Shown here in pieces: positions 1 through 64,000 of a stretch of DNA of 64,000 nt. The notes beneath the pieces are model-generated. The model made no database searches. It worked only from the letters and a program-made list of their open reading frames with translations, and was not told where the DNA came from. The stretch spans positions 451 to 64,450 of IMG/VR virus record IMGVR_UViG_3300033463_000114; one strand, written 5' to 3'. The number at the start of each line of letters is the position of its first letter. Position 1 is the first letter of the stretch. Made by a program: the position numbers and the translations under genes. This DNA comes from a virus. Its lineage: Duplodnaviria > Caudoviricetes.

Positions 1-327
1 GGCAAGGGCGTTTTTGGCAAGCGATAGCGGTGTAAAGGCTTGTCTGTTTTACCCAAAAACTTGCATAGCAGTATGTACGGCGTGATATGCGCGTTTAGTG
101 TTCGCGTTGCCGTCTCATGCTTTAATTAAAATGAACACTTGCAAGCGGTATGTGATAACGCGCTAGAGGCGCATGAACGGGTCTAGCATAGACTCGGCGC
201 GGACGGTGAAAGAGGAAACAAAGCGACCTCGGGAGGAACATACCGCACAGAGACAAAAATCTTTCAATTCCTCTTGTTTTCCGATTTACCCTTTGCGGTA
301 TGTCGGAGGTTAGACATACCGCCGTTG

Positions 328-357
328 CAAGTGGCAAATGGGAACACTTGCCACTTG
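328..357. promoter_or_regulatory. Inverted pair of 13-bp boxes (CAAGTGGCAAATG), putative operator
   Basis: Perfect 16-bp inverted repeat 322-337/348-363. The same box recurs twice at 11032-11061. Confidence 0.55.
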
Positions 358-422
358 CAACGGAATAACGGCACGCAGTGTGCCGTTGCCGTAAACAAGA
401 AAACAAGAAACGGAGTAAAAAA

Positions 423-1001
423 ATGAACATGAATGACATTACGAAAGTCACCATTTGGAACGCCTCGGTGAGTCTGAACAAGGACACCGGGAAATTTGAG
501 GCGACCGGAAAGAATCAGTGGCAGATTGCGGTCTTCACGAAAGACGGCAACATGACGCTCGCAAAGTTTTTGGTCGGCATGGACGGTGACAAGGAGCTTA
601 AAAAGTACGCTGGGGTCTTCAACCACAACAAGGCGGTCGTGCTGGCAAAGCAGTTTGCCGACAAGTACGACCTCAAGGCGGCCGAAAAGACGGTGGTGGA
701 GCATTACGCGGCGTGCCTCCCCGAGTATGAAAAGGCCGAGGCCGAGGCCGCGCAGGCGAAGGCCGAGAAGAAGGCGAGGAAGGCGAAAGAGAAGGCGGAG
801 AAGGCGTTTGCCGAGGCTTATCCCGAGATGGCGGCGACGCTGGGCATTGAAAAGGCGGTAAGGAACGCGAAGGCGATCAAGAGCGCGAACGAGGATTTCA
901 ACACGGTCGTGGAGAAGATGGGCGAAGTCACCGACGCGCTGAAGGCGAAGCTCGTGTCCAGCATGGCGGGGCTTGAGGAGGCGATGAAGGCGGTCGCGTA
1001 A
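423..1001 (+). CDS. Early phage protein, Ala/Lys/Glu-rich coiled-coil C-terminus
   Basis: ATG 423 after A-rich leader with CGGAG; coherent codon usage. Confidence 0.75.
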   Translation: MNMNDITKVTIWNASVSLNKDTGKFEATGKNQWQIAVFTKDGNMTLAKFLVGMDGDKELKKYAGVFNHNKAVVLAKQFADKYDLKAAEKTVVEHYAACLPEYEKAEAEAAQAKAEKKARKAKEKAEKAFAEAYPEMAATLGIEKAVRNAKAIKSANEDFNTVVEKMGEVTDALKAKLVSSMAGLEEAMKAVA

Positions 1002-1015
1002 GGCGGGGGCGAGAG

Positions 1016-1085
1016 GCATGAGCCACAATGACGGGCGGCAGGTTTCGGCTTGCCGCCCGTCTTGTGTCCCATGACGGGATGCAGG
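1016..1085 (+). ncRNA. Structured RNA motif copy A (unknown family)
   Basis: 18-bp hairpin followed by UCCC-N5-GGGA-UGC; same layout at 5846-5924. Confidence 0.4.
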
Positions 1086-1105
1086 AAAAAGAAACGGAGA
1101 GAGAC

Positions 1106-1285
1106 ATGACAAGACTTGAGAAGATTGCGCGGCGCCAGTTGAGGCGCGCGACCGAATACCGCAAGGCGGGCGACCGGGAAGGCGCAGACTTTGCGATGTA
1201 CTGGTACGAGCGGACGGCACGGTGGATCAGCCGTGCAATTGACGCGGCGTTCGCGCCGTCGCCCTTAGCGGAGGCGTTCGCATGA
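1106..1285 (+). CDS. Hypothetical early protein (59 aa)
   Basis: RBS GGAG, ATG 1106; ATGA overlap with next gene. Confidence 0.65.
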   Translation: MTRLEKIARRQLRRATEYRKAGDREGADFAMYWYERTARWISRAIDAAFAPSPLAEAFA

Positions 1286-1440
1286 GCGCGGCGGCGGGCA
1301 AGCGAGGCTGGTGGGTTACTACCCACGTCAGCGTGGAGTACACCGTGGCCGAAAGCGCGGCGAAGGCGGTGGCCAACGTCAAGTGGCGCATCGGCTGGCA
1401 TGGTCGGACAGACGGATGGGAAGTCAGGGAGGCGACATGA
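1282..1440 (+). CDS. Small early protein (52 aa), paralog of 10413 and 27053 products
   Basis: Manual translation MSAAAGKRGWWVTTHVSVEYTVAESAAKAVANVKWRIG...WEVREAT; translationally coupled. Confidence 0.6.
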   Translation: MSAAAGKRGWWVTTHVSVEYTVAESAAKAVANVKWRIGWHGRTDGWEVREAT

Positions 1441-1523
1441 AAGCGAGCGACATTGTTTTCGGCGTGGTCGGGACGATCGCGTGGTTCCTGCTGGCCATGT
1501 GGCTTCACGACATTCTGACGTGA
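1437..1523 (+). CDS. 28-aa single-TM peptide
   Basis: MKASDIVFGVVGTIAWFLLAMWLHDILT; GGAGG RBS, ATGA overlap. Confidence 0.5.
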   Translation: MKASDIVFGVVGTIAWFLLAMWLHDILT

Positions 1524-1530
1524 GGCCGGC

Positions 1531-1704
1531 ATGGGCGGATGGACTGGCAAGATGAAATTGTGGGCGGGACTGCTTGCGGCGGTTCCGCCATTCGCATTGG
1601 GCTGGGCGTGGGCGGATAGCGAAATCTGCGCGTGGGCGGCCCTAGGAGCGTCACTTGGGGCGTTTGGCGTAGGCGTATGGATTATGTTCACGGAGCGATT
1701 ATAG
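1531..1704 (+). CDS. 57-aa two-TM membrane protein
   Basis: Manual translation MGGWTGKMKLWAGLLAAVPPFALGWAW...WIMFTERL; GAGG upstream. Confidence 0.45.
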   Translation: MGGWTGKMKLWAGLLAAVPPFALGWAWADSEICAWAALGASLGAFGVGVWIMFTERL

Positions 1705-1845
1705 GGGCGTTTAAGGCGGCTTCCCGTGCATTTGGGCGCGGGAGGCCGCGGACGGGCGGGTCTGCGGGTCGGTTTGGCCCGGCGGCTCGCCCGTTCGCGC
1801 CGCACTGTGCGGGGCGAATAACCAAAAACAGAAAGGAAACAAAAG

Positions 1846-2166
1846 ATGAAAGTTAGCAAGAACGCAGAGCACAACAGCATTGAACTGGACTTTGAGGGCG
1901 CGAAGCCGTCCGAACAGCTCCGTACGCTCATCAAGGCTTACGGGTTCTGGTGGTTCCAGAAGGGCAAGGTGTGGGTGCACGGCCTCGAGGGGCTTGAGCA
2001 GTCCGACGTGGACTTCTTCAACGAGTTCGTTGAGAAGCGCGTGAAGCCGCTCGCCTCCGCGTCGGCCACGGCCACGGTCGCGCCGACGGTTGAGTCGGTG
2101 ACGGCTGCTGCGGCGTCCATGAGCGAGGAGGACAAGCAGAAGCTCCTCGCCGCGCTGATGAAGTAA
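1846..2166 (+). CDS. Early protein with IELxF..KP..LR..IK.YGFWW motif (common in mobile-element early/polyvalent proteins)
   Basis: AGAAAGGA RBS; motif resemblance from memory. Confidence 0.7.
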   Translation: MKVSKNAEHNSIELDFEGAKPSEQLRTLIKAYGFWWFQKGKVWVHGLEGLEQSDVDFFNEFVEKRVKPLASASATATVAPTVESVTAAAASMSEEDKQKLLAALMK

Positions 2167-2261
2167 GCGTGGTCGGTTGACTTTGCAAGGGCGGGCACGT
2201 TGCGTGTGGCGTGTCCGCCCTTCTGCAACACACGAACAAACGCAGAGAAAGGAAACGAAGG

Positions 2262-3668
2262 ATGAGAGCAACTAAGAAGCACGCGATCGAGATTCTGCGC
2301 GAGCAGGGCGCGAAGGTGTGCAGGGAGGCCGGCGTGAAGCTGTCGGCGAGGCCGAACAAGGCCGAGCTGGAGCAGATCGTGGTCGGCACGTTCCCGGCGC
2401 GCGTCGTGTCTGCGAAGTCGTTTGCGGCGCAAAAGGTCGTGGAGCACATGCCGAGTGCGGGTCACGTGTGCATGTGCTGCGGCAAGGCGATCGCCGCCGG
2501 AGACGGCGCGGTCATCGTGTCGCTGAACACGCCGGGCGGGCAGGTCTTCAAGACGGTCTGCCCCGTCTGCTTTGCCGAGGTCATCGGCATTGCGAAGCCG
2601 GCGGCGACGCCCGCGACGACGCCGGCACCTGCAACGCCCACGCCTCCCGCGACGGCGGCAACGCCTCCCGCGACGCCTGCGACGTCCGAGTTGGGCGAGG
2701 CCCTGGACGCGCTGAAGAGCGCGATCCCGGCGAAACAGACGACGACGCCGACGACCGAGCAGGTCAAGGCGGAGGCGGTTGCGGTTGCGGAGGCCGTGCA
2801 GTCCGCGAAGGACGGCGGCAGGCCTGCGGCGCCCGTGAAGACGGACGATGGCAAGCAGAAGCCGAAGGCCGTGAAGGACGGCGTTGCGGTTGCCGAGAAG
2901 GCCGCGAGCTGGAAGGCGACTGCGACGCCCGCCGCGATGGATGCGGTTGACAAGCTCAACAAGTTCTTGAGCGAGTTTTCGTACTTCCGCGACGGCGTGT
3001 CCATGCGCCTCGTCAACACGTTCGCAAGGGCGAAGACGCCGAAGGCGAAAGCCGAGGTGCTGGAGTCTTACGCAACCGTGTCGGCGATGGAGGACAAGCC
3101 GGAGCTCGTGGAGAAGATGAAGTCTCCCGAGTTCGAGGCCGTGTGCGACGCGTTCAGTTCGCTTGGCGTGTCGCCGAAGTCCATCAACAAGCGGTTCGCC
3201 GTTTTCTACGGTTCGCCGGGCGGCGGCAAGACGTACTCCGCCGTGGAGGCGTGCAAGGAGATGAACGGCGACGGCGAGTGCGAGACCGTCCCGTGTTCGT
3301 CTGGAATGGACGCGGCGGACATGCTGTATTCGTATTTCATCGAGTTCGACACCAACAAGAAGGGCTACGTCCCGACTGGCTTGCTGAACGCGATGCTGGC
3401 CGGACGCGGCGTGGTGCTGGACGAGATCAACCTCCTGCCGATGGACGCGAGGATGTTCCTCCAGAACATTTTGGACAACAAATCCAAGGTGTCCGTGATG
3501 GGGACCGAAATCCCGATCCGAGACGGGTTTTTCGTGTTCGGCACGATGAACGTGGAGACCGGCGCCGGCACGCAGCCGCTGCCCCTGCCCCTTGTTGACC
3601 GCGCGGCGGTCGTCAAGGAGTTCAAGGCGACGCTTGCGCAGAGCGCGGTCGGCGCCGGGCTGTGCTGA
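2262..3668 (+). CDS. MoxR/CobS-like AAA+ ATPase with N-terminal Zn ribbon and Pro/Thr/Ala linker
   Basis: Walker A GSPGGGKT, Walker B VVLDEIN, sensor GTMN, LVDR; CMCC...CPVC. Confidence 0.85.
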   Translation: MRATKKHAIEILREQGAKVCREAGVKLSARPNKAELEQIVVGTFPARVVSAKSFAAQKVVEHMPSAGHVCMCCGKAIAAGDGAVIVSLNTPGGQVFKTVCPVCFAEVIGIAKPAATPATTPAPATPTPPATAATPPATPATSELGEALDALKSAIPAKQTTTPTTEQVKAEAVAVAEAVQSAKDGGRPAAPVKTDDGKQKPKAVKDGVAVAEKAASWKATATPAAMDAVDKLNKFLSEFSYFRDGVSMRLVNTFARAKTPKAKAEVLESYATVSAMEDKPELVEKMKSPEFEAVCDAFSSLGVSPKSINKRFAVFYGSPGGGKTYSAVEACKEMNGDGECETVPCSSGMDAADMLYSYFIEFDTNKKGYVPTGLLNAMLAGRGVVLDEINLLPMDARMFLQNILDNKSKVSVMGTEIPIRDGFFVFGTMNVETGAGTQPLPLPLVDRAAVVKEFKATLAQSAVGAGLC

Positions 3669-3807
3669 CACGCCTCGCATCGCAAGGGAAGTCACGAAAG
3701 TTCCGGGAGACTGGTTCGCCAGCCTCCCCGGACTAGCGCACCGACGGATAGCCGGTCCGCTAGCCCGCGAAGCTGAAGCCCCGCGTGGGGCTTGCGGAGC
3801 GGAGGAA

Positions 3808-5835
3808 ATGGAAACGAAAGAGAGGTTAGATGAAATGAAACTGAACCTGGAAGAGATGCGGGAGATCGCCCGCACTCTGCCGATCGGGTACTACCTTGGA
3901 CGCAAGGTGCCCGTGTTCGTGGAGGACGACAACCGCGCATACTGCGATGTCATAAAAGGCGACGTCCACATCGGCGTGGGGCTCTTGCAGACTGCGGCGG
4001 ACCACATCGACGCGACTGACGCGGCGGAATGGGACCGCGAGACGCTTCTGCGGTGCCTGCTGTACCACGAAATCGGGCATCTACTCCTGACGCCGAAGTG
4101 GTACAAGGTGATCAGGGTCAAGAACGCCAACGGCAACAGCTACCGCGAGGAAAAGTCGAACACGATCCTCAACATCTTCGAGGACGAGCGGCTTGAGCGC
4201 ATATTGTCTAAGTATTTCATGGGGGTGAAGTTCAGAAAGTTCGTCAAGCTTGTCTGCAAGGGCGAGGGCGGCGGACGGAAGGACGACATCGCCAAGATAT
4301 ACCGGGCGATACGCCTCCGCGACGCGCCGAAAGACGTGTCGGATGCGGTTGACGAGGCGATCAAAAACCTCGCGTACATCATTTCGGTGACTGACGAGTG
4401 GGGCTTCAACCCGGATGGCAGGTACGTTTACAACATGGGGCTGTACTCCAAAGAGGTCAATGACCTTGTGGCGAAGATACTGGATTCCAAGGAGGAGTCC
4501 GGCGGCGGGCAGTCGCAGCAGTCGCAGGGGCGGTCGCAAGCGCAGTCGCAGGGGCAGTCCGAGCAGGAGCAATCCAAGCAGGACAGTCCCGAACAGCCCG
4601 CGCCGAAGGAGCAGTCCGAACAGGAGAAGCCCGACGGCGAGCAGAAAGACGAGCAGAAGGACGACAAGTCCGATGGCGAGTCCGATGACAAGCCCGACGC
4701 AGAGGATGATTCCAAAGCGGAGGAAAACTCCGGCGGCGATGGCGACGGCGACGACGGCAGCGACGGCGAGTCCGACAAGCCCGACGAAGAAGATTCCGAG
4801 GGCGACGAGGGCGACGGCGACGCTGACGGCGACGGCGAAAGTGAGTCCGACGGCGACGGCGACCAAGGCGACGGCGACCAAGGCGAGTCCGAAGAGTCCG
4901 ACGAGGATTCTGACGGCGGAGCAGATGGCGACGGCGGCGACGATGCCGACGATGCGGGCGGTGACAATGCCGACGGCGGCGTTGACGGCGACGCCGGTGA
5001 AGATGAATCTTCAGACGGCGACGCGACGGGCGACGATGCGGATGCGATCGACGCGGAGGATGCGGAAGATGCGGACGGCAAGACGGCGTGCGCCGTGAGC
5101 GGCGTGCTGACGCTTCCGCCGGAATACTTGAAGGAGGTCGCGGACAAGGTGTTCGCGACGCCGACAAGCGAAATCGAGAACGTCCTCCGCAGGTTCGCGC
5201 AGCGGATCGCGAAGCAGAAGGGAGCGCAGGCCGCCGGTCGGTGGTCCGCGCTGACCGGGCGCATCGACCCGAGGCGAGACGCGCAGGACAAGGACCGCAT
5301 CTTCCGCAGGAGCAGCGACGTCGGCGACGCAATCAACACCGCCGTACATCTCACCCTGTGGGTGGACACGAGCGGGTCGTTCTGCCGAAGCGTCCCGTTG
5401 CTGAACCAAATCCTCGCCGCGACGTACCGCGCGATGAAGATGAGCGGCGGCAAGCTGGACGTGGACGTGGTGAAGATGAACTACTTCGCCACGGTCGCAA
5501 GCACGAACGACTGGCAGATAGTGGCGCACGGAGGCAACAACATCAACCACACGTACGTCGACGCGTGGCGCAAGACCCGCAAGAAGAACAAGCGCAACAT
5601 CGACGTCGTTGTGTTCGACGGCGAGGCGTGCGGCTACTACGGGAACGCAACAAAGTTGTACATCGACGAAATCGTAAAGCAGATATGGGATAATCCCGAC
5701 TGCCACCTCGTCGTTGACCACACCAACGGCGATTGGACGGGCAAGTTGAAGCGGGCGCACGTTACGCTGTTGACAGGCAACTACGCGGAGAGCCTGCAAG
5801 CCGAGGTGATAAAGCTGCTGGACAGGATTCTGTGA
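3808..5835 (+). CDS. CobT-like vWA protein: HExxH metallopeptidase-like N-terminus, acidic linker, vWA C-terminus
   Basis: LYHEIGH, FEDERLE; ~200-aa D/E/G/S tract; MIDAS-like DTSGS and VVFDGE; adjacent to AAA+ gene. Confidence 0.85.
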   Translation: METKERLDEMKLNLEEMREIARTLPIGYYLGRKVPVFVEDDNRAYCDVIKGDVHIGVGLLQTAADHIDATDAAEWDRETLLRCLLYHEIGHLLLTPKWYKVIRVKNANGNSYREEKSNTILNIFEDERLERILSKYFMGVKFRKFVKLVCKGEGGGRKDDIAKIYRAIRLRDAPKDVSDAVDEAIKNLAYIISVTDEWGFNPDGRYVYNMGLYSKEVNDLVAKILDSKEESGGGQSQQSQGRSQAQSQGQSEQEQSKQDSPEQPAPKEQSEQEKPDGEQKDEQKDDKSDGESDDKPDAEDDSKAEENSGGDGDGDDGSDGESDKPDEEDSEGDEGDGDADGDGESESDGDGDQGDGDQGESEESDEDSDGGADGDGGDDADDAGGDNADGGVDGDAGEDESSDGDATGDDADAIDAEDAEDADGKTACAVSGVLTLPPEYLKEVADKVFATPTSEIENVLRRFAQRIAKQKGAQAAGRWSALTGRIDPRRDAQDKDRIFRRSSDVGDAINTAVHLTLWVDTSGSFCRSVPLLNQILAATYRAMKMSGGKLDVDVVKMNYFATVASTNDWQIVAHGGNNINHTYVDAWRKTRKKNKRNIDVVVFDGEACGYYGNATKLYIDEIVKQIWDNPDCHLVVDHTNGDWTGKLKRAHVTLLTGNYAESLQAEVIKLLDRIL

Positions 5836-5845
5836 GGCTAGGGTT

Positions 5846-5924
5846 TGAGACCGTGACACGGCGGGCACGGCGCGTGTTGAGCGTGCCGCGCCCGCCGCAT
5901 CACGTCCCAATTCCGGGATGCGGG
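5846..5924 (+). ncRNA. Structured RNA motif copy B (unknown family)
   Basis: Long hairpin then UCCC-N6-GGGA-UGC, as at 1016-1085. Confidence 0.4.
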
Positions 5925-5944
5925 AAACAGAAAGGACAAAGAGA

Positions 5945-6283
5945 ATGAAAGCGAAAGCGAAAGCGAAGAAGAAGCGGACGAAGTTCGTGGTGGCGTGGGC
6001 CGAGTACCTCGTGAATGAGCATAAGGACCAGCTCGGGTGCGGCGCGTTCCGCAGGACGTTTGACACTGCGGAAGGTGCGCACAGGGCAATCATGGATTCA
6101 ATCTACAACGACACACGGATATATCTTCAACAGCAGGTTGACGCGGAAATCATTGATCCAATCAAGGACGGCGACGTCGACGAGGTTGTCCGAGACGGGC
6201 TTTGGTACGACGATGTTGACCTCGTGAAGTTCACGACGCGCGACATCGAGTACGTGTATTGCGTACAGGAAATCGAGGTCTGA
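5945..6283 (+). CDS. Hypothetical early protein
   Basis: AGAAAGGA RBS, ATG 5945. Confidence 0.7.
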   Translation: MKAKAKAKKKRTKFVVAWAEYLVNEHKDQLGCGAFRRTFDTAEGAHRAIMDSIYNDTRIYLQQQVDAEIIDPIKDGDVDEVVRDGLWYDDVDLVKFTTRDIEYVYCVQEIEV

Positions 6284-6296
6284 AAGGAGGCAACCC

Positions 6297-6602
6297 ATGA
6301 GCATGAGCGGACACGTGCAGACGAAGCACGAGATTGAGTACGGCGGCTCCTACTTCGGGTGGAACCAGCCCGCGGTGTACGGATGGCTCGTCGAGCACGA
6401 CGCGAACGTGTGCAGCGACGAGAACAACGTGGAGTACGCGACGGAATGGGAGATTCCGAAGTCCGACCTCCGCAAGATTCCCGAGTCAGCGTTCGACGAG
6501 ATCGACGCCGACGGGGACATCGACGCGGACGAGCTTCGGGAGTTCGTTGAGGAGCTTCTTGAAGCGCCGACGGGCGAGTACGCCTACGTGTCGTGGTTCT
6601 GA
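6297..6602 (+). CDS. Acidic hypothetical early protein
   Basis: AAAGGAGG RBS; D/E-rich. Confidence 0.75.
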   Translation: MSMSGHVQTKHEIEYGGSYFGWNQPAVYGWLVEHDANVCSDENNVEYATEWEIPKSDLRKIPESAFDEIDADGDIDADELREFVEELLEAPTGEYAYVSWF

Positions 6603-6631
6603 CAGGAAACAACAAGCGAAAGGAGACAACG

Positions 6632-6940
6632 ATGAACATTGAGATACCGAAGAACACCTACTCGGTGGATGCAGACCCTGTTATTGCCGAGACGATAAAA
6701 AAGTGTATTGCAGAACTGTCAAAGTCTGACAATGCAGATATAATTCGCCATCCTCAAAATGATTGGCACAGGAAAAACAGGACTTGCGTTGACGATGACT
6801 ACATCGGGTTTGAAGTGTGCAAGCATTTTGTCATGGCTGGTTATCATGCCGCCGTGCAATCGTACCTTGGCATTGTGCAATACTTCGCCATATCAAAGAA
6901 GCCGATAGACAAGCGTCTTGAAAGGCACATCATCGGATAA
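6632..6940 (+). CDS. Hypothetical protein, lower GC than neighbours
   Basis: AAAGGAG RBS, ATG 6632. Confidence 0.7.
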   Translation: MNIEIPKNTYSVDADPVIAETIKKCIAELSKSDNADIIRHPQNDWHRKNRTCVDDDYIGFEVCKHFVMAGYHAAVQSYLGIVQYFAISKKPIDKRLERHIIG

Positions 6941-6964
6941 CAACCAACGAAAGGAGAAGCCAAG

Positions 6965-7321
6965 ATGGCAACTGAACACATCTACACCGTGTCGTCGCAC
7001 GACGACTGCGACGCGGGACTCGACCACTGCGTAGCCGGGAGCTACCGCACGCTCGACCGCGCCGTGGAGGAGTGCGTGAACTACATCCTCGAACGGCTCG
7101 ACGCCCGCGACGACCTTGCATGGGGGATGGCGAACGACGAGAACCACGAGGATGCGGGCAAGTTCTTCGGGGACGACGAGGACGGGTACTACTGCGTCAA
7201 GGACGAGGCCGGACTGCGCGAGTACCTCCGAGACGAACTTGAGTTGCAGCGGTGCTACTACGTCTTCGACGGGCAGGACGCGTTCCACTTCGACATCGAC
7301 GAGAACGACATCGAGGACTGA
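6965..7321 (+). CDS. Highly acidic early protein
   Basis: AAAGGAG RBS; D/E-rich with aromatic residues. Confidence 0.75.
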   Translation: MATEHIYTVSSHDDCDAGLDHCVAGSYRTLDRAVEECVNYILERLDARDDLAWGMANDENHEDAGKFFGDDEDGYYCVKDEAGLREYLRDELELQRCYYVFDGQDAFHFDIDENDIED

Positions 7322-7333
7322 AAGGAGCGCGAT

Positions 7334-7738
7334 ATGGGACAATGCTACAGCGTGACCCTCAAGGCCAAGCTCAAGGACGCCGACGCGTTCGTGAGGCTGA
7401 CGAGGGAGTTCGCGAACGGCTGGTCGCAGGACTACAAGGACAAGCTGACCGGCATCAACGGCATCATCAACTTCATCGTCGGTGATGGCAGCGTGGACGT
7501 ATGCTACGAGGACGGCTGGCCCGTTTTCCGCGGCGACTTCGACGCGCCGTATTCGTGGGACGGCGTGATGTCCGAGTGGTTCGAGGACGTCGCCCCGAGC
7601 CTCGTGGACGGCAGTTCGATCGAGGTTTGGCCCGACGAGGGCAGCTGGAAGCGCACGGTCGTGGGCGGCGAGGCGTCCGAGACGGAGTGCTGGGAGTGCG
7701 ACGACGAAGAGGAGGACGGCGATGGCGACGACGAGTGA
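7334..7738 (+). CDS. Acidic early protein
   Basis: AAAGGAG RBS; acidic tail. Confidence 0.75.
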   Translation: MGQCYSVTLKAKLKDADAFVRLTREFANGWSQDYKDKLTGINGIINFIVGDGSVDVCYEDGWPVFRGDFDAPYSWDGVMSEWFEDVAPSLVDGSSIEVWPDEGSWKRTVVGGEASETECWECDDEEEDGDGDDE

Positions 7739-7750
7739 CGCAGACATGAC

Positions 7751-7833
7751 GTAGCCGAAACGGCGCGGACATCCACGGACGTCCGCGCCGTCCTGGGTAG
7801 GGCGGCAACCTTCCAGCTTGACGATGGCAAGCC
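7751..7833 (+). ncRNA. Type II hammerhead ribozyme, variant core
   Basis: GCC-GAAA, 11-bp stem III, GUC cleavage triplet (7790-7792), stem I CUGG/CCAG, core C-UUGACGA, U-GGC stem II, loop I GGC complementary to 3' GCC. Confidence 0.65.
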
Positions 7834-7866
7834 AAACGAAACAACCAACAAGAAAGGAACGCAACA

Positions 7867-8046
7867 ATGAACGAACTGGGATTCAACTACAAGCCGTACC
7901 GCCTCGGGCGGTTCTACGACATCGGCATCTACATCCGCACGCCGAGCGGCGACCGCCTGAAGATGTTCGGCGGCAGGTACGCGACGCTCTCCGAGGCGAA
8001 GGCCGTCGCAAGGCGATTCAACGAGGAAACGGGGGTGGAGGCATGA
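7867..8046 (+). CDS. Hypothetical protein (59 aa)
   Basis: Manual translation; AGAAAGGA RBS; ATGA overlap. Confidence 0.65.
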   Translation: MNELGFNYKPYRLGRFYDIGIYIRTPSGDRLKMFGGRYATLSEAKAVARRFNEETGVEA

Positions 8047-8306
8047 AAGCAAGACTGACGATAGACATTGACGCAGACGACGTTCCGGCCGTCGTCGAAC
8101 ACGCACTGTCCGACTTGCGCTGGTCGCTCTTGAACAAGGGCAGCAGCAACGAGATCGGACGCCTATGGGCTGAGGCGCAGTCAAGCGGTTGCGACATCGC
8201 GATGTGCTTGAACGCAGGCCGAGGATGGGACGCTCAGTTCGTGATGACGACGCGGCAGGACATCGGCATGGCCGTTGAGTTCGTGAAGGAAGGAGAAAAC
8301 GAATGA
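8043..8306 (+). CDS. Hypothetical protein
   Basis: Coupled start/stop on both sides. Confidence 0.65.
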   Translation: MKARLTIDIDADDVPAVVEHALSDLRWSLLNKGSSNEIGRLWAEAQSSGCDIAMCLNAGRGWDAQFVMTTRQDIGMAVEFVKEGENE

Positions 8307-8692
8307 TACTTGAAATGGAGAACCACTGCGACAAGTGCGACGCCGTGATCGAGTCCGAGTGCAAATACGACGAGTTCGTCCGCCACAGGGTCGGCCGCGT
8401 CGTCTGCCCGAACTGCGGACAGGTGAACAAGCCGTGCAACGAGTGCATGGACCATTCGGACTGCGACAACTGTCCGTATGAATCCGCTGGCATCGTTAGC
8501 AGTTTGGACGAAGCGCCGTGCGCCAATGCGATTGAGCGATACCGCCAAGGCGTCATCACCCTTGAGGAGCTGGCTACCAAGGTGAAGGCGTGGGCGAACG
8601 GCATCATCAAGGCGGTGCGCGCCGAGCGGCGCGCGATCCTCGCCGAGTTGCGCAAGGGCGAGGGCAAGAAATCGAAAGGAGCGGGCAAATGA
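8303..8692 (+). CDS. Zn-finger-rich hypothetical protein
   Basis: Four CxxC pairs. Confidence 0.7.
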   Translation: MILEMENHCDKCDAVIESECKYDEFVRHRVGRVVCPNCGQVNKPCNECMDHSDCDNCPYESAGIVSSLDEAPCANAIERYRQGVITLEELATKVKAWANGIIKAVRAERRAILAELRKGEGKKSKGAGK

Positions 8693-8928
8693 AAATCGAA
8701 ACCGATACGTTCTATGTCGTGGCGAACATCAGCGGCGGCCACCGCAACCCGACATTCGCACATCAGATTGGAACCGGCACGACCGATGCGTGGGGAGACG
8801 CCGCAACCGCGGACCGCTTCGATACGCGAAAGGAGGCAGAAGCCTTCATCCGTTCGGAGTTCGAGAAGGATTGCCGTCGCCGGTACAGGCCGATGCGCGT
8901 CAGGATTGACATGAGACTCTACAACTAA
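8689..8928 (+). CDS. Hypothetical protein
   Basis: AAAGGAG RBS, ATGA overlap. Confidence 0.65.
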   Translation: MKIETDTFYVVANISGGHRNPTFAHQIGTGTTDAWGDAATADRFDTRKEAEAFIRSEFEKDCRRRYRPMRVRIDMRLYN

Positions 8929-8944
8929 CGAAAGGAGAAAACCA

Positions 8945-9232
8945 ATGAGAATAGTAACCCAAACGACCACCCGCTACTTCCCCGACGACCCGAAGAACAA
9001 GGTGTTCTCCGTGGATGTCTACGTCACCGTGTGCAAGTGCTACAAGATCGAGGCGAAGGACGAAAAGGAGGCGGAGGCGAAGGCCGAGAGCGAGCTGGTC
9101 GACGCCGGACGCGGCGCCGACGATGCGACCTACATCCACAACCTTGCCGACCGTGGGTTCCAAGACGCCGAGGAATCTGAAACCCGAGTCTCCGGCGAGG
9201 CCGACGAGAACGGCGAAATCCAGTATTACTAG
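8945..9232 (+). CDS. Small acidic protein with IEAKDEKEAEAKA motif (DpnD/PcfM-like)
   Basis: AAAGGAG RBS; motif resemblance. Confidence 0.6.
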   Translation: MRIVTQTTTRYFPDDPKNKVFSVDVYVTVCKCYKIEAKDEKEAEAKAESELVDAGRGADDATYIHNLADRGFQDAEESETRVSGEADENGEIQYY

Positions 9233-9257
9233 CCCCAAAGGAAAGGACAAGAAAAAA

Positions 9258-9497
9258 ATGAAAACACCGAAAGAAGTTGCCGCCGACATTGTGTATCAGT
9301 ATTCGTTCGTCCTGAACACGCCCGACTATCGAGGCAAGAACGTGACTGGGGCGGAGTTCGCAAAGCTAATCGCAGAAGTGTACGATGTTTCCATCCACGG
9401 CGCAAATCACTACGCCGCCATCATCGCGGAGGACTACATCGCAAGCATACGCCACGCCGCATCGGGCCGCGTTACTTGGAAGTTCAAGGAGGCGTGA
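9258..9497 (+). CDS. Hypothetical protein
   Basis: AAAGGA RBS, ATG 9258. Confidence 0.6.
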   Translation: MKTPKEVAADIVYQYSFVLNTPDYRGKNVTGAEFAKLIAEVYDVSIHGANHYAAIIAEDYIASIRHAASGRVTWKFKEA

Positions 9498-9498
9498 C

Positions 9499-9678
9499 AT
9501 GGCAGACAAAGTGTTCGTCGCAATCATCATGCCGCACCTTTGCGGCATCCAGGACTTGAGCATCCGCCTCTTCTCGTCGATCGTCTCGGCGCAGATGTGG
9601 GTGGACGAGGCGCTTGCCGACTACGAGCATGACGGCATCGAGGTCAACTGGGACATCCAGGAGTACGGTGTCCTGTAA
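9499..9678 (+). CDS. Hypothetical protein
   Basis: AAGGAGG RBS. Confidence 0.6.
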   Translation: MADKVFVAIIMPHLCGIQDLSIRLFSSIVSAQMWVDEALADYEHDGIEVNWDIQEYGVL

Positions 9679-9698
9679 GCAAACAGAAAGGAGACAAC

Positions 9699-9899
9699 AT
9701 GAGAATCTACGCAATCTACCACGTCCTCGAACAGACGTTCATCAAGTGGGGCGTCAACGGCGGAGGCAAGGAGGGCTACTGCCTGCTCCGTGGCAAGCCG
9801 TGCTTTTTCAAGACGCTTGCGCTTGCACAGAGTGCGGTGCAGTCGTTCGACAACCCCGATAACTACGAAATCTGCGTGTTCGAGGAGGTGCACGAATGA
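9699..9899 (+). CDS. Hypothetical protein
   Basis: AGAAAGGAG RBS. Confidence 0.65.
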   Translation: MRIYAIYHVLEQTFIKWGVNGGGKEGYCLLRGKPCFFKTLALAQSAVQSFDNPDNYEICVFEEVHE

Positions 9900-10099
9900 A
9901 GAAGTACACCATCCGCCTTGAGCGCGAGGAGTTTTACGAGATCGTCGTTGACGTGGTTGCCGAGAGCGAGGCCGAAGCCGTGACCGAAGTCGAGCGCAGG
10001 CACGACGACGGCGAGTTTTGGAACAGGATGAACAAGGACGGGCCGTACGATTCGAGCGAGCACATCTACTGCGTGAGCGAAAGCGAGGTGCCAGCATGA
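9896..10099 (+). CDS. DpnD/PcfM-like small protein
   Basis: MKKYTIRLERE...VDVVAESEAEAVTEV pattern. Confidence 0.6.
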   Translation: MKKYTIRLEREEFYEIVVDVVAESEAEAVTEVERRHDDGEFWNRMNKDGPYDSSEHIYCVSESEVPA

Positions 10100-10416
10100 A
10101 ACTGAATCTAGTTGCGGATTACACGGTGCCCGGAACGGGCGGGAAGCGACATGTAGTCACGCTCTGCATTGACGGCAGCGCCAATTTGATGGGGCTGATC
10201 GACATGGCGACGTTGAACTTCCCCACCGATTTGGGAGAATTCGAGAAGGTTCGCCCCAAAACGCTCACGATGTGCGAAAGCGGGAAGAAGGCGGAAGCGG
10301 TCGCTACGAGTTGGAGAAGCAACTACAAGAGCGACGGGCGGCTGTGGGACTATTCGCCCATTGACGCTTATCAGGCGTACAAAGAATCGGAAGAGGGAAG
10401 CGAGGTGCCGGCATGA
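10096..10416 (+). CDS. Hypothetical protein
   Basis: GAGGTG RBS, ATGA overlap. Confidence 0.65.
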   Translation: MKLNLVADYTVPGTGGKRHVVTLCIDGSANLMGLIDMATLNFPTDLGEFEKVRPKTLTMCESGKKAEAVATSWRSNYKSDGRLWDYSPIDAYQAYKESEEGSEVPA

Positions 10417-10574
10417 AGAAGAAGTACATCGTGCACACCCACCTCGGCGACATGCAGACCGAGGCCGCCACCCCGGCCCGGGCCAAGTCCAACATCCAGT
10501 TCAAAATCTTCCGCAGGTCGCCCGCCGCGAAGCGGTACACGAGGACGTGGACCGTGAGCGAGGCGACGAGCTGA
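10413..10574 (+). CDS. Small protein (53 aa), paralog of 1282 and 27053 products
   Basis: Manual translation MKKKYIVHTHLGDMQTEAATPARAKSNIQFKI...WTVSEATS. Confidence 0.6.
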   Translation: MKKKYIVHTHLGDMQTEAATPARAKSNIQFKIFRRSPAAKRYTRTWTVSEATS

Positions 10575-10604
10575 ACAAGACAACCCCAAAGAAAGGAGCA
10601 ACCA

Positions 10605-11009
10605 ATGAAGTTCAATGACGTTATGACCGCGCTGTACAAGGACGGCGTGTCTCTCCCGATCGTCAACCGCATCGAGTGGCTGTCGAGCGAGTTCGCCACG
10701 AAGGAGGCGTTCTTCCTGGCGTCCAAGGGCGACTTGCTCGCCGCGTTCGCCAGGATGTGTCCCGACGCGAAGCGCGACCTCGGCGACAAGTTCTTCGCCG
10801 CGATGTCCAAGGCCGTGGTGCTTTGGAAGACGCCAGACGACAAGCCCGCCGCAAGGCCCAGCCACGCAACGCCCGAGCGCGACCCGCGCCTCGACGAAAC
10901 GCTGACCAACGCGGAGGTGCTTCTCGTCGCAGAGCTGATGGAGCGGTTCAAGAAAACGGAGGTGTCCGTCGACTGGATTCTCCAGCAGGTGAAGCTCGCA
11001 AGGGCGTAG
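10605..11009 (+). CDS. Hypothetical protein
   Basis: AGAAAGGAG RBS. Confidence 0.7.
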   Translation: MKFNDVMTALYKDGVSLPIVNRIEWLSSEFATKEAFFLASKGDLLAAFARMCPDAKRDLGDKFFAAMSKAVVLWKTPDDKPAARPSHATPERDPRLDETLTNAEVLLVAELMERFKKTEVSVDWILQQVKLARA

Positions 11010-11028
11010 CTGGCGGCTGAAAACAATT

Positions 11029-11070
11029 CCGCATTTGCCACTTGTCAACAGGTGGCAAATGCGGTATGAT
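11029..11070 (+). promoter_or_regulatory. Sigma70-type promoter TTGTCA-17-TATGAT inside a 13-bp inverted repeat
   Basis: -35 at 11042-11047, -10 at 11065-11070; arms 11029-11041 and 11052-11064. Confidence 0.7.
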
Positions 11071-11106
11071 CTGAAGCAAAACAAACAACCAAAAAGGAAA
11101 TGAAAA

Positions 11107-11304
11107 ATGAAAGAGTCATACGAACAAAAAGTTGCGACGTTTAATCAGGCGGCAGGAGCGCGGTACTCGGCAGAGGTGCGTTTCCTCACATTCCGCCGGA
11201 CGCGCAAGGGAATCAAGGTTGGTTATACGTTGGCAAAACGCCATGAGATTGCCGACCTTCAAGCGTATGTCATGCGTGCAGGAGAACCGTACTATATGGC
11301 CTGA
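11107..11304 (+). CDS. Hypothetical protein
   Basis: AAAAAGGA RBS downstream of promoter. Confidence 0.6.
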   Translation: MKESYEQKVATFNQAAGARYSAEVRFLTFRRTRKGIKVGYTLAKRHEIADLQAYVMRAGEPYYMA

Positions 11305-11342
11305 ACACACAGATACAAACAACCAACGAAGGAGAATGAAAA

Positions 11343-11606
11343 ATGAAAATGAAATTCATGTGCGACGGTTGCCGTTCCGTGATTCGCGACGGCGACGAGG
11401 GTTTTGACGCTGGCGAGTATTTCGCCGGTGTCATGGCGAGACGCGAGTATGGTCGGCGCGGCCATGTCGGCCCGTGCCGTCTGGAGTCGTGGACGGAGGA
11501 CGGAACGTGCGGCGAATACGAGGCGTTCATTGGCGTATCAGACGGCAACGGAATGACTGGCAAAAACATTCGCTTTTCCGTCATCACTGAACGGGTTGAA
11601 GAATGA
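11343..11606 (+). CDS. Hypothetical protein
   Basis: AAGGAG RBS. Confidence 0.6.
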   Translation: MKMKFMCDGCRSVIRDGDEGFDAGEYFAGVMARREYGRRGHVGPCRLESWTEDGTCGEYEAFIGVSDGNGMTGKNIRFSVITERVEE

Positions 11607-11818
11607 TGGCGAAAAATGACATCCATCGCGTCCGCTCCGCCGCAGGCAGGGCGGGCGCGATCTCCCGCTGGCAGGGCGTGGACCGCGAGTCCACCGTCCA
11701 GGTGCGAGTGTTCGCAGACGATGCCAACTGGCTGAAAGCACAGCCCGGCACGATTGCGGAGAACGTGCGCAACCTCCGCAACGCAACAACAGACGCAACG
11801 AGAAAGGAATCAACATGA
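11603..11818 (+). CDS. Small basic protein, possible RHH DNA-binding domain
   Basis: GRAGAISRW then beta strand (TVQVRVF) and helices. Confidence 0.5.
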   Translation: MMAKNDIHRVRSAAGRAGAISRWQGVDRESTVQVRVFADDANWLKAQPGTIAENVRNLRNATTDATRKEST

Positions 11819-12138
11819 CAGACGATACAACCCCAACCCCTCCCGCGCCGCCCACGAAGCCCGGCTACACGTGGCGCATCCCGATGGAGCGCGTGCACGA
11901 GCTCGCAGTCGCGCGCGGCAAGCTCGGAGGCAGGAAGTCCCACGGCGGCGGACGCAAGAGAAGCCCGCAGCCGCGCAAGCCCGTCGCCATGCAGCAGTCC
12001 GCGTACGACACGTTCCGCATCTGCGCCGCGTCCGAGGGCAAGTCGCGCGTGCAGTTCCTCACGGAAATCGCCGACGCCCTGCGGACGAATCCGAAGTACG
12101 CCCACCTGTTCCCCGGTGGGCTTCCGCCGCAGGAGTGA
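11815..12138 (+). CDS. Small basic protein with GKLGGRK motif and possible RHH domain
   Basis: Sequence pattern; ATGA overlap. Confidence 0.55.
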   Translation: MTDDTTPTPPAPPTKPGYTWRIPMERVHELAVARGKLGGRKSHGGGRKRSPQPRKPVAMQQSAYDTFRICAASEGKSRVQFLTEIADALRTNPKYAHLFPGGLPPQE

Positions 12139-12170
12139 CATGGCGTAGCAATAGGCGAACATGACGGCGC

Positions 12171-12219
12171 AGGGCGGCGCGTCCCATCCGCGGGGCGCGT
12201 CGCCTTGCCCGTTTTTTTT
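12171..12219 (+). terminator. Intrinsic terminator
   Basis: 15-bp GC stem followed by T8 at 12212-12219. Confidence 0.7.
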
Positions 12220-12322
12220 ACGCGCGCGGGCGTGCGGAGGCGTGTGTGCGGGCGCGTTGAACCATTCAACGCCATGCGAAACCATGCCGAAAAAGTTTTT
12301 TCAATTTTTTTTCAACAGGGGC

Positions 12323-12351
12323 TTGACGGTGTTATAACATTCTGATAAACT
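12323..12351 (+). promoter_or_regulatory. Sigma70-type promoter TTGACG-17-TAAACT with TGTTATAACA palindrome in the spacer
   Basis: -35 at 12323-12328, -10 at 12346-12351, palindrome at 12330-12339. Confidence 0.7.
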
Positions 12352-12383
12352 TTGCGCCGTCAACCCAAAACAGGAGATGAAAA

Positions 12384-12683
12384 ATGAGCGAGTCGAGAAA
12401 CGGAAAGCACAAAGAAGGAAATGTTTTATTAGGCGCTATGGTCGAGCCGCAGAAAAAAGCCATTGCAATCGTCACCGCAGCAGTTCTTGCTGGCGAGGGG
12501 CGTACTCTGACACAGACGGAAATCATCTGGGAGGGCATTCTTCGCATAGCGAAGTCGTGCGGAGTGGTTGACGAGAACGGAAAGCCTACTCCTCGATACG
12601 CCGACGCAGTTCTTCTTGCTACCGAAAGCGTAGTGAATGGCAACAAGAGCAACCGTGGCACCCGTGGAGGCAAGCGCAAATGA
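12384..12683 (+). CDS. Putative RHH-like transcriptional regulator
   Basis: VLLGAMV strand, helix, TQTEIIWEGI; directly after operator-containing promoter. Confidence 0.55.
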   Translation: MSESRNGKHKEGNVLLGAMVEPQKKAIAIVTAAVLAGEGRTLTQTEIIWEGILRIAKSCGVVDENGKPTPRYADAVLLATESVVNGNKSNRGTRGGKRK

Positions 12684-12826
12684 GACTGTCTGAACAGGCT
12701 ATGGCCGCAGCGAAGCGAATCGCGGAACGGAAAGGTGTTGACGTGAAAAAGGTGATCGAAGCCTATGCCAAGGCCGCAACGTCGCCAAAAATGAAACTGA
12801 ACACTTCGGTTTTATTTTTGGACTAG
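12680..12826 (+). CDS. Small putative DNA-binding protein (48 aa)
   Basis: Manual translation MRLSEQAMAAAKRIAERKGVDVKKVIEAYAK...; GGAGG RBS. Confidence 0.5.
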   Translation: MRLSEQAMAAAKRIAERKGVDVKKVIEAYAKAATSPKMKLNTSVLFLD

Positions 12827-12827
12827 T

Positions 12828-12841
12828 AATGTTATAACATT
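12828..12841. promoter_or_regulatory. Second operator palindrome AATGTTATAACATT
   Basis: Perfect 14-bp palindrome sharing its core with 12330-12339. Confidence 0.6.
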
Positions 12842-12861
12842 GTTTGAAAGGTCTAACAAGC

Positions 12862-13026
12862 ATGAACCAAACCGAACAGACAAGCGAGCGCAAACCCTAC
12901 ACCATCCTGCTGGCAGACGACGAGGTGGCGTGGGTGCGCGACTACACGAAGGTGGACGCCGTTGCGCCGGCCGTTGTCGCCGTGGTGCGCAAGGCGCGCG
13001 AGGCGCACGAGAGGGGCGCGATGTGA
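12862..13026 (+). CDS. Hypothetical protein
   Basis: ORF after operator; TGATG overlap with next gene. Confidence 0.55.
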   Translation: MNQTEQTSERKPYTILLADDEVAWVRDYTKVDAVAPAVVAVVRKAREAHERGAM

Positions 13027-13409
13027 TGTACTACTGGCGGCGAGAGTTCGTGAACGAGCGGCTGGGAATCACAAGCTCCCAATCATACCGCCTCGTCCCC
13101 GCCACGGAATCGGGGCGCATCCGCTCCGACTCCGTGCTCTCGCTGCTCAACCGCTCGCGCGTCGGTATCCGCGACGCGCTGACCTCCCTGCCAGCCGACC
13201 TGCTCACGCTCGAACAGACCGCCGCGCGCTTCGCCGACAGCGGCGTGACAGAGCGCGACCTCCGCAGATGGATTAGGCGCACGCGCAACCCCGCGCCGCA
13301 CTTCCGCCTCAACAGGAACACGGTGCGTTTCTCCGCAGGGCTCCTCGATGCGTGGCTCGCAGAAACGTCCGTCCTGCATGGCGCGTGGCACAGGAAGGAG
13401 GTCGCATGA
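13026..13409 (+). CDS. Excisionase-like / HTH_17 (MerR-type) DNA-binding protein
   Basis: LLTLEQTAARF...RDLRRW...PHFRLNRNTVRFS...LDAWL. Confidence 0.65.
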   Translation: MYYWRREFVNERLGITSSQSYRLVPATESGRIRSDSVLSLLNRSRVGIRDALTSLPADLLTLEQTAARFADSGVTERDLRRWIRRTRNPAPHFRLNRNTVRFSAGLLDAWLAETSVLHGAWHRKEVA

Positions 13410-13813
13410 CGCAGGAAACCGAACGCCGCGCGATCGCATTCATCCGCACGATCGCAAACCGTTGCACCTCCTGCTTGCGGCGCAACGCGGAGACTTGCCG
13501 CAACTGCGTGTCCTCGTGGGCCAACGAGATAATGACGGACTACGAGCGCGAACTGTCGTGCGAGAGCGGCGGGCCGACGCAGGACTACTCGCTCGCGGCG
13601 CGGATGCTGATGGTCGCCGACGCGCTCCGCAAGGCGGGGAGGCCGCTCGCCGCGAACGAGATAGACATGCAGGGGTGCTGCTCGAAGCAGCTCAAATACT
13701 GGACGCTGATGCGGATGGTCCGCCTCGGCTTCGTCGCGCGCGACGTCGCGGACGGTCCGCCGTACCGATACAAGCAAACGGCAAAGGCATTTCCCGCCGC
13801 GAGGCGGGCGTAA
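13406..13813 (+). CDS. Cys-cluster plus winged-helix-like protein
   Basis: CTSC...CRNC then helical domain; AAGGAGG RBS. Confidence 0.55.
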   Translation: MTQETERRAIAFIRTIANRCTSCLRRNAETCRNCVSSWANEIMTDYERELSCESGGPTQDYSLAARMLMVADALRKAGRPLAANEIDMQGCCSKQLKYWTLMRMVRLGFVARDVADGPPYRYKQTAKAFPAARRA

Positions 13814-13846
13814 CAGACAAGTAAACCGCAAACAAGAGAGAAGCAC

Positions 13847-14794
13847 ATGAAAGAGAAAACACAGAGTACGGCTACGGCATTGGCCGTGGCGCAGCCGCAG
13901 GGCGGAACGGCCCTCGCGAACATAATCCCAATCAACAGCATAGAGGACGTGTCCCGCCTCGGCGTGGCCGTCGCGAAGTCCGGCTGGTTCGGGACCATCC
14001 CGCAGTCAACCGGCGAAATGATCGCCATGACGATGTTGCAGGAGAGGATTTCCCCTGTGACGTTTAAAAAGAAATACCACATTATCAACAACTCCCTGTC
14101 CGTCACGTCGCGCGCCATCGTCAGCGCGTTCAAGCGCATGGGCGGCAAGATGAAGCTCCACGAGGTCGGCAAGGAGAAGTGCGACATCACGTTCTCCTAC
14201 GACGGCAACGAGCTCCGCTACGCCGTGACGTTGCAGGAGTTCATCGACAACGGCGTTGCGCTCGCGAAGGACGGCGCGACGCTGAAGGACAACTGGGCGA
14301 AGTTCTCGGGCGACATGCTCTACGCTCGGTGCTGTTCGTTCGCAATCCGTAAAATATGCCCAGAAGCGGACGACGGGCTCTACACCACGGAGGAGGTCGC
14401 TGACTTCGACGACGCGCCGGCCGCGCCCGCGCCGAAACCGGAGCCCATCAAGATCGACAAGTCCGAGGTCGCCTCGCGCATCGCGAAGGCCGAACCAGCA
14501 GCGGCGCCGACGCCAGCACAGCAGCAAGAAATCGTGGAGGCCGAGGTTGTGGAACCCGTGCCGACGCCGGCACCTGCCGCACCTGCCGCATCAGCAGCAC
14601 CGCAGTCCGCTCCGTCCGCCGCCGACACCTGTCCGATCAAGGGCCCCTTCTTCAACGTCCCCTTCTCGCAGATGGAGCCCGACATCCTCGGCTACCTGCT
14701 CCTTGCCGACACGGCGGCTAACCACCCCGAGCTGACGCCCGCGCACGTCGATAGCGCGAAGGCGGCGGCCCGCGCAAAGGGAATGGAGGTCTGA
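13847..14794 (+). CDS. RecT/Red-beta-like single-strand annealing protein
   Basis: NWAKFSGDMLYARCCSFAIRKICPEADDGLYTTEE motif; Pro/Ala linker. Confidence 0.7.
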   Translation: MKEKTQSTATALAVAQPQGGTALANIIPINSIEDVSRLGVAVAKSGWFGTIPQSTGEMIAMTMLQERISPVTFKKKYHIINNSLSVTSRAIVSAFKRMGGKMKLHEVGKEKCDITFSYDGNELRYAVTLQEFIDNGVALAKDGATLKDNWAKFSGDMLYARCCSFAIRKICPEADDGLYTTEEVADFDDAPAAPAPKPEPIKIDKSEVASRIAKAEPAAAPTPAQQQEIVEAEVVEPVPTPAPAAPAASAAPQSAPSAADTCPIKGPFFNVPFSQMEPDILGYLLLADTAANHPELTPAHVDSAKAAARAKGMEV

Positions 14795-14795
14795 C

Positions 14796-15458
14796 ATGAG
14801 CACCGACAACCTACCAACGTTGCAGAGCATGGTCGAGCTTTCCGTCGCAAAGGAACTTGCAGACACCACGGCCGCGCTCGCCCCGATAACCGCCGTGCAG
14901 AACGACGCCGACGCGCGCCGAGCCAAGAACGCCGTCAAGGCCGTGAAGGCGGTCGTGAAGCTCATTGCCGAGGCGCGCCTCTCCGCAACGCGACAGGCCG
15001 ACGCGTGGAAGAAGCGAGTGATGGAACAGGAACGCGAGTTTACCGCCGCCGCAAACAAGGAAGTTGCCCGCGTTGACGGGCTTGTGGGCGAGTACGTCAC
15101 CGCCAAGGCGAAGGCCGAGGAGGAGGCGCGCAAGGCCGAAGAAGCCAAGCGAGCGGCTGAACTTGCCGAAGCGCAGCGCGCCGCAGAGGCCGAGGCCGCG
15201 CTGACCGGAAACGCCGTCGCCGTGCCCGTGCAGATGCCCGACGAGGAACCGCAGAAGAAAACTCCCATCGTGCAGGGCGTGACCGCACGCACCGTGTGGA
15301 CTTTCGAGATCGTCAGCCCCGACCTCGTGCCGCGCGCGTACTGCGTCCCCGACGAGAAGGCCATCCGCGAGTACATGAACGCCGTGAAGTCCTCCGGTGC
15401 CGACATCGACGCGCTGAAGATTCCCGGCGTCGCGTTCCGCAAGGAGATTCGCGTCTGA
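14796..15458 (+). CDS. Gam/siphovirus gp157-like coiled-coil protein
   Basis: Coiled coil with C-terminal VPRAYCVPDEKAIRE...IPGVAFRKE. Confidence 0.55.
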   Translation: MSTDNLPTLQSMVELSVAKELADTTAALAPITAVQNDADARRAKNAVKAVKAVVKLIAEARLSATRQADAWKKRVMEQEREFTAAANKEVARVDGLVGEYVTAKAKAEEEARKAEEAKRAAELAEAQRAAEAEAALTGNAVAVPVQMPDEEPQKKTPIVQGVTARTVWTFEIVSPDLVPRAYCVPDEKAIREYMNAVKSSGADIDALKIPGVAFRKEIRV

Positions 15459-15563
15459 CAGATTCCTCGGCGGCGCGGTTTCTTCTCTGCGTTCCCCTCG
15501 CCGCCGAGGAAATTCTTCAAAGCGCGGAGAGCAAAAGACAACAACAAAGAAAGAAGCAAGAAA

Positions 15564-16124
15564 ATGAGTGCAGTGATACCTACCCCGAAGAAGAAGCAGT
15601 ACGAAACAGTCTACGAGGGCGGCGCGACCGTCGTCTCCGTCGAGCCTACCGAGCTCCGTTTCACCGACGGGCTTACCGAAGAGGAGGCCGCGAACGGCTT
15701 TCTCATCGCGTTCACGGTGAAGCCAGACGACGAACGCCTTTCCAACGTGTCGCTTGAACTGGAGTTCAGCGACCGCGAGTGCAGGGGGCCGTCCCTTGCC
15801 GGCAAGAAGCAGAAGGACGCCACGCGCGAAGACCTCTTCCGCCACAAGCTCATCGGCGGCGCGGACGCGGCGAGCGCGAACGTCGCGGAGGTGTTCGACA
15901 CCGCCGTCGGAAAGAAGGTTCAGATCCGCGTCGTCGACGTGACCGACCCGAACAAGGCCGAGAACAACGTGCGGAGGCAAGTGTACTTCTCCAACCGCCC
16001 GGCCACGCTTTCCGCCGCCGAGCGCGCCCGCCGCATCGCCGTGCTGACCGGACGCCCCGTGCCCGCGGCGCAGGCCGCGCCAGCGCAACAGGCCGCCACG
16101 CCGGTCACGGCGAACCCTTTCTGA
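15564..16124 (+). CDS. Putative phage SSB-like protein
   Basis: Beta-rich N-terminus, Ala/Pro tail ending NPF, located in recombination module. Confidence 0.45.
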   Translation: MSAVIPTPKKKQYETVYEGGATVVSVEPTELRFTDGLTEEEAANGFLIAFTVKPDDERLSNVSLELEFSDRECRGPSLAGKKQKDATREDLFRHKLIGGADAASANVAEVFDTAVGKKVQIRVVDVTDPNKAENNVRRQVYFSNRPATLSAAERARRIAVLTGRPVPAAQAAPAQQAATPVTANPF

Positions 16125-16156
16125 CGCTCTAGCGAGCCCTAGCACTGGTCCCAGTC

Positions 16157-16642
16157 ATGCACGTCGTCGTAGATACTAGAGAGAAAAGGCCGTGGGTATT
16201 CCCCGATGGAGTCGAAACCTCCGTCGGCACGATCCGGCAGGGCGACTACGCTCTCCGTGGAGACAACGGGTTCTCCATCGAGCGGAAGTCGCTGCGAGAT
16301 TTCCGCGACACCGTAGTGTGTGACTGGGACCGTTTTCAGCGCGAACTCCTCCGCATGGACTTGGCGGGGTTCGCGGCGAAGGTCGTTATCGTGGAAGGCG
16401 ACTTCGCGGACTACTGCTTCAAGGAGCTCCCGAACGAGGGCATCGAGGAACCTGCCGCCGGCGTTGACGAAGTGTTCACGCCGCAGCTCGCCGCCCGCCG
16501 CGTCGCGGAGCTCACCATCTTCCACCGAACGACCGTCCTCTTCGCCCGTGACGAGGGCATCGCCGCCGCGCTCGCTTTCCAGATTCTCCTTCAGCGGCAA
16601 ATCCAGCTCACTGGCGTAGTGAAACTCCCGAAGATACAATGA
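16157..16642 (+). CDS. ERCC4/XPF-family endonuclease
   Basis: VVDTRE, GDY, IERKS..DF, RF..EL motifs. Confidence 0.85.
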   Translation: MHVVVDTREKRPWVFPDGVETSVGTIRQGDYALRGDNGFSIERKSLRDFRDTVVCDWDRFQRELLRMDLAGFAAKVVIVEGDFADYCFKELPNEGIEEPAAGVDEVFTPQLAARRVAELTIFHRTTVLFARDEGIAAALAFQILLQRQIQLTGVVKLPKIQ

Positions 16643-18726
16643 TTTCAACAGCCACACAGACGATCTCCTGCACGGTGTCGCGCGTAGTCCACCCGCGCGA
16701 GCCGTTCACTGACGGACAGCCTCGCTTCTGCGTGCTTCTCACGTCTGCGGGGAAGGCGACCGGCATGTTGCCGTTCTACCCCGAGACTGGGATGCGCCTC
16801 AAGCTCACGGGCGAGCGCCGAGAGTACAACGGAGAGCTCCAGTTCAAGTTCTCGCGCGCCTTGCACGACGCGCCAGCCGACCCGAAGGCCCTTCTCGACT
16901 ACGTTGCCTCCATCGCAAAGGGCATCGGCCCAAAGACAGCCGAGCGAATATGGGCGGAGTACGGCGCGGAATGGCAGGAGCGCATCGACGACATGAAACC
17001 GTCCGTGTCGCTCGCCCTGCACCGCACGATGGACGCGCTCGCCGCGAACAAGGCGCGCTCCGAGCTGACGGTGTACATGATTTCCATTGGCGGATCCCCG
17101 CGCATGGCGGACGCGGCGTGGGCGGCGTGGGGCGAGAACGCCGCCGCGACGATAGAGGCGAACCCTTACCTCCTCGCAACGCTCCCCGGCCTCGGCTTCA
17201 AAACGGTTGACGGCGACATCAGGAAGCATTTCAAGATCGGCGACTCCGACATCCGCCGCGCGACGGCGGCGATCGACTACGCGCTCCGCGACATGATGGA
17301 ATCCTCCGGCGATTCAGTGGTGTCGCGCGACGCGCTGTACTCGCAGTTCCACGAGCTGAACGTGCCGCGCTCCGTGGCGTCGATTGCGATGGCGAAGCTC
17401 GTCGGAAGCGGGCGCGTGGTGTTCGTCGGCATGGACAAGGTGACGACGAGCCAGGTGGTGAAGCACGAGGGGGACTTGTACAGGTACATTACCGACAATG
17501 CGTCAAGCCAGCCCGCAAAACTGTTCATCCCGTACGATGCAATACGCGACATCGACGTGAAGTTCGACGACTCGCAGGTGATTGCAATAGCGGCGGCGAC
17601 GTCCAACGTCGGGCTGACCGTAATCAACGGCGGTGCAGGTGCGGGCAAGACAACGATCATCAAGGCTATTTGCAACATCCTAGAATCTCGCGGCTGCTCC
17701 GTAGACCTCTGCGCGTTCGCAGGCAAGGCCGCCGCACGACTTCGCGAGGCAACGGGCCACCGCGCCTCGACCATCCACTCCATGCTTGCCTTTTCGGGAG
17801 AAGGCTTGGGTTTCACGGCAGGGAACCTGCATGGCTGGTCGGTGGTCGTGGACGAGGCGTCGATGGTCCCGTCCTCGCTCCTTTTTGAAATCACCAAGCG
17901 CGACCCCGAGCGGCTGATTCTCGTCGGCGACCAGGCACAGCTCCAGCCGGTCGGCATCGGCTCGCCGTTCCACGACGTTATCGACACGTTGCCGACAGTT
18001 GTTCACACGCTGACCACCTGCTACCGCAACAAGGAGGCCGTGTTCGCCGCCGCGTCGCAGGTGCGCAACGGCGATCTCCCCGACGAGGGCAAGTCCCGCA
18101 ACGAGGAGTTCGCCGTCATGCGGTTCGACACGCCAGAGGCCGTCCACGCCTACATCGACGAGCTCGTGAAGTCAGGCGCAATCGACTTCGACCACGATCT
18201 CGTGCTGTCGCCGCGCAACGGCGAGGGCGAGGAGCCCGCCGCCGCCACGGTGAAATCGCTCAACGCGAGCATACAGGCGTTGCAGAACCCGCACGAGGAA
18301 GGCGTGAAGTTCCTTGCGGAAGACCGCGTGATGTGTACCAAGAACTTCCCGAAGCTGGACATCTGGAACGGCACGACCGGATGGATTACGCGCGTTGACG
18401 GTGCGGGCAAGCCGTACTTCCTCCCCGACGGCGCGGATTCCGAGTACGACGAGATACGTCTCGGCGAGAAGGAGCAGCAGGCGGCGATCACGCCCGCGTG
18501 GTGCCTGACCGTCCACAAGGCGCAGGGGTCTCAGTACCGCGACGTGTACGTAGTCTGCCTCCGCCGCGACGCAGCGCGCCTGTTCGACCGCTCCATGCTC
18601 TACACGGCGATCACGCGCGCAAAGCGCAAGTGCGTCCTGCTGACCGACGACGGCATAGACCGCATCATCGGCGCCGTGCGCCGCCGCAACACGTACCTCC
18701 GCCATCTGTTCAAGGGGGAGCTGTGA
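16639..18726 (+). CDS. recD2: RecD2-like SF1B DNA helicase
   Basis: GGAGAGKTT, VVDEASM, LVGDQAQLQPVG, TVHKAQGSQY, YTAITRAK; N-terminal HhH-like region. Confidence 0.9.
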   Translation: MISTATQTISCTVSRVVHPREPFTDGQPRFCVLLTSAGKATGMLPFYPETGMRLKLTGERREYNGELQFKFSRALHDAPADPKALLDYVASIAKGIGPKTAERIWAEYGAEWQERIDDMKPSVSLALHRTMDALAANKARSELTVYMISIGGSPRMADAAWAAWGENAAATIEANPYLLATLPGLGFKTVDGDIRKHFKIGDSDIRRATAAIDYALRDMMESSGDSVVSRDALYSQFHELNVPRSVASIAMAKLVGSGRVVFVGMDKVTTSQVVKHEGDLYRYITDNASSQPAKLFIPYDAIRDIDVKFDDSQVIAIAAATSNVGLTVINGGAGAGKTTIIKAICNILESRGCSVDLCAFAGKAAARLREATGHRASTIHSMLAFSGEGLGFTAGNLHGWSVVVDEASMVPSSLLFEITKRDPERLILVGDQAQLQPVGIGSPFHDVIDTLPTVVHTLTTCYRNKEAVFAAASQVRNGDLPDEGKSRNEEFAVMRFDTPEAVHAYIDELVKSGAIDFDHDLVLSPRNGEGEEPAAATVKSLNASIQALQNPHEEGVKFLAEDRVMCTKNFPKLDIWNGTTGWITRVDGAGKPYFLPDGADSEYDEIRLGEKEQQAAITPAWCLTVHKAQGSQYRDVYVVCLRRDAARLFDRSMLYTAITRAKRKCVLLTDDGIDRIIGAVRRRNTYLRHLFKGEL

Positions 18727-18727
18727 C

Positions 18728-21325
18728 GTGAGCAAGGCAATCTACAACTGCGACGACGTGAAGCGGCTCGTGACGTGCCGCGCCTACCTTGAATCGCGCG
18801 GCATCCGCCTAGACGCGGCGAGCCGTTGCGTGGCGACGTGGCGCGGCGGCACGCATCCGAACGTCCACGTGAGCGTGAAGGACGGCACGGAGCTGTGGCA
18901 CGATTTCAAGACCACCCACGGCGGCACAGTCATAGACCTTTGCATGGAGGTGGAGGGGTTCACCGACGCGCAGATGGCGGCGAACGCCCTCGGCGAGCGG
19001 TTCAACGTGCCGCAGAAGCACAAGAAGCAGAAGCCAGCAGTCCGCACGCGCGGTCAGATGCTGACCGACACTGGCTTCTCACTCGTCACCACCTACGAAT
19101 ACGCCGACGTAGACGGCAATCCGATGTACTACGTGGACCGTTACGAGTGGCGCAATCCGTTCTCGCCAGTCCCGGACGGATTCAAGCGCAAGGAGTTCGT
19201 TCAGCGCACGCCCGAGCACGAGGGGCTTGATGCCGACACGCCACAGCTCCTGTACAAGCTCCCGCAGGTCGCGGCGGAGACCGGCACGGTGTACATCGCG
19301 GAGGGCGAGAAGGACGTGGAGACGCTTTGCGCGTGGGGCCTTACCGCGACAAGCAATTCCGGCGGCGCGTCCAAGGGCGGGTCGAAGAAATGGCCTACCG
19401 CCATGAACAAGTACCTCGTTGGCAAGGACGTGGTGGTCCTAGCCGACAACGACGAGAACGGGCAGGCGCACGCAGACAACCTCCGCGAAGTCCTCGCGCC
19501 CGTCGCGAAGTCGATCCGCGTGCTGACCGTATCGAAGCTCCCGAAGGGAGACGTTACCGACTGGGCCGAGCAGGAAGGCGGAACGAAGGACAGGCTCCTG
19601 GGGCTTGCAGCGGCCACGCTGCCCGTCGCAGTGCGCGCCGTGGAGGACGACGCGACGGCAACCGCCCTCGCAAACGCGAAGCTCGCCAACGAGACGCCGT
19701 TCGCCAACTACGTCGTCGCGTTTCGCGAGGGCTCGTCAGGCCGCAGCCGCCGCATGGACGAGCCGCGCCCGATCAACGACCTCGTTGCTGACGTGCACAC
19801 ACGCCTCCTCGGATTCCCAAAGCGCCTCGGCGACTACACCCTGTTCGACCATGACCGCGACACGGGGCGCATCGAGATACTTGACGGCAAGGACGCGCTC
19901 TTCGCGTGGATAGGTCAGAAGTCCAAGCGGTGCGTGGTGTGGAAGAAGATAGACGGCGCCGTGAGCAAGGGCGAACTCTACTCCGGCCTCCTCCGCGCCG
20001 CGCCGCGCTACGAGAAGACGAGCGACATCCCCGACTTCCCCATGCGGAAGGACGTGTACTACACGTTTGGCAACATCCAGAAGCCGACGCCCGGACACGG
20101 CGCGTTCAAGGAGCTCCTGTCGTTCTTCGACCCGGAGGACGACGCGTCCGCCGCGCTGCTCGCCGCGTTCTTCGCCTCGCCAATGTACTTCAAGTACGGA
20201 TTCCAGCGCCCGTGCTGGATCATCGACTCTCACGAGGCGCGAGGCGTGGGCAAGACCACACTCGTGAACCGCGTCGCGGAGCTGTACGGGTGCAAGCCAA
20301 TCTGCACGAACCGCAACGAGCTTGAGCGCAACGCGCAGGAGCTTTTGAAACGCATAGTGTCAGTGACTGGCCGCGCATCACGTATTCTGTTGCTCGACAA
20401 CCTCAAGGGCAAATTCGACGACCCGCAGTTCGCCGACCTCGTTACCGCGCCGTCGATTTCCGGCCGCGCCCCTTACGGCCACGGCGAGGAGTTCCGGCCT
20501 AACGACCTGACTTTCGTCATCACATCAAACTCCGCCGTCATCGGCTCGGACATCGCGAGTCGCGCGTTCATGGTGTTCCTGTCGCGCCCGCCCAAGAAGC
20601 AGAACTGGACGCGCGACGTGATCAAGCACATCACGGACTGCCGCATGGAAATCCTCGGCGACATCTACGACATCTGCAATTCCGTCCGCGCACCGGAGAG
20701 CCTCCGCACCTACACGCGCGTCCCGGACTTCGAGCGCGAGGTGGTGTACCCAATGTGCGGTGACGAGAAGCGGTTTGCATCCGCGATGGAGTCCATGCTC
20801 GCCGCGCGCGACAGCGCAAACTCAGACGCCGAGATCGCCCGCGATGCGGTTGACACCATCCGCGACGAACTACGCAAGACAATAACAGGCTTTGACCCAG
20901 ACACTGGCATCGTCTTCCTCCGCACGAACGTCGTGACGTTCTGGCTGAAGAACCTCAAGCTCGACGCACAGGACGTGTGGAACATGGTGAACACCAAGCA
21001 GATAAGATGCTTCCACAGGACTATCAAGTCGTTCCCGCGCCACGGTTCGCACCCGCTTCGCGGACGCGGGTTCATGTACATCGGCCCGAACGTCATCCCT
21101 CCAGAGACGGCAGAGGTGAAAATCCTCCGCATGTCTGGCGAGAAGTCCGTCGTCATCGCCGGGAGCGAGCCGTCGCAGCGACTGATGCGCGACCTCGCGG
21201 ACGAGGGTTGGTTCGCGCGGGCTACGTCCGTGGTGGACGCCGACGCAGAGTGGAGCGACGAGCAGGCGGACGCGCCGCAACAGCAAATCTCTAATGAAAT
21301 CCCAACGGAGGCATTGCCGCTATGA
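18728..21325 (+). CDS. DNA primase (TOPRIM) fused to P-loop NTPase/helicase
   Basis: GTG start; YIAEGEKD, LADND; GVGKTTL, LLLDN, VITSN. Confidence 0.85.
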   Translation: MSKAIYNCDDVKRLVTCRAYLESRGIRLDAASRCVATWRGGTHPNVHVSVKDGTELWHDFKTTHGGTVIDLCMEVEGFTDAQMAANALGERFNVPQKHKKQKPAVRTRGQMLTDTGFSLVTTYEYADVDGNPMYYVDRYEWRNPFSPVPDGFKRKEFVQRTPEHEGLDADTPQLLYKLPQVAAETGTVYIAEGEKDVETLCAWGLTATSNSGGASKGGSKKWPTAMNKYLVGKDVVVLADNDENGQAHADNLREVLAPVAKSIRVLTVSKLPKGDVTDWAEQEGGTKDRLLGLAAATLPVAVRAVEDDATATALANAKLANETPFANYVVAFREGSSGRSRRMDEPRPINDLVADVHTRLLGFPKRLGDYTLFDHDRDTGRIEILDGKDALFAWIGQKSKRCVVWKKIDGAVSKGELYSGLLRAAPRYEKTSDIPDFPMRKDVYYTFGNIQKPTPGHGAFKELLSFFDPEDDASAALLAAFFASPMYFKYGFQRPCWIIDSHEARGVGKTTLVNRVAELYGCKPICTNRNELERNAQELLKRIVSVTGRASRILLLDNLKGKFDDPQFADLVTAPSISGRAPYGHGEEFRPNDLTFVITSNSAVIGSDIASRAFMVFLSRPPKKQNWTRDVIKHITDCRMEILGDIYDICNSVRAPESLRTYTRVPDFEREVVYPMCGDEKRFASAMESMLAARDSANSDAEIARDAVDTIRDELRKTITGFDPDTGIVFLRTNVVTFWLKNLKLDAQDVWNMVNTKQIRCFHRTIKSFPRHGSHPLRGRGFMYIGPNVIPPETAEVKILRMSGEKSVVIAGSEPSQRLMRDLADEGWFARATSVVDADAEWSDEQADAPQQQISNEIPTEALPL

Positions 21326-21915
21326 TCATACATACTTACAAGAACGACCGCGGCATGACCGCGAGCACGGACGGCACGCGCTGGTGGGCCGGCGCGGAGG
21401 CAGACGAGGCTTCAATCGCAATCGTGGAGTTGCAGCCGGTGTCCACCCTGTTTCCAGTCGTGGACGGAGGCGTGAGCGGCGCGACCGTCGCAAAGGCACG
21501 CGCCGTGTTCATTTCATCGCTGCGAAAGACGGCGCCGACCGTCGCGCCGAGCGACGACGTGGAGCGCGCAATCCTCCGCACGGCGTGGGACGACGCGGTG
21601 AAGTTCGCAGAATCGCACATGGTGTTCAGCGTCGGCTTGCCGGTGTTCGACACGAAGATGCTGCTCGTCGGCACGGCTGACGCGCTGTGCAAGGACGAGC
21701 GCGGCGCGGTGTATTCGTACTGCTACGCGCCGGACGGCTTTGCGTACGGCGGCGAGGTCAATACGGTGGTGCGTATGCTCCAACGAGGATTTCCAATCGA
21801 CGCGGAGGACGATCCGCACGGGACATACACGCTCCGCGAGCTGTCGCGCGCGCTGCTTGCGGTGGTCAACCGCGACAACACGGAGTGGTACGCGAAGAAG
21901 CGAGAGCAATTTTGA
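21322..21915 (+). CDS. Hypothetical protein, possibly degenerate PD-(D/E)XK nuclease
   Basis: LVGTADALC resembles the GxxD motif; no clear E-x-K. Confidence 0.5.
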   Translation: MIIHTYKNDRGMTASTDGTRWWAGAEADEASIAIVELQPVSTLFPVVDGGVSGATVAKARAVFISSLRKTAPTVAPSDDVERAILRTAWDDAVKFAESHMVFSVGLPVFDTKMLLVGTADALCKDERGAVYSYCYAPDGFAYGGEVNTVVRMLQRGFPIDAEDDPHGTYTLRELSRALLAVVNRDNTEWYAKKREQF

Positions 21916-21937
21916 CAAACAAAAAGGAGACGCAGAA

Positions 21938-22084
21938 ATGATCGAACTCACAAAGACCAAGATTGCGATGGCGGACGAGATCGTGCGCCTGCGCCGCGCG
22001 CTCACTTGGGCGTGGCTTGCGATAGCCGCGCTTTCGCTTACCACGATAGGCGCTTGCCTCATCGCGTGGGAGGTGGCGAAATGA
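21938..22084 (+). CDS. Small membrane protein
   Basis: AAAGGAG RBS; one TM helix. Confidence 0.6.
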   Translation: MIELTKTKIAMADEIVRLRRALTWAWLAIAALSLTTIGACLIAWEVAK

Positions 22085-22494
22085 ATACGCGGAAGAAGAA
22101 CAAGTTTCTCAATGCCACGATTGCAAAGATGAATGAGATCATTCGTCTCAAGGATGAGATATGCGACAATGAGACCAGTCTTAAACACGCATACCGAGAA
22201 GAAGTGGAATCATTGAAGCGTTCGTTGTTTGGCGAAAACCCTCCAGCAAATCCAATCGTGGCGCGCAGAAACATCATGATAGACGACAGAGAGTGTGGGG
22301 CACTTCCGTGCTTTCTCGTGCGCCTCACCAGACAAGGACGTGCTTATGACGACTACGAAAACGTGTCCATGTATTCGGCTGACTTAGTAATGGATAGAAA
22401 CGCAGTATTGACAGGACTTGAAGCTCATGTTGCGTTTGACGCCATACGGTCGCTGATGGAATTCGTTGTGCATGGAGGTAGCACGCACAACTAA
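22081..22494 (+). CDS. Hypothetical protein, low GC
   Basis: GGAGG RBS; AT-richer codons. Confidence 0.65.
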   Translation: MNTRKKNKFLNATIAKMNEIIRLKDEICDNETSLKHAYREEVESLKRSLFGENPPANPIVARRNIMIDDRECGALPCFLVRLTRQGRAYDDYENVSMYSADLVMDRNAVLTGLEAHVAFDAIRSLMEFVVHGGSTHN

Positions 22495-22635
22495 ACGGAT
22501 TTCCCTGCACGGGTGTGCGGGGGCCGTCCGCGCGTGGCCGACACGCCGGATAGCGGATGTGCGGTGGGTTGGTGTTTATCCCTTTGCGCGCGGGCGGCTT
22601 GTTTCTTGAACAACAGAAAAGAGAAGGACAGACAA

Positions 22636-23049
22636 ATGAGAATCGAGACAGACTTGGACGGCGAAGTTGTAGGCGCGATAGATCGGCACTACCTCAACGC
22701 GAAAGAGAAGCACCCGTACTTCTGCGACGGGATTACAGGCGGAGACATCTATGGGCTTGTTAGCGAAAACTCTCACAAGTGGTCTTATAACGGGCAACAT
22801 GAGTATTATAGCGGAGAGTTGAGATTGCGAAGAGACGAGGTTATACACATGTCAAAGAACGGGACACTTAAAGCAGAACACGTCCTTGCATGTGAATATT
22901 ACGAAATGCTTGAGGCTTATGCTCGCGGAGACACCGCCACCGCCGTCGAGGAGTGCTACGACGCGATCGCCGTCCTCCTGCGCGTAGTTGATGTGCTGCA
23001 AGGGCGGCAGGCGTTGGGCAAGCCGAAGGAAAGCGAGGTTGCGCGATGA
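22636..23049 (+). CDS. MazG-like / all-alpha NTP pyrophosphohydrolase-like protein
   Basis: AKEKHPYF...EYYEMLEA...AVEECYDAIAVLLR pattern. Confidence 0.5.
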   Translation: MRIETDLDGEVVGAIDRHYLNAKEKHPYFCDGITGGDIYGLVSENSHKWSYNGQHEYYSGELRLRRDEVIHMSKNGTLKAEHVLACEYYEMLEAYARGDTATAVEECYDAIAVLLRVVDVLQGRQALGKPKESEVAR

Positions 23050-23246
23050 GCAAGAGGTACAGACCATTGACATGTTGCGACCGCGACTGCGCGGCGTCAA
23101 ACCATTGCGGCGCGATGGGCGGCGTACAATGCCCTGATTGCGGGTGTTGGATATGCCCGATTGAAGGTGACGAGGACGGGCGGTGCGATGACTGCGCGGA
23201 GCGGCACAGGCTCGAAATGGAAGAAGAACAGGAGGACAAACGATGA
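23046..23246 (+). CDS. Small Cys-rich protein
   Basis: Multiple CxxC. Confidence 0.55.
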   Translation: MSKRYRPLTCCDRDCAASNHCGAMGGVQCPDCGCWICPIEGDEDGRCDDCAERHRLEMEEEQEDKR

Positions 23247-23956
23247 AAGCATACAAAGGATTTAACAAGGACATGACTTGCCGAGGATTCCAGTACAATG
23301 AAGGCGGCGAGTACGAGACGGACGAGGCGAAGGTTTGCGACAGCGGCTTCCACGCTTGCGAGAACCCGTTGGATTGTCTCGCCTATTACCACCCCGCCGA
23401 AGGCTCCGTTTTTCATGAGGTGGAATTGGGCGGCGATATTCAGCGCGGCGACGACGACACCAAATGTGCCGCAACAAAAATCAAGATTGGCGCACGGTTG
23501 ACACTTGCCGGGATGATCAAAGCGGGGCTTGATTTCGTTTTTGCGAAAGTCAAGAAATCTAAAACTCCGGCGGCAACATCCGGCTACCTCTCGACGGCGG
23601 CAACATCCGGCGACCGCTCGACGGCGGCAACATCCGGCGACCGCTCGACGGCGGCAACATCCGGCGACCTCTCGACGGCGGCAACATCCGGCTACCTCTC
23701 GACGGCGGCAACATCCGGCGACCGCTCGACGGCGGAAGTACACGGCAAGGAATCCGTCGCCGTAGTGACCGGGATTGACAGCAAGGCGCGAGGTTGCGTT
23801 GGCAGTTGGCTTGTGCTTACAGAGCGCGATGACAACTGGCACATTTTGGAGGTCAAAGCGATTTGCATAGACGGCAAGAAGTACAAGCCCGACACGTGGT
23901 ACAAATTGAAAGACGGCAATGTCGTTGAGGCAGATGAGGTGGAAGATGGCGAGTGA
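23243..23956 (+). CDS. DUF7666-like phage protein with nonapeptide repeats
   Basis: MKAYKGFNKDMTCRGFQY...GFHACENPLD; six AATSGDRST-type repeats. Confidence 0.75.
   Translation: MKAYKGFNKDMTCRGFQYNEGGEYETDEAKVCDSGFHACENPLDCLAYYHPAEGSVFHEVELGGDIQRGDDDTKCAATKIKIGARLTLAGMIKAGLDFVFAKVKKSKTPAATSGYLSTAATSGDRSTAATSGDRSTAATSGDLSTAATSGYLSTAATSGDRSTAEVHGKESVAVVTGIDSKARGCVGSWLVLTERDDNWHILEVKAICIDGKKYKPDTWYKLKDGNVVEADEVEDGE
23570..23731 (+). repeat. Six 27-bp in-frame tandem repeats
   Basis: Unit GCGGCAACATCCGGC-N5-CTCGACG style, near-identical copies. Confidence 0.9.
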
Positions 23957-24545
23957 GAACGGACAGGAGAAGCGCGAGACGCTTGCTGACATCGTTGCGG
24001 AGATGCGCAAAGTCAAAGGCTTTCCCGTTCCGTATGCCCCGAGTGGGTACGACGGCGTATGGGCGACAGATTTGATCGATTTCGCCGACCGCATCGAGGC
24101 GGCGTGGAAGCGTGAGCGCGCGGAGATCGAGGCGCAAGCCCTGTCCATTGGCGGAATTGTCGAGTCGTCACGGCATAAGCAGAAGCCGCAGGGCAACGCG
24201 GCGGCGATGCGCGATGCGCTGGTTTGCCTGAAGAATACAGAACTGGCCTTTTGCGAGAATAACGTAAGGCTAGGTGTCGGTCTGACGGCGCTTGGCATGG
24301 AACTTCATTGCAGAATAATGCGCGAACTTATCGAACCCGCGCTCGCCGCGCCGCCGAGGAATTGCGACCTTAAAGAATTATCTACTGATGAAGGCATTGT
24401 TTCCGCACATGAGAGATTCTGTGAGTCTTGGCATGACGGTGGAAAAACTTGCGCCGAGTGCCCTAATAATCCTAAGTCGCCGTTGATTAAATGTCGGGAA
24501 AAGTGGCTCTTAGCCCCGTCGGCGGAGAAAGGAGCGACGGAATGA
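23946..24545 (+). CDS. PRNCD-motif family protein, copy 1
   Basis: GNAAAMRDAL...ALAAPPRNCD...WLLAP. Confidence 0.7.
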   Translation: MASENGQEKRETLADIVAEMRKVKGFPVPYAPSGYDGVWATDLIDFADRIEAAWKRERAEIEAQALSIGGIVESSRHKQKPQGNAAAMRDALVCLKNTELAFCENNVRLGVGLTALGMELHCRIMRELIEPALAAPPRNCDLKELSTDEGIVSAHERFCESWHDGGKTCAECPNNPKSPLIKCREKWLLAPSAEKGATE

Positions 24546-24817
24546 CACATGACAGCTATTGCGAGACCGTGCCCGAACTTGTGGAGTTATCAAGACAATG
24601 CCAATACGGAGGCATCACGGGGCGTCCGTACAGGCTTAAAGGGTACTTGACACTTCCAGACGGAAGGCGATTCTGGCTAGGCGAGATTGCGGTCAAATAC
24701 GATGGGTGGGGCGATGGACTCATTACGGACGTAGTCCTAGAAATCCGTGCGTCAAAGTTTGAATTAGAGATTAGCGAAGAACAAACAACGGAGAACGGAG
24801 CGGGCAATGGAAAGTAA
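24542..24817 (+). CDS. Hypothetical protein
   Basis: AAAGGAG RBS, coupled. Confidence 0.6.
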   Translation: MTHDSYCETVPELVELSRQCQYGGITGRPYRLKGYLTLPDGRRFWLGEIAVKYDGWGDGLITDVVLEIRASKFELEISEEQTTENGAGNGK

Positions 24818-25085
24818 CGTGCAGAAGATGCGGGAGATTATAAAAGGATTCGTCGAAGCATTTGATGGCGACGGCATCGTCTATGGTTCAGAAGTAGATG
24901 GATTATTGGAACAAGCGAGATCCGCCCTCGCCCTCCCTTTGCGGAATTGCGACATGTTCGCGACTGTGAAAGACGCGGCGATTGAGTTCTCCAAACTCCG
25001 TAACAATCCTCATCCGTGTCCAGATTTCGTGTTCTCCGAATGGCTCCTCGCGCCTGCGGCGGAGCGGCAAGGAGAAACGAAATGA
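24807..25085 (+). CDS. PRNCD-motif family protein, copy 2
   Basis: SNVQKMREII...ALALPLRNCD...WLLAP. Confidence 0.7.
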   Translation: MESNVQKMREIIKGFVEAFDGDGIVYGSEVDGLLEQARSALALPLRNCDMFATVKDAAIEFSKLRNNPHPCPDFVFSEWLLAPAAERQGETK

Positions 25086-25279
25086 ACGGGTTTGACGAAA
25101 TCTGCCCAGGCTGTAAATATCGGAAAATATCCTACGAACCAAAGGCCGATGATTACGGACAAGACCCATTCGGGTGTTACTGTAACAAAAGTGAGTATGG
25201 AATAAGCCGTTGCCCTCGTGCGGCCGAATGGAGACATTATTTCGCTAGGAAGCGGAAAGGAGAGGAAAATGGAAGGTAA
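25082..25279 (+). CDS. Small Cys-containing protein
   Basis: AAGGAG RBS, coupled. Confidence 0.55.
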   Translation: MNGFDEICPGCKYRKISYEPKADDYGQDPFGCYCNKSEYGISRCPRAAEWRHYFARKRKGEENGR

Positions 25280-25667
25280 TCAGAAAAAAATGCGCGAGGC
25301 GCTTGTTGAGTCCAAGAAGATTTTGTGGAAGATTGCGAGAATGCTGAACTCTGGTCCAACTCACCCGGCGATGGCCGAACTACAAGCAGATGTCATCCTG
25401 TCAGTGGCAAACGAGGAAATCCCAAACGTTCAGATAAAGATTGGTAAAGCCCTCGCCAAGCCGCCGAGGAACTGCGACGTCGGCACGGCGGAGGAGCAGG
25501 GCAAGCGGTGGGAACGCAACTGCGGACACGGAATACCTAGATGCGGCAAATGTGCAGTATATGCCGAAGCCAAAAGGCTCGGACTTGTAAAAAATAGACA
25601 TCTAATGGCTTGTGACTGCAAGTTTATATGGGCGCAGATGCCCTACGATGAAGGAGGCGCGGCATGA
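25269..25667 (+). CDS. PRNCD-motif family protein, copy 3
   Basis: GNQKKMREAL...ALAKPPRNCD...WAQMP. Confidence 0.7.
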   Translation: MEGNQKKMREALVESKKILWKIARMLNSGPTHPAMAELQADVILSVANEEIPNVQIKIGKALAKPPRNCDVGTAEEQGKRWERNCGHGIPRCGKCAVYAEAKRLGLVKNRHLMACDCKFIWAQMPYDEGGAA

Positions 25668-25897
25668 GCGCATCTATCAGAATCAAAATCATGGGCGGCA
25701 CGGACATTAAATCTGCCTACTATGACTGCGCCGCCGTATCGGAACGCCTCGGCGGAATGCCTGTCGAGACAAGTTTCAACGGCGTGAATATGTTCTACCA
25801 TAATCAGCCGCTAATAGAATGGCATAACGAATACAACAGTAGGCTATTCGGCATAGCGAAAGCAGAGAGCAAGGGAGACCTGTGCCATGAGGATTGA
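25664..25897 (+). CDS. Hypothetical protein
   Basis: AAGGAGG RBS, coupled. Confidence 0.6.
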   Translation: MSASIRIKIMGGTDIKSAYYDCAAVSERLGGMPVETSFNGVNMFYHNQPLIEWHNEYNSRLFGIAKAESKGDLCHED

Positions 25898-26039
25898 GTG
25901 GATTTTCCCGACGGTGCTGATCGCGCTCGACCTCTGCGCCGCCGTGGTCTGCGCCGCGAAATGCGAGTGGCGCATGGCGTGCTACTGGAGTGCCGCAGCG
26001 ACGCTCACCGCGTGCGTCACCTACACGGGAGGCAGGTGA
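25887..26039 (+). CDS. Small two-TM membrane protein (50 aa)
   Basis: Manual translation MRIEWIFPTVLIALDLCAAVV...YWSAAATLTACVTY. Confidence 0.55.
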   Translation: MRIEWIFPTVLIALDLCAAVVCAAKCEWRMACYWSAAATLTACVTYTGGR

Positions 26040-26040
26040 A

Positions 26041-26265
26041 ATGGGTTTTCTAAGAGAGTTGTGGTACGCGATAAGTGACGGCTTTAAGATTGCTTACTCG
26101 AAAGACAAGTCGTGCAAGAATTGCCATTACATGATGCCATGTTCGCTTGCAGACCTCGAAAAGCCATACGACGAGCGAAAAAAAGAATGTTTCGCATCTT
26201 GCGGCAATAACATGGGGATGCTTTGCGAGGCATGGCGTCCACAAAGGGAAGGAGGCGCGAAATGA
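26041..26265 (+). CDS. Small Cys-containing protein
   Basis: GGAGG RBS. Confidence 0.55.
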   Translation: MGFLRELWYAISDGFKIAYSKDKSCKNCHYMMPCSLADLEKPYDERKKECFASCGNNMGMLCEAWRPQREGGAK

Positions 26266-27056
26266 CCACGCCGACAAAGGTGCATTGCTTCTTCGAGCAG
26301 TCGGGGACGTTCAAGAACGAGTTCCGCAAACTCGGCATACCCGCCGAGGACTACGACATCCAAAACAACTTCGGGGAGACCGACCACGTGATTGACATCT
26401 TCGCGGAAATTGAGCGGGGCTACGACGGCAAGCCGAGCGTATTTGACGAAATAGGGGTGGGGGGGGACTTGATAATGGCGTTTTTCCCGTGCATCATGTT
26501 CTGCGGGATTTCGCAGATGAACATGACGCTGGAGTGCTACAAGAAGAATCATGGGACGGTTGTAGGGGCTGGAGATTACATTCTCCGTCGTTCACGCGAA
26601 CGGCAGAGGTTCTTGGAGTTGCTGATGAAGTTTTGTTTCGTCTGCATCGACCGGGGGCTTCGCATGGTGTTCGAAAACCCGTACTCCATGAACACTTACT
26701 TGAAAAACGGATTCATAAAGCCGCCGGATGTTGTAGACACGGACAGGACAATGCGAGGCGACTTTTTCCAAAAGGCAACTGGGTACTGGTTCTTCAACTG
26801 CGAGCCGGAACGAGGAGTGTCTGTCGAAAAGACGCCGAAAGAGAAGGTAAGGCATATCCTCATGCACACATACCAGTACAAAAGGACCGGAAGAGACAAG
26901 GCGGTGGTCAGACGCGCGAAAACTGGGATTTGCGACGAGGAGCGAAGCATGATAAGCTCAGACTACGCCCGCAACTTCATCGCGGACTTCATCCTCGGTA
27001 GGCCGCTCGGCGGCAGGCCGCAGCAGCAGGACTTGTTCGCGGAGGTGCAGGCATGA
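26262..27056 (+). CDS. Divergent C5-cytosine DNA methyltransferase-like protein
   Basis: FEQSG (motif I-like), FFPC (catalytic PC), FENP (motif VI), YWF. Confidence 0.7.
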   Translation: MTTPTKVHCFFEQSGTFKNEFRKLGIPAEDYDIQNNFGETDHVIDIFAEIERGYDGKPSVFDEIGVGGDLIMAFFPCIMFCGISQMNMTLECYKKNHGTVVGAGDYILRRSRERQRFLELLMKFCFVCIDRGLRMVFENPYSMNTYLKNGFIKPPDVVDTDRTMRGDFFQKATGYWFFNCEPERGVSVEKTPKEKVRHILMHTYQYKRTGRDKAVVRRAKTGICDEERSMISSDYARNFIADFILGRPLGGRPQQQDLFAEVQA

Positions 27057-27223
27057 GCAACGCAACGCGACATTTCAAAATCTACACCCGCACGCTCGGC
27101 AACCACGAGGTCGCGGCGCAGACCAAGCGCGATGCCATCGCCCGCGTCGTCGCGCGGCTGGGGCTGGAGGAGGAGCGGTGCCAAATGGTGAATACGTGGG
27201 CAGTCGCGGAGGTGCGCAAATGA
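27053..27223 (+). CDS. Small protein (56 aa), paralog of 1282 and 10413 products
   Basis: Manual translation MSNATRHFKIYTRTLGNHEVAAQTKRDAIARV...TWAVAEVRK. Confidence 0.6.
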   Translation: MSNATRHFKIYTRTLGNHEVAAQTKRDAIARVVARLGLEEERCQMVNTWAVAEVRK

Positions 27224-27417
27224 CAACATTCATTGTCACGTTCAACTTCCCGATGTCCACGTCGTTCGGCTTGTGCCCTATGCGAATCGACGCGACTTGC
27301 GCGGAGGACGCCGTGAAAGCCTGCGTCGCGGCGTATCCCGGCTGCGATGTAATATCGGTGAAGGTTGTCAGCGATGCCAACACATACATTAGCGTAAACG
27401 CGGGAGGTGAATCATGA
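27220..27417 (+). CDS. Small protein with IDATCAEDAV motif
   Basis: GGAGG RBS, coupled. Confidence 0.55.
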   Translation: MTTFIVTFNFPMSTSFGLCPMRIDATCAEDAVKACVAAYPGCDVISVKVVSDANTYISVNAGGES

Positions 27418-27620
27418 CCGACCGCGCCACCGCACCCAAACGCCCCGCCCCGCGCGGCCCCCGCTGCGCACGCCTAGACGAGCGCGGAGAGTGCGCTTTC
27501 GCCGGAGGCCGCTGCATAGACGGCTCCATGCACGTCGCAAAGAGCGCCGCGCCGTTCTTCTGCAACTTCTTCAAGAGCAAGCCCGCAAGGCGCGGGGCAA
27601 GGAAAGGAACGAAAGAATGA
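27414..27620 (+). CDS. Small Cys-rich basic protein
   Basis: GGAGG RBS, coupled. Confidence 0.55.
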   Translation: MTDRATAPKRPAPRGPRCARLDERGECAFAGGRCIDGSMHVAKSAAPFFCNFFKSKPARRGARKGTKE

Positions 27621-29011
27621 CAGACACCGAACCGACACTGCTTCTCGGCGACTGCGCGGAGCGTATGCGCGAACTGCAAGACTGCTCCGTGGACTCCATT
27701 GTCTGCGATCCTCCGTACGGCATCGCCTTTATGGGCTCCAAGTGGGATTCGTTCGGCCAGCGGTGCGGCGACGCGACCGTGGACGAGCGCAGGCAAATAG
27801 CGGAGGACTACGCGGAGGCGCACGCCGGCGCGCCGCGCTACGGCAACTCGCGCTGCGACACCAGGAACTCGCGCCGCGTGGGACTGAACTTCCAGGCGGC
27901 GATGACTCCGATCTTCGCGGAGGCGCTGCGCGTCGCGAAGCCGGGCGCGTTCATGTGCTGCTTCGGCTCGCCGAGGACGTACCACAGGCTGACGTGCGCG
28001 ATCGAGGACGCTGGGTGGGACGTGAAGGAGTGTTGCATGTACATCCACGGGCAGGGCTTCCCTAAAGGGCTGAACATATCCAAGGCAATAGACAAACGAC
28101 TCGGCGCGGAGCGCGAGGTGGTCGGCACGGCGACGAACGGCAGCGGCGCGAACCGCGTCAAGATCGAGAACCACGGCCCCGGCGACACGGGCATCGGCAG
28201 GTGGGACGGGAGCGGCAAGGTGTACGACGTAACCGCGCCCGCGTCTGTGGAGGCGAAGGAGTGGGACGGGTGGAACACGCAGCTCAAACCGTCGTATGAG
28301 CCCATCGTCATCGCACAGAAGCCCGTCGAAAAGACAATCATCGACAACGTGCTGAAGCACGGCACGGGTGCGTTCAACGTGGACGCGTGCAGGGTGCCGA
28401 CCGGAAACGAATCAGTCTCCAACCATTCGCGTTCTGCCGAAGCCGCCGTCAGCAAGGGCATATATGGAGACAGTATCGCACAGGAGACCCATCAAACCGC
28501 AGGTCAAACTCTCGGCCGCTACCCCGCCAACCTCGTCCACGACGGCTCGCCCGAAGTCCTCGCGCTGTTCCCGAACACCGGCAAGTCAAGGGGCGGCGGC
28601 GGCGTGAAGCGCGTAGGCACGCACGTTTACGACGGAGGCTACAAGGGCAAAGAGTACGACACCGTTGGCTTCATGGACTCCGGCTCGGCGGCTCGGTTCT
28701 TCTACTGCGCGAAGCCGTCGCGGAAGGAGCGCGGCGAGGGGAATTCCCATCCGACCATAAAAGCCGTCGCCCTGATGCGCTGGCTCGTCCGCCTCGTCAC
28801 ACGCAGGGGCGGTCTTGTCCTCGACCCGTTCATGGGAAGCGGAACGACCGGCATCGCGGCATTGCAGGAGGGGATGCGATTCGTCGGGATTGAGCGCGAC
28901 GCGGACTACATGGAGATCGCGAAGCGGCGGATAGCGGATGCGGAGGCAGAAATCGAACAGGCGCGGGAGAAGGAGCGCCATGAACTTATTCAACAGGAGT
29001 TGCCATTATGA
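27617..29011 (+). CDS. N4/N6 DNA methyltransferase (beta class)
   Basis: DPPY near N-terminus, VLDPFMGSGTTG near C-terminus, HPTIK. Confidence 0.9.
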   Translation: MTDTEPTLLLGDCAERMRELQDCSVDSIVCDPPYGIAFMGSKWDSFGQRCGDATVDERRQIAEDYAEAHAGAPRYGNSRCDTRNSRRVGLNFQAAMTPIFAEALRVAKPGAFMCCFGSPRTYHRLTCAIEDAGWDVKECCMYIHGQGFPKGLNISKAIDKRLGAEREVVGTATNGSGANRVKIENHGPGDTGIGRWDGSGKVYDVTAPASVEAKEWDGWNTQLKPSYEPIVIAQKPVEKTIIDNVLKHGTGAFNVDACRVPTGNESVSNHSRSAEAAVSKGIYGDSIAQETHQTAGQTLGRYPANLVHDGSPEVLALFPNTGKSRGGGGVKRVGTHVYDGGYKGKEYDTVGFMDSGSAARFFYCAKPSRKERGEGNSHPTIKAVALMRWLVRLVTRRGGLVLDPFMGSGTTGIAALQEGMRFVGIERDADYMEIAKRRIADAEAEIEQAREKERHELIQQELPL

Positions 29012-29505
29012 ACAAGACACAGTTTATGAACATCGACACGGGCGAGAAGACATGGCTCACGCCGCCCGAAATCATCGACGCGCTCGGCCCGTTCGACCTC
29101 GACCCGTGCTGTCCGCCGACGATGCCGTGGCGCACCGCAGCGCAGATGGTGCATTGGCCGAACGACGGATTGAAGGTGGATTGGACGGGCAAGCGCGTGT
29201 GGTGCAACCCGCCATACGGACGCGACGCCGTGCCGTTCCTCCGCAAAATGGCGGAAAACAAGACGGGGGGGGGTATTTTGCTTATATTCGCGCGGACGGA
29301 CACCGCCGCGTGGCAGGACTGGATATTCCCGCACGCAAGCGGCGTTCTATTCCTTCGCGCGAGGCTGCGCTTCCACAGGCCCGACGGAACGCAAGGAGAG
29401 ACGGCTTCCGCGCCGTCTGCGCTCGTCGCGTACTCGGAGCGGGACTTCGTGCGTCTGCGCGAGAGCGGGCTTAGAGGGGCGTTTTTGCGCGTCTCACGCG
29501 ACTGA
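29008..29505 (+). CDS. Phage N6-adenine methyltransferase (phage Dam family)
   Basis: WLTP, FDLDPC, WCNPPYG, LIFARTDT, FLRARLRF. Confidence 0.85.
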   Translation: MNKTQFMNIDTGEKTWLTPPEIIDALGPFDLDPCCPPTMPWRTAAQMVHWPNDGLKVDWTGKRVWCNPPYGRDAVPFLRKMAENKTGGGILLIFARTDTAAWQDWIFPHASGVLFLRARLRFHRPDGTQGETASAPSALVAYSERDFVRLRESGLRGAFLRVSRD

Positions 29506-30741
29506 CGCGCTTGGCATGATCTTGAAGTACGCCTCGCCGTCCTTCTTCGTCGCGAGCCCGCAGTAGTTCTCCGCGCGCATCTTGTCGCTCGTGCCCACCA
29601 TCGCCGTGGTCTTCGCAGGGTCGCCATACGCCGCGACGTGGTACGTGATGAACGTGTGCCGCCCGCAGTTCTGGAACATCGGCACGCCGTTCGCCCGCGC
29701 AAGCTCGTAGATTTCCTTCTGCGTGTCGCGCGTCACCTTCGCAAGCGCGCCGATGAACCCGAACGACTTCATCCATGCAAGGGCCGTCGGGTGGATGTGG
29801 AATGCCCTTGGCTTCTTGCCCTGCTGAAATCCCTTCGCCTTCGCGATGCGGACGGTGGCGTTCTCGACGTCGATCTTCGCCGCGTCTGGGTCGCTCGCCA
29901 TGCGCACAACCTCGACTGCGCGGCAACCGCAGAAGAAGTTGACGATGGCGTAGGCGAGGAACTCCGGCCTGTCGGACTTGTGCGCCTCGAGCAGCCGGAA
30001 CAGCTTCTCCACGTCCTCCGGCTTCATGTACTCCGGCTCCTCCCACGGCTCAGGCTTGTCCGCCAGCGAGCGGATCGGGCTTTTCACGAGGTACTCCCGC
30101 TCGTCCTTGCAGCACCAGTTGAAGAACACCTTGAGGTAGAGCAGGTGCGAGTTGTAGGTCTTCGGCTTGCGCTTGCCGTAGTTCGCCTCAAGGTAGTCCG
30201 CCACGTCCTTCGCGGTGATGGACGCCAGCTTCCGCGCGCCGAACGTCTCCGCCCACTTGCCGACCTTTGCGATGGCGCTGTCTCTGTCGGCGTTCACGTC
30301 ATCCGGGTCGCGAATCCCGCTCGGCAGTTTCCTCGGGAACCCGCCGTACTTCTTCTCGATGTACTCGACGTACACCTCCTGCACGGTGCGCTCGCAGTTC
30401 GCCTTCGCGACGGCCAGCCCGCCGATGTACGCCGTGACCGCCTCGCAAAGCGTGACGTTCATTCCCGCGTTCGCGAGCGCGTCGAGCGCGCCCTTCGCGT
30501 CGATGGCCTGCATCGCGGTGAGCCGCACCGCCGCGTCGCCGCCGACTTGGTGGCGCTGGTAGAAGTCCTTCAGCGCGGCGAGGAGTTCGTCCATGTCTGC
30601 GCGCGTTATCCGCACAGGCTTACGGTCGAACGGATCCACGCCGAGATACGCCTCGAAGTCCGTGTGCGTCCTGCCGTCGCGGCCCTTGCGCTTCCGCGTC
30701 CTGATGTTTTCCTCGACCATTCTCTTGGGTAGGTATGCCAT
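29494..30741 (-). CDS. int: Tyrosine integrase
   Basis: GCRAVE (R), KAKG (K), NCGRH (HxxR equivalent), ENY (Y); start trimmed to GAGG-preceded ATG. Confidence 0.85.
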   Translation of the reverse strand: MAYLPKRMVEENIRTRKRKGRDGRTHTDFEAYLGVDPFDRKPVRITRADMDELLAALKDFYQRHQVGGDAAVRLTAMQAIDAKGALDALANAGMNVTLCEAVTAYIGGLAVAKANCERTVQEVYVEYIEKKYGGFPRKLPSGIRDPDDVNADRDSAIAKVGKWAETFGARKLASITAKDVADYLEANYGKRKPKTYNSHLLYLKVFFNWCCKDEREYLVKSPIRSLADKPEPWEEPEYMKPEDVEKLFRLLEAHKSDRPEFLAYAIVNFFCGCRAVEVVRMASDPDAAKIDVENATVRIAKAKGFQQGKKPRAFHIHPTALAWMKSFGFIGALAKVTRDTQKEIYELARANGVPMFQNCGRHTFITYHVAAYGDPAKTTAMVGTSDKMRAENYCGLATKKDGEAYFKIMPSASVA

Positions 30742-30825
30742 GTCACGCCTCTTTTCATCTTTGTGAATCGCTTGTGAAACGGAAAATCGCACCGTGCGAA
30801 AACCTTTTCAGAAGCGAACGCGGAC

Positions 30826-30854
30826 ATTGTAGCACAATGGTTTCGTGAAGTCAA
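30826..30854 (-). promoter_or_regulatory. Integrase promoter TTGACT-17-TACAAT with overlapping CATTGT-N3-ACAATG palindrome
   Basis: Near-consensus hexamers with 17-bp spacing on the - strand. Confidence 0.75.
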
Positions 30855-30859
30855 GCCGA

Positions 30860-31075
30860 AACGGGCGAGTTTATGGTAGTATACCAAAAATGGAATGATT
30901 CTGCAAATCGTAATGTTTGCGAGATATTGAAGCGGATTTTGTGCGATATGTCGCTCGTTTGAAGTTTTGGCACGTTCGCGGCATTTTCGGACGGACAGAT
31001 TTTTTTCAGTTCAAAATGATTTTTCTTGTGAAAAAATTGTGAAGCGGACGGGCTGGGCGCGGCGCGGAAGGGGCG
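30860..31075. other. Candidate attP region
   Basis: AT-rich intergenic next to integrase; GCAAA-N8-TTTGC at 30903-30920; TGAAGCGGA at 30928 and 31040. Confidence 0.4.
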
Positions 31076-31112
31076 AAAAAAATCCCCTGACGGAGCAGCC
31101 ACTCCGCCAGGG
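31076..31112 (-). terminator. Intrinsic terminator of the late operon
   Basis: CCCTGGCGGAG/CTCCGTCAGGG stem followed by U7 on - strand. Confidence 0.75.
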
Positions 31113-31164
31113 TTTCGGAGATGAATCCCCGAGTGCCTCGAAAAGACAGCGCACCTATTATACA

Positions 31165-34100
31165 TTATTTCCCGAGAATCCGCAAGACCTCCGCCTGCAA
31201 TCGCAGACGTTTCTCGTGCGCCTGCTTCACCTCGTCGTCTGTTAGCGGGACGTTCTTCTGAACCCACTCACCTCTGTCGTTCTTCTTCATCCCGTTCTCG
31301 CGGTGGCGAAGCCTGTCTATCTGGTCCACTAGTTCGTCAAGGCGCGTCCGCTGAACGGAAAGGTAAGGCATCTTTTCCTTCATCGCCTTTCTGTCCGCTC
31401 CTGCGCCGAGCTTCTTGTACCGCTTCTTCGCGGACCTATACTCCTCTATGGCGTCGAAATATCTTCCCGACGAATCAGGGTATTCCTTCACGACGGACTT
31501 CACCATCGGCATCTGGCTCAACGTCCTGTCGGACACGTCGCCGCTCAACAGCTTCTTCGCGTTGCCGACGGTGTTGACTGCGCCCATGACGTCGCGGCCA
31601 AGACCGCCTGCGAACGTCTCGACCAGAAGCGAAATGTCCTCCGGTGCGAGGTTGATGAGCCCGGGCTTCAACTTGTCGCCGCCAGTGACGTCGTTCAAGA
31701 CCTGCGCGACCTTCTTCACGATCGGCGACGTGCTGTCCTTGCCGTTGTACGCAAGAGGAGCATTGTCATCGAACGACATCTTTCTACGTCTTTCGCCCCG
31801 CCAGTTCTTGCCTGTGGCAAGCTGACCCATAGTGTCAAGCGCAGACGGAAGCAATGTTTGAGCGAGGTTGTGCCAGTCGGAGCCTGTGAATCTTTGTCCA
31901 CCGACGATCCCAGCCGCCTCGCCTTCAAGCGCCTCTGCAATCGCCATTGTCGCGTCGCCCCAGCTCGTGTCGCCGAGCGAAGCCTCCGTGATCTTTGTCG
32001 CCATGTACGGTATTACGGCGTCGAGGCCGCGCATCTTCAGTAGCTGCAATTCGGCCTTGTTGCCGAGCGGTATGCCTATCGACGTCTGCTTGTAGTAGTC
32101 AGGTGCGTTCCTCGCGTTGCGCCCGCCGTCGTTCTCCCCGTTCTCGTCGTCGTCCTTCCCGCCGACGTAATGTCTGTACATCGCGGCGAGCGATGCGGCA
32201 AGCGCTAACGTCACAGCCATCTGGATGCCGTGTTTGTCGCGCAGCGACTGGAAGTTCCGCTTCAAGCCCTGCACGTTCGCGTTGTAGTACATGTACAAGC
32301 TCCCTATGACGGGCGCGTATGCCCCGCGCCTGTTGAAGTTCGTCGTTCCCTCTCGTGCGAACCGCACCGCGTCGGCCACGCTCACGCCGCTGTCGCGCAA
32401 CGCGCTGAATATCGCGGCGCGGGTGTTCAGCTCCGCGATCTCGTTCATCGTCGAGTTGAACCTGCCGATGCTTGAGAAGAGCCGCATTGTCATCTCTGGC
32501 TTCCACGTGCCGAGCAAGCTCTGCTTGAACGACCTTGCCTCTCGTTGGTAACGGGCGAGGTTGTCCTTGAGAACCTTGCTCTCCTCCGCATATCCGTGTG
32601 CAAGCACGCCGCCCTTTATCTGTCCGCCTGCGTCGATGAACTCCTTGAACCGCGTTCCCGGCGTCAGCTTTCCGTCGACGATCCAATCCTTCACGTACTT
32701 CCTTCCGGTGAACGTGGCCGCGTGCATCTTCGCCGCTATTTTAGTTCCATCGCGGATACCGTACCTCGCGGACAATGCGCGCCACGCCTCGTTGCGGTCG
32801 TTTATCACGTTGCTGAACAGGAACGACGGCGACGCGGAGGTGTTCATCCGAGACAAATACCCGGTGAACTTCGGGATGTACGTGTACCGCAGCCAATCCG
32901 GCACCTTGGCCATGTTCGTCTCGTTTATCTCCTTCGCGATGGCAAGCCCCCTGCCGTTCGCGCCGGGGTTGAAGCGGATTACGTAGAGGCGCGACTGCTC
33001 CTCGAACTTTCCGGTCGGCTTTCCTTTCTTGTCAAGCAGCTCGACTCTCTCGGGCCGCTTGAACAGGACGAGGTTGCTCTGGTTCGACGCGAGCTGCATG
33101 TCGCCGCCAATTCTCGCCTTCGTGCCGTCTGCAAACGTGGCCGCGAACTCCGTGCCGCCGTGCTTCACGACCTCCGCCGGGACGATCTCCGCGACGCGGT
33201 ATTCCGTCCGCGTCGATTTCGTCTTCGGGTCGGTGATCTGCACGGAGTTGAGCCCCTTCGACTCCAAAAAGTCGACCCAGTTCGCTGCGACGTTGCCGGT
33301 CATGTTCTTGGCCGCGCCCTGTATGCCCTGCCCGGCCTGAACGAACGCGAACGTGAGCGGCGAGTCTGCGATGTTGTCCGCGCCGCGTCCTTTGGACGTG
33401 ATGAACTCGTTGCGCTTCATGCCGGCGGTGGATGAATTGAACCGCTCCTCCAGAGAGTTTCCGGCCGTCACGTCCGTCTTCAGCGGCACGTAGTGCTTCC
33501 ACCTGTTCGCGTAGAAGTCGTACTGGTCTTGCGAGAGGCGCCCGGATTCAAGCCTCTGCCGGAGGTCGTCCTGCACGACGTCATGGACGATTTTCTCGAT
33601 GGAAGTGAGCGCCGACAGATTATTGCGCACTTCCGACGACGCAAGGAACTTGCCCGCCCATTCCGTGCTGACGCCGGCGCCCTCCGCGTAGGTCGGCGTC
33701 CACGCGTCGCCCCTGCGCGTGGCGATGGTCCTGTTGCGCTCCTCGGCGTGCAACGCGAGAAGGTACTTGTCTACAAGCTCTTCAGATATGCCGTTGTCCG
33801 CCATGATGCGCGAAATCTTATCATATCTTTTCTGTAGGATGTGGTTGTGCTTCTGCACGTAGCCGTTCAACTTGTCCATCATCTGGTCGACGTTCACGGT
33901 CGTCTTGCTCCAGTCCGTCTTGCCCGTGACCGGGTTCTTGTGCTGCCGCCAGTCGAGGAAGCCTGTCTTCGGGTCGATAACCTCGCGCGTCGCGCCAGTG
34001 CGGTCAAGTTCTTTGCGGAGGAGGATGCGTGCGTCGTCAAGCCGTTCGCGTGCCTTCTCGCCTCTGGTCACCACGTCGTCCATGAAGTTTGCGCCCGGCG

Positions 34101-37100
34101 CCGCCGGCCCGCGCGCCATGCGGACGGAGGACTCGCCAGCCTCGGCGCCGCGCTCACCGATGAACGCCTTGCGGAGCTTGTTCCCGATTCCCTCCCCGCC
34201 CTGCGTCTCAAGCCTCCCGAGCGTCTTGCCCCCGATCATCGCCTTGTCCAAGAACTCGTTGAACTCGTCCGGCGTCATCTTGTCGATGCCGGAAAGGTCT
34301 GCGCGGTTGAAGCCCATGCGGGACAGGATTCCACGCCACGCGGTCTTGATCGCGTCCCACGCGCGGTTGTACCACTTCCGCCCCTGCAAGGTCTTGACGT
34401 ACTTCTGCATGGTCTCGGACGGGCGCTCGCGCAGCGCGGCCCATATCTCGTCGCGGAGCGCGGCCTCGTCCGCGTCGGGGTATCGGCTGCGCACCTCGTC
34501 GGCGAGCGGCGTGTCCATCGCGCCGTCTACCGCCTCGTTGATCTTGTCGAGGAGCGCGCGGTTGCCGCGTGCGGCCTCCTGCTCCGCGTAGCGCATGGTC
34601 GCGTGGCCGAACTCGTGGTTGAGGGTCTTCCAGTTCGCGCCGCGGAAGAGCTTGAGCTTGCCGGTGTCGCGGTCGAAGATGCCGAGGACTGTACCGGTGT
34701 CGCGGTCCTTCAACTCCCTGCCTCCGTTCGGGTTGTCCTTCGCGGGGTCGTAGTCCCTGTCGCCTACGTACTCGACGTCCACGCCGCGCACGGCGTTCTT
34801 GAACGCGTCGCCGAGGGCCTTGGCCTGCTCCATCTCGTACCGCTGGCGCAGCGGCTCCGCGTCGTTTGCCTTGCGGGACTTTAGCCACCGCTGGTAGTCG
34901 GCGTCGGCTGCGAACTTGGCGTCGCGGGAGGCGGAGGACTCTGGGGCCAGCTTGGATGCGCGTATTTCTTCTCCCTTTTCAAGAGAATCAAGAGCCTGCT
35001 TTATGTCTGGGTCTGATTCCGCGAGCTCCCTCAACTGGCTCAACTTGACGGTCTGCTTGATTACGCCTTTCTTCGGAACGCGCATGGCTACGGTTATGTC
35101 GTCGCCGTTGCGTTCCACAATCTGAAACTTCCTTTTGCCTGAAAGGCTCCCGCCCTTGCCCGTTGAGCCCTGCCGCGTCCCCTCCGTGCCGGTCGTGTCA
35201 TTGTCGGATTCTTTCGTGAACCCCTTGCCGTACGACTCGCCGGGCTTCAAAGTCCTCCTGTCGTGCGAGCTACCTGAAATCTCGTCTGCAACGTCCTCAA
35301 GCGTCCTTCCGTCCGCTCCGACGTCAACCGTGCCGTCCTTGGTGTCAAGCGATACGGTCTTCCCCCTGCTCCCTCTGCGCCTGTCCGAGCCGTCAAGCTG
35401 CGTGTGGAGCTTCCTCCCTTTCGCGGAACGGTTGAACTTGTCAACGTCCTCCTGCGTGACTGCATCCACTACGGGCTTTATCACTTCCAGCGCTTCGCGC
35501 AGGCGCTTCGCGGCCTCGGCCCTACCCTCGCGCTCCGCCTTCTCCAAGCCTTCGGAAATCTTGCCGTTCAGCGGCACGGCGTCCTTCGGAGACAACTTGC
35601 CGGCCTTCGCCTTCTTCACGGCGTTGTCAACCTGCACGAAGAAATGCGCCATTTCGCTGTCGGTCTTGGCTCGCGCCACCGCGTCGCGGAGGTTCTTCGC
35701 GCTCTCCGAGTCGACGCCAAGCGAGTTCTGCCACTCCGCGTCCGTCACGAGCGGGGTGAAGAACCTGGCGGAGCGGTTGTGCTTCACCTCCGGCGATTCG
35801 GCGATGCCGTTCACGATGGCGTCGGCCTCATCGGGCGTGATCGCGCCCTTGCCGGTGCGGTTGCCGATGGCGGAGGCAATCCGCTCGACGGCTCCGCGCA
35901 GCGTCTTTTTCATATTGCCGTTCTTGTCGCGGAACTGGGAGGCGGGCTGGGTCTGCTCGTCTGCGGTCGGAGTGGTGGTTGTGGTGGCTTCGGGCGTCGC
36001 CTCCTGCGTCGCGGGCGCGGCGGGCGCTGCGTCGGCCTTGGGAGCCGCGTCGGCCTTGGGCGCGGAGTCTGCCTCCGCCTGCGTGCGGAGCTTCGGGGCG
36101 GGCTTGGTTTGAATCTCAGAATCTGTCTGTGTTCCGAATCTCTCGTCCGCAACGCTACGCGTAACTTCTTCAATCGCCTTGATCACATATTCGTCTTTCG
36201 CGCCCTTGTAGTATCTCCCAGACGAAACCTTGTCAGCCAAGGTTTTCAGCGCCTTGTCGTTCAACTTTGATATTGCGTCGCGCCATGTGTTGCGCATTTT
36301 TTCAAGGAAAGAACTTCTCCCAGACGTAGTGAAAAAATGTGCATCAGACTCCATGAACGACACGATGTCTCTAATCGGCCTTTCCAGCTTTGACAAACCG
36401 TTGGACGTATTCAGCTTTGTGGCTGGACGCAATTTGCTCCCCTGCGTCGGCTTCGGCTCTTCCGCCGCGCCGCCTGTCGCGCCGCCAGCCGCCGATTCCG
36501 CGCCATGCACGGGCTCCGCGCTTTGCGGAGGCGTAACCGTGCCCTCCTCGCGCGGCGCGCTTGCAGGGGCGTTTTCCGGCGGTTCCGCGGCGGGCGGTTC
36601 AGCCTGCGATCGCACGCCGTTGGCCAAACGCTTCCGCTCCGCGAGAGTAAGCGTCTCTTTCATGCCCGCCGACGAGATGTCATCCATCGGCACGGTGCGC
36701 GTCTCGACCTTCTCCGGCGCGTAGCGGTTCGCGCCGGGCGTTCTCACCTGCACATCTGCCGTGCCGTCGGCGTTGGCTTTCAGGAACTTGACGCGCTGGC
36801 CGTCGGACGCACCTTTGAGCATCACGCTGTCGCCGCGCTTGAACGCGGGCTTGGCCTCCTCCTTCGCGCCTCCTGTCAATTTTTGACCACCCATGTCAGA
36901 TTTTGACACGGGGTTCTGCGCGACAGGATTCTTTGCGGTCTTACGCGCCGCGCCGATGTTGGGAGAGTCCTCGCGCTCCGGGAGTCCGTCCGTCACTTCC
37001 TCCCCCGTCCAATACACGGTTCCCAGTCCGCCGCCTTCGCCCTTGTTCGGGCGCATGCGCAGCTCCGGGTTCCTGATTATCGTGCCGTCTCCCTTCTTCA

Positions 37101-40029
37101 TCAACGTGACGCCGTTGACCCTGAACTGCTCCCATGCGGGGATGTCTGCGATCCTGCGGCCGGCGGAAGACGATGCGGAATTGCCCAGCGCGGAGCCGAC
37201 GGCCTCTTCTCGCGACGCGAACGGACCGTACAGGTCTAAGTCCTTCTGGATGTAGAATTTCCCGCGGTTGCCTTTCTCGCCGCCCTCAAACAGCTTGGTG
37301 CCTTCCGCGATCTCCTCTCCGGCGCCTTTCAGGATCGGCATGTACCCCGTCAGCTTCTTCGACGACAGGGCCTCGCCTACCTGAACTCCGACTTTTTCGC
37401 CGCCCGGCGCGCCTCCATTCGCAGGTCGTGCCGCTTCTGTCGGCTTCTGTCCTGCTTCCGCTCCCTGTTCGGGTTGCGCTGGTGTTTCATTGGGGACGTT
37501 CCCTGTTTCATTTGTTATCTCCTCGGTTGGTTTCTGTTCTGCCGCCGGCGTTGCCGGACGGAGTTTGTTGTCATTCGGCTGCGCGGACGCCAGTCGGTTG
37601 CCTGCCGCCTGCCTGTCCATGACGTTGCCGCTCTCGTCGAGATCGAACCTCCCGGTGTCGATTCCAACGACCTGCGCGAAACGGTGCCAGTTCTTGCGCT
37701 TCTTCGGCTTGCCTACCGCATCGCACCACGCCTGGAACGCGTCTGAGACAGAACTGGCCGTCTCTCCAGTCGCGGCGGCATCGCCAGACGGTCCAGCCTG
37801 TTCCTGCGGCGGAAGAGTCCTGACGTTCCCGGCGGCTTCCTTCTGCTCCTGCTCGCGCTGGCCCTCGTCCCACAAGTTCTGCGCCTGTTCGTTCGCCTTC
37901 TCCTTCGCCTGCTCCTCTTCAAGTTTCCGCTGGCGCTTCTCGGCGCGCGCCCTGTCGTTCTGCTCCTTGGCAGACCCCTCTGGTGCAGGACTGTCCTTGG
38001 CGCCGGGCTTTCCTTCGCCAACGGCTATCTGATGCTCGAAAAGTCCCCTTGCCTTCTCCAGCGCTTCTTTCAGAGGCAAGTTGCCCATGTCCTTGTCCAC
38101 CATCTCGATGAACTTCCCGACCGACTCATTTGTCAGATTCGGCGAATGGAGCAGGGCGTTGAGGAACTCAACGTCACTGGCGGTCAGGTCCTTGACGTTC
38201 TCAGAGCCGATCCTGTCAATAAGGAACTTCCTCTTCGCGAGCTCGCCTACTGCCGTACCACGCGACAACGACGGCTCGGAACCTCCTTTCTTGCCGCCCG
38301 GTCTAATCTTCGCGGCGTGTATCCCCTTCATCATCAAATGCGCTGGAAGCAATTCAAGCATCTTTTCCATGTTGCCGGGAACCGACACGAAATCCTTGAA
38401 CCAATCCGTGAATTCCTTGTGCTGCTCGCCAGAAGCCTTGTCCATCCCGGCTACGTCGTTCACAAGTTCGGTCAGGTGCGACTTCACGGACATGTCAAGC
38501 AACTGTGCCGCGTTTCCGCCAACGGTCTTCGCGGCGAGGACAGCAGCCTTGTCCGTAGCAGTCTTCGCGCTGCCATTTGCAATTTCGACCACTCTCTTGA
38601 TGTTCTTGCCGGCAGCCTCCTTGCCGGGAATGATTTTCGCTACCTTGTTCAGCTTGTTCCAGATCAGCGCCTCCAACACCGTGCCGCCCGCCGCCTTCAT
38701 CAGCGCTTCGTCGCTGCTGTCTCCTCTTCTCTCGAGGTCGTCGGCCTTGTTGAGTATCTTTTGCATTCCCGTCGCGGCGAACCCCCACGGAGTGAGTTCA
38801 ACGACGTCAGACGGAAGGCTGATCATGCCGCTGGCGATTCTTTCCGCCCCTGTTTCAACATCTCCACTAAGCGTGCGCTCCGCACGTTCTACCGTGTCCA
38901 TGCGCTTGTCGAGCAGTCCAAGTTTTTCAAGTTCGTATTGCCAGAGCGTCCTTGCCTTCTCCTGGTCTACGATTGGAAATCCGAACTGTGTTTTCTCCCC
39001 GGTGTATGCCGCCTCCTGTATGCGCCTGATAGTCTCTTCTGGTATGCCAATGACATGCGCCGCGTTGCCCATCTGAACCGAGTTGCTAAAACTGCCATTT
39101 GCAAGACCTTCGAGCGCGCGCCGTTTCTGGATGTCGAACGTCTTCATTGTGGTCCCGATTCCCGGGACTCTCCTCAGAAGGAACTCCATCACGCCCTCGT
39201 CTCCGCCCTTCGACGCGACGTCCTGCATGTAAAGCCGTCCGATCGTGCCTATTTCGTCCGTAGGCTGTGCGTGCGGGTCTAGAGGAGACGACGGGGCGAC
39301 GCCATGGTCACCAAGCCCCGGCGTCCCATACGAATCCCTCACGAGTTTCCTCATGAGCGGATCGTCGCTGTCTGCACCTTGCCGCGCTTGCGACAAAAGG
39401 TATTCGCTCTTCTCCTCTGGAGAGAACGAACCCGACTCCATAAGCCTTGATTCCGTGGCAAGGCCCTGTTTCCGCGCCCAGTCCTGTGCGATGGCGTTGC
39501 TTCTGGCGTCGCGCTCTTCGCGCTCCCTGTCAAGCCTTGACTCCTCCGTGCCGCGAACGCCTGACGCATATAGTGCGCTCGCGAGCTGGCCGCCGTAATA
39601 CGCCACCTTGTCAGGAGCCATGTCGGGCAGCCCCGCCGACTTCCACGCACGGGCAAGGTTCTCGTTCGCAGCGGCCCTGTTCGCGTCGTAGTCGTCATTC
39701 TGACCTCCGTCAGTCTGAAAACCTGAATCGTCTTGCGTGTTCTGGAAGAATGCGTCTCGGAACATCCTCCCCTGCGACTCGCTGAGGTCGAAATCGTGCG
39801 CTTCTTTTCCGTCGCCATCCCTGAACCTGAACATCGGCTCGGCGTTCTGGACCATGCCTTTGAACTGCTCGACGTCCGCCTCCGGCACGTCGTACATGCC
39901 TCCTGCGCCGTCGCGGAACCTCATAATCGGCTTCGCGGTCGGCACGGACGACCGAAACTCGTCCATCTCGGAGTCTGGGACTTCGTAGTCTACGCCGTCA
40001 GAGTCCCTCATGCGGTTGATTCGCTCCAT
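31165..40029 (-). CDS. 2954-aa internal virion / large polyvalent protein (LPD38-like C-terminus, HExxH zincin-like domain)
   Basis: NHEFGH; YVPLK, TNFNRRG, IGIP and TGGDK...P..I..L..TFAGG C-terminal patterns; last gene of the virion operon. Confidence 0.75.
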   Translation of the reverse strand: MERINRMRDSDGVDYEVPDSEMDEFRSSVPTAKPIMRFRDGAGGMYDVPEADVEQFKGMVQNAEPMFRFRDGDGKEAHDFDLSESQGRMFRDAFFQNTQDDSGFQTDGGQNDDYDANRAAANENLARAWKSAGLPDMAPDKVAYYGGQLASALYASGVRGTEESRLDREREERDARSNAIAQDWARKQGLATESRLMESGSFSPEEKSEYLLSQARQGADSDDPLMRKLVRDSYGTPGLGDHGVAPSSPLDPHAQPTDEIGTIGRLYMQDVASKGGDEGVMEFLLRRVPGIGTTMKTFDIQKRRALEGLANGSFSNSVQMGNAAHVIGIPEETIRRIQEAAYTGEKTQFGFPIVDQEKARTLWQYELEKLGLLDKRMDTVERAERTLSGDVETGAERIASGMISLPSDVVELTPWGFAATGMQKILNKADDLERRGDSSDEALMKAAGGTVLEALIWNKLNKVAKIIPGKEAAGKNIKRVVEIANGSAKTATDKAAVLAAKTVGGNAAQLLDMSVKSHLTELVNDVAGMDKASGEQHKEFTDWFKDFVSVPGNMEKMLELLPAHLMMKGIHAAKIRPGGKKGGSEPSLSRGTAVGELAKRKFLIDRIGSENVKDLTASDVEFLNALLHSPNLTNESVGKFIEMVDKDMGNLPLKEALEKARGLFEHQIAVGEGKPGAKDSPAPEGSAKEQNDRARAEKRQRKLEEEQAKEKANEQAQNLWDEGQREQEQKEAAGNVRTLPPQEQAGPSGDAAATGETASSVSDAFQAWCDAVGKPKKRKNWHRFAQVVGIDTGRFDLDESGNVMDRQAAGNRLASAQPNDNKLRPATPAAEQKPTEEITNETGNVPNETPAQPEQGAEAGQKPTEAARPANGGAPGGEKVGVQVGEALSSKKLTGYMPILKGAGEEIAEGTKLFEGGEKGNRGKFYIQKDLDLYGPFASREEAVGSALGNSASSSAGRRIADIPAWEQFRVNGVTLMKKGDGTIIRNPELRMRPNKGEGGGLGTVYWTGEEVTDGLPEREDSPNIGAARKTAKNPVAQNPVSKSDMGGQKLTGGAKEEAKPAFKRGDSVMLKGASDGQRVKFLKANADGTADVQVRTPGANRYAPEKVETRTVPMDDISSAGMKETLTLAERKRLANGVRSQAEPPAAEPPENAPASAPREEGTVTPPQSAEPVHGAESAAGGATGGAAEEPKPTQGSKLRPATKLNTSNGLSKLERPIRDIVSFMESDAHFFTTSGRSSFLEKMRNTWRDAISKLNDKALKTLADKVSSGRYYKGAKDEYVIKAIEEVTRSVADERFGTQTDSEIQTKPAPKLRTQAEADSAPKADAAPKADAAPAAPATQEATPEATTTTTPTADEQTQPASQFRDKNGNMKKTLRGAVERIASAIGNRTGKGAITPDEADAIVNGIAESPEVKHNRSARFFTPLVTDAEWQNSLGVDSESAKNLRDAVARAKTDSEMAHFFVQVDNAVKKAKAGKLSPKDAVPLNGKISEGLEKAEREGRAEAAKRLREALEVIKPVVDAVTQEDVDKFNRSAKGRKLHTQLDGSDRRRGSRGKTVSLDTKDGTVDVGADGRTLEDVADEISGSSHDRRTLKPGESYGKGFTKESDNDTTGTEGTRQGSTGKGGSLSGKRKFQIVERNGDDITVAMRVPKKGVIKQTVKLSQLRELAESDPDIKQALDSLEKGEEIRASKLAPESSASRDAKFAADADYQRWLKSRKANDAEPLRQRYEMEQAKALGDAFKNAVRGVDVEYVGDRDYDPAKDNPNGGRELKDRDTGTVLGIFDRDTGKLKLFRGANWKTLNHEFGHATMRYAEQEAARGNRALLDKINEAVDGAMDTPLADEVRSRYPDADEAALRDEIWAALRERPSETMQKYVKTLQGRKWYNRAWDAIKTAWRGILSRMGFNRADLSGIDKMTPDEFNEFLDKAMIGGKTLGRLETQGGEGIGNKLRKAFIGERGAEAGESSVRMARGPAAPGANFMDDVVTRGEKARERLDDARILLRKELDRTGATREVIDPKTGFLDWRQHKNPVTGKTDWSKTTVNVDQMMDKLNGYVQKHNHILQKRYDKISRIMADNGISEELVDKYLLALHAEERNRTIATRRGDAWTPTYAEGAGVSTEWAGKFLASSEVRNNLSALTSIEKIVHDVVQDDLRQRLESGRLSQDQYDFYANRWKHYVPLKTDVTAGNSLEERFNSSTAGMKRNEFITSKGRGADNIADSPLTFAFVQAGQGIQGAAKNMTGNVAANWVDFLESKGLNSVQITDPKTKSTRTEYRVAEIVPAEVVKHGGTEFAATFADGTKARIGGDMQLASNQSNLVLFKRPERVELLDKKGKPTGKFEEQSRLYVIRFNPGANGRGLAIAKEINETNMAKVPDWLRYTYIPKFTGYLSRMNTSASPSFLFSNVINDRNEAWRALSARYGIRDGTKIAAKMHAATFTGRKYVKDWIVDGKLTPGTRFKEFIDAGGQIKGGVLAHGYAEESKVLKDNLARYQREARSFKQSLLGTWKPEMTMRLFSSIGRFNSTMNEIAELNTRAAIFSALRDSGVSVADAVRFAREGTTNFNRRGAYAPVIGSLYMYYNANVQGLKRNFQSLRDKHGIQMAVTLALAASLAAMYRHYVGGKDDDENGENDGGRNARNAPDYYKQTSIGIPLGNKAELQLLKMRGLDAVIPYMATKITEASLGDTSWGDATMAIAEALEGEAAGIVGGQRFTGSDWHNLAQTLLPSALDTMGQLATGKNWRGERRRKMSFDDNAPLAYNGKDSTSPIVKKVAQVLNDVTGGDKLKPGLINLAPEDISLLVETFAGGLGRDVMGAVNTVGNAKKLLSGDVSDRTLSQMPMVKSVVKEYPDSSGRYFDAIEEYRSAKKRYKKLGAGADRKAMKEKMPYLSVQRTRLDELVDQIDRLRHRENGMKKNDRGEWVQKNVPLTDDEVKQAHEKRLRLQAEVLRILGK

Positions 40030-40053
40030 CGAAAAACCTCCCTTGGGATGTCG

Positions 40054-41583
40054 TTACTTCACACCCCACCGTGCGCGGGCTTCGCGGACCTGTGGCGTGA
40101 CTTCATTCTGCTCGGCTTCTTCGGCGAGTCCAACGTCCCTGTCTTCTCCGCTAGAAGCACTTCCGACAACGGACTCGCCGCCACCTACATCCTCACCACC
40201 ACCAGCGACACCAATAGGACTCGCCGGCTCGTCTTCGACCTCGCGCCCAAGTTTCTCCGACGCGGCAATCCGCGCGCGCACTTCCGCGTCGCTAATCGGC
40301 GTAACGCCGCTCAATTCCTTCCCGTAACTGTCATAGAGCTTCCCGCCAACGACATAGCCGTTCGTCGAATACTGCCTCCCGTCGGTGCCGATGTAGTGTA
40401 TGAGCTGCTGCTGGCGTCCGTCGGTCACGTTGCGCTCGGATCGCGCCTCCGTCCGAGCCGCCTGTTCGGGGAACGCCATCCTGAAAACGCGCTCGGCGAG
40501 CTTCATCCGCTGTTCGATCGGGTCCACGGACGGTGCGCCTTCGACCTGCTGTTGGTTCTTAAACCTCGGGTCCATGTTGACGAACTCCTCCACTCGGCTT
40601 TTAATAAGCGCGAGATCGTCTGGATTGTTCATGTCGAGAGGCGTTTCTACCATCTTCTCCGTATTTGGGTCCATCTTTTGAGGCCCGCGCATTATGCTCT
40701 TGAAAGAACTGTTTGTCGTCAATAGCCTCTGTATGAACTTTCCGCGCAGCTCGTCCATGTCAACGCCCTTGCCCGACTTCTTCGCGTCCTTTATCAACTG
40801 CGTGCCGATGCTCGTGACGAACTTCAACTTCGCGGCGTTTTCCTGCTGCCTCTGGCGCTCTTTGTTCACGCCGCGCATCTTGTCGAGCATAACTCCGAAC
40901 TGCGCGGGATCGCGAAGCGTTCCCTTGCGGTAGTTGTTGCGGAGCGACGCGTACAGCTCGTCAACGTCGTTCTGCCCCCACACGCCGGGCGCGCTGAACA
41001 TCATGTTGTACCTCTGCTCCGGCGTAATCGTCATCGCGTTGCGGACAATGGAGCCATTACGCCCTTGCTCGGCGACTTCTATCACAAAATTTCCGTCCTG
41101 CGTATAGCCACCGCCGTAAATCGCACGCGACTTCCCGTCGAATCCGAAGTCTCGGTTCATCTGGTCGATGACGTTGCGCGGGATTCTCCCGCCGTTGTAC
41201 TTCGCGATTTTCATTACCGAATTGGCCGCCGAGGACATCAACTGCGCGTTGTGCTGCTTCGCCGCGGCAGCGCGCCTTCCAAGGTCTGCATATTGGCTGT
41301 ACACGTTGTTTTGAGCCATAGCATCGTCCCACATCGCGCCCCATCCATCGCGCGACACGGAGCCATCCGGCCCGATGACCGTGTTGCTGAACGTCTGAAC
41401 CACTCCGTCAGGGCCGACGTATATGCGCGACACGCTCCCTCCGCGCCTGTTGCGCTCGGCCCGGCGTGCCTCGTCGAACGCCGCGTAGTTCGCCTCCTTG
41501 ACGCGGCGGGCGCGTTCGCGCTCGATCTGCTCGTCCTGTATCTTCGCGATCGTCTGCGGCATCGCATAGTCCATTCCTCTCAT
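40054..41583 (-). CDS. Internal virion (ejection) protein
   Basis: AAGGAGG RBS; position before giant protein; helical, Q/A/R-rich. Confidence 0.6.
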   Translation of the reverse strand: MRGMDYAMPQTIAKIQDEQIERERARRVKEANYAAFDEARRAERNRRGGSVSRIYVGPDGVVQTFSNTVIGPDGSVSRDGWGAMWDDAMAQNNVYSQYADLGRRAAAAKQHNAQLMSSAANSVMKIAKYNGGRIPRNVIDQMNRDFGFDGKSRAIYGGGYTQDGNFVIEVAEQGRNGSIVRNAMTITPEQRYNMMFSAPGVWGQNDVDELYASLRNNYRKGTLRDPAQFGVMLDKMRGVNKERQRQQENAAKLKFVTSIGTQLIKDAKKSGKGVDMDELRGKFIQRLLTTNSSFKSIMRGPQKMDPNTEKMVETPLDMNNPDDLALIKSRVEEFVNMDPRFKNQQQVEGAPSVDPIEQRMKLAERVFRMAFPEQAARTEARSERNVTDGRQQQLIHYIGTDGRQYSTNGYVVGGKLYDSYGKELSGVTPISDAEVRARIAASEKLGREVEDEPASPIGVAGGGEDVGGGESVVGSASSGEDRDVGLAEEAEQNEVTPQVREARARWGVK

Positions 41584-41608
41584 GGTCACATCCTCCTTTT
41601 TCGTTCCG

Positions 41609-42706
41609 TCAGTAAAGGTTGTTCGTGTCGCGCCACCGCTGGAGGTCGGCGTCCGTCCTCGCGTCGCCGGTCTCAAGGAGCTCGCCCCCGACGCCGTAAT
41701 GACGACCTGTGTCGGTGCTGACGAGCGGCCCGCCTCCACGGCTCGCCGAGACGCGGAGTTTGCCGCCTGAAAGCGCCGTCCATGCGGCATCAGACTGAAC
41801 GCCTGCAAGCGCATTGTATGCGCTCATGAGCGACTTGTCGTAGTTCAGTCCGAGCTCTCCCGCGTTCCCGAACAGATTTCCGGCGTTTCCGAGAACGCCA
41901 GCCGCGCCCTGCTGCGCGCCCACTCCCTGCGCCCTCGCTGACGTGCCTATCGAGGCGAGCTGTCCGCCTGTCTGGAGGAACGTGTTCGCGTTGTTCGCAA
42001 GGAGGTTCTGGAATGCCGTCATCTGGTCATTCTTGCCACGCTCCCTTGCGCGGGTCATCGCGGCGGCACGCGCCACGGCAAGCCCCTTGTCGTATAGCTT
42101 GTCCAGAGCGAGAGCCGCGCCGCTTGTCGGGCTCACTCCCATGCGTGCGAGGTTCCTTTCTCCCTGCCTCCTCGCGGCATCGCCCTGGGACTGCGCGTCC
42201 TGCGCAGCGCTCGCAACGTACCTGTCTGGGTCGAACTCGCCGAACTGCTTGACCGCCTGCGCGACGAGCGGGGACGAGGAAGAATCCATGTTTATAAACC
42301 CGAGGCCAGTGTCGAGCGTAGCAAGCGCCTGTTCAGTTACCTTAGTGCCGCTGTCGAAAAGCGCGTCGCCCTCGCCGCGCATGGTGTCTGCGATCGGGAG
42401 CATTGCGTTCGCGGCGTCGCGCATGTCTCCAACGGCCCTGTCAACCGCAGGACGCCCGCCGAGGATGGCCTGCACGCCGTTCTGGGCGGAACCGACCGCA
42501 GCGCCAGCGCGTGAGCGCGATTCGCTTATCGCGTCGTCCAACCATCCGTTAGCTCCGCCTCCAGAACCACCACCACCGGTCAATGATGCAAGTTCCCTCT
42601 GCGCCGCGTTGAACCTCGCGATCTCCGTTGGGTCTGTTGAAGTGCCGTAACCAATGCCGGCGATCACATTTTCGAGTTCCCGGACCCTGTTCCAGTCAGT
42701 TGCCAT
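41609..42706 (-). CDS. Internal virion (ejection) protein, Ala/Gly-rich
   Basis: Composition and synteny typical of podovirus ejection proteins. Confidence 0.6.
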   Translation of the reverse strand: MATDWNRVRELENVIAGIGYGTSTDPTEIARFNAAQRELASLTGGGGSGGGANGWLDDAISESRSRAGAAVGSAQNGVQAILGGRPAVDRAVGDMRDAANAMLPIADTMRGEGDALFDSGTKVTEQALATLDTGLGFINMDSSSSPLVAQAVKQFGEFDPDRYVASAAQDAQSQGDAARRQGERNLARMGVSPTSGAALALDKLYDKGLAVARAAAMTRARERGKNDQMTAFQNLLANNANTFLQTGGQLASIGTSARAQGVGAQQGAAGVLGNAGNLFGNAGELGLNYDKSLMSAYNALAGVQSDAAWTALSGGKLRVSASRGGGPLVSTDTGRHYGVGGELLETGDARTDADLQRWRDTNNLY

Positions 42707-42708
42707 GA

Positions 42709-42873
42709 CTAATTCTCCTTTCCTGCTTTCGCCTCCAGAGCGGCGATCCTCCTCGCAAGCGCCTGGATGTTCTCGTTCAACTTCATAACCACGTCGCGGA
42801 CCTGCGCGTCCGTCAGGTGGTGGAACGGCACGGTCCCGTGCGGGAGTCCGTTTCTGTTCGCCTTTGCAGCCAT
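42709..42873 (-). CDS. Small coiled-coil virion-associated protein (54 aa)
   Basis: GGAGG RBS, TGATG overlap. Confidence 0.55.
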   Translation of the reverse strand: MAAKANRNGLPHGTVPFHHLTDAQVRDVVMKLNENIQALARRIAALEAKAGKEN

Positions 42874-45095
42874 CAGTTCACCTCCGCCATGTTGGTGCCT
42901 ATCGCTACCGTGTCGATCTCGTGCATCGACTTGACCGTAAACCGCACGTACCGCTCCGGCCTCATGCGTGGGAGGCGGCGCCCGTCCTGCGACTGCATGT
43001 GCGTAGTCCCAGTCAACTCGTGGTCGCGCACCGGCAGCGCGTCTGCGACGTCCGGCGACGAATACGTCCGCACCGTAAGGTCGACGGGGTAGCCAGCCGC
43101 GTCCACGCGCGCCGCCACGGGGTCGAATGGGCGCGGAGCCGTGTAGACCTTGCTCGTCCACTCGATCTCCTTGTTTTCAGCTGACCCCTCCCACTCGTAG
43201 ATGGCGTCGTCGGACACGCCAAAACGCGCTTCGTATTCAATGGGCGAATCCAGCGCAAGGACGAACGAGCAAGACACGGCCTCGCTCTTCTTCGTACCAT
43301 TTGCGTACCAGCCGTCAAACACATAATCCTGTTCAAAGCTGGCCACAAGGGTAACGGTCTGGCCTACGGAGAAGTCTGCATACGCGACAGACCCGTCTGT
43401 CGTTTGCACCGCGTTCGTGCCGCCGTTCACCAACACCCTGCCGCGCCCAGCGTAGTTCGCGCTTGCCGTAACGGTCTTCGTGTCCTGCGACTCGGCCACA
43501 AAAGACGGCGTGAGCTTTAGGTTGCCAGTCAGATTCTCGATGTAGTTCTGGTCGAGCGAGTACGGGGTGCTTACGCCGTCTTTGTACCAGCCGCCGAAAC
43601 GATACCCAGTGCTAGGCGTAGCGGAGAACTTGACCTGATACCCGTACACCGTGGCGCCGGGCGCTGGCGTGACCCATTCCGTATCTGACGGAGACTTGCC
43701 AGAATACGACGCCGTTCCGCCAGTCGCAGAACCTACCTGCACCGTGAAAACTACTGGCGTGTACTCCGCAACTGCCATCACGTTGGAGTCTGGCATCGTG
43801 AACGTCGCGACGCCTTCGTCACTCCCTTCCGTGACCTGAACGGGGTCTCCTTCGCCGTCGGTCACCGACCACTCGGAGAACTCGCAAGTCGCGAGGTCGT
43901 CAACTTGCGCGGTGAGCGTGACCGTGTCGTTCTCCAACGCGGGGTTCGGCGTCGCTGAGACGGTAGGCGTCTCGTCGTTCGTGCCGGTCGTAGACACCGT
44001 GATGGTTCGCGGATTGCCCCATACGGCCTCAAGGTATGCGACGCGGTAGTCTCCGTCGCTGTTGTTGCCGAACGGCAAGTCTTCGTCATCATCGAAAATC
44101 GCCGCAATCTGCGCAATGGTAGTCGATCCATCAGCGGGGAGAGTCGCATACGGCTCCTCCTGGCTTGACGATCCGCGCAGCTCCCACCCGACCAACTGCT
44201 CGTCTCCGCTCCGCATCGCTCCGACGTTGCGCCCGACCCAGTAGTCCCCGTCGTCCGACAGCGGGAAGTAGTTCGCACGATACCACGTCGAGCTTCCCGA
44301 AGTCTCATTGCCGCGCTCGATGGCGACTCCGCTGTTCGGAGCCACGGCAGACAGCGCGGTTGTCGCGTCGGACTTGAACACGCGCAAGGTCTTTGATCCT
44401 GCCGCGTCGCCCTTTACCACGCGGAAAGTCCGCTCGACCTCCTGCGCGCCCTCGGAAACCGAATAAGTCGACTTCCAGCGCAGGTAGACGTTGTACTTGT
44501 CGGACGCGGTCTTCTTGCGGAAGTTTGCGACAAGCGCGATGTCCTGCGCGGCGGCATTTTTGGCTATCGTTGCCGTATTGCCGCTGATGGTGACGCCAGA
44601 AGCAGTTGTGTCACCGCTCCACTCGTCGAACACATAACCGACGGCAGGCGTGGCGGTGACCGTCCCAGCGACGCCTATGATGTAGTCACCGCCTGTGGTG
44701 TATTCTGAATAAGCCGTAGCGCTCCACGCTAACGTGCCCATCGCGCTTTGTCCGCTTGCGACAGATGCCGTCCTGGTGTAGCTGTTGGCGGAAACGAGCG
44801 AAATCGCTCCGCCCGGATTCGTCGTGGCGTAATAGCTGCTGCTAACTTTCTCGGATATAATGACTGTCTTTCCAACCATATCAGACCATTTAGTAGTCGA
44901 AGATGTTGGATAGGCCCAAACCGCCCAGCTGTCTTGAGACCCCGCCACCAATGCGTGTTGTTGAACACTGGTTTCCCACGGCGAGCTACGTTTTCCGGTG
45001 AGGGCTGTTGGCTTGTAATACTTGCTACCGGACCTAGATGTCTGGTATGGAGTACCAGACCATTCTACGAGAACCCTGTCAACGGCACTTGACAT
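42873..45095 (-). CDS. Ig-like (InlB B-repeat/Flg_new-like) repeat protein fused to tail nozzle C-terminal fragment
   Basis: Four TA.P..GY.F..W-type repeats; C-terminal IYEWEG..WTSK..RLP..R..RF.V.S motif. Confidence 0.65.
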   Translation of the reverse strand: MSSAVDRVLVEWSGTPYQTSRSGSKYYKPTALTGKRSSPWETSVQQHALVAGSQDSWAVWAYPTSSTTKWSDMVGKTVIISEKVSSSYYATTNPGGAISLVSANSYTRTASVASGQSAMGTLAWSATAYSEYTTGGDYIIGVAGTVTATPAVGYVFDEWSGDTTASGVTISGNTATIAKNAAAQDIALVANFRKKTASDKYNVYLRWKSTYSVSEGAQEVERTFRVVKGDAAGSKTLRVFKSDATTALSAVAPNSGVAIERGNETSGSSTWYRANYFPLSDDGDYWVGRNVGAMRSGDEQLVGWELRGSSSQEEPYATLPADGSTTIAQIAAIFDDDEDLPFGNNSDGDYRVAYLEAVWGNPRTITVSTTGTNDETPTVSATPNPALENDTVTLTAQVDDLATCEFSEWSVTDGEGDPVQVTEGSDEGVATFTMPDSNVMAVAEYTPVVFTVQVGSATGGTASYSGKSPSDTEWVTPAPGATVYGYQVKFSATPSTGYRFGGWYKDGVSTPYSLDQNYIENLTGNLKLTPSFVAESQDTKTVTASANYAGRGRVLVNGGTNAVQTTDGSVAYADFSVGQTVTLVASFEQDYVFDGWYANGTKKSEAVSCSFVLALDSPIEYEARFGVSDDAIYEWEGSAENKEIEWTSKVYTAPRPFDPVAARVDAAGYPVDLTVRTYSSPDVADALPVRDHELTGTTHMQSQDGRRLPRMRPERYVRFTVKSMHEIDTVAIGTNMAEVN

Positions 45096-45096
45096 C

Positions 45097-46557
45097 CTAC
45101 TCACCTCCATCCGTGCGAATCTTCCTCACGAAGTACATCTTGTCCTCGCGGTCGTCAACGCACATGCAGGACGCCCTCTCGTCGTGAGTCGTCACCGCCG
45201 CGACGCTCTCCGAGAGGTCTATCCGCAGCCCGTTCATCCCCTCGAAGAACAGATGGATGCACCCGTCGTGCTGGCCCGCGATGCAAGTCTCGGGGTGGAA
45301 CGACTGCCATTGGTCCTTCGTGAAGATCTTGTCCGTGAGGTTCGCACACACCGTCCCCGCATCGGCAGAGTTCGCGATCACCATGTAGCCCTCGTTCGAC
45401 GCGTAGTACGCCGCGTTCTTGTACACCAGCACAGAGCGCGGGGACACGCAGGCGGCCGGCCCCGCGAGGCGCGCTGCGGTCATCGTCTCTGGCGCCGTGC
45501 CCGACAGCACCCACGGGAACCCGTCCGTCAGCGCGAACACGCTGTTGCTCGTGGTGGCGAGCGCGACGATGTTGTCCTTGACGTCGTAGCGGTACGCGAC
45601 GGGCCAGCTCGTCACGATGCCGATGTCAGAAAACATGACAGTATGAGGAGAGGACGGCGAAAACGCCGCGTAGAACCCGCCGTCGACATAGACGATGCCC
45701 GAGAGGTCGCCGGGGGGAGACTCGATTCCAGGCTCCGCCTCGCCGAGGGTGGCGGGGTAATACTTCAGCTGGAAACCGCCGACCGTCGTAGCGGTTGTCT
45801 TGGACACCTCGGCTAAGAACTGGATTCCGTCCGCCGACTCGGATGTGCCAGCGGCGGTCGCGTAGATGTACACCTTCTCCGCGCCCGTTGGAAGCGTCAT
45901 CTGCCCGAATTGCACGGTGGACCCGTCGTTCAGCGTGAGCGGCTTCGGCGAAACGTCTCCGTATGCCGCGCCGCCGGTCGCGTCGCTTGCGGGAGAAAGG
46001 CCGCTCTCAAGTCCGTATGCGTCAACCCACGACGCGAAGAAATTGACGTAGTAGATCGTCTTGTCCGTGTCGATTGTCTCGCCTGACTTCAGGGAAACTT
46101 CAGGTGCTTCGAGCGGGGTCTTGTTTATCGTCATCCGCTGGATCGCGTTGGACTGCCGCACGAAGAGGTAGACTGCGGGAGAGTTCGGCCACTCGTTGTT
46201 GTCCGCGTCCGTGAACGGCACGCCAGTCTCTCCCGTCACGAACAGGCGGTCGTACTCGTCCGCCGCGAGATTGCCCTGCGCGACGGAGACGATGCCAGGA
46301 AACGCGAGGAAGTCCACCTTGACGCCGTTGTCCGTTGTGTGCTTCCACGGATAGAGCGTCTTCGCGAGGCCGATCTTCGTGAGCCCGTTCTCCATGTAGA
46401 CCGTATGACTCGATGTCATCTTCTTCGGCTCGCGCAGCGGAACGAGCTTCCCGCTCTTCAGCTTCACGTTGCGGGCGCGCACCGCCATCCCGTCCGCGAG
46501 GAGCGACGGATGCAGGCGCGGCTGGATGCCGCCGAACTTGTCCACTCTGATGTTCAC
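45097..46557 (-). CDS. Tail nozzle / tail tubular protein B, N-terminal part
   Basis: GTG start overlapping prior stop; IRVDKFGGIQPRLHP, WP..YRY, CVS.RS motifs. Confidence 0.7.
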   Translation of the reverse strand: MNIRVDKFGGIQPRLHPSLLADGMAVRARNVKLKSGKLVPLREPKKMTSSHTVYMENGLTKIGLAKTLYPWKHTTDNGVKVDFLAFPGIVSVAQGNLAADEYDRLFVTGETGVPFTDADNNEWPNSPAVYLFVRQSNAIQRMTINKTPLEAPEVSLKSGETIDTDKTIYYVNFFASWVDAYGLESGLSPASDATGGAAYGDVSPKPLTLNDGSTVQFGQMTLPTGAEKVYIYATAAGTSESADGIQFLAEVSKTTATTVGGFQLKYYPATLGEAEPGIESPPGDLSGIVYVDGGFYAAFSPSSPHTVMFSDIGIVTSWPVAYRYDVKDNIVALATTSNSVFALTDGFPWVLSGTAPETMTAARLAGPAACVSPRSVLVYKNAAYYASNEGYMVIANSADAGTVCANLTDKIFTKDQWQSFHPETCIAGQHDGCIHLFFEGMNGLRIDLSESVAAVTTHDERASCMCVDDREDKMYFVRKIRTDGGE

Positions 46558-46892
46558 AGCTGCATCAGCGCCTCCGCGCGCGTCCTGAGGTTTTCGGAAA
46601 TCTGAAGGTTCACGGTGTCCGTCATGTCGAGCTGGTAGACTAGGTGCGCGGCGTACTTCACGACCGCCTCCTCGTGGCGCGGGTCGATGCGGACATCCAC
46701 TTCCACGCCGGGAGTCGGAACCTCCTCGTCGAGCAAGCCGCGCGCGTCGTACTTCTCGGACGGGTTGATGTTGCGGAGATGCCGCACGGCGTCGACGAGA
46801 AAGCCGAAGATCGTGCCCTGCGCGAAGCGGAACTGCTCCTGCGTGTCGTTCACGATCGTCCTCACCTTGTTTTCGAGCATGTCGTATGTCAT
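46554..46892 (-). CDS. Head-tail adaptor / tail tubular protein A-like
   Basis: VRTIVND..RF...DA...NP..A.V.Y helical pattern; directly before nozzle. Confidence 0.6.
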   Translation of the reverse strand: MTYDMLENKVRTIVNDTQEQFRFAQGTIFGFLVDAVRHLRNINPSEKYDARGLLDEEVPTPGVEVDVRIDPRHEEAVVKYAAHLVYQLDMTDTVNLQISENLRTRAEALMQL

Positions 46893-47028
46893 CTTCCGTT
46901 CCTTTCAATAGCCTCCCTGTTTCCGGTCTCTCCGAGCGCGGGAGTCTCTCGTCAATGAAGGCGGCGTATCTCGCCTCGGGCCGATATCGCGATAGCGCGA
47001 CCGTGACGCGCTATCCGGCAGTCGTTTG

Positions 47029-47646
47029 TCATGGCGCGTACTCGCAGTTGCCTCCTGGGCAGTATGAGCAGTTGCCGTCGGCGTCGCATTGGATGGATGT
47101 CGTGCCGTCTGTCACGGTGATCTTCCCGGAGGCCGGATCTGCCGTAACCGTGCTTTTCGAAGCATCGCCGCCCCTCGCCTTGAAGAATGAGACCACCTTC
47201 GAGACGAGCGCGCCGGTGGCGTCCGTCGCGCCTCCAGTCTGAATGGTTGCGTAGGCTTTCGCAACGGCGGCGGCGAGGTTCGCCGATCCATCGAAAATCG
47301 TTTTAACCATTACCACGGCGTTCGTCGAGAGGTCGTGCTCATAGGATCCGACCGACGCCGAGAATGTGCCGTTCGTATAGGTCTCCGCGCGGAAGGCGTT
47401 CAGCGTCCCATGTGCGAACAGTGGCGAACGGGCCGTGACCTCGAACCCTCCACCTGCCATCTGGTATCCGATGGTTATCACCTTGTCTACGCCGTTTACC
47501 TGTCGCACCTCCTTGATGGGCAATGCGACATCAGGATTTTTGGTCCATGTGACGCGGTGTTGGCAGCCCACGAACACGAGCGCGACGCAACCCGTCATAG
47601 CGGCGAGCGCGAGCGCGCAGATGGATTTGATGACTCTCTGTTTCAT
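47029..47646 (-). CDS. Lipoprotein of unknown function in the lysis block
   Basis: Basic N-terminus, hydrophobic stretch, lipobox-like MTGC and FVGC; Cys-rich tail. Confidence 0.65.
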   Translation of the reverse strand: MKQRVIKSICALALAAMTGCVALVFVGCQHRVTWTKNPDVALPIKEVRQVNGVDKVITIGYQMAGGGFEVTARSPLFAHGTLNAFRAETYTNGTFSASVGSYEHDLSTNAVVMVKTIFDGSANLAAAVAKAYATIQTGGATDATGALVSKVVSFFKARGGDASKSTVTADPASGKITVTDGTTSIQCDADGNCSYCPGGNCEYAP

Positions 47647-47664
47647 CTTAGTTCTCCTCTGTTT

Positions 47665-47925
47665 TTATTCGACAATCATCCAATCATCTGAAAGCATGTC
47701 GCTCTGCGACGCAAGCCAGCCAACTTGTTCGCCGAACGTACCGTGGAATACGATAGCGGCACGACCGCTTGTCTGATGGACTGCATCATGCTTGCCATTG
47801 CAATCAACATAGGTGAATTCTGTGCCAAGAGACAGGAATTGCCCCTTGCCATTCCAGCCGAGACGAGCCACCTTCTTGCCATCTTTGAGGGCGCGAATAG
47901 CGTCTCCGAAGTCCATTGTACCCAT
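47665..47925 (-). CDS. tad2: DUF2829 / Thoeris anti-defence 2 (Tad2)-like protein
   Basis: MDFGDAIRALKDGKKVARLGWNGKG...GWLASQSDMLSDDW signature. Confidence 0.85.
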   Translation of the reverse strand: MGTMDFGDAIRALKDGKKVARLGWNGKGQFLSLGTEFTYVDCNGKHDAVHQTSGRAAIVFHGTFGEQVGWLASQSDMLSDDWMIVE

Positions 47926-47975
47926 TTTTCATTCTCCTTTTTTGAGTTGTTAAATAAAACTTTACAACTGAAAAA

Positions 47976-48443
47976 CTACGCGGACGGTTTGCCTGTCTCG
48001 CCCGCGTTCCCGGCACCAGCCGGAAATTGCTTCTTGTACGCCTTGCGCCACGCCGACCGCCCGCCGATACGGCACGCAGTCGCGATTGCGCGCCCCTTCA
48101 ATCGCGCCCAATAGCGCACGGGGTTCCACCACGCATAGGTCGCGTCTGCGATGATGATGCAGTTGCGCTCAAGTTCGTCGTTCGCCGCGCGGAACTTCGC
48201 GTCCGTGCCATCGTTGTCATACTGGAAGCGACAATCGTGAATCACGCATGCGATGGTGTACTCCTTGAGCCACCTGGAGAGCTTCTTCCGCTTGTCCTCG
48301 TCCATCCATTCGGGCCCGATGCCGTTGTACGCCGCGCGAATCTTGCCGAGCGAGAGGTCTGCAAGCCACTCCGCGCCGGAAAGCCCATAGACGCCAGCCG
48401 TGAGGACATACCCCGCCTCGTCGATGTAGTCGTCGCGGCTCAT
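47976..48443 (-). CDS. Phospholipase A2-like (NGxG...CxxHD) protein
   Basis: YNGIGPEW...ACVIHDCRF...AND; coupled to holin-like gene. Confidence 0.5.
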   Translation of the reverse strand: MSRDDYIDEAGYVLTAGVYGLSGAEWLADLSLGKIRAAYNGIGPEWMDEDKRKKLSRWLKEYTIACVIHDCRFQYDNDGTDAKFRAANDELERNCIIIADATYAWWNPVRYWARLKGRAIATACRIGGRSAWRKAYKKQFPAGAGNAGETGKPSA

Positions 48444-48802
48444 TTGATCAACGTCCTCCACGCGGTTATTCCCATCGCGACTGCGCACCCCGCGAGAATT
48501 ACGCGGACGGCCCACGTCACGATTGAGCGGAGGCAATCGCCCCACTTCTGCTTTTCCTCCACGAGACGGCGGTCGATGCCATTCATGCGCTCACCGAAGT
48601 CATGCGCGAGGTTTGAGACGGACGTGTTGATGGCGCGCATCGTCTCCGCACCTTGGCGGAATCCGTCTTGCGTCTCGGAGCGCATCTTTCCGAGGTCATG
48701 CTCGACCTGCGTGAGACGCGAGTCGATATTCTCCACCTTCTTGCGGAGTCCTTCCTGTTGCTCCTTCAAGACGCAACCCTCATCGGTGTTCTTCATGCAC
48801 AT
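48440..48802 (-). CDS. Holin-like coiled-coil protein with C-terminal TM
   Basis: Coiled coil then hydrophobic helix and basic tail; after tail genes. Confidence 0.5.
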   Translation of the reverse strand: MCMKNTDEGCVLKEQQEGLRKKVENIDSRLTQVEHDLGKMRSETQDGFRQGAETMRAINTSVSNLAHDFGERMNGIDRRLVEEKQKWGDCLRSIVTWAVRVILAGCAVAMGITAWRTLIK

Positions 48803-48804
48803 CG

Positions 48805-49305
48805 CTACGCGCCTCCTTCCTGCGGAATCTGCGCGAGGAACGCGTCAATCTCGGCGCGGGTCTTGCCGAGCGCCTGCGCCGCGCCGTTCAAGAGCGCAGT
48901 CCACGCCTCCGCACCGCCGTAGCCTTCCTCGATGTAGTCGCAATCGGTCAATGCCTCCCACGCGGAGTAGCCCTGCGCTATCTCTGTGGTGGAAAGGAAC
49001 TGCCGCGCGGCGGCGAGCATCCCGGCCTTCGCGAGAGCTGTCTTGATGGAGAGGCGCGTCCACCTGCGCGGCGGCGCGGGCGGGTAGGCGCGCACCTCGT
49101 ACTGGCGGACGATTTCGCCGCCCTGCTCGGTCCATCCAGTCGGCACGGCGTAGTGCGCCGCGTCGGTCTGAGGCGGCGTGTCCACCACGCGCTTGTAGCC
49201 CGCTTGCTCGTACTGCGCGTCCGTGGGGTTGCACACCACGGCACCGCCGACGCGGACTGCGCGCGGCGAGGGGTGGAGTTGATTGTCGATTAGGGTTCCG
49301 CACAT
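48805..49305 (-). CDS. Tail fibre assembly / chaperone-like protein
   Basis: NPT...Y..AGY..VVD.P motif; follows RBP. Confidence 0.5.
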   Translation of the reverse strand: MCGTLIDNQLHPSPRAVRVGGAVVCNPTDAQYEQAGYKRVVDTPPQTDAAHYAVPTGWTEQGGEIVRQYEVRAYPPAPPRRWTRLSIKTALAKAGMLAAARQFLSTTEIAQGYSAWEALTDCDYIEEGYGGAEAWTALLNGAAQALGKTRAEIDAFLAQIPQEGGA

Positions 49306-49316
49306 TCTGAAGTCTC

Positions 49317-49970
49317 CTATTTGTCCGGCCCAATCGTGAACGCACCCGTGCCTGCGTTGCGGAAAAGTGCGCCCGAAACGCGGTCGTACATCGCTCCCTC
49401 CGACACGCCGAGTTCGTTCGTGAAGCGAACGGGGATCATGTCTATAACCGCACTTCCAGCATTTGTCATTTTAAATGAGTATAACTTCATCTGAGAAGGA
49501 ACTATTGCCCCGGCCTGGCGATGCGTAGCGAATATGTACATCGTCCTCGTTCCAGCATACTCCGTACTCCATCCCGTAACCGACTGTGACGAACCATTGA
49601 TTACAATAGACGACTTGTCAAACGCGACTGTATACTTCGTGTCCGCTGAATACGAAGGGCGTGGATAAAGAACATTAGAGGTATTTGACCCTGTTGGATA
49701 TACTGGATCAAAAAGACTCCCGTTCCAAAACAGTGCCAATTCTCCGCCGGAGAAAGAGTTTCCATTGCTGGCACCAAAGACGGCTTTGTTTGAAGTCTGA
49801 AGGCCAGCAAAAATAACCTCTATCTTTGTTTCGCCCGTCGCGTAATATCCCGTGTCGATCCATTGCGAACCTTGCGATTGCAGATACTCCACCTCCGCGT
49901 CATAGGGCAGCGGCGGCGTGGGCGCGCCGCGACGCTCGAAGAACTGTCTCGCCGCTGGTCGGAAGCTCAT
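49317..49970 (-). CDS. Receptor-binding protein with lectin/ConA-like domain
   Basis: VEYLQSQGSQWIDTG...DMIPVR...GAMYDRVSG family signature of gut-phage RBPs. Confidence 0.7.
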   Translation of the reverse strand: MSFRPAARQFFERRGAPTPPLPYDAEVEYLQSQGSQWIDTGYYATGETKIEVIFAGLQTSNKAVFGASNGNSFSGGELALFWNGSLFDPVYPTGSNTSNVLYPRPSYSADTKYTVAFDKSSIVINGSSQSVTGWSTEYAGTRTMYIFATHRQAGAIVPSQMKLYSFKMTNAGSAVIDMIPVRFTNELGVSEGAMYDRVSGALFRNAGTGAFTIGPDK

Positions 49971-52273
49971 GTGCCACCTCCCTGCGCGACGATGTTTGCC
50001 TTCTTCAGCGACACATCAAAAATGCCATCATCGGTTTCGGTGAACGAGTAGAGCCACACGCCCGCCTCGTCGGGAACGGGGAAGTCGGTGCCGTCCGTCT
50101 CGTAGGTCAGCGTCTCGCCCGTGGGCGCGGCGAATGTGATTGTCGGCACGGTCGAGCCGCTTATCTCCAGCCGCACGAGGAAGTCGCGCGCATATCCCGG
50201 CACGGCGGCGGGGAGCGTGAGCGTGGTCTCGCCAGTCACCGACACCGCGTTCACCGCGCGGTCGAAGAGGTGGCCGGGGAGTGAGGCGCGCATGGCGGTG
50301 ACAATACCAAACATGCCGCCAGTATCAATATCGACAGACAGCGCAGAAATGGACGTATTGCCAGATGAAAAACTCACGCCATCCACATACAGAATCCAGC
50401 ATCCGTCCTCGAAGATCAAACTTGGATTATCCTCTGCTGACACACCGCTGAACGCCCACTCGCCCGGCGTGACGAGCGCGTAGGGGAGGTCGGACGGCGT
50501 GGCAAAGTCCGACGGCTTCACCCCGCTGTCCGCGAGGTTGCCCTGCGCATTGAGAGCCGCGAGGTTGCCAGCGGCAGACGGCACGGCCTTGTCGGCCTTG
50601 TCCGGCACAGCCGCGATGTTCGCGAGCTGCTGCGCCGTGAGCGCGTCTTGCTTCGCCGCGACCTGCGCCGTCGTGGCATACGGCGTACCGCCGCCGTTCG
50701 GCGCGCCGTCGTTCGTCAACTGCGACGTCTTCGTCGGCGTGATGAGGTGGCGTGACAGTTCAACGCCAGGATTGTTACCCTGCGCCTCTTTCTCCAGACT
50801 GACGCTATCTGCATTGCCACCCAGAAACGCACTAATGGAAATTAAACCGTTAGACAGAGAGGCAAACCATCCGGTCCCGATTTCCGACACCGTGTCCCAC
50901 TCGCACGAAACAAACGTCCACCCATCCGAAATCTCGTCGCAGACCCACTCCGTGAACCCTCCGCGCAGCGCGTCCCCCACCGCCTTCGCGTCAGCCGCCG
51001 CGTCCGAAGTCGTGAGAGTCGCGTCCACGGCGACAAGCCCCTTGCCCGCCTCCTTCTGCACGAAACGACCGTCGGCCGCCGTCTTGTCGTAGTAGTTCGC
51101 TGGGTTGAAGATGTTCGTCAGCGGAATCTCGATGTCCTCAATCCCGGCGTCGGTGTTGAATGAAATCACGAGATTCCCGCCGGATATTTCCACGGAATCC
51201 ACCATTCCGTCCTTGATGAACGCCGTTGCGTCGATCTCGAACAGCACGGTCGTGTCGTGCTTGAACTTGATGCTCTTCGCGTTCGAGTCGTAGACCGCGC
51301 CGTTGACGTACTCCGACAAGTCCTGATGCGCCTGCACCGCCGTGTCGGCCTTGCCGAGGCTGTCCTTCACGGCTTGCGCGAGGTCGCTCTTCGGTATGCC
51401 GCCCTGCGGCTTGTCGTATTTTGCCGTCCACGCCGTCTTCTGCGTCGCCGTGACGTGAATGCCCGTGTTGCCGACATGCTCCGTCACACCGTCTGCAACC
51501 TCGTCAATCGCGGCCTTCACGCCTCTGCTCTTCACCGGATTGTCGCTTTCTGCCGTCGGTATCGCGTCGAACGTCAGCGCGTTCTGCTTCGTCGCGCCCA
51601 TCGCGGAGATTGCGGCGTTCATCTGCGCAGCAGAGACTTCGCCATCAAATAAATCAACAACTGTATCGGTCGTATCGTCTCCGTCGTTCAGCGTGATTGT
51701 CACGCCGTTCTTCGACACCCCGCTAACCACCTTGCCGGTAAACGGTACGGCAGTCAGCTTCATTCCGTTCAACTTCGCAGTCCATCCCGTGACCAACTCC
51801 GTCCAGTCGTCAATCTTCTTCGGCCACTTGTCCAAATCGTACGGAGTCGTGTCGCCGATGCGCTCCGGCCAATACTCCACCTCGTATCTGTCGCGGAAGT
51901 AGAGCGTCCTCGGGTCGTCGGTATCGCCCAGCACGAACATCACCGGCACGCGCAGCATGTGCCGCGCCGCGGCGACCATCCGCGTCGTGTTGAGGTTCAG
52001 CTCGCAGTAGAGGTCGTTCGCGTCATCCGTCGCGGGGGCCCACGCGTCTGCATCCTCGTCCTCCTCCAGCGCCTCCTCCGGCCGAGGAAACACCGCGAGC
52101 GTACGCCCCGTCACGAGGTCGAGCACGCGCAGCGTCAGGTTCGCGCCATTGTCCGTGCCAATCCACTCCGCGCCGCCATTTATGGTGACGGCGACATGCT
52201 CGCCGGCGGCGATCGTTCCCTTGAACCTCGCCGTCTTGTCTGAAACCTTTGGTGTTATCGTAAGTTCCGTCAT
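49967..52273 (-). CDS. Tail fibre protein
   Basis: Fibre modules (LTFDAIPT..SDNPVKS.GV, H..N..IHVT, DATLT....AADAKAVGD); Thr/Ala-rich. Confidence 0.75.
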   Translation of the reverse strand: MTELTITPKVSDKTARFKGTIAAGEHVAVTINGGAEWIGTDNGANLTLRVLDLVTGRTLAVFPRPEEALEEDEDADAWAPATDDANDLYCELNLNTTRMVAAARHMLRVPVMFVLGDTDDPRTLYFRDRYEVEYWPERIGDTTPYDLDKWPKKIDDWTELVTGWTAKLNGMKLTAVPFTGKVVSGVSKNGVTITLNDGDDTTDTVVDLFDGEVSAAQMNAAISAMGATKQNALTFDAIPTAESDNPVKSRGVKAAIDEVADGVTEHVGNTGIHVTATQKTAWTAKYDKPQGGIPKSDLAQAVKDSLGKADTAVQAHQDLSEYVNGAVYDSNAKSIKFKHDTTVLFEIDATAFIKDGMVDSVEISGGNLVISFNTDAGIEDIEIPLTNIFNPANYYDKTAADGRFVQKEAGKGLVAVDATLTTSDAAADAKAVGDALRGGFTEWVCDEISDGWTFVSCEWDTVSEIGTGWFASLSNGLISISAFLGGNADSVSLEKEAQGNNPGVELSRHLITPTKTSQLTNDGAPNGGGTPYATTAQVAAKQDALTAQQLANIAAVPDKADKAVPSAAGNLAALNAQGNLADSGVKPSDFATPSDLPYALVTPGEWAFSGVSAEDNPSLIFEDGCWILYVDGVSFSSGNTSISALSVDIDTGGMFGIVTAMRASLPGHLFDRAVNAVSVTGETTLTLPAAVPGYARDFLVRLEISGSTVPTITFAAPTGETLTYETDGTDFPVPDEAGVWLYSFTETDDGIFDVSLKKANIVAQGGGT

Positions 52274-52704
52274 ACCGCTGGAGCTCCTTCCTTCGGCGCA
52301 TTCGCCGCCTTCAGCACGTCCGCGCGCTCCATTTCGGTCTGCGCGTTGCGTATCTCGCCGACGACGAGCGCAAGGTCTGCGGAATGGAAAAGCAAGTCCT
52401 TCGGGCCTTCGGGCCGCACGATCACGTCAATGCGTATCGGCTCCTTCTCAAGAGCCCTTGAAAGCCCGTCGATGAAAACGTCAAATGCCGCGTCGTCCTG
52501 CGCGGCATTCAGCAGGGGGGCGAGGACGGGAGCAAGCTCCGGCTTGAAGTTCACGAGCATCGTCTCCGCCAGCGCGGGATTCTGTTCAGCCGCATAGACT
52601 GCTCCGAGGCTCATCAGCTTCTTGGCCGACATCGCGGGAAGGCGAGGACAAACCTCCTTGCCGTACCACCTTGCGATTCCCTTTACTATCGCCGCTCTCG
52701 TCAT
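52270..52704 (-). CDS. Hypothetical late protein
   Basis: GGAGG RBS, coupled. Confidence 0.65.
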   Translation of the reverse strand: MTRAAIVKGIARWYGKEVCPRLPAMSAKKLMSLGAVYAAEQNPALAETMLVNFKPELAPVLAPLLNAAQDDAAFDVFIDGLSRALEKEPIRIDVIVRPEGPKDLLFHSADLALVVGEIRNAQTEMERADVLKAANAPKEGAPAV

Positions 52705-52791
52705 TTCCGCCTCCTGCTTGGTTTTGTCCGATACGTCTGGGTCAAGCCCGCCCTAGAAACAGGCTTGGCCCAGACCATCGGGCAAAGCCAC

Positions 52792-53427
52792 TTACGAGCC
52801 AGTGCCGGTCGTTGCCGTGGCCTTGGCCTGAATCTGGTTGAACACGGCCTGCGACGGGCCGAACGCCTGCGGCGTGATGTACGTGCCGAGCATGCCGCCG
52901 AGAGTGGCCTTGAGGTTGGCGTTCTCCGCCTTGAGCGCGCCGACATCCGCAGCCGTCTGCGTGTCGATGAGCTCCTGGCGCTGACGCCACTCGACAAGCG
53001 TCTTCACAACGCCGTCAATCTTGTTGTCGGTGTAGATTTGCGCCTTGAGCTGGCCGTTCTCCGCGAGAAGCGCGTTGTTCTTCTCAAGCATCCCGACGTA
53101 ATCCTTCGTGACGAGATCGCAACCGGGGCCGTTGGAGCCGCCCCAGCCGAAGCCGCGACCGGCAAGTGCGCCGACGACAGGAAGCCCGAGAGCCGCGATT
53201 GCAAGCCCAAGAGCCGTTCCGGTCATGCCACCTCCGCGACCGATGTTGATGTTGCCGCCGAAGCCGCGCATCAAATCGCCGAAGCCGTTGCCATAACCGC
53301 CGTATGCGGGAACCGCCACGGGATAGCCGTAGCCTCCCCAGCCGCCGGGACCGCCATAGCCCCAGCCGAGATTGTTCGGATACTGGTTGATCGTTGTCGA
53401 TCCTTCAGTAGTCTTCTCTTCTGTCAT
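52792..53427 (-). CDS. Gly-rich protein with TM and coiled coil (gut-phage family)
   Basis: GGWGGYGY tract, hydrophobic helix, LKAQIYTDNKI motif. Confidence 0.65.
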   Translation of the reverse strand: MTEEKTTEGSTTINQYPNNLGWGYGGPGGWGGYGYPVAVPAYGGYGNGFGDLMRGFGGNINIGRGGGMTGTALGLAIAALGLPVVGALAGRGFGWGGSNGPGCDLVTKDYVGMLEKNNALLAENGQLKAQIYTDNKIDGVVKTLVEWRQRQELIDTQTAADVGALKAENANLKATLGGMLGTYITPQAFGPSQAVFNQIQAKATATTGTGS

Positions 53428-53477
53428 TCTATGTTCCTTTCTGTTAGGTTCACCGCCTCCAATGCGGAAGCGGAAGT

Positions 53478-53954
53478 TCAGTCCATGTCGTCTTCATCAT
53501 CCACGGAACGCGCGGCTTCGCGGGCGACATCCTCCGCCTCCTTCTCGCAACATCCCCAGCGGCAGTCAATCGCGGCGATTATGGCCTCTGCGGCATCCTC
53601 GTAGGTCTTCGTGCGCATAATGTTCGCAAGAGCCTCTTTCAAGGATTCCTTGTCGCCAGTCACCTTGCGTCCGCCGGAAATCCGCGTCAAGTCCTCGCAC
53701 GCCTCCTTCTTTGCCTTTTCGTACTGCTCACGCTTCGCCTTGTGCGCGGCGCGCTTGCGCTCCTTCATCTTGCGAATCTGCTTGGACGCGCCGTTCGCGC
53801 CTTCCGACTCTTCGCCCTGCATACGGGACATCATCATGGGCGACATGCCGTTTCCCTGCACGTTGCCCTGCATTTCCCATGTGTTCATCCCGTTGCCGCT
53901 TGTCGAGCGATTGCTGTTCTCGCCGTTCTGCATGTTCTCTTGGTTGGTTGCCAT
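53478..53954 (-). CDS. Hypothetical late protein
   Basis: AAAGGAAAAG RBS; Met/Asn/Gly-rich N-terminus. Confidence 0.6.
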   Translation of the reverse strand: MATNQENMQNGENSNRSTSGNGMNTWEMQGNVQGNGMSPMMMSRMQGEESEGANGASKQIRKMKERKRAAHKAKREQYEKAKKEACEDLTRISGGRKVTGDKESLKEALANIMRTKTYEDAAEAIIAAIDCRWGCCEKEAEDVAREAARSVDDEDDMD

Positions 53955-53984
53955 AACTTTTCCTTTCCGGGCGTTCGCCCTAAA

Positions 53985-54704
53985 TCACACCATTCCTCCC
54001 ATGTCCAGCGCGAAGCCGGCACCTGCATTCGCAGCGGGTCCGCCGCGCATCGACCTGTCCTTCGCCTCTGATACCGCGTTCTCGTAGGCGACCGCGTGCT
54101 GCCTGAACTGCTCCACGTCCGTCCACGGCTTGCCCTGCATGGAGAACAGCCTTGCAAGGGCGCCGTCAACGAGCGCATCGCCGTGCCGTTGCAGGAACGC
54201 CTTCGGAGCGCGTTCCTCGCCGATGTGCGGAATCTCGACGGCCTCCACCCACATGCTCCACGCGGGATGGAAGCGCGGCCTCTCACCGGTCTCGACCGGG
54301 AGCGACCCGACGTTGACCCTATCCTGTACGTACTCGACCGGCGGATGCCCCGCGAAAATGTCGTGGCGTATGCGGTTCCACGACAACTCCAGCACTGGCT
54401 GGTCTCCGAACACGCGCCAGCCGCCGACCTCTCTACGCGGAAGCCCCCATTCGACACGGGTTACGCAGTCTATCTCGCCGGATAGAACAGGCGCGATAGG
54501 ATAACGCGTCACTCCGTTCTCCACTGGAATCCGCCGCCACGTCCGCAACGCAGCGGAGCGGCGGCAGAACTCGCGGTACGCCCATTGGAGCGACTTCCGT
54601 ATCAGAACGGCGTCGCAGCCGGGAAGCAGGTACACCATGTTCTCGGCGAGCGTCGGCACGGAGTCGAACTCCGGCATCTCCCATTCTGTCGTGAAGTCGC
54701 CCAT
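53985..54704 (-). CDS. Head-tail adaptor-like protein
   Basis: LPGC....I...L..A.REFC and ALARLFSM.G.PW motifs. Confidence 0.65.
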   Translation of the reverse strand: MGDFTTEWEMPEFDSVPTLAENMVYLLPGCDAVLIRKSLQWAYREFCRRSAALRTWRRIPVENGVTRYPIAPVLSGEIDCVTRVEWGLPRREVGGWRVFGDQPVLELSWNRIRHDIFAGHPPVEYVQDRVNVGSLPVETGERPRFHPAWSMWVEAVEIPHIGEERAPKAFLQRHGDALVDGALARLFSMQGKPWTDVEQFRQHAVAYENAVSEAKDRSMRGGPAANAGAGFALDMGGMV

Positions 54705-54709
54705 GTTCG

Positions 54710-55147
54710 TCAGACCTTCATGTTGACCTTCTTGACTGCGGGTGCGGACTTTACATCTGGCCGCTGCATGAAGTTGTCGTCACCGCCGGACACGTTGTCC
54801 TGCGCGACTTTCTTGACCGCGCCCGTGCCGGTCAGCTCATCCATCGAGACGGACACCTGCGGGATTGAGTCTGGGACTGGCTCGTTCGCGTTCTCCGGCT
54901 CTACGGGATCGTACTTCGCCTTACGGATGTTCTGGTGGTCACGCAAGGTGTCAAAAGCCTCCCACGAGAACGACGGGTCGTTGTTGCGCTTCTTGTGGAC
55001 GAGCTCCGCGACCTTGCGCCAGTCAAGAGATCCGCCCGATATGGCCTGCGCGATGTCCTCTGGGACGTGCGCGTATGCCGTCTGCTTAGCCACCTCGTCG
55101 TTGAACGCGACAATTCGTCCGTCGTTCAGGTTCACTGCGTACTGCAT
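54710..55147 (-). CDS. Hypothetical virion-associated protein
   Basis: AAAAGGAAAG RBS, ATG 55147. Confidence 0.6.
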   Translation of the reverse strand: MQYAVNLNDGRIVAFNDEVAKQTAYAHVPEDIAQAISGGSLDWRKVAELVHKKRNNDPSFSWEAFDTLRDHQNIRKAKYDPVEPENANEPVPDSIPQVSVSMDELTGTGAVKKVAQDNVSGGDDNFMQRPDVKSAPAVKKVNMKV

Positions 55148-55225
55148 TGTGCTTTCCTTTTCTTGTTTTTTCGCGGAACCGCCCCCGCCCGGCACCGTGC
55201 CGGAGCGGGAGCGGCCCGCACAGCC

Positions 55226-55834
55226 TTACCCGTAGTACGGGTCGAGCTTCGCCACGTTGTCCTTGTCGGCCGTGGTAGCGCGGGACGCGCCGCGCGGCGC
55301 AGGCGTGGCCACGTTGCCGAGGCTGTCGCCGTCCGGCACGAAGCCGAACACGCCGAGCTTCACGTAGCCGTGCGTCTGCACGCCGAAGGTGGCGCTGACG
55401 ATGGCGCCGGAGTCAAACACCTTGGCTGCACTTGCCACCTTCGAGACCGCATACGTGCTGGACGAAGCCTGCGTGATACCGTCACTTCCGGTGGAAGCCA
55501 GCTTGGTGGCGCGGAGATACGCGCTGTTGCTCGGCGTGAAGGAGTCGCAGATGGCAACATCGTCGTCGCCGTCGGAGGCGTCGCGCACATACGGGGTGAA
55601 CGCCGTGGCCGTCGGGTAGTTGCCGTCCTTGTCCGCGCCGGACTCGATGAACGCGCCGAGCGCGACAAAACCCTTCGGAATGCCGAGCAGGGCGTACTCC
55701 GTGGAGGCCGCCGTGTTGGACTTCGAGAAGTCGATCGTGCGCTCGATGCAGACGAGGCCGGGGTGGAACATCTTCGCGTCGGTGACGCCGGCGGCGCCAA
55801 AGAGCGTGTTGTTTACAGTCGTTACTGCTGACAT
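55226..55834 (-). CDS. Capsid decoration / cement protein
   Basis: Directly after coat gene; TIDF...IPKG.V beta-rich pattern. Confidence 0.55.
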   Translation of the reverse strand: MSAVTTVNNTLFGAAGVTDAKMFHPGLVCIERTIDFSKSNTAASTEYALLGIPKGFVALGAFIESGADKDGNYPTATAFTPYVRDASDGDDDVAICDSFTPSNSAYLRATKLASTGSDGITQASSSTYAVSKVASAAKVFDSGAIVSATFGVQTHGYVKLGVFGFVPDGDSLGNVATPAPRGASRATTADKDNVAKLDPYYG

Positions 55835-55852
55835 GATGCTTTCTCCTTTCCG

Positions 55853-56848
55853 TTAGAGGGTCACGTAGCCCACGCCGAAGCGCTCCGGGTAGAGAGCGAA
55901 CCAGTCGTAGATGACCTTGGTGCGGTTGAACGTGCCCCAGTAGTCGATGTCCTTCATGCCCATGTCTCGGAGGACGACCTCCTGCACGAACGAGATGGCG
56001 GACTTGTCGATGAACAGCACGGGGTAGACCGTGGCCGTGCCCTCCGTGATGACGGGGAGGATGCGGTTGTCGACGAAGATGTCGGCGTCGCCGAGGCGTC
56101 CGAGCTTCCGCACGGAGCCTCGAATGACACTCGTCGAGTCGCCCGTCATGTCCGCCTGCTTCAGCTCGCTCGTCTGGAGACGGGCCGCCACGGGGGAGTG
56201 GCAGACGATCTTCCAGTCAGCGGTGCTGTTGCCGGGGTACTGCGAAACGGCCTCAAGGCCCTCGACGAAGTAGTCGACCGCCAGCTTCTGATGCGTGGAC
56301 GGCGATCCCGTCTTGAGGAGCTTGATGCAGTTCGCGCCGTTGGAACCGCCGAGAGCGCCGAGCTCGGTGTCCTTCGACAGCCACCCCGCCGTGTTGCCCT
56401 GGTTGAAGGACGCGCACTTGGAGAGAATGTCGGCTCCGAACTCCGCCTCGATCTTGTCGTTCAGCGCGGCGGATGCCTCGGTGAGGATCGGGCTGTTGAT
56501 GTCGAAGCGGGCAAAAAGCTCGTCCTCGACCTCGTTGTGGAGGCCCCAGCCCATCTCGCGTCCGATGAAGAACGACTCGACGGTCGACTTGGGGATCTGA
56601 TACTTCATCTTGTCGCCCGGCTTCATCCGATAAGGGGTGATGATCGGGAGAATTGGTATCTGGATTTCAGTCCCCGAATGCTTGAACTCGCCCTGGTAGG
56701 TGTTGTTCGTGATGTAGGGGAGGATTGACGTGTCGCGAAGGCGCTTCTTGAAGCCCTTCGCGATGATGGCCTGCTGCGTGCCGGGGTGGTTCAGCGGAAC
56801 CCCGCTCACGAAGCCGGGAGTGGCATAGCCTAGAGTGTTTCCTGACAT
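55853..56848 (-). CDS. Major capsid protein (P22 coat / N4-gp56-like)
   Basis: ITNNTYQGEFK..G.EI.IP; 331 aa; follows scaffold. Confidence 0.8.
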   Translation of the reverse strand: MSGNTLGYATPGFVSGVPLNHPGTQQAIIAKGFKKRLRDTSILPYITNNTYQGEFKHSGTEIQIPILPIITPYRMKPGDKMKYQIPKSTVESFFIGREMGWGLHNEVEDELFARFDINSPILTEASAALNDKIEAEFGADILSKCASFNQGNTAGWLSKDTELGALGGSNGANCIKLLKTGSPSTHQKLAVDYFVEGLEAVSQYPGNSTADWKIVCHSPVAARLQTSELKQADMTGDSTSVIRGSVRKLGRLGDADIFVDNRILPVITEGTATVYPVLFIDKSAISFVQEVVLRDMGMKDIDYWGTFNRTKVIYDWFALYPERFGVGYVTL

Positions 56849-56885
56849 TGCCTTGATTCCTTTCGTGTGGCCATCGGGAGAGGTG

Positions 56886-57671
56886 CTACTTCACGCGCCC
56901 CTCCCTCATGGCCTTGTCGATTTCTGCCCCGATTCGCTTCACCTCGGCGAAGTCGCCTCGGTCGCGGGCCTTCTCAACCTCGTCGTAGAGGTCGGAAATC
57001 TCCGCTTCCGTGTAGACCTTTCCTGGCTGCGCTACTACGGGCTTTCCGCCGCCGATGTTGCCGGGTTCGGGCGCGGCGGGCGCCGTTCCGCCGGAAGGAG
57101 GTGCAATTCCGAGTTCGTCCGTGTAGAACTTCTTGACATGCCATGCAAGGGCGTCGAAGTCGAAAGCGGCAAGCGCCGCGTCGATCGAAGGGCCGTTGAA
57201 CCTGCGGTAGCTCGCCCACGCCGCGGCCTTGTCGCCGCCGGGGCCGATCTGCGCCGCCAGCCCGGGGAACTCGCGCTCGAAGCGCTCATCGAGCTCGCGC
57301 TTGCGCCGCGCGCCGTCGCGTTCCTCCCGCTCCGCGATCTTGGCCTTCAGCCTTTCGATCTCCTCGCGGCTGGACGCAACAGCGTCGGAAACGCGCCCGT
57401 CCACCATCTTGTCGATGATGCCGCGCTGGTCGGCGTCGATGCCTTCCCGCTCTTCGTCGGTCAGGTAGTCGCTCGGCCTGCGCGTGGTGCGCTCCGCAAG
57501 CTGCTTCTGGAGCTTTGCGTTCTCCTCGGCCAGCTTCTTGACGCGCCCCTGTTCGACCTTCGCAGATTCCAGCGCGTGCTGCGCCTCCTCGTACTTGGCC
57601 TTCCAGTCAGTCGTGTCGCCGTTAGGCGTTCCGCCAGAAAGCGCGTCGGTTATGGTCTTCTCTTCGCTCAT
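56886..57671 (-). CDS. Scaffolding protein
   Basis: Coiled coil, WKAKY, C-terminal acidic helix; between portal and coat. Confidence 0.7.
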   Translation of the reverse strand: MSEEKTITDALSGGTPNGDTTDWKAKYEEAQHALESAKVEQGRVKKLAEENAKLQKQLAERTTRRPSDYLTDEEREGIDADQRGIIDKMVDGRVSDAVASSREEIERLKAKIAEREERDGARRKRELDERFEREFPGLAAQIGPGGDKAAAWASYRRFNGPSIDAALAAFDFDALAWHVKKFYTDELGIAPPSGGTAPAAPEPGNIGGGKPVVAQPGKVYTEAEISDLYDEVEKARDRGDFAEVKRIGAEIDKAMREGRVK

Positions 57672-57786
57672 CCTTGTCTTTCCTCCTCGTCGAGCCCTGA
57701 TGCCTTTTCAGGGAATCGGCGTTGCCTCGGCGAGCCGCAAACGGGCGGAATCTCCGGGCGGTTGCTGTTTCTGTTATGGACCGGCT

Positions 57787-58053
57787 TCACGTGGAATCCC
57801 CCCGCGCTTGGGCGGTGGCGTCCGCCCGGCGCGCGGAAAGAGCCTCTTCGGCCTTGTCCGCGAAACTGTTGCAAAATCTGATCGTGGCGCGGCAGTCGGA
57901 CTGGAAGTCCGCCGGAGCGCCTATCTGGCTGCACGCGTACCCCGCGAGAAACGCCTTCGCGCGCAGGAACGCGGCGAACGCCTCCAACGCGGGCGGCGGC
58001 ATCTTCGCCATCGCGTCGCGCTCCATCTGCACGAGCTGGGCCTCCGACATCAT
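57787..58053 (-). CDS. Small protein downstream of portal (88 aa)
   Basis: ATGA overlap with portal stop. Confidence 0.55.
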   Translation of the reverse strand: MMSEAQLVQMERDAMAKMPPPALEAFAAFLRAKAFLAGYACSQIGAPADFQSDCRATIRFCNSFADKAEEALSARRADATAQARGDST

Positions 58054-60317
58054 GCCACGGCCCTCCTTTCCTCGACGCCGCCCTGCGGCATCTCGACCTG
58101 CGGCGGCTGCGCAACGCCGGGAGGCGCGCCATGCGCCTGCTGACCGCCGTCGCCCATTCCGTCGGCGGGCGCCGCCGCGCCCTGCTGTGCCTGCGCCTCC
58201 GCGACGGCGAGCTGCTTCAGCTCCTCGACTGCCTCCATGAACTTCATGCGCTGCTCGCTCGGAATGATGTCGTCCGGGTTCACGTCCAGGTCCTTCAGCG
58301 ACGGGCGTAGCAGCGCGAGGACGCCCTTCGGCCCGATGAGCTGGAGCAGGAACTGGTTCGTGACGATCATGTTGAAGAGCTGCATCCGCGACTGGTCGCG
58401 CTGCACGCGCATGATGCGCCCGATGAGCCCGACTGGCAGAACGAACACGTCTCCCTTCAAGTCCATGTCCGTGCCGTAGATCAGCTCCCAATCGGCCATG
58501 CGGCGCACCGCCGTGCGGATGAGGCTGTTGTCGAACGACGTCAGGACGGACTTCATGCCGCGCATCATGTGCTCGTTGAACTGCGCAAGACCGCTCGACG
58601 TGCGGAGCGCTCCGCTCTGGCCGGCGCTCTGACCCTCCGCGAAGCGCGGGATGCCGCTGTCGTTGTCCGCCTGCTGGTTCCACATGTCCCACTCGGCGAC
58701 GAGCTCCCTCGCGCGCGACGGCACCTCGATCGTGCCCATTGGAACGCCGGAGGAGCCTCCGCCCGGGAACATCGGCTCGTCGAACATCACCGTCTTGTAC
58801 GCCTTGAACATCGTCGCGGACGGAGACTTGTCGCGCAGAAGCGCTGAGTTGCGCACCCAGAACATCGGCCCCGTGCCGGCAAGGTCGAGGAACAGCGACT
58901 TCGCGGTGTTGTCCTGCATCGTCTGCACGAGCCGCAGCTTGTCCGCGATGCTCTCGCCCCACCACGAGCCGGGGATGTCGTAGAACGAGGCGTGCGAAAC
59001 GGGCACGTCCATGCGGTTGTCGAGTATGCGGCAGAACACCACCTTGTCCTCGACCACCACGCTCTCGACGCGGTAGTAGTCGTTCAGGCGGATCGCCTTG
59101 TTGTCGCGGTTGCGGACGATTCCCATTTCGGAAAGCATCGACCCGCGGACGTAGGCGTAGCACCGCACGCCCTCGAACGTGCAGTCGTTCGTGTCCTCGT
59201 AGCCCCTGTCCTCAAGGACCCTGCGGTCCGCGTCCGTGTTGTCGTAGTAGAGGCGAAGCTTCACGCCGCCAGAAGGATGCCTGTCGAGGATGTCGCGCAC
59301 AACCGCGTCGTTCCACCCCTCGCCGTTCTTCTCCTTAGCGGCGCCCCTGTCGCACATGGTCCAAAGGTCGTGCGCCGCGTACTTCACCTTCATGCAGAAC
59401 GGGCCGTCGGACGTCTCCTTCGCGTCCGGCGCGGGGTAGCAGTCCCACGGGCTCACGCTCTCGAACACCGGCTTCAGCTTCACCTCGCGGACGTACTTCG
59501 GAACCTTCCCCTGCCCCGTCTGCTTCACGGAGTTGCACTCGACGGCGCGCATCACGGGGCCGTGCAGCACGCACGTCCCGTACACGCACAGGTTCGATAT
59601 GCAGTCGTGCACGGCTTCCATGAAGCCGCCTTCCTCCATCAAATCCCAGACCTTGTTCTTCATGCGCCGGACGCGGTTGCGGGCGGCGGCCTCCTTCTGG
59701 TTGGAGATGTCGTCGTACCTGTCCGCAGTCACCATCTGCACAGCCTGCATCAGCTTGGCCTCCGCCTCCGGCGGAAGCTGCGTCACACCCTGCTGCTGGA
59801 GCGACGCGAGAAGCGCCTGTATCTCGACGGACATGGCCTGCTCCGTCTCCGGCACCGCGTCTATCGGGATGTCCGGCACGGGCGAGTGCGTAAAGTCGAA
59901 AAGCGGCTCTCCGCTCTGGCTCAACAGATCGCCGAGGATCGACTTCGCTCCGCGCGTCTTGACGAACGTGATCGCCGTCTTCAGGTGCTCCGCTATCGTC
60001 CTCGGAATGCCCATTTTGTTCACGAGCGCGTCAAGCTGCTCGTTCGTGAACCTGCACCTGTTCGCGGTCAGCGCGTAGTCGAGACGCGCGTCGACGCCGC
60101 TGTTTCTCCGGTAGTCGCTGTTCGTCCTGAACGCGTCCATCACGAACGTTGCGAGGCGCGACATCGGCTCGGTCTGGACGACCTCCGGCTCCTGTCCGTC
60201 AGGCTGCGCGGGAGGAACGGGCGACGTAACGGCCTCCGCGCCCTGCGGCGCCGTCCTTTCCAGCACCGCCGTCCCAAGAGGCGCGCCGAAAATCTGGTCT
60301 GTTAGGCCCATCGCCAA
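58050..60317 (-). CDS. Portal protein (P22-like)
   Basis: VSPWDCYPAP, PGSWWGES, TSSGL; position after TerL. Confidence 0.8.
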   Translation of the reverse strand: MAMGLTDQIFGAPLGTAVLERTAPQGAEAVTSPVPPAQPDGQEPEVVQTEPMSRLATFVMDAFRTNSDYRRNSGVDARLDYALTANRCRFTNEQLDALVNKMGIPRTIAEHLKTAITFVKTRGAKSILGDLLSQSGEPLFDFTHSPVPDIPIDAVPETEQAMSVEIQALLASLQQQGVTQLPPEAEAKLMQAVQMVTADRYDDISNQKEAAARNRVRRMKNKVWDLMEEGGFMEAVHDCISNLCVYGTCVLHGPVMRAVECNSVKQTGQGKVPKYVREVKLKPVFESVSPWDCYPAPDAKETSDGPFCMKVKYAAHDLWTMCDRGAAKEKNGEGWNDAVVRDILDRHPSGGVKLRLYYDNTDADRRVLEDRGYEDTNDCTFEGVRCYAYVRGSMLSEMGIVRNRDNKAIRLNDYYRVESVVVEDKVVFCRILDNRMDVPVSHASFYDIPGSWWGESIADKLRLVQTMQDNTAKSLFLDLAGTGPMFWVRNSALLRDKSPSATMFKAYKTVMFDEPMFPGGGSSGVPMGTIEVPSRARELVAEWDMWNQQADNDSGIPRFAEGQSAGQSGALRTSSGLAQFNEHMMRGMKSVLTSFDNSLIRTAVRRMADWELIYGTDMDLKGDVFVLPVGLIGRIMRVQRDQSRMQLFNMIVTNQFLLQLIGPKGVLALLRPSLKDLDVNPDDIIPSEQRMKFMEAVEELKQLAVAEAQAQQGAAAPADGMGDGGQQAHGAPPGVAQPPQVEMPQGGVEERRAVA

Positions 60318-60368
60318 GTATTATCCACTCGCTTTACCACGCTTTACCCATGCGTTTCGGCATTTTTT

Positions 60369-62006
60369 TCAGCACCCGAACTCGAAGCACTGCGAAGGCG
60401 CGGCGTACTGCCCCTGCTGCCCCCATCCGTCGCCACGGAACGACGATCGCAGCGCGTCGAGCCTGCCGCCGCCGGCTGTCGCGCCGCACGCCACGTATTG
60501 CAGCGCGTCCGCGATGTGCGAGAACTTCGACCCCTTGTCCGGCTTGTCGTCGTACCGCTCCGATCCGTCGACCGTCCGCATCTTCCGGTAGCAGTACCCG
60601 CCGTTCATCGCCTTGCGGAGCCATTCGCACTTCCGCGACAGCAGGAACTTCGGCATCGCCTTGCCGTCAGGCCCCTTGGAAATCTGCCGCAGCAGCGAAT
60701 CGACCGCACTGATTCGCGTCATCACGTCGTTCCGCGTCAGCTCCGGCGGAACCTCCACCTTGAGCCCCTTGCTTTGCAAGAACGCGTGCGCCGAGATGGT
60801 CGACATCTCCGTGAGGTTCTTGCCGGACGGATCGGGGAACACCACCGCCGGCGTCAGCGGCCAGTTGCAGTGCCGCACGAGGTACGGTATCAGCTGCTCC
60901 TCCACGAACGGCGGAACCATCTTGTTGAACGCGACCTCCTCGCCGAACACCCTGAACTGCCCCATGTGCGTCATCTGCGCGAACACCGCGGCCGGATTTC
61001 CGCCCAAGTCCATCCCGACGAGCGTCACGTTGCCGCGCTCGTGTGCGAACTCCTCGTCAGTCGAATGCACGCTGTCGATGTACCCCGGCCACACCGGCTG
61101 CCCCGCCTTGACCTTCCCGTACTCGTTCAGCAGGCGCATCTTGATGTAGTCCTCATCTGCGCCAGTCAGCTGCTTCTCGTAGTAGTCCCACCCGTCGCCG
61201 AGGTTCTCCACGTTCTCGCAGACGCCGCTCGTGCCGAACGCCGCGTGGCCGGCCGCGTCGTTGCGGATGTACCACACGTCGCCTACCTTCGTACCGCGAC
61301 ACCCCGCGGGAGGACGCTCCGTCGACCTTATCAACGGAGGCGGCTGGACGAACCACAGCATCCTGTCCGGCTTCTCCACCTGCTCCAGCCTATACCACCA
61401 CGAGGAGTCCGTCGGCGTGTTCGTGTCCATCAGGATTCCGAACGACAGCCCCTTCCACCCCTGCGCGGAGGCGCCCGGCGGCTTGAAGCGACCGACTCGC
61501 TCCTGAACCTTGTGGATCGCCTCCCAGCTCTGCGCCGCCGCCTCGTTGAAGTACGCCCCCGACAGCGACAGGCCGTCCACGTCGTTCATGAACGTAGGCG
61601 CGCCGGTCGCGTAGAAGTACAACTCCATGCGGACAGTTATTCCCTTTTCCCTGTCCTCCGGCAGCATCGACGGTATCTCGTACACCCCGTTGATCGGAGG
61701 CGACCAGTGCATCACCATGTTCTCGCCTACGGGATGCCAGTCCAACCAGTCAGGTATCGTCGTCTTCTGCAACGCCTGGAACGTGTCGCGGAACATCCCC
61801 CACCGCGTCCACCGCACGAGCCGCCCGGTCTTCGGATCGACGATCGGCGGCTGCATGTGGCTCTTCATCACCATGTCCTGATGGCAGATGACCGTCTTTC
61901 CCGTCCCCTGCACGGCCCTTATCCCCTTGTACAGATACGTCCCTGGCGCCGCGTTGTGGAACGCAATCCCGGTCGGCGACGCGACGTATGTGAACTTCCT
62001 CGCCAT
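60369..62006 (-). CDS. terL: Terminase large subunit
   Basis: GTGKT Walker A, YFNEA Walker B, DTNTP, GMDLG RNase H domain, SHIADALQY. Confidence 0.92.
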   Translation of the reverse strand: MARKFTYVASPTGIAFHNAAPGTYLYKGIRAVQGTGKTVICHQDMVMKSHMQPPIVDPKTGRLVRWTRWGMFRDTFQALQKTTIPDWLDWHPVGENMVMHWSPPINGVYEIPSMLPEDREKGITVRMELYFYATGAPTFMNDVDGLSLSGAYFNEAAAQSWEAIHKVQERVGRFKPPGASAQGWKGLSFGILMDTNTPTDSSWWYRLEQVEKPDRMLWFVQPPPLIRSTERPPAGCRGTKVGDVWYIRNDAAGHAAFGTSGVCENVENLGDGWDYYEKQLTGADEDYIKMRLLNEYGKVKAGQPVWPGYIDSVHSTDEEFAHERGNVTLVGMDLGGNPAAVFAQMTHMGQFRVFGEEVAFNKMVPPFVEEQLIPYLVRHCNWPLTPAVVFPDPSGKNLTEMSTISAHAFLQSKGLKVEVPPELTRNDVMTRISAVDSLLRQISKGPDGKAMPKFLLSRKCEWLRKAMNGGYCYRKMRTVDGSERYDDKPDKGSKFSHIADALQYVACGATAGGGRLDALRSSFRGDGWGQQGQYAAPSQCFEFGC

Positions 62007-62009
62007 CCG

Positions 62010-62990
62010 CTACTCCCACCAGCTCATGAACCTCTGCTCGATCTCGTCGCGTGGCTTCTTCCTCGTCTCGGGCTTCGGCTTCGCGGGAGAGGCAGGCACC
62101 TGCTCCGCGTCAGCAGGCGTGCCGTCCACCACCTCCGCGTCGACCACGACGCCGCCCGCGCCAGCTCCGCCCCCGTCGAACCCGACCTCCGCCGCGGCCC
62201 CGGCGATCTCCTGCACCGCGCCGGCCGCAGCCCCCACGGCTCCGGCCACGCCCCCATTCCCCGCCGCACCGCCCGCCGCACCCGGCGCCACGATCCAGTT
62301 CAACGTCATGTTCGGGAAGTTATAGGTTATTCCCGCCTTGCCGTCCTTCGCCGTCCCGACCTCGTTGCTCTCCCCGTACACGTCGCGCATCGTCGCCTTC
62401 AGGCTCACCTCCACGGCCCGCTGGTTCAGCTCGCACCCGTCCTCCGTGATCAGCCGCAGCTGGCTCTCCTGCGCGACCGAGGCGCTCTCCTCCGCGACCG
62501 CCCGCGCGATCTTCCCGCGCAGCTTGCAGACGAACTCCCGCACCACCCACAAATCAAAGCACCTGTTCAGCACCCCGCCGTGCAGATCCCCGTAGTTCGC
62601 CCCGACCCTCCTGAACGCACCCCTGACATCCCGGCTCGTCGTCGTCACCACCTCGCAGTAGTATTCCAGCAGCCCCCTCCGAAGCGCCGCCACGTCGGCA
62701 ACCTCCCCGATCCCGTTGTCGTACATGAACTTCTGCCGCCGCGCCGCACGGGCCTCGAACTTCTTCACCAGCTCCTCGTTCTCGTCCTCCATCGCGAGGC
62801 GCGCCATCCCGACAAGCTGCTTCCAGGTCGGCGGCGTGAACCACGGGTTCGCCGCCGCAAGCGCGGCGGAATCCTCCCGCTCCCGCGAGCTCCTCCCGCC
62901 GATCTTGCGCACGAACGAACCGACGGGCTCCTTCGCCGGCTCCTTCGCCGAATCCTTCCTCGGTCTGCATCTTTTCGCCATGCCCCACAT
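62010..62990 (-). CDS. Putative terminase small subunit
   Basis: Immediately upstream of terL; helical core and Gly/Ala tail. Confidence 0.55.
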   Translation of the reverse strand: MWGMAKRCRPRKDSAKEPAKEPVGSFVRKIGGRSSREREDSAALAAANPWFTPPTWKQLVGMARLAMEDENEELVKKFEARAARRQKFMYDNGIGEVADVAALRRGLLEYYCEVVTTTSRDVRGAFRRVGANYGDLHGGVLNRCFDLWVVREFVCKLRGKIARAVAEESASVAQESQLRLITEDGCELNQRAVEVSLKATMRDVYGESNEVGTAKDGKAGITYNFPNMTLNWIVAPGAAGGAAGNGGVAGAVGAAAGAVQEIAGAAAEVGFDGGGAGAGGVVVDAEVVDGTPADAEQVPASPAKPKPETRKKPRDEIEQRFMSWWE

Positions 62991-63259
62991 CTTATCCCCG
63001 CTTTACCGCGCTTTACCCCTGTTTCCAGCCATTGTTTCCAGCCATACCGCCCCGCATCCCGCCATGCCGCCCGCCGTCCCGTTCCCCCCGCACCCCCTTT
63101 CCTTCGACGCGGAGGGAGGCGTCTTCCAGAGCCACGCACCCAACCACACACCCCACCAGACACCACACCAGACACCCCCGCCAGCATCGCACCCCCGCCG
63201 CCCACGACGCACCCCTCAAATCCCCCATTTCCCGCCACCCCAAATTTGCAGTTATGGAC

Positions 63260-63455
63260 GGTGAAATGGTGTACCCCCAAAAATGCACCATTCACCATTT
63301 TGCATAACTCAAAAACTAGCCAAATCAAAATGGTGCACGAATTTGGTGAAATGGTGTACTTTGACATTTCACCAAACACCCCCTTGCAATTGCAACTTTT
63401 ACCTCTAAACCGCCTATTATTATTAAATAACCCAATTTGGTGTAATGGTGTACCC
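63260..63455. repeat. Cluster of AATGGTG(Y)AC boxes with a 12-bp inverted repeat (candidate pac/origin)
   Basis: Boxes near 63264, 63285(rc), 63293(rc), 63329, 63350, 63444; TTTGGTGAAATG 63342-63353 / CATTTCACCAAA 63365-63376; AT-rich. Confidence 0.6.
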
Positions 63456-64000
63456 TCTCTATACGCGCGCGCAAGACTTTTCACGCAAAATTTACATGAA
63501 TTCCCTGTGAACGCAGCTCTAATCGCGCGCGCGCACGCGTGAGGCCTTCACTAAATCACAAAAACGAAAATCAGATAACCGAGCCGCAGGACAGTCCGCA
63601 AGGCACAGCAAGGCCATAGCCAGAGACACCGCCCGCATAGCCAACAGACAGTCCACGGCCACCCGCAAGCCAAGCCAGCCACCAACCAGCCGCATCGACC
63701 CATGCACAGATCGCCGACATCCAGCCAAGCCACCCCAGCATCGAACCAGGCACTCGCGTTGCACACGCACACGCGCACGCGCGTAAGAGCCAAGACAAGC
63801 CGAGACAGGGCCAACCAGACTCGCCTCCGTTCAGACCTCCACACACACGAGGGGCCCCCATGACTGCCGCCGGCCCACGGGCCCGCGTGTGGGTGTCCTT
63901 CGTCCCCCATACCCGGCAGCGGCCGCCGTTTTTGACATTCTACCATGTCCGCGCCGTCGCTTTTCTTTTGTTTTTACGTGTTTTCGCCGCGTTTTGTGAG

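Follow-up and report, generated by a model that had tools for sequence, protein, structure and literature searches.

On comparison with its homologs, the intergenic element at positions 7752–7836 (plus strand) of this phage genome is by descent a type II hammerhead ribozyme (Rfam family Hammerhead_II, RF02276). It carries an additional U in the catalytic core, and we hold with middling confidence that it retains cleavage, probably slowed, at C7792 of an early polycistronic mRNA; most likely, the additional U would slow the reaction without abolishing it. Complete loss of useful self-cleavage is nearly as likely. Because the core departs from strict CUGANGA and the score lies below the Rfam cut-off, we class the element as a variant and not as a plain member of RF02276.

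Genomic context and anatomy of the element

The window, i.e., the whole stretch of 64,000 nt that was analysed, covers nearly all of a 64,450-bp IMG/VR virus record that bears direct terminal repeats and whose source is an uncultured gut or rumen phage. Its GC content is about 60%, and the first 30 kb are filled by plus-strand genes. The element lies downstream of a gene for a 134-aa acidic protein (7334–7738, plus strand, in the list of open reading frames) that ends with the TGA codon at 7736–7738. It is followed by an A/C-rich leader (7836–7866, plus strand), which contains the RBS-like sequence GAAAGGAA at 7852–7859, and by the ATG (7867) of a gene for a 59-aa protein (7867–8046, plus strand, in the same list), which is conserved in the related locus L004. 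This confirms a first-pass annotation of this DNA, which had placed the element after a stop codon and ahead of the RBS that follows. Leaders like that of the window also follow the hammerhead in L004, L005, L033, L068 and L074. A scan of positions 5500–11500 revealed no terminator-like or strong promoter-like site between the flanking genes. The 134-aa protein has 17 relatives with 58–91% identity and no match among the PHROGs. The small acidic early proteins around the element, which the first-pass annotation flagged as possible anti-restriction candidates, recall the published link between hammerheads and ardA. Farther along, on the minus strand (29494–30792 and 31165–40029), this genome, itself flanked by direct terminal repeats, has an integrase-like gene (PHROG 1) and beside it a 2,953-aa protein that matches giant phage proteins (phrog_14770).

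All parts of the predicted fold are located on the plus strand, and the coordinates initially proposed for GCC-GAAA, stem III, GUC, stem I, the core, GGC and the tail proved exact base for base. Stem II is formed by GCC (7754–7756) and GGC (7826–7828). Its 5′ strand is followed by the core residues G12 A13 A14 (7757–7759) and by the hairpin of stem III (7760–7791), where 7760–7770 pair with 7781–7791 over 11 bp, from A15.1 (7760) to U16.1 (7791), with two further pairs past an A·C mismatch. The cleavage triplet GUC occupies positions 7790–7792; by homology to the GUH triplet, the predicted cleavage site C17 corresponds to C7792, with scission between 7792 and 7793. The 24-nt hairpin of stem I (7793–7816) starts with CUGG (7793–7796) pairing with CCAG (7813–7816) and reaches 8 bp with U7798 bulged, leaving the 7-nt loop GCGGCAA. 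The next core strand, CUUGACGA (7817–7824), comprises C3, U4, one extra U (7818 or 7819) and G5 A6 C7 G8 A9, and another extra U (7825) is placed between A9 and G10.1. In the 3′ tail AAGCCAA (7829–7835), GCC (7831–7833) pairs with GGC of loop I (7804–7806), so the pseudoknot suggested between loop I and the 3′ GCC also holds, with 3 bp in the window. The topology is that of type II, with an open stem II and loops capping stems I and III. The residues G12 A13 A14, the A15.1–U16.1 pair and H17 (C7792) are all present, and the strict core CUGANGA is interrupted by the insertion. The hairpin of stem III (7760–7791) is more regular on the minus strand, where the A·C mismatch becomes G·U and 16 consecutive pairs are formed; no minus-strand gene or function is evident at these positions.

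The search of the whole window with Rfam at gathering cut-offs gave no match. At a loose threshold, the element produced a full-length match (1–66 of 66) to RF02276 with 19.1 bits, compared with the cut-off of 37 (E = 0.008, for this genome and one family), and the match takes in the consensus 3′ tail AGCCaAA, which had played no part as a criterion in the first-pass annotation. The covariance-model check that had been recommended for Hammerhead_II thus gave a hit, but one under the Rfam cut-off. This low score is partly the cost of the long stem III and the bulged stem I. A score of about 19 bits alone is no proof, since a chance-looking RF02276 hit with 19.4 bits, having GAAG, GCC and many broken pairs, exists in a relative. 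Similarly, the bare linear motif CGAAAC..GTC..TGANGA is not beyond chance, because three occurrences were seen in the window against 1.08 expected. Taken together, it is through the full-length RF02276 match, the homologous copies in relatives and the covariation over 28 sequences that the assignment goes beyond chance. No further type II hammerheads were found in this genome; the R1 matches at 41460–41532 and 2785–2860 are weak (16–18 bits) and lie inside coding sequence.

Copies in related contigs and the subfamily

Scans with a protein alignment of the acidic protein retrieved the relatives L004 (91% identity), L005 (66%) and L033/L058 (55%). In L004, the element occupies the identical intergenic site and has the canonical core CUGACGA with GGC directly next to it. 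The window and L004 are 96% identical across the element, and their cores differ only by the two inserted U's. The element is missing from the orthologous site in both L005 and L033. In L033, a copy was found approximately 570 nt upstream of the homologous gene (L033:2355–2433, the same as L060:1501–1578); it has wholly different stems I and III, the triplet GUU, the core CUGACGA and, as in the window, a U before GGC. Neither the L004 copy (27.1 bits) nor the L033 copy (28.4 bits) reaches the gathering cut-off of RF02276 (37 bits), and the same is true of the window. After a three-sequence MAFFT alignment had misaligned L033, a covariance model was built from the window and L004; it detected a copy at L005:3722–3806 with 79.9 bits and the core CCGACGA (U4C). 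Where L004 and L005 both have a G-C pair in stem I, the window has U-A (7794/7815). The most parsimonious account places both substitutions, which together restored the pair, on the lineage of the window and suggests that the pairing was still under selection there. That the copies in L004, L005 and L033 are unrelated is excluded by the alignments. The canonical ortholog in L004, together with the covarying subfamily described below, upholds the initial identification of the element as a variant type II hammerhead.

The related phage contig L058 (ONVK01000004.1; 57 kb) was assigned to a metagenome-assembled genome from the rumen that is labelled uncultured Lentisphaerae bacterium RUG673; this binning gives a weak hint, being either a pointer to the host group or an accident. 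Searched singly for related loci in IMG/VR, the flanking proteins returned nothing, and the 747-aa neighbour protein returned two remote loci and no more. An exact 17-mer of the element had 15 matches in IMG/VR, all of them due to chance. BLAST of the region against GenBank phages gave no match, and the element alone gave weak partial matches only. Weak BLAST matches to half a subfamily hammerhead were observed in Geobacillus virus E3 (138440–138475) and Salisaeta phage SSIP-1 (10668–10699). Both are located in unannotated intergenic DNA of isolated phages and could be further type II hammerheads.

We further searched IMG/VR with a pattern that describes only the frame of the element (GCCGAAACG, 40–70 nt, GACGA, 0–1 nt, GGCAAGCCAA) and leaves positions 3–4 and both stems free. 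As a result, 36 matches were obtained in 34 IMG/VR stretches, whereas well under one is expected by chance, given 24 fixed bases and at most ~10^11 bases searched. The matches, the window and its relatives yield 28 unique sequences in all. Within the five core-proximal pairs of each of stems I and III, 277 of 280 cells contain standard pairs, compared with 23–56% when the 3′ partner is slid by 1–2 nt. For stem III, pairs 1–5 are standard in 138 of 140 cells, with two to five pair types at positions 4–5, and stem I shows four to six pair types at each position over the 28 sequences. Stem III ranges from 4 to 14 bp and varies freely in sequence, whereas the core, the spacing, the loop I motif and the tail are fixed. 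For example, stem I with its loop spans 23–24 nt in all 28 sequences and has the 7-nt loop NNGGCNA, and at H17 27 sequences have C and one has U. Independently, RNAalifold on a plain MAFFT alignment recovered the hammerhead three-way junction, with compensatory double changes in 11 of 17 pairs. Stem II is invariant and unable to covary because the search pattern fixed it. The tail was likewise fixed by the pattern, and covariation of the pseudoknot was read by eye, only in other type II copies; across the subfamily, the pseudoknot has 3–6 bp at a constant place.

The core strand is CUGACGA in 25 sequences (including L004), CCGACGA in two and CUUGACGA only in the window. Of the 28 sequences, 21 have an additional nucleotide between A9 and G10.1 (G in ten, U in nine and A in two) and seven have none; such a nucleotide is also found in RF02276 hits above the cut-off. 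Three subfamily members, L084, L090 and L089, score 38.4–40.3 bits, above the Rfam cut-off of 37, and a range of 37.8–52.5 bits was obtained for several subfamily sequences and other type II hammerheads in their contigs. The subfamily, which is widespread in phages, can be written as GCC-GAAA / stem III / GUC / stem I with loop NNGGCNA / CUGACGA-(N)-GGC-AAGCCAA. The U4C change (CCGACGA) was observed twice independently, with unrelated stems (L005:3722–3806 and L074:1545–1614), suggesting that it is tolerated in these pseudoknotted type II hammerheads; on this evidence, position 4 is comparatively tolerant in the subfamily. With its optional U, A or G after A9, the U4C change seen twice and the pseudoknot of 3–6 bp, the subfamily frame provides a clean covarying set of 28 sequences for tolerated junction nucleotides.

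The additional U in the core

The first-pass annotation had noticed one extra pyrimidine in the core, and this corresponds to the U at 7818/7819. The resulting CUUGA is a singleton, confined to the window among the 28 unique sequences, and does not represent a conserved variant class. A targeted scan for other CUUGA variants of the frame returned a single match, due to chance and located within coding sequence shared by three related contigs. U7825, in contrast, is not anomalous and is a common feature of the subfamily. The alternative offered initially, a U3:G8 wobble with C7817 as an overhang of stem I (as in the Rfam alignment), is ruled out by homology to L004, in which the flanks are identical and this C is C3. 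The inserted U creates a competing helix, GCUUG (7816–7820) with CAAGC (7828–7832). The hammerhead fold is the minimum free energy structure in L004 and L033 and, because the inserted U completes this helix, lies 1.8 kcal/mol above the minimum in the window.

An extra U in the catalytic core implies that this copy may cut slowly or not at all. Retained but slowed cleavage, the reading that we prefer, agrees with the intact state of the rest of the core, of the spacing and of the tail, as well as with the tolerance at position 4; the departure from strict CUGANGA, the singleton U, the competing helix and the pseudoknot of 3 bp count against it. In this scenario, the ribozyme would be transcribed within the early polycistronic mRNA and would fold during transcription, stem III first and stem I second, after which the core would be closed by stem II, with its 3 bp, and by the pairing of loop I with the tail. 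The 2′-OH of C7792 would then attack its own 3′ phosphate. The upstream product would be the mRNA of the acidic-protein genes, ending in the GC-rich hairpin of stem III with a 2′,3′-cyclic phosphate, and the downstream product would start at C7793 with a 5′-OH and the stem I hairpin, some 60 nt upstream of the RBS that serves the 59-aa gene. Each half of the operon would thereby get a stability of its own, with the acidic-protein genes uncoupled from the following genes. Such a role has been proposed for phage hammerheads but is unproven.

It is also quite possible that the element descends from a working type II ancestor in which the extra U abolished useful self-cleavage, so that a passive hairpin or nothing remains, with the second U and the weak pseudoknot perhaps adding to the loss. 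The occurrence of CUUGA in only one of 28 unique subfamily sequences is what a recent mutation, possibly a deleterious one, would be expected to show. In addition, the core of the window has two single-U insertions within 9 nt relative to L004 and L005, and the competing helix leaves the hammerhead fold no longer the minimum free energy structure. Published core insertions are strongly deleterious: A6a and 2a/2b beside C3 were associated with low activity or with a need for ~300 mM Mg, whereas U13a was tolerated (PMC3088659). A dead ribozyme is less easily reconciled with the double compensatory change in stem I on the lineage of the window, which suggests continued selection, or with the otherwise intact core, spacing and tail. 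Moreover, U7825 is normal in the subfamily, and the two cases of U4C mark position 4 as tolerant.

We consider it doubtful that the extra U constitutes a working, so far undescribed variant of the core with a U-turn expanded by one nucleotide (C3-U-U4-G5), the activity of which might be tuned by the competing helix. If an expanded U-turn of this kind works, cleavage of the early mRNA would be partial or conditional. The window and L004 represent a natural near-isogenic pair and a ready-made test of the cost of a U-turn insertion at physiological Mg.

An assembly or sequencing error, with the real core being canonical CUGACGA in an ordinary and active ribozyme, appears improbable. The insertion lengthens T to TT, and this state is found in one assembly only; however, in a block of 715 nt aligned to L004 with 93% identity, every indel within coding sequence has a length divisible by three, which gives no sign of an indel-prone assembly, and indels of 1–2 nt are confined to the intergenic element and the leader.

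Finally, a GC-rich terminator, processing or promoter hairpin flanked by chance by GAAA and UGANGA-like words is highly improbable and, on the comparative evidence, in effect refuted: although the bare linear motif occurs about once per window by chance, the Rfam score is under the cut-off, a chance-looking hit of similar score exists elsewhere and the hairpin folds better on the minus strand, stem III varies freely over the 28 relatives around a constant core, spacing, loop I motif and tail, no T-run follows the hairpin and L004 has a canonical ortholog. More specifically, an intrinsic terminator and a single-strand promoter hairpin were both rejected, given that no T-run lies past 7791, that the scan of 5500–11500 gave no site at this place and that stem III differs freely from relative to relative. 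The idea of a halovirus whose core insertion is rescued by salt was likewise rejected. The large proteins have pI values of 6–9 and are not acidic and the relatives come from gut or rumen samples, which makes salt rescue unlikely; moreover, the saltern hammerhead HHmeta is of type I and has its insertion on the opposite side of C3.

Relation to known hammerheads and associated RNA elements

The RF02276 family comprises the pseudoknotted type II hammerheads found in bacteria, prophages and phages (Perreault et al. 2011, PMC3088659). The same paper describes gene-flanking phage hammerheads with activity in vitro and in E. coli, as well as core variants that are slow (PMC3088659). Since 2011, type II hammerheads have been known to lie between genes of phages, and the element itself is therefore ordinary. 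It shares with RF02276 the open 3-bp stem II, the hairpin stems I and III, GAAA, the A15.1–U16.1 pair, GUC, the pseudoknot between loop I and a tail just 3′ of stem II, the tail AGCCAA and the intergenic location in a phage operon. The differences are the core CUUGACGA instead of CUGANGA, with 19.1 bits against the cut-off of 37, and a pseudoknot of 3 bp, whereas those of the family mostly have at least 4 bp (PMC3088659).

The closest likeness for an insertion near C3 is provided by HHmeta and HHphage from a saltern (Perreault et al. 2011), which carry a natural insertion in the C3 region that is otherwise unprecedented; HHphage is also located just upstream of an early viral gene, as is the element of the window. 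However, HHmeta, which was judged to be of type I from primers, has its insertion of 1–2 nt (2a, 2b) 5′ of C3, whereas that of the window is 3′ of C3. Furthermore, HHmeta and HHphage belong to hypersaline viruses and need very high Mg. Natural U4C variants of hammerheads, mentioned in the discussion of PMC3088659, are changed at position 4 of the U-turn, as are L005 and L074 here; they are substitutions, whereas the window has an insertion beside U4. For U7825, a likeness is found in the CChMVd (+) hammerhead, in which one extra nucleotide separates A9 from G10.1; citing De la Pena and Flores (2001), the review PMC3376415 reports only a moderate decrease of cleavage in vitro. Both have one extra nucleotide at the junction of A9 and stem II; in that account, however, it concerns a type III viroid ribozyme and a single case, whereas here it is subfamily-wide (21 of 28).

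Several contigs possess multiple copies. At least six type II hammerheads were identified in one 112-kb IMG/VR contig (L066: 1665–1738, 3006–3087, 4060–4154 and 7221–7295; L084: 1461–1537 and 3211–3289), and at least six in one 47-kb contig (L089: 608–676, 1480–1548 and 1732–1800; L090: 6147–6220, 7957–8023 and 8785–8854). These multi-copy contigs match the hammerhead arrays described for prophages in 2011 (PMC3088659). Among the unique subfamily members, 13 have a conserved sequence of ~60 nt (UAGCCGUAGCAGGGAUAGAGUGAAAAAAUAGCAG...) after the hammerhead instead of an RBS and ATG. It is present, for example, in L065 (416–493, minus strand, and ~70 nt downstream) and likewise in L067, L069, L070, L072, L077, L081, L082, L083, L086, L088, L092 and L098. 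This downstream sequence may be a second structured RNA; in the loci searched, it matched no Rfam family at its cut-off. Finally, a sub-threshold but significant match to the HEARO RNA (RF02033; 50.9 bits, cut-off 83, E = 2e-7) was obtained at L010:4737–4996, in a contig from the human gut whose genes include one for a distantly related acidic protein.

Follow-up and report, generated by a model that had tools for sequence, protein, structure and literature searches.

The window analysed here (64,000 nucleotides, positions 451 to 64,450 of IMG/VR record IMGVR_UViG_3300033463_000114) raises the question whether a phage can build its tail nozzle from two polypeptides, the second of which carries a long surface-exposed arm. 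An earlier note, made from the sequence alone, had proposed such a nozzle for positions 42873 to 46557. The DNA is that of an uncultured phage with a short tail, living in the gut of cattle.

Two adjacent genes and their junction

ORF1 (45097..46557, minus strand), the candidate nozzle base chain, encodes 486 aa between a GTG start at 46557 and a TAG stop at 45099-45097; read directly, its C-terminal end is ...DDREDKMYFVRKIRTDGGE, then TAG. A longer, TTG-started frame reaching 46908 was rejected as an Arg-rich artefact overlapping the upstream 112-aa gene (46554..46892, minus strand), whose TGA overlaps the ORF1 GTG start (GTGA) in both the ORF list and the sequence. The relative L013 has a 111-aa gene in the equivalent place. 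ORF2 (42873..45095, minus strand), the candidate nozzle arm chain, encodes 740 aa from ATG 45095 to a stop at 42875-42873. It consists of a variable beta-sandwich array of about 627 aa (InlB-B-repeat, Flg_new_2) followed by a conserved nozzle C-terminal piece of about 113 aa (C-piece).

The ORF1 TAG (45099-45097) is followed by a single base (45096) and the ORF2 ATG (45095-45093), and a Shine-Dalgarno sequence for ORF2, GGAGGTGA, lies within the last ORF1 codons (45100..45107, minus strand). Direct reading thus bore out the ORF ends, the 1-nt gap and the separate ribosome-binding site given in the earlier note. To judge by its sequence, this order of elements fits a translational-coupling junction. 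The exact start of ORF2 is not certain, because the database gene call for the source contig begins at Met73 (668 aa) and codons 1-72 are of atypical composition, with a GC3 of 0.49 and without the usual coding GC pattern. With Met73 as the true start, this one genome would have lost the coupling.

Six relatives (L004, L006-L009 and L013; ORF1 identity 46-89%) share the same break. GGAGG in the ORF1 tail, the stop and an ATG 1-15 nt further on were found in L004, L006, L007, L008 and L009 as well, and L013 shows the same layout by gene calls; the ORF1 stop is TAG or TAA. In the relatives compared, the two genes were always adjacent and coupled, and diverged in step. Each of the 120 ORF1-like proteins examined stops 2-18 aa after the motif ..D.MYFVR, and none contains the C-piece. 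Conversely, the 175 proteins bearing the C-piece (91-2628 aa) have it at their C-terminal end, and none includes an ORF1-like part.

Since the window belongs to a metagenome-assembled genome and a 1-nt offset is the expected product of an indel error, the split could be an assembly or sequencing frameshift, or else mark a decaying pseudogene. However, the junction is crossed without indels by contigs of the source sample as well as of an independent study, which effectively refutes an assembly error and confirms continuity across 45095. Relatives with as little as 46% identity also keep the split, with other stops and spacing, and the strong conservation of both ORF1 and the C-piece argues against a pseudogene. 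The chance that the split is spurious is negligible.

Alternatively, ribosomes might shift to +1 or bypass the stop at GAG-TAG-G and so make one chain of about 1,230 aa, a fused nozzle with the Ig array as an internal insertion. In five of six loci ORF2 is read in the +1 frame relative to ORF1; its frame is open some way upstream of the ORF1 stop, and the Shine-Dalgarno-like GGAGG immediately before this stop recalls the prfB +1 frameshift site. Against this, every locus has a ribosome-binding site and a separate ATG 1-15 nt past the stop, and spacing and stop codon differ among loci; in L006 the two frames are the same, with TAA and a 15-nt spacer. Slippage from GAG to AGU would be an unfavourable +1 slip, independent gene callers called two genes, and no fused form occurred among the 175 C-piece proteins, the longest of which has 2,628 aa. 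We consider a fused chain very improbable and treat ORF1 and ORF2 as separate polypeptides.

ORF1 is a nozzle without its C-terminal domain

Profile and pairwise comparisons identified ORF1 as the N-terminal four fifths, approximately, of a nozzle of the GP4/Bcep22/Stx-phage type. In a profile search it matched positions 320-754 of the 862 positions of PHROG 511 (E 1.9e-64), and the PDB sequence search returned the GP4 nozzle 8JOV_A (E 3.6e-21) and no other match. Pairwise alignment with residues 4-422 of JC1 gp61 gave 28% identity. By homology, the platform strands of the N-terminus, the beta-propeller and the tip region are all encoded in ORF1, but the C-terminal domain is not. Its homologues form at least 248 clusters in a 90%-identity database and are about 455-550 aa long among the 120 listed; at least 80% of ORF1 is covered in 262 phage records. 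Identity to cultured members of the GP4/Bcep22 nozzle family does not exceed 29%. Invariant columns are numerous at the N-terminus, where the first ~45 residues are very conserved.

When the complete 64,450-bp genome was scanned with PHROG 511, only two matches were obtained, one in ORF1 (profile positions 316-757) and one in the ORF2 tail (750-859, E 1.7e-7). The two matches abut within the profile, which single-chain nozzles span unbroken from 319 to 861, and the scan detected no further copy of the C-piece. The ORF ending at 45097 is thus not a full-length nozzle: its match stops at 757, and the GP4/Bcep22-type C-terminal domain (profile ~750-860; GP4 ~420-577) is present here, but on ORF2.

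The missing C-terminus is carried by ORF2

The C-piece (ORF2 residues 628-740; 42876..43214, minus strand) comprises the IYEWEG strand and a jelly-roll-like beta-sandwich, and ends ORF2 with ...DDAIYEWEG...WTSK...RRLP...MAEVN. In a protein profile search it matched PHROG 511 positions 750-858 (E 2.6e-6). JC1 gp61 (580 aa) connects the two ORFs: up to residue 422 (..GKLYL) it aligns with the end of ORF1, its residues 428-453 (IYEWDALDSENEILTWRSKQYVVQKP) align with ORF2 632-656, and the C-termini of the two proteins are aligned through the last residue. The statement of the earlier note that single-chain nozzles run from the D.LY motif into IY.W.G..W.SK therefore holds for JC1 gp61. In the PDB, an HMM built from the C-pieces of the split family alone hit 8JOV_A (E 6.4e-6; residues 423-462 and 538-575) and no other chain. 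The alignment of the C-terminal ~110 aa to nozzle homologues, which the earlier note had set beforehand as the test of its proposal, was thus obtained with both PHROG 511 and 8JOV_A, and homology of the last ~113 aa of ORF2 to the C-terminus of intact nozzles upholds its claim of a nozzle divided between two chains.

Structure comparison pointed in the same direction. Among 48,161 chains compared with the C-piece model by VIA-align, the best match was 8JOV_A (residues 422-575, 95 aligned, rmsd 4.5, Z 7.7), followed by the Pa223 hub (residues 413-507, 87 aligned, rmsd 2.5, Z 6.4); these are middling matches to a common fold, the jelly-roll sandwich, and the mean pLDDT of the C-piece model is only 71. 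On this model the C-piece appears to correspond to the apical/platform-C domain, which in solved nozzles is bound to the adaptor ring. The IYEWEG segment was disordered when the C-piece was modelled alone. The C-piece is mainly a separate beta-sandwich, of which at most one leading strand (IYEWEG) could extend an ORF1 sheet. The beta-propeller complementation suggested in the earlier note is therefore not borne out, and its placement of the arm at the tail tip is not supported, given the match to an apical/platform domain, the part of the Pa223 hub that binds the adaptor ring. Because the C-piece corresponds to this domain, the arms probably leave the top and side of the nozzle, by analogy, and project sideways.

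The arm is a variable array of beta-sandwich domains

From the N-terminus, the arm begins with a hypervariable tip (residues 1-108; 44772..45095, minus strand) without a confident fold and of lower GC; the pLDDT of residues 1-75 is below 50 in the predicted structure, and GC dips to 0.52 across 44700-45099. Then follows InlB B-repeat (Flg_new_2) domain 1 (residues 109-197; 44505..44771, minus strand), recognized by PF18998, whose best stretch is residues 121-195, and by the predicted structure, in which these residues form beta strands with pLDDT 82-94. The middle region (residues 198-370; 43986..44504, minus strand) has no family match and is partly beta, with mixed pLDDT that falls below 50 at 278-288. 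It possibly consists of more divergent B-repeat-like domains; the Atlas feature search pointed weakly toward Flg_new_2 clusters (score 0.87, a lead only). Residues 371-627 (43215..43985, minus strand) form three confident tandem beta-sandwich domains (Flg_new/Flg_new_2-like) according to the model (pLDDT ~90-97) and Pfam, which placed a Flg_new stretch at 482-523.

Flg_new_2 (PF18998) was found in ORF2 with E 1.4e-19 and 70.3 bits, above the gathering cut-off of 23.6, whereas Flg_new (PF09479) at 25.7 stayed just below its cut-off of 27. The repeats reported in the earlier note were recovered as four Flg_new_2 stretches at a lax cut-off and two at 1e-3. PF18998 was present in all 52 family members tested, and the arm chain forms at least 222 clusters in a 50%-identity library. 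Residues 371-627 also show internal repeat similarity, and their Foldseek matches were generic tandem Ig-like surface arrays and nothing else.

Conservation decreases steeply from anchor to tip. In the closest relatives the C-piece is 88-93% identical, the arm 37-66% and the tip about 15% (13-20% for residues 1-108), and in L004 the tip has been replaced outright. GC3 falls in parallel, from 0.85 in ORF1 and the C-piece to 0.75 and then 0.49 at the tip. Judged by these comparisons, the two-gene nozzle with a fast-evolving Ig-like arm is real and conserved, as in hundreds of relatives.

A probable two-chain nozzle with a lateral arm

We think it probable that this podophage has a two-chain nozzle, in which ORF1 makes the body and the C-terminal sandwich of ORF2 bears a lateral arm. 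In single-chain nozzles (GP4, JC1, SopranoGao, Itty13) the C-terminal sandwich comes directly after the D.LY strand; here the last ~113 residues of ORF2 would supply it. The C-piece would pack on the first ~45 residues of ORF1 and complete the apical (platform) domain under the adaptor ring, and the IYEWEG segment would pair with the last ORF1 strand. Coupled translation would lead to 1:1 production and, we infer, to a tail with six ORF1:ORF2 heterodimers. From each ORF2, ~627 aa of tandem InlB-B-repeat-type domains would extend as a single-chain arm of reversed polarity, with a conserved C-terminal anchor and a hypervariable N-terminal tip.

ORF1 might, however, be a complete short nozzle and ORF2 an independent fibre, whose nozzle-derived sandwich docks elsewhere (adaptor, collar or capsid). 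The C-piece was indeed modelled as a self-contained beta-sandwich, and many phage proteins dock through such domains. Yet the break lies within about 5 residues of the point where single-chain nozzles continue, and ORF1 has kept, highly conserved, the N-terminal segment whose equivalent co-forms the domain in Pa223. The constant adjacency, coupling and concerted divergence of the genes, and the single copy of the C-piece in the complete genome, also speak against an independent fibre, which we regard as improbable.

Given a two-chain nozzle, the arm is most likely a host-surface-binding module, for a receptor or a glycan, that is exchanged between phages. The rate gradient, the replacement of the tip and the compositional shift are indirect signs of a receptor-binding role; adhesion or mucus binding is suggested by the domain type and the evolutionary rate. 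Less likely, though with the same architecture, the arm could be a decoration, a weak glycan- or mucus-adherence module or a fibre-docking scaffold rather than a receptor-binding protein; primary host recognition would then fall to other genes, such as those at 49967-52273 and 49317-49970. Pfam defines no ligand for Flg_new and InlB B-repeat domains, which are scaffold-like, and the Foldseek matches were generic. Genes upstream have tail-protein PHROG matches, the equivalent chain of phage A1002 acts as a rope on which separate fibre dimers dock, and glycan or mucus adherence has already been proposed for Ig-like domains of other phages. But a scaffold for conserved partners is expected to be conserved itself, whereas the arm diverges very fast and its tip has been swapped outright between phages whose ORF1 is 89% identical. 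Host-range determinants usually show such divergence and replacement, together with a foreign composition like that of the tip. We consider a role other than receptor binding unlikely, although clearly less so than an independent fibre.

More tentatively, and with slightly less than even confidence, the two-chain nozzle may be extended to a large, entirely uncultured clade of gut and rumen podophages, in which built-in arms would have replaced the non-covalent fibre dock. Six monomeric, not trimeric, InlB-B-repeat arrays would be the primary receptor-binding proteins, anchored C-terminally by a donated nozzle domain and binding with their N-terminal tip, and host range would be swapped by recombination upstream of the ~113-aa anchor, loss of which would destroy the tail.

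If the two-chain model holds, this is a second, independent natural two-chain nozzle, in a lineage other than that of A1002, and a much more widespread one in view of the at least 222 arm clusters (50%-identity library) and at least 248 base clusters (90%-identity database). It would show a structural fold cut at the fibre-dock position, with one domain turned into an attachment plug. The ~113-aa anchor would then mark a host-interaction protein across an uncultured rumen and gut phage clade, and could help to annotate such phages, to predict their host range and to design chimeric arms for phage-host systems in the laboratory.

Comparison with known nozzles

GP4/Bcep22/Stx-type nozzles (PHROG 511) are homologous in sequence to both ORF1 and the C-piece. 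The members compared were GP4 8JOV chain A (577 aa; 'virion-associated phage protein' of Ralstonia phage GP4), phi24B gp57, JC1 gp61 (Burkholderia) and SopranoGao gp12 (Klebsiella); the hexameric nozzle role has been established by cryo-EM for GP4 and phi24B. The place in the late operon is also the same, between fibre-like genes and genes for virion and giant (LPD38/DarB-like) proteins. Unlike these single polypeptides (~577-583 aa), the present nozzle is cut between the D.LY and IYEW strands into two ORFs, and ~627 aa of beta-sandwich domains, absent from the GP4 type, precede the C-piece, which lacks the ~75 residues that GP4 has between 463 and 537.

In the tail hub gp59 of Pseudomonas phage Pa223 (9NWI), residues 2-46 and 403-512 form an apical insertion domain that binds adaptor rings, and the C-terminal apical part comes directly after the fibre attachment loop (10.1101/2025.06.11.659172). 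Residues 413-507 superpose on the C-piece; however, gp59 is a single chain without detectable sequence similarity, and its fibres are attached non-covalently to a loop.

Split nozzles were seen by cryo-EM in 2026 in A1002 (PMC13730344) and PhiXacm4-11 (10.64898/2026.02.16.706137). Consequently the arrangement is not the new way of adding binding domains that the earlier note had supposed: the general principle, as in A1002 gp42 with gp39 and PhiXacm4-11 gp30:gp31, is in print, and the present case is a variant in another nozzle lineage. PhiXacm4-11 (Xanthomonas) has a nozzle of six gp30:gp31 heterodimers with platform, propeller, fibre-dock and tip, plus radially protruding beta-sandwich extras (10.64898/2026.02.16.706137). 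Six heterodimers and added beta-sandwich domains are also what we propose for ORF1/ORF2. However, the PhiXacm4-11 nozzle is T7-type and split in a permutation-like manner between tip and nozzle parts, and its extras are four small decorations, unlike the long variable arm described here.

The closest parallel in topology is the Pseudomonas podophage A1002, with a nozzle-base gp42 (398 aa) and a nozzle-rope gp39 (620 aa; PLoS Biol 2026, PMC13730344). The C-terminal propeller-C and platform-C of gp39 (~150 aa) complement the truncated gp42, and its N-terminal part forms a long appendage that faces the host and has an Ig-like domain at its end (PMC13730344). By sequence comparison, ORF1 and ORF2 likewise appear to be a truncated base and a second chain carrying the missing part. 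The topological break is the same, the base retaining platform-N, propeller and tip, and the second chain adding the C-terminus and an appendage. The likeness follows the published description; no sequence relationship was found in the PDB search, where GP4 was the sole match of ORF1. In A1002 the genes are apart, with fibre genes between them and the rope gene first, and the appendage is a rope of ~300 A that docks 11 separate fibre dimers, whereas here the base gene comes first, the arm gene adjoins it and is coupled to it, and the appendage is a covalent tandem InlB-B-repeat array.

Arrangement of the two nozzle genes

The IMG/VR record (64,450 bp) has direct terminal repeats and is rated complete; nearly all of it lies within the window, where the late genes occupy the minus strand. 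ORF1, the base chain of the nozzle (45097-46557, minus strand), starts with GTG and encodes 486 aa, ending in ...DDREDKMYFVRKIRTDGGE before a TAG stop codon. ORF2, the arm chain (42873-45095, minus strand; 740 aa), begins with the ATG at 45095, one base past this TAG, and a Shine-Dalgarno sequence, GGAGGTGA, is located within the tail of ORF1 (45107-45100, minus strand). A stop-N-ATG junction whose Shine-Dalgarno site lies inside the upstream gene is a layout well known from coupled genes. When the window was re-read, all sequence statements of the earlier note proved correct.

In the database annotation of this contig ORF2 is called from Met73 (668 aa), and codons 1-72 are without the typical coding signature (GC3 0.49). 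Because ATG 45095 has a strong ribosome-binding site, because ORF2 of the relatives always starts right after ORF1, and because no ribosome-binding site was found in the sequence upstream of Met73, ATG 45095 is favoured as the probable start. Coupling at the junction would fit 1:1 synthesis of the two chains, and six ORF1:ORF2 heterodimers would be built into each tail.

A 112-aa ORF (46554-46892, minus strand), matched by a 111-aa gene at this place in the relative L013, ends with a TGA that overlaps the GTG start of ORF1 (GTGA); therefore the coupling chain probably extends upstream to this ORF. Downstream of the nozzle module lies the gene of a giant virion protein (31165-40029, minus strand; 2,954 aa), whose counterpart in L013 (14971 onwards) contains Pfam LPD38 and which is syntenic with the DarB-like/PLxRFG giant proteins of Lessievirus and Lastavirus. 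A Pfam search with nine neighbouring late proteins gave no match.

The end missing from ORF1 is found at the end of ORF2

In a profile search ORF1 matched positions 320-754 of the 862 positions of PHROG 511 (E 1.9e-64), and in a sequence search it matched PDB 8JOV chain A (E 3.6e-21), a Ralstonia phage GP4 protein of 577 aa, six chains of which are found in each entry. Stx phage phi24B gp57, a member of the same family, forms a hexameric nozzle, for which the authors give 29% identity to the GP4 nozzle (10.64898/2026.04.10.717836). Matches to ORF1 were found in 263 deposited phage records (Burkholderia Lessievirus, Klebsiella Lastavirus, Stx phages, Ralstonia and others), with identities of at most 29.5% among the records listed. 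In the deposited phages the nozzle genes encode 580-583 aa each, and their products match PHROG 511 in one stretch, positions 319-861.

The last 120 aa of ORF2 matched PHROG 511 positions 750-858 (E 2.6e-6). When the whole genome was scanned with PHROG 511, exactly two places were detected, ORF1 (316-757) and the tail of ORF2 (750-859), and the profile of the C-terminal piece of ORF2 (residues 628-740, the C-piece) found one copy. In pairwise BLAST the single-chain nozzle JC1 gp61 aligned with ORF1 up to residue 422 and, from residue 428 (IYEWDALDSENEILTWRSK...), with ORF2 632-656; in the multiple alignment the similarity (W.SK, RLP, E.EV, ..G(T/S)...) reached the final residues of the C-piece. 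A profile built from C-pieces of the split family alone, with no single-chain sequence included, had the GP4 nozzle as its sole match among PDB sequences (residues 423-462 and 538-575, E 6.4e-6). The profile was needed, as phmmer with the single C-piece matched no nozzle among PDB sequences; a SAH hydrolase retrieved in that search (E 0.46) was dismissed as a chance match.

The split reading would fail if ORF1 were already full length or if the C-terminal ~110 aa of ORF2 could not be aligned to nozzle homologues. Since the matches to PHROG 511, JC1 gp61 and GP4 are divided between ORF1 and the C-piece, neither is the case: ORF1 stops at about position 754-757 of 862, and the C-piece aligns with all three. 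The split-nozzle observation is thus confirmed for the window.

Occurrence of the split

In contigs from two runs of the probable source sample the junction was covered with zero differences; over 45047-45197 a contig assembled in an independent study of the bovine gut showed a single substitution and was free of indels. The same junction recurs as GGAGGTGAGTAGGATG in L004, the nearest viral relative, whose ORF1 is 89% identical. At greater distance, four loci taken from MAG collections, with 46-50% identity in ORF1, have TAG or TAA as ORF1 stop, GGAGG in the ORF1 tail and an ATG 1-15 nt past the stop; their ORF2 encodes 826-1,465 aa with the C-piece at the end, and is in frame with ORF1 in one locus and in the +1 frame in the others. 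Independent gene calls on a rumen contig gave a 470-aa gene followed two bases on by an 826-aa Flg_new gene, then by genes encoding 55, 374 and 580 aa and by the gene of a giant LPD38 protein, in the same order as in the window.

In the 90%-identity database ORF1 homologues make up at least 248 clusters. Among the 120 listed, lengths are about 455-550 aa; every one closes with ..D.(M/L)Y(F/Y)V(R/K) followed by 2-18 residues, and the C-piece is absent from all of them. The C-piece matched at least 222 clusters of the 50%-identity library; the 150 listed, 91-2,628 aa long, have it at their C-terminus. An ORF1-like part was present in none of the 175 fetched, and Flg_new_2 in 52 of 52 arm proteins tested. 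A fused, insert-bearing single chain was found neither among these 175 proteins nor among the 120 ORF1 homologues, and the C-piece matches included no convincing insert-free split. Short C-piece proteins (91-300 aa), considered as stand-alone C-pieces, begin inside a B-repeat and look like truncated gene calls. The library protein P0050 (2,628 aa; E 4e-35 over 15 stretches) was rejected as spurious: it is built of 15 copies of one acidic 163-aa repeat, every copy giving a weak match to 40 profile positions, and its E-value arose because these weak matches were summed, an example of the trap of repeat-inflated E-values.

With the complete ORF2 as tblastn query, no match at E 1e-5 was obtained in 50,697 deposited phage genomes, so at this sensitivity the split clade seems to be absent from deposited phages. 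The relatives were found in rumen and gut MAG bins assigned to Kiritimatiellae, Lentisphaerae and Verrucomicrobiota, plus two Firmicute bins, on whole-phage-sized or short contigs, reflecting binning and not integration. L006, L007 and L012 are contigs of 56.8-67.6 kb in Lentisphaerae or 'uncultured bacterium' bins, and L005, L008 and L009 also belong to this clade's PVC-superphylum binning set. Such binning may be a host hint or an artefact of similar GC, and the host assignment drawn from it is weak. In the source-sample runs several short divergent contigs pile up over the most conserved motif of ORF1, AYRYDVKDNIVAL.. (45519-45606, residues ~317-346), with a summed depth of 53 versus 15 and with loose ends to either side, which suggests that one bovine-gut sample contained several related phages sharing this nozzle core.

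The arm of ORF2

Pfam identified Flg_new_2, a divergent InlB B-repeat, in ORF2 (E 1.4e-19) and, weakly, Flg_new. In the AlphaFold2 model (52-sequence alignment, mean pLDDT 78) residues 1-75 are disordered, beta-sandwich domains are predicted at ~110-197 and ~300-370 and, with pLDDT 90-97, at 371-447, 448-537 and 538-627, the segment 630-637 (DDAIYEWE) has low confidence, and 640-740 form a compact beta domain. A Foldseek search with the complete model (740 aa) retrieved nothing but tandem Ig-like surface arrays of a generic kind (SpyCEP, pilins, GhpA, titin; TM about 0.1), which is uninformative on function; an Atlas search with residues 198-372 (score 0.87) provided a lead only. The library proteins P0060 and P0066 (2,117 and 2,200 aa) carry 9-10 Flg_new and 2-3 Flg_new_2 repeats ahead of the same C-piece, so that arms in this clade differ in length by a factor of about three.

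Between the closest relatives identity is 88-93% in the C-piece, 37-66% in the arm domains and about 15% at the N-terminal tip; in L004 a different B-repeat domain takes the place of the tip. GC3 falls from 0.85 (ORF1 and C-piece) through 0.75 (array) and 0.67 to 0.49 in the first 72 codons of ORF2. With the C-piece conserved, the tip divergent or replaced and GC3 falling, this is the pattern of a putative host-interaction module that can be exchanged while its structural anchor stays fixed, the variable end being N-terminal. GC is 0.52 over 44700-45099 (5' end of ORF2, codons 1-130) versus a window mean of 0.61; the low-GC stretch could be either a recently acquired tip cassette or untranslated.

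Fold of the C-piece and comparison with known nozzles

Folded alone, the C-piece gave a model with mean pLDDT 71. All Foldseek E-values were above 0.05, and ranking and VIA-align Z-scores were used instead. Among 48,161 PDB representatives the top rank went to the GP4 nozzle, matched at its C-terminal end (chain 422-575; Z 7.7, rmsd 4.5, 95 residues), and the next to the Pa223 tail hub (chain 413-507; Z 6.4); the SU10 and VP1 nozzles were also among the matches, likewise with their C-terminal ends. For a sandwich fold, which is common, such Z values are middling, and they back up the sequence evidence without substituting for it.

In Pa223 the apical insertion domain, made of residues 2-46 and 403-512, binds the head-to-tail adaptor rings and directly follows the fibre attachment loop (10.1101/2025.06.11.659172); the equivalent part of A1002 is named 'platform' (PMC13730344). 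In our alignment the N-terminus of ORF1 is kept, with many invariant columns. From homology and cryo-EM precedent we infer that the C-piece would complement ORF1.

The interpretation in the earlier note is partly supported: the two-chain nozzle and the C-piece homology hold, and other elements need revision. The adhesin had been placed at the tail tip; on the apical-domain reading the arm would project sideways from that domain. Complementation had been ascribed to a beta-propeller, and the model of the C-piece is mainly a sandwich, not a propeller blade. Finally, the arrangement had been called a new way of adding binding domains, but two-chain nozzles are already in print: PhiXacm4-11 gp30:gp31 (bioRxiv, early 2026; 10.64898/2026.02.16.706137) and A1002 gp42 with gp39 (PLoS Biol, November 2026; PMC13730344). 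Pseudomonas phage Itty13, considered as a further A1002-like form, has a single 583-aa nozzle chain.

In A1002 a truncated base is complemented by the C-terminal propeller-C and platform-C of the second chain, whose N-terminal part forms a long appendage (PMC13730344). The same two-chain logic is seen here in another nozzle lineage (PHROG 511, GP4 type), where the split form occurs in uncultured phages and its protein clusters number in the hundreds. Unlike in A1002, the two genes are adjacent and coupled, and the second chain carries a covalent InlB-B-repeat array, whereas that of A1002 is a rope docking fibre dimers.
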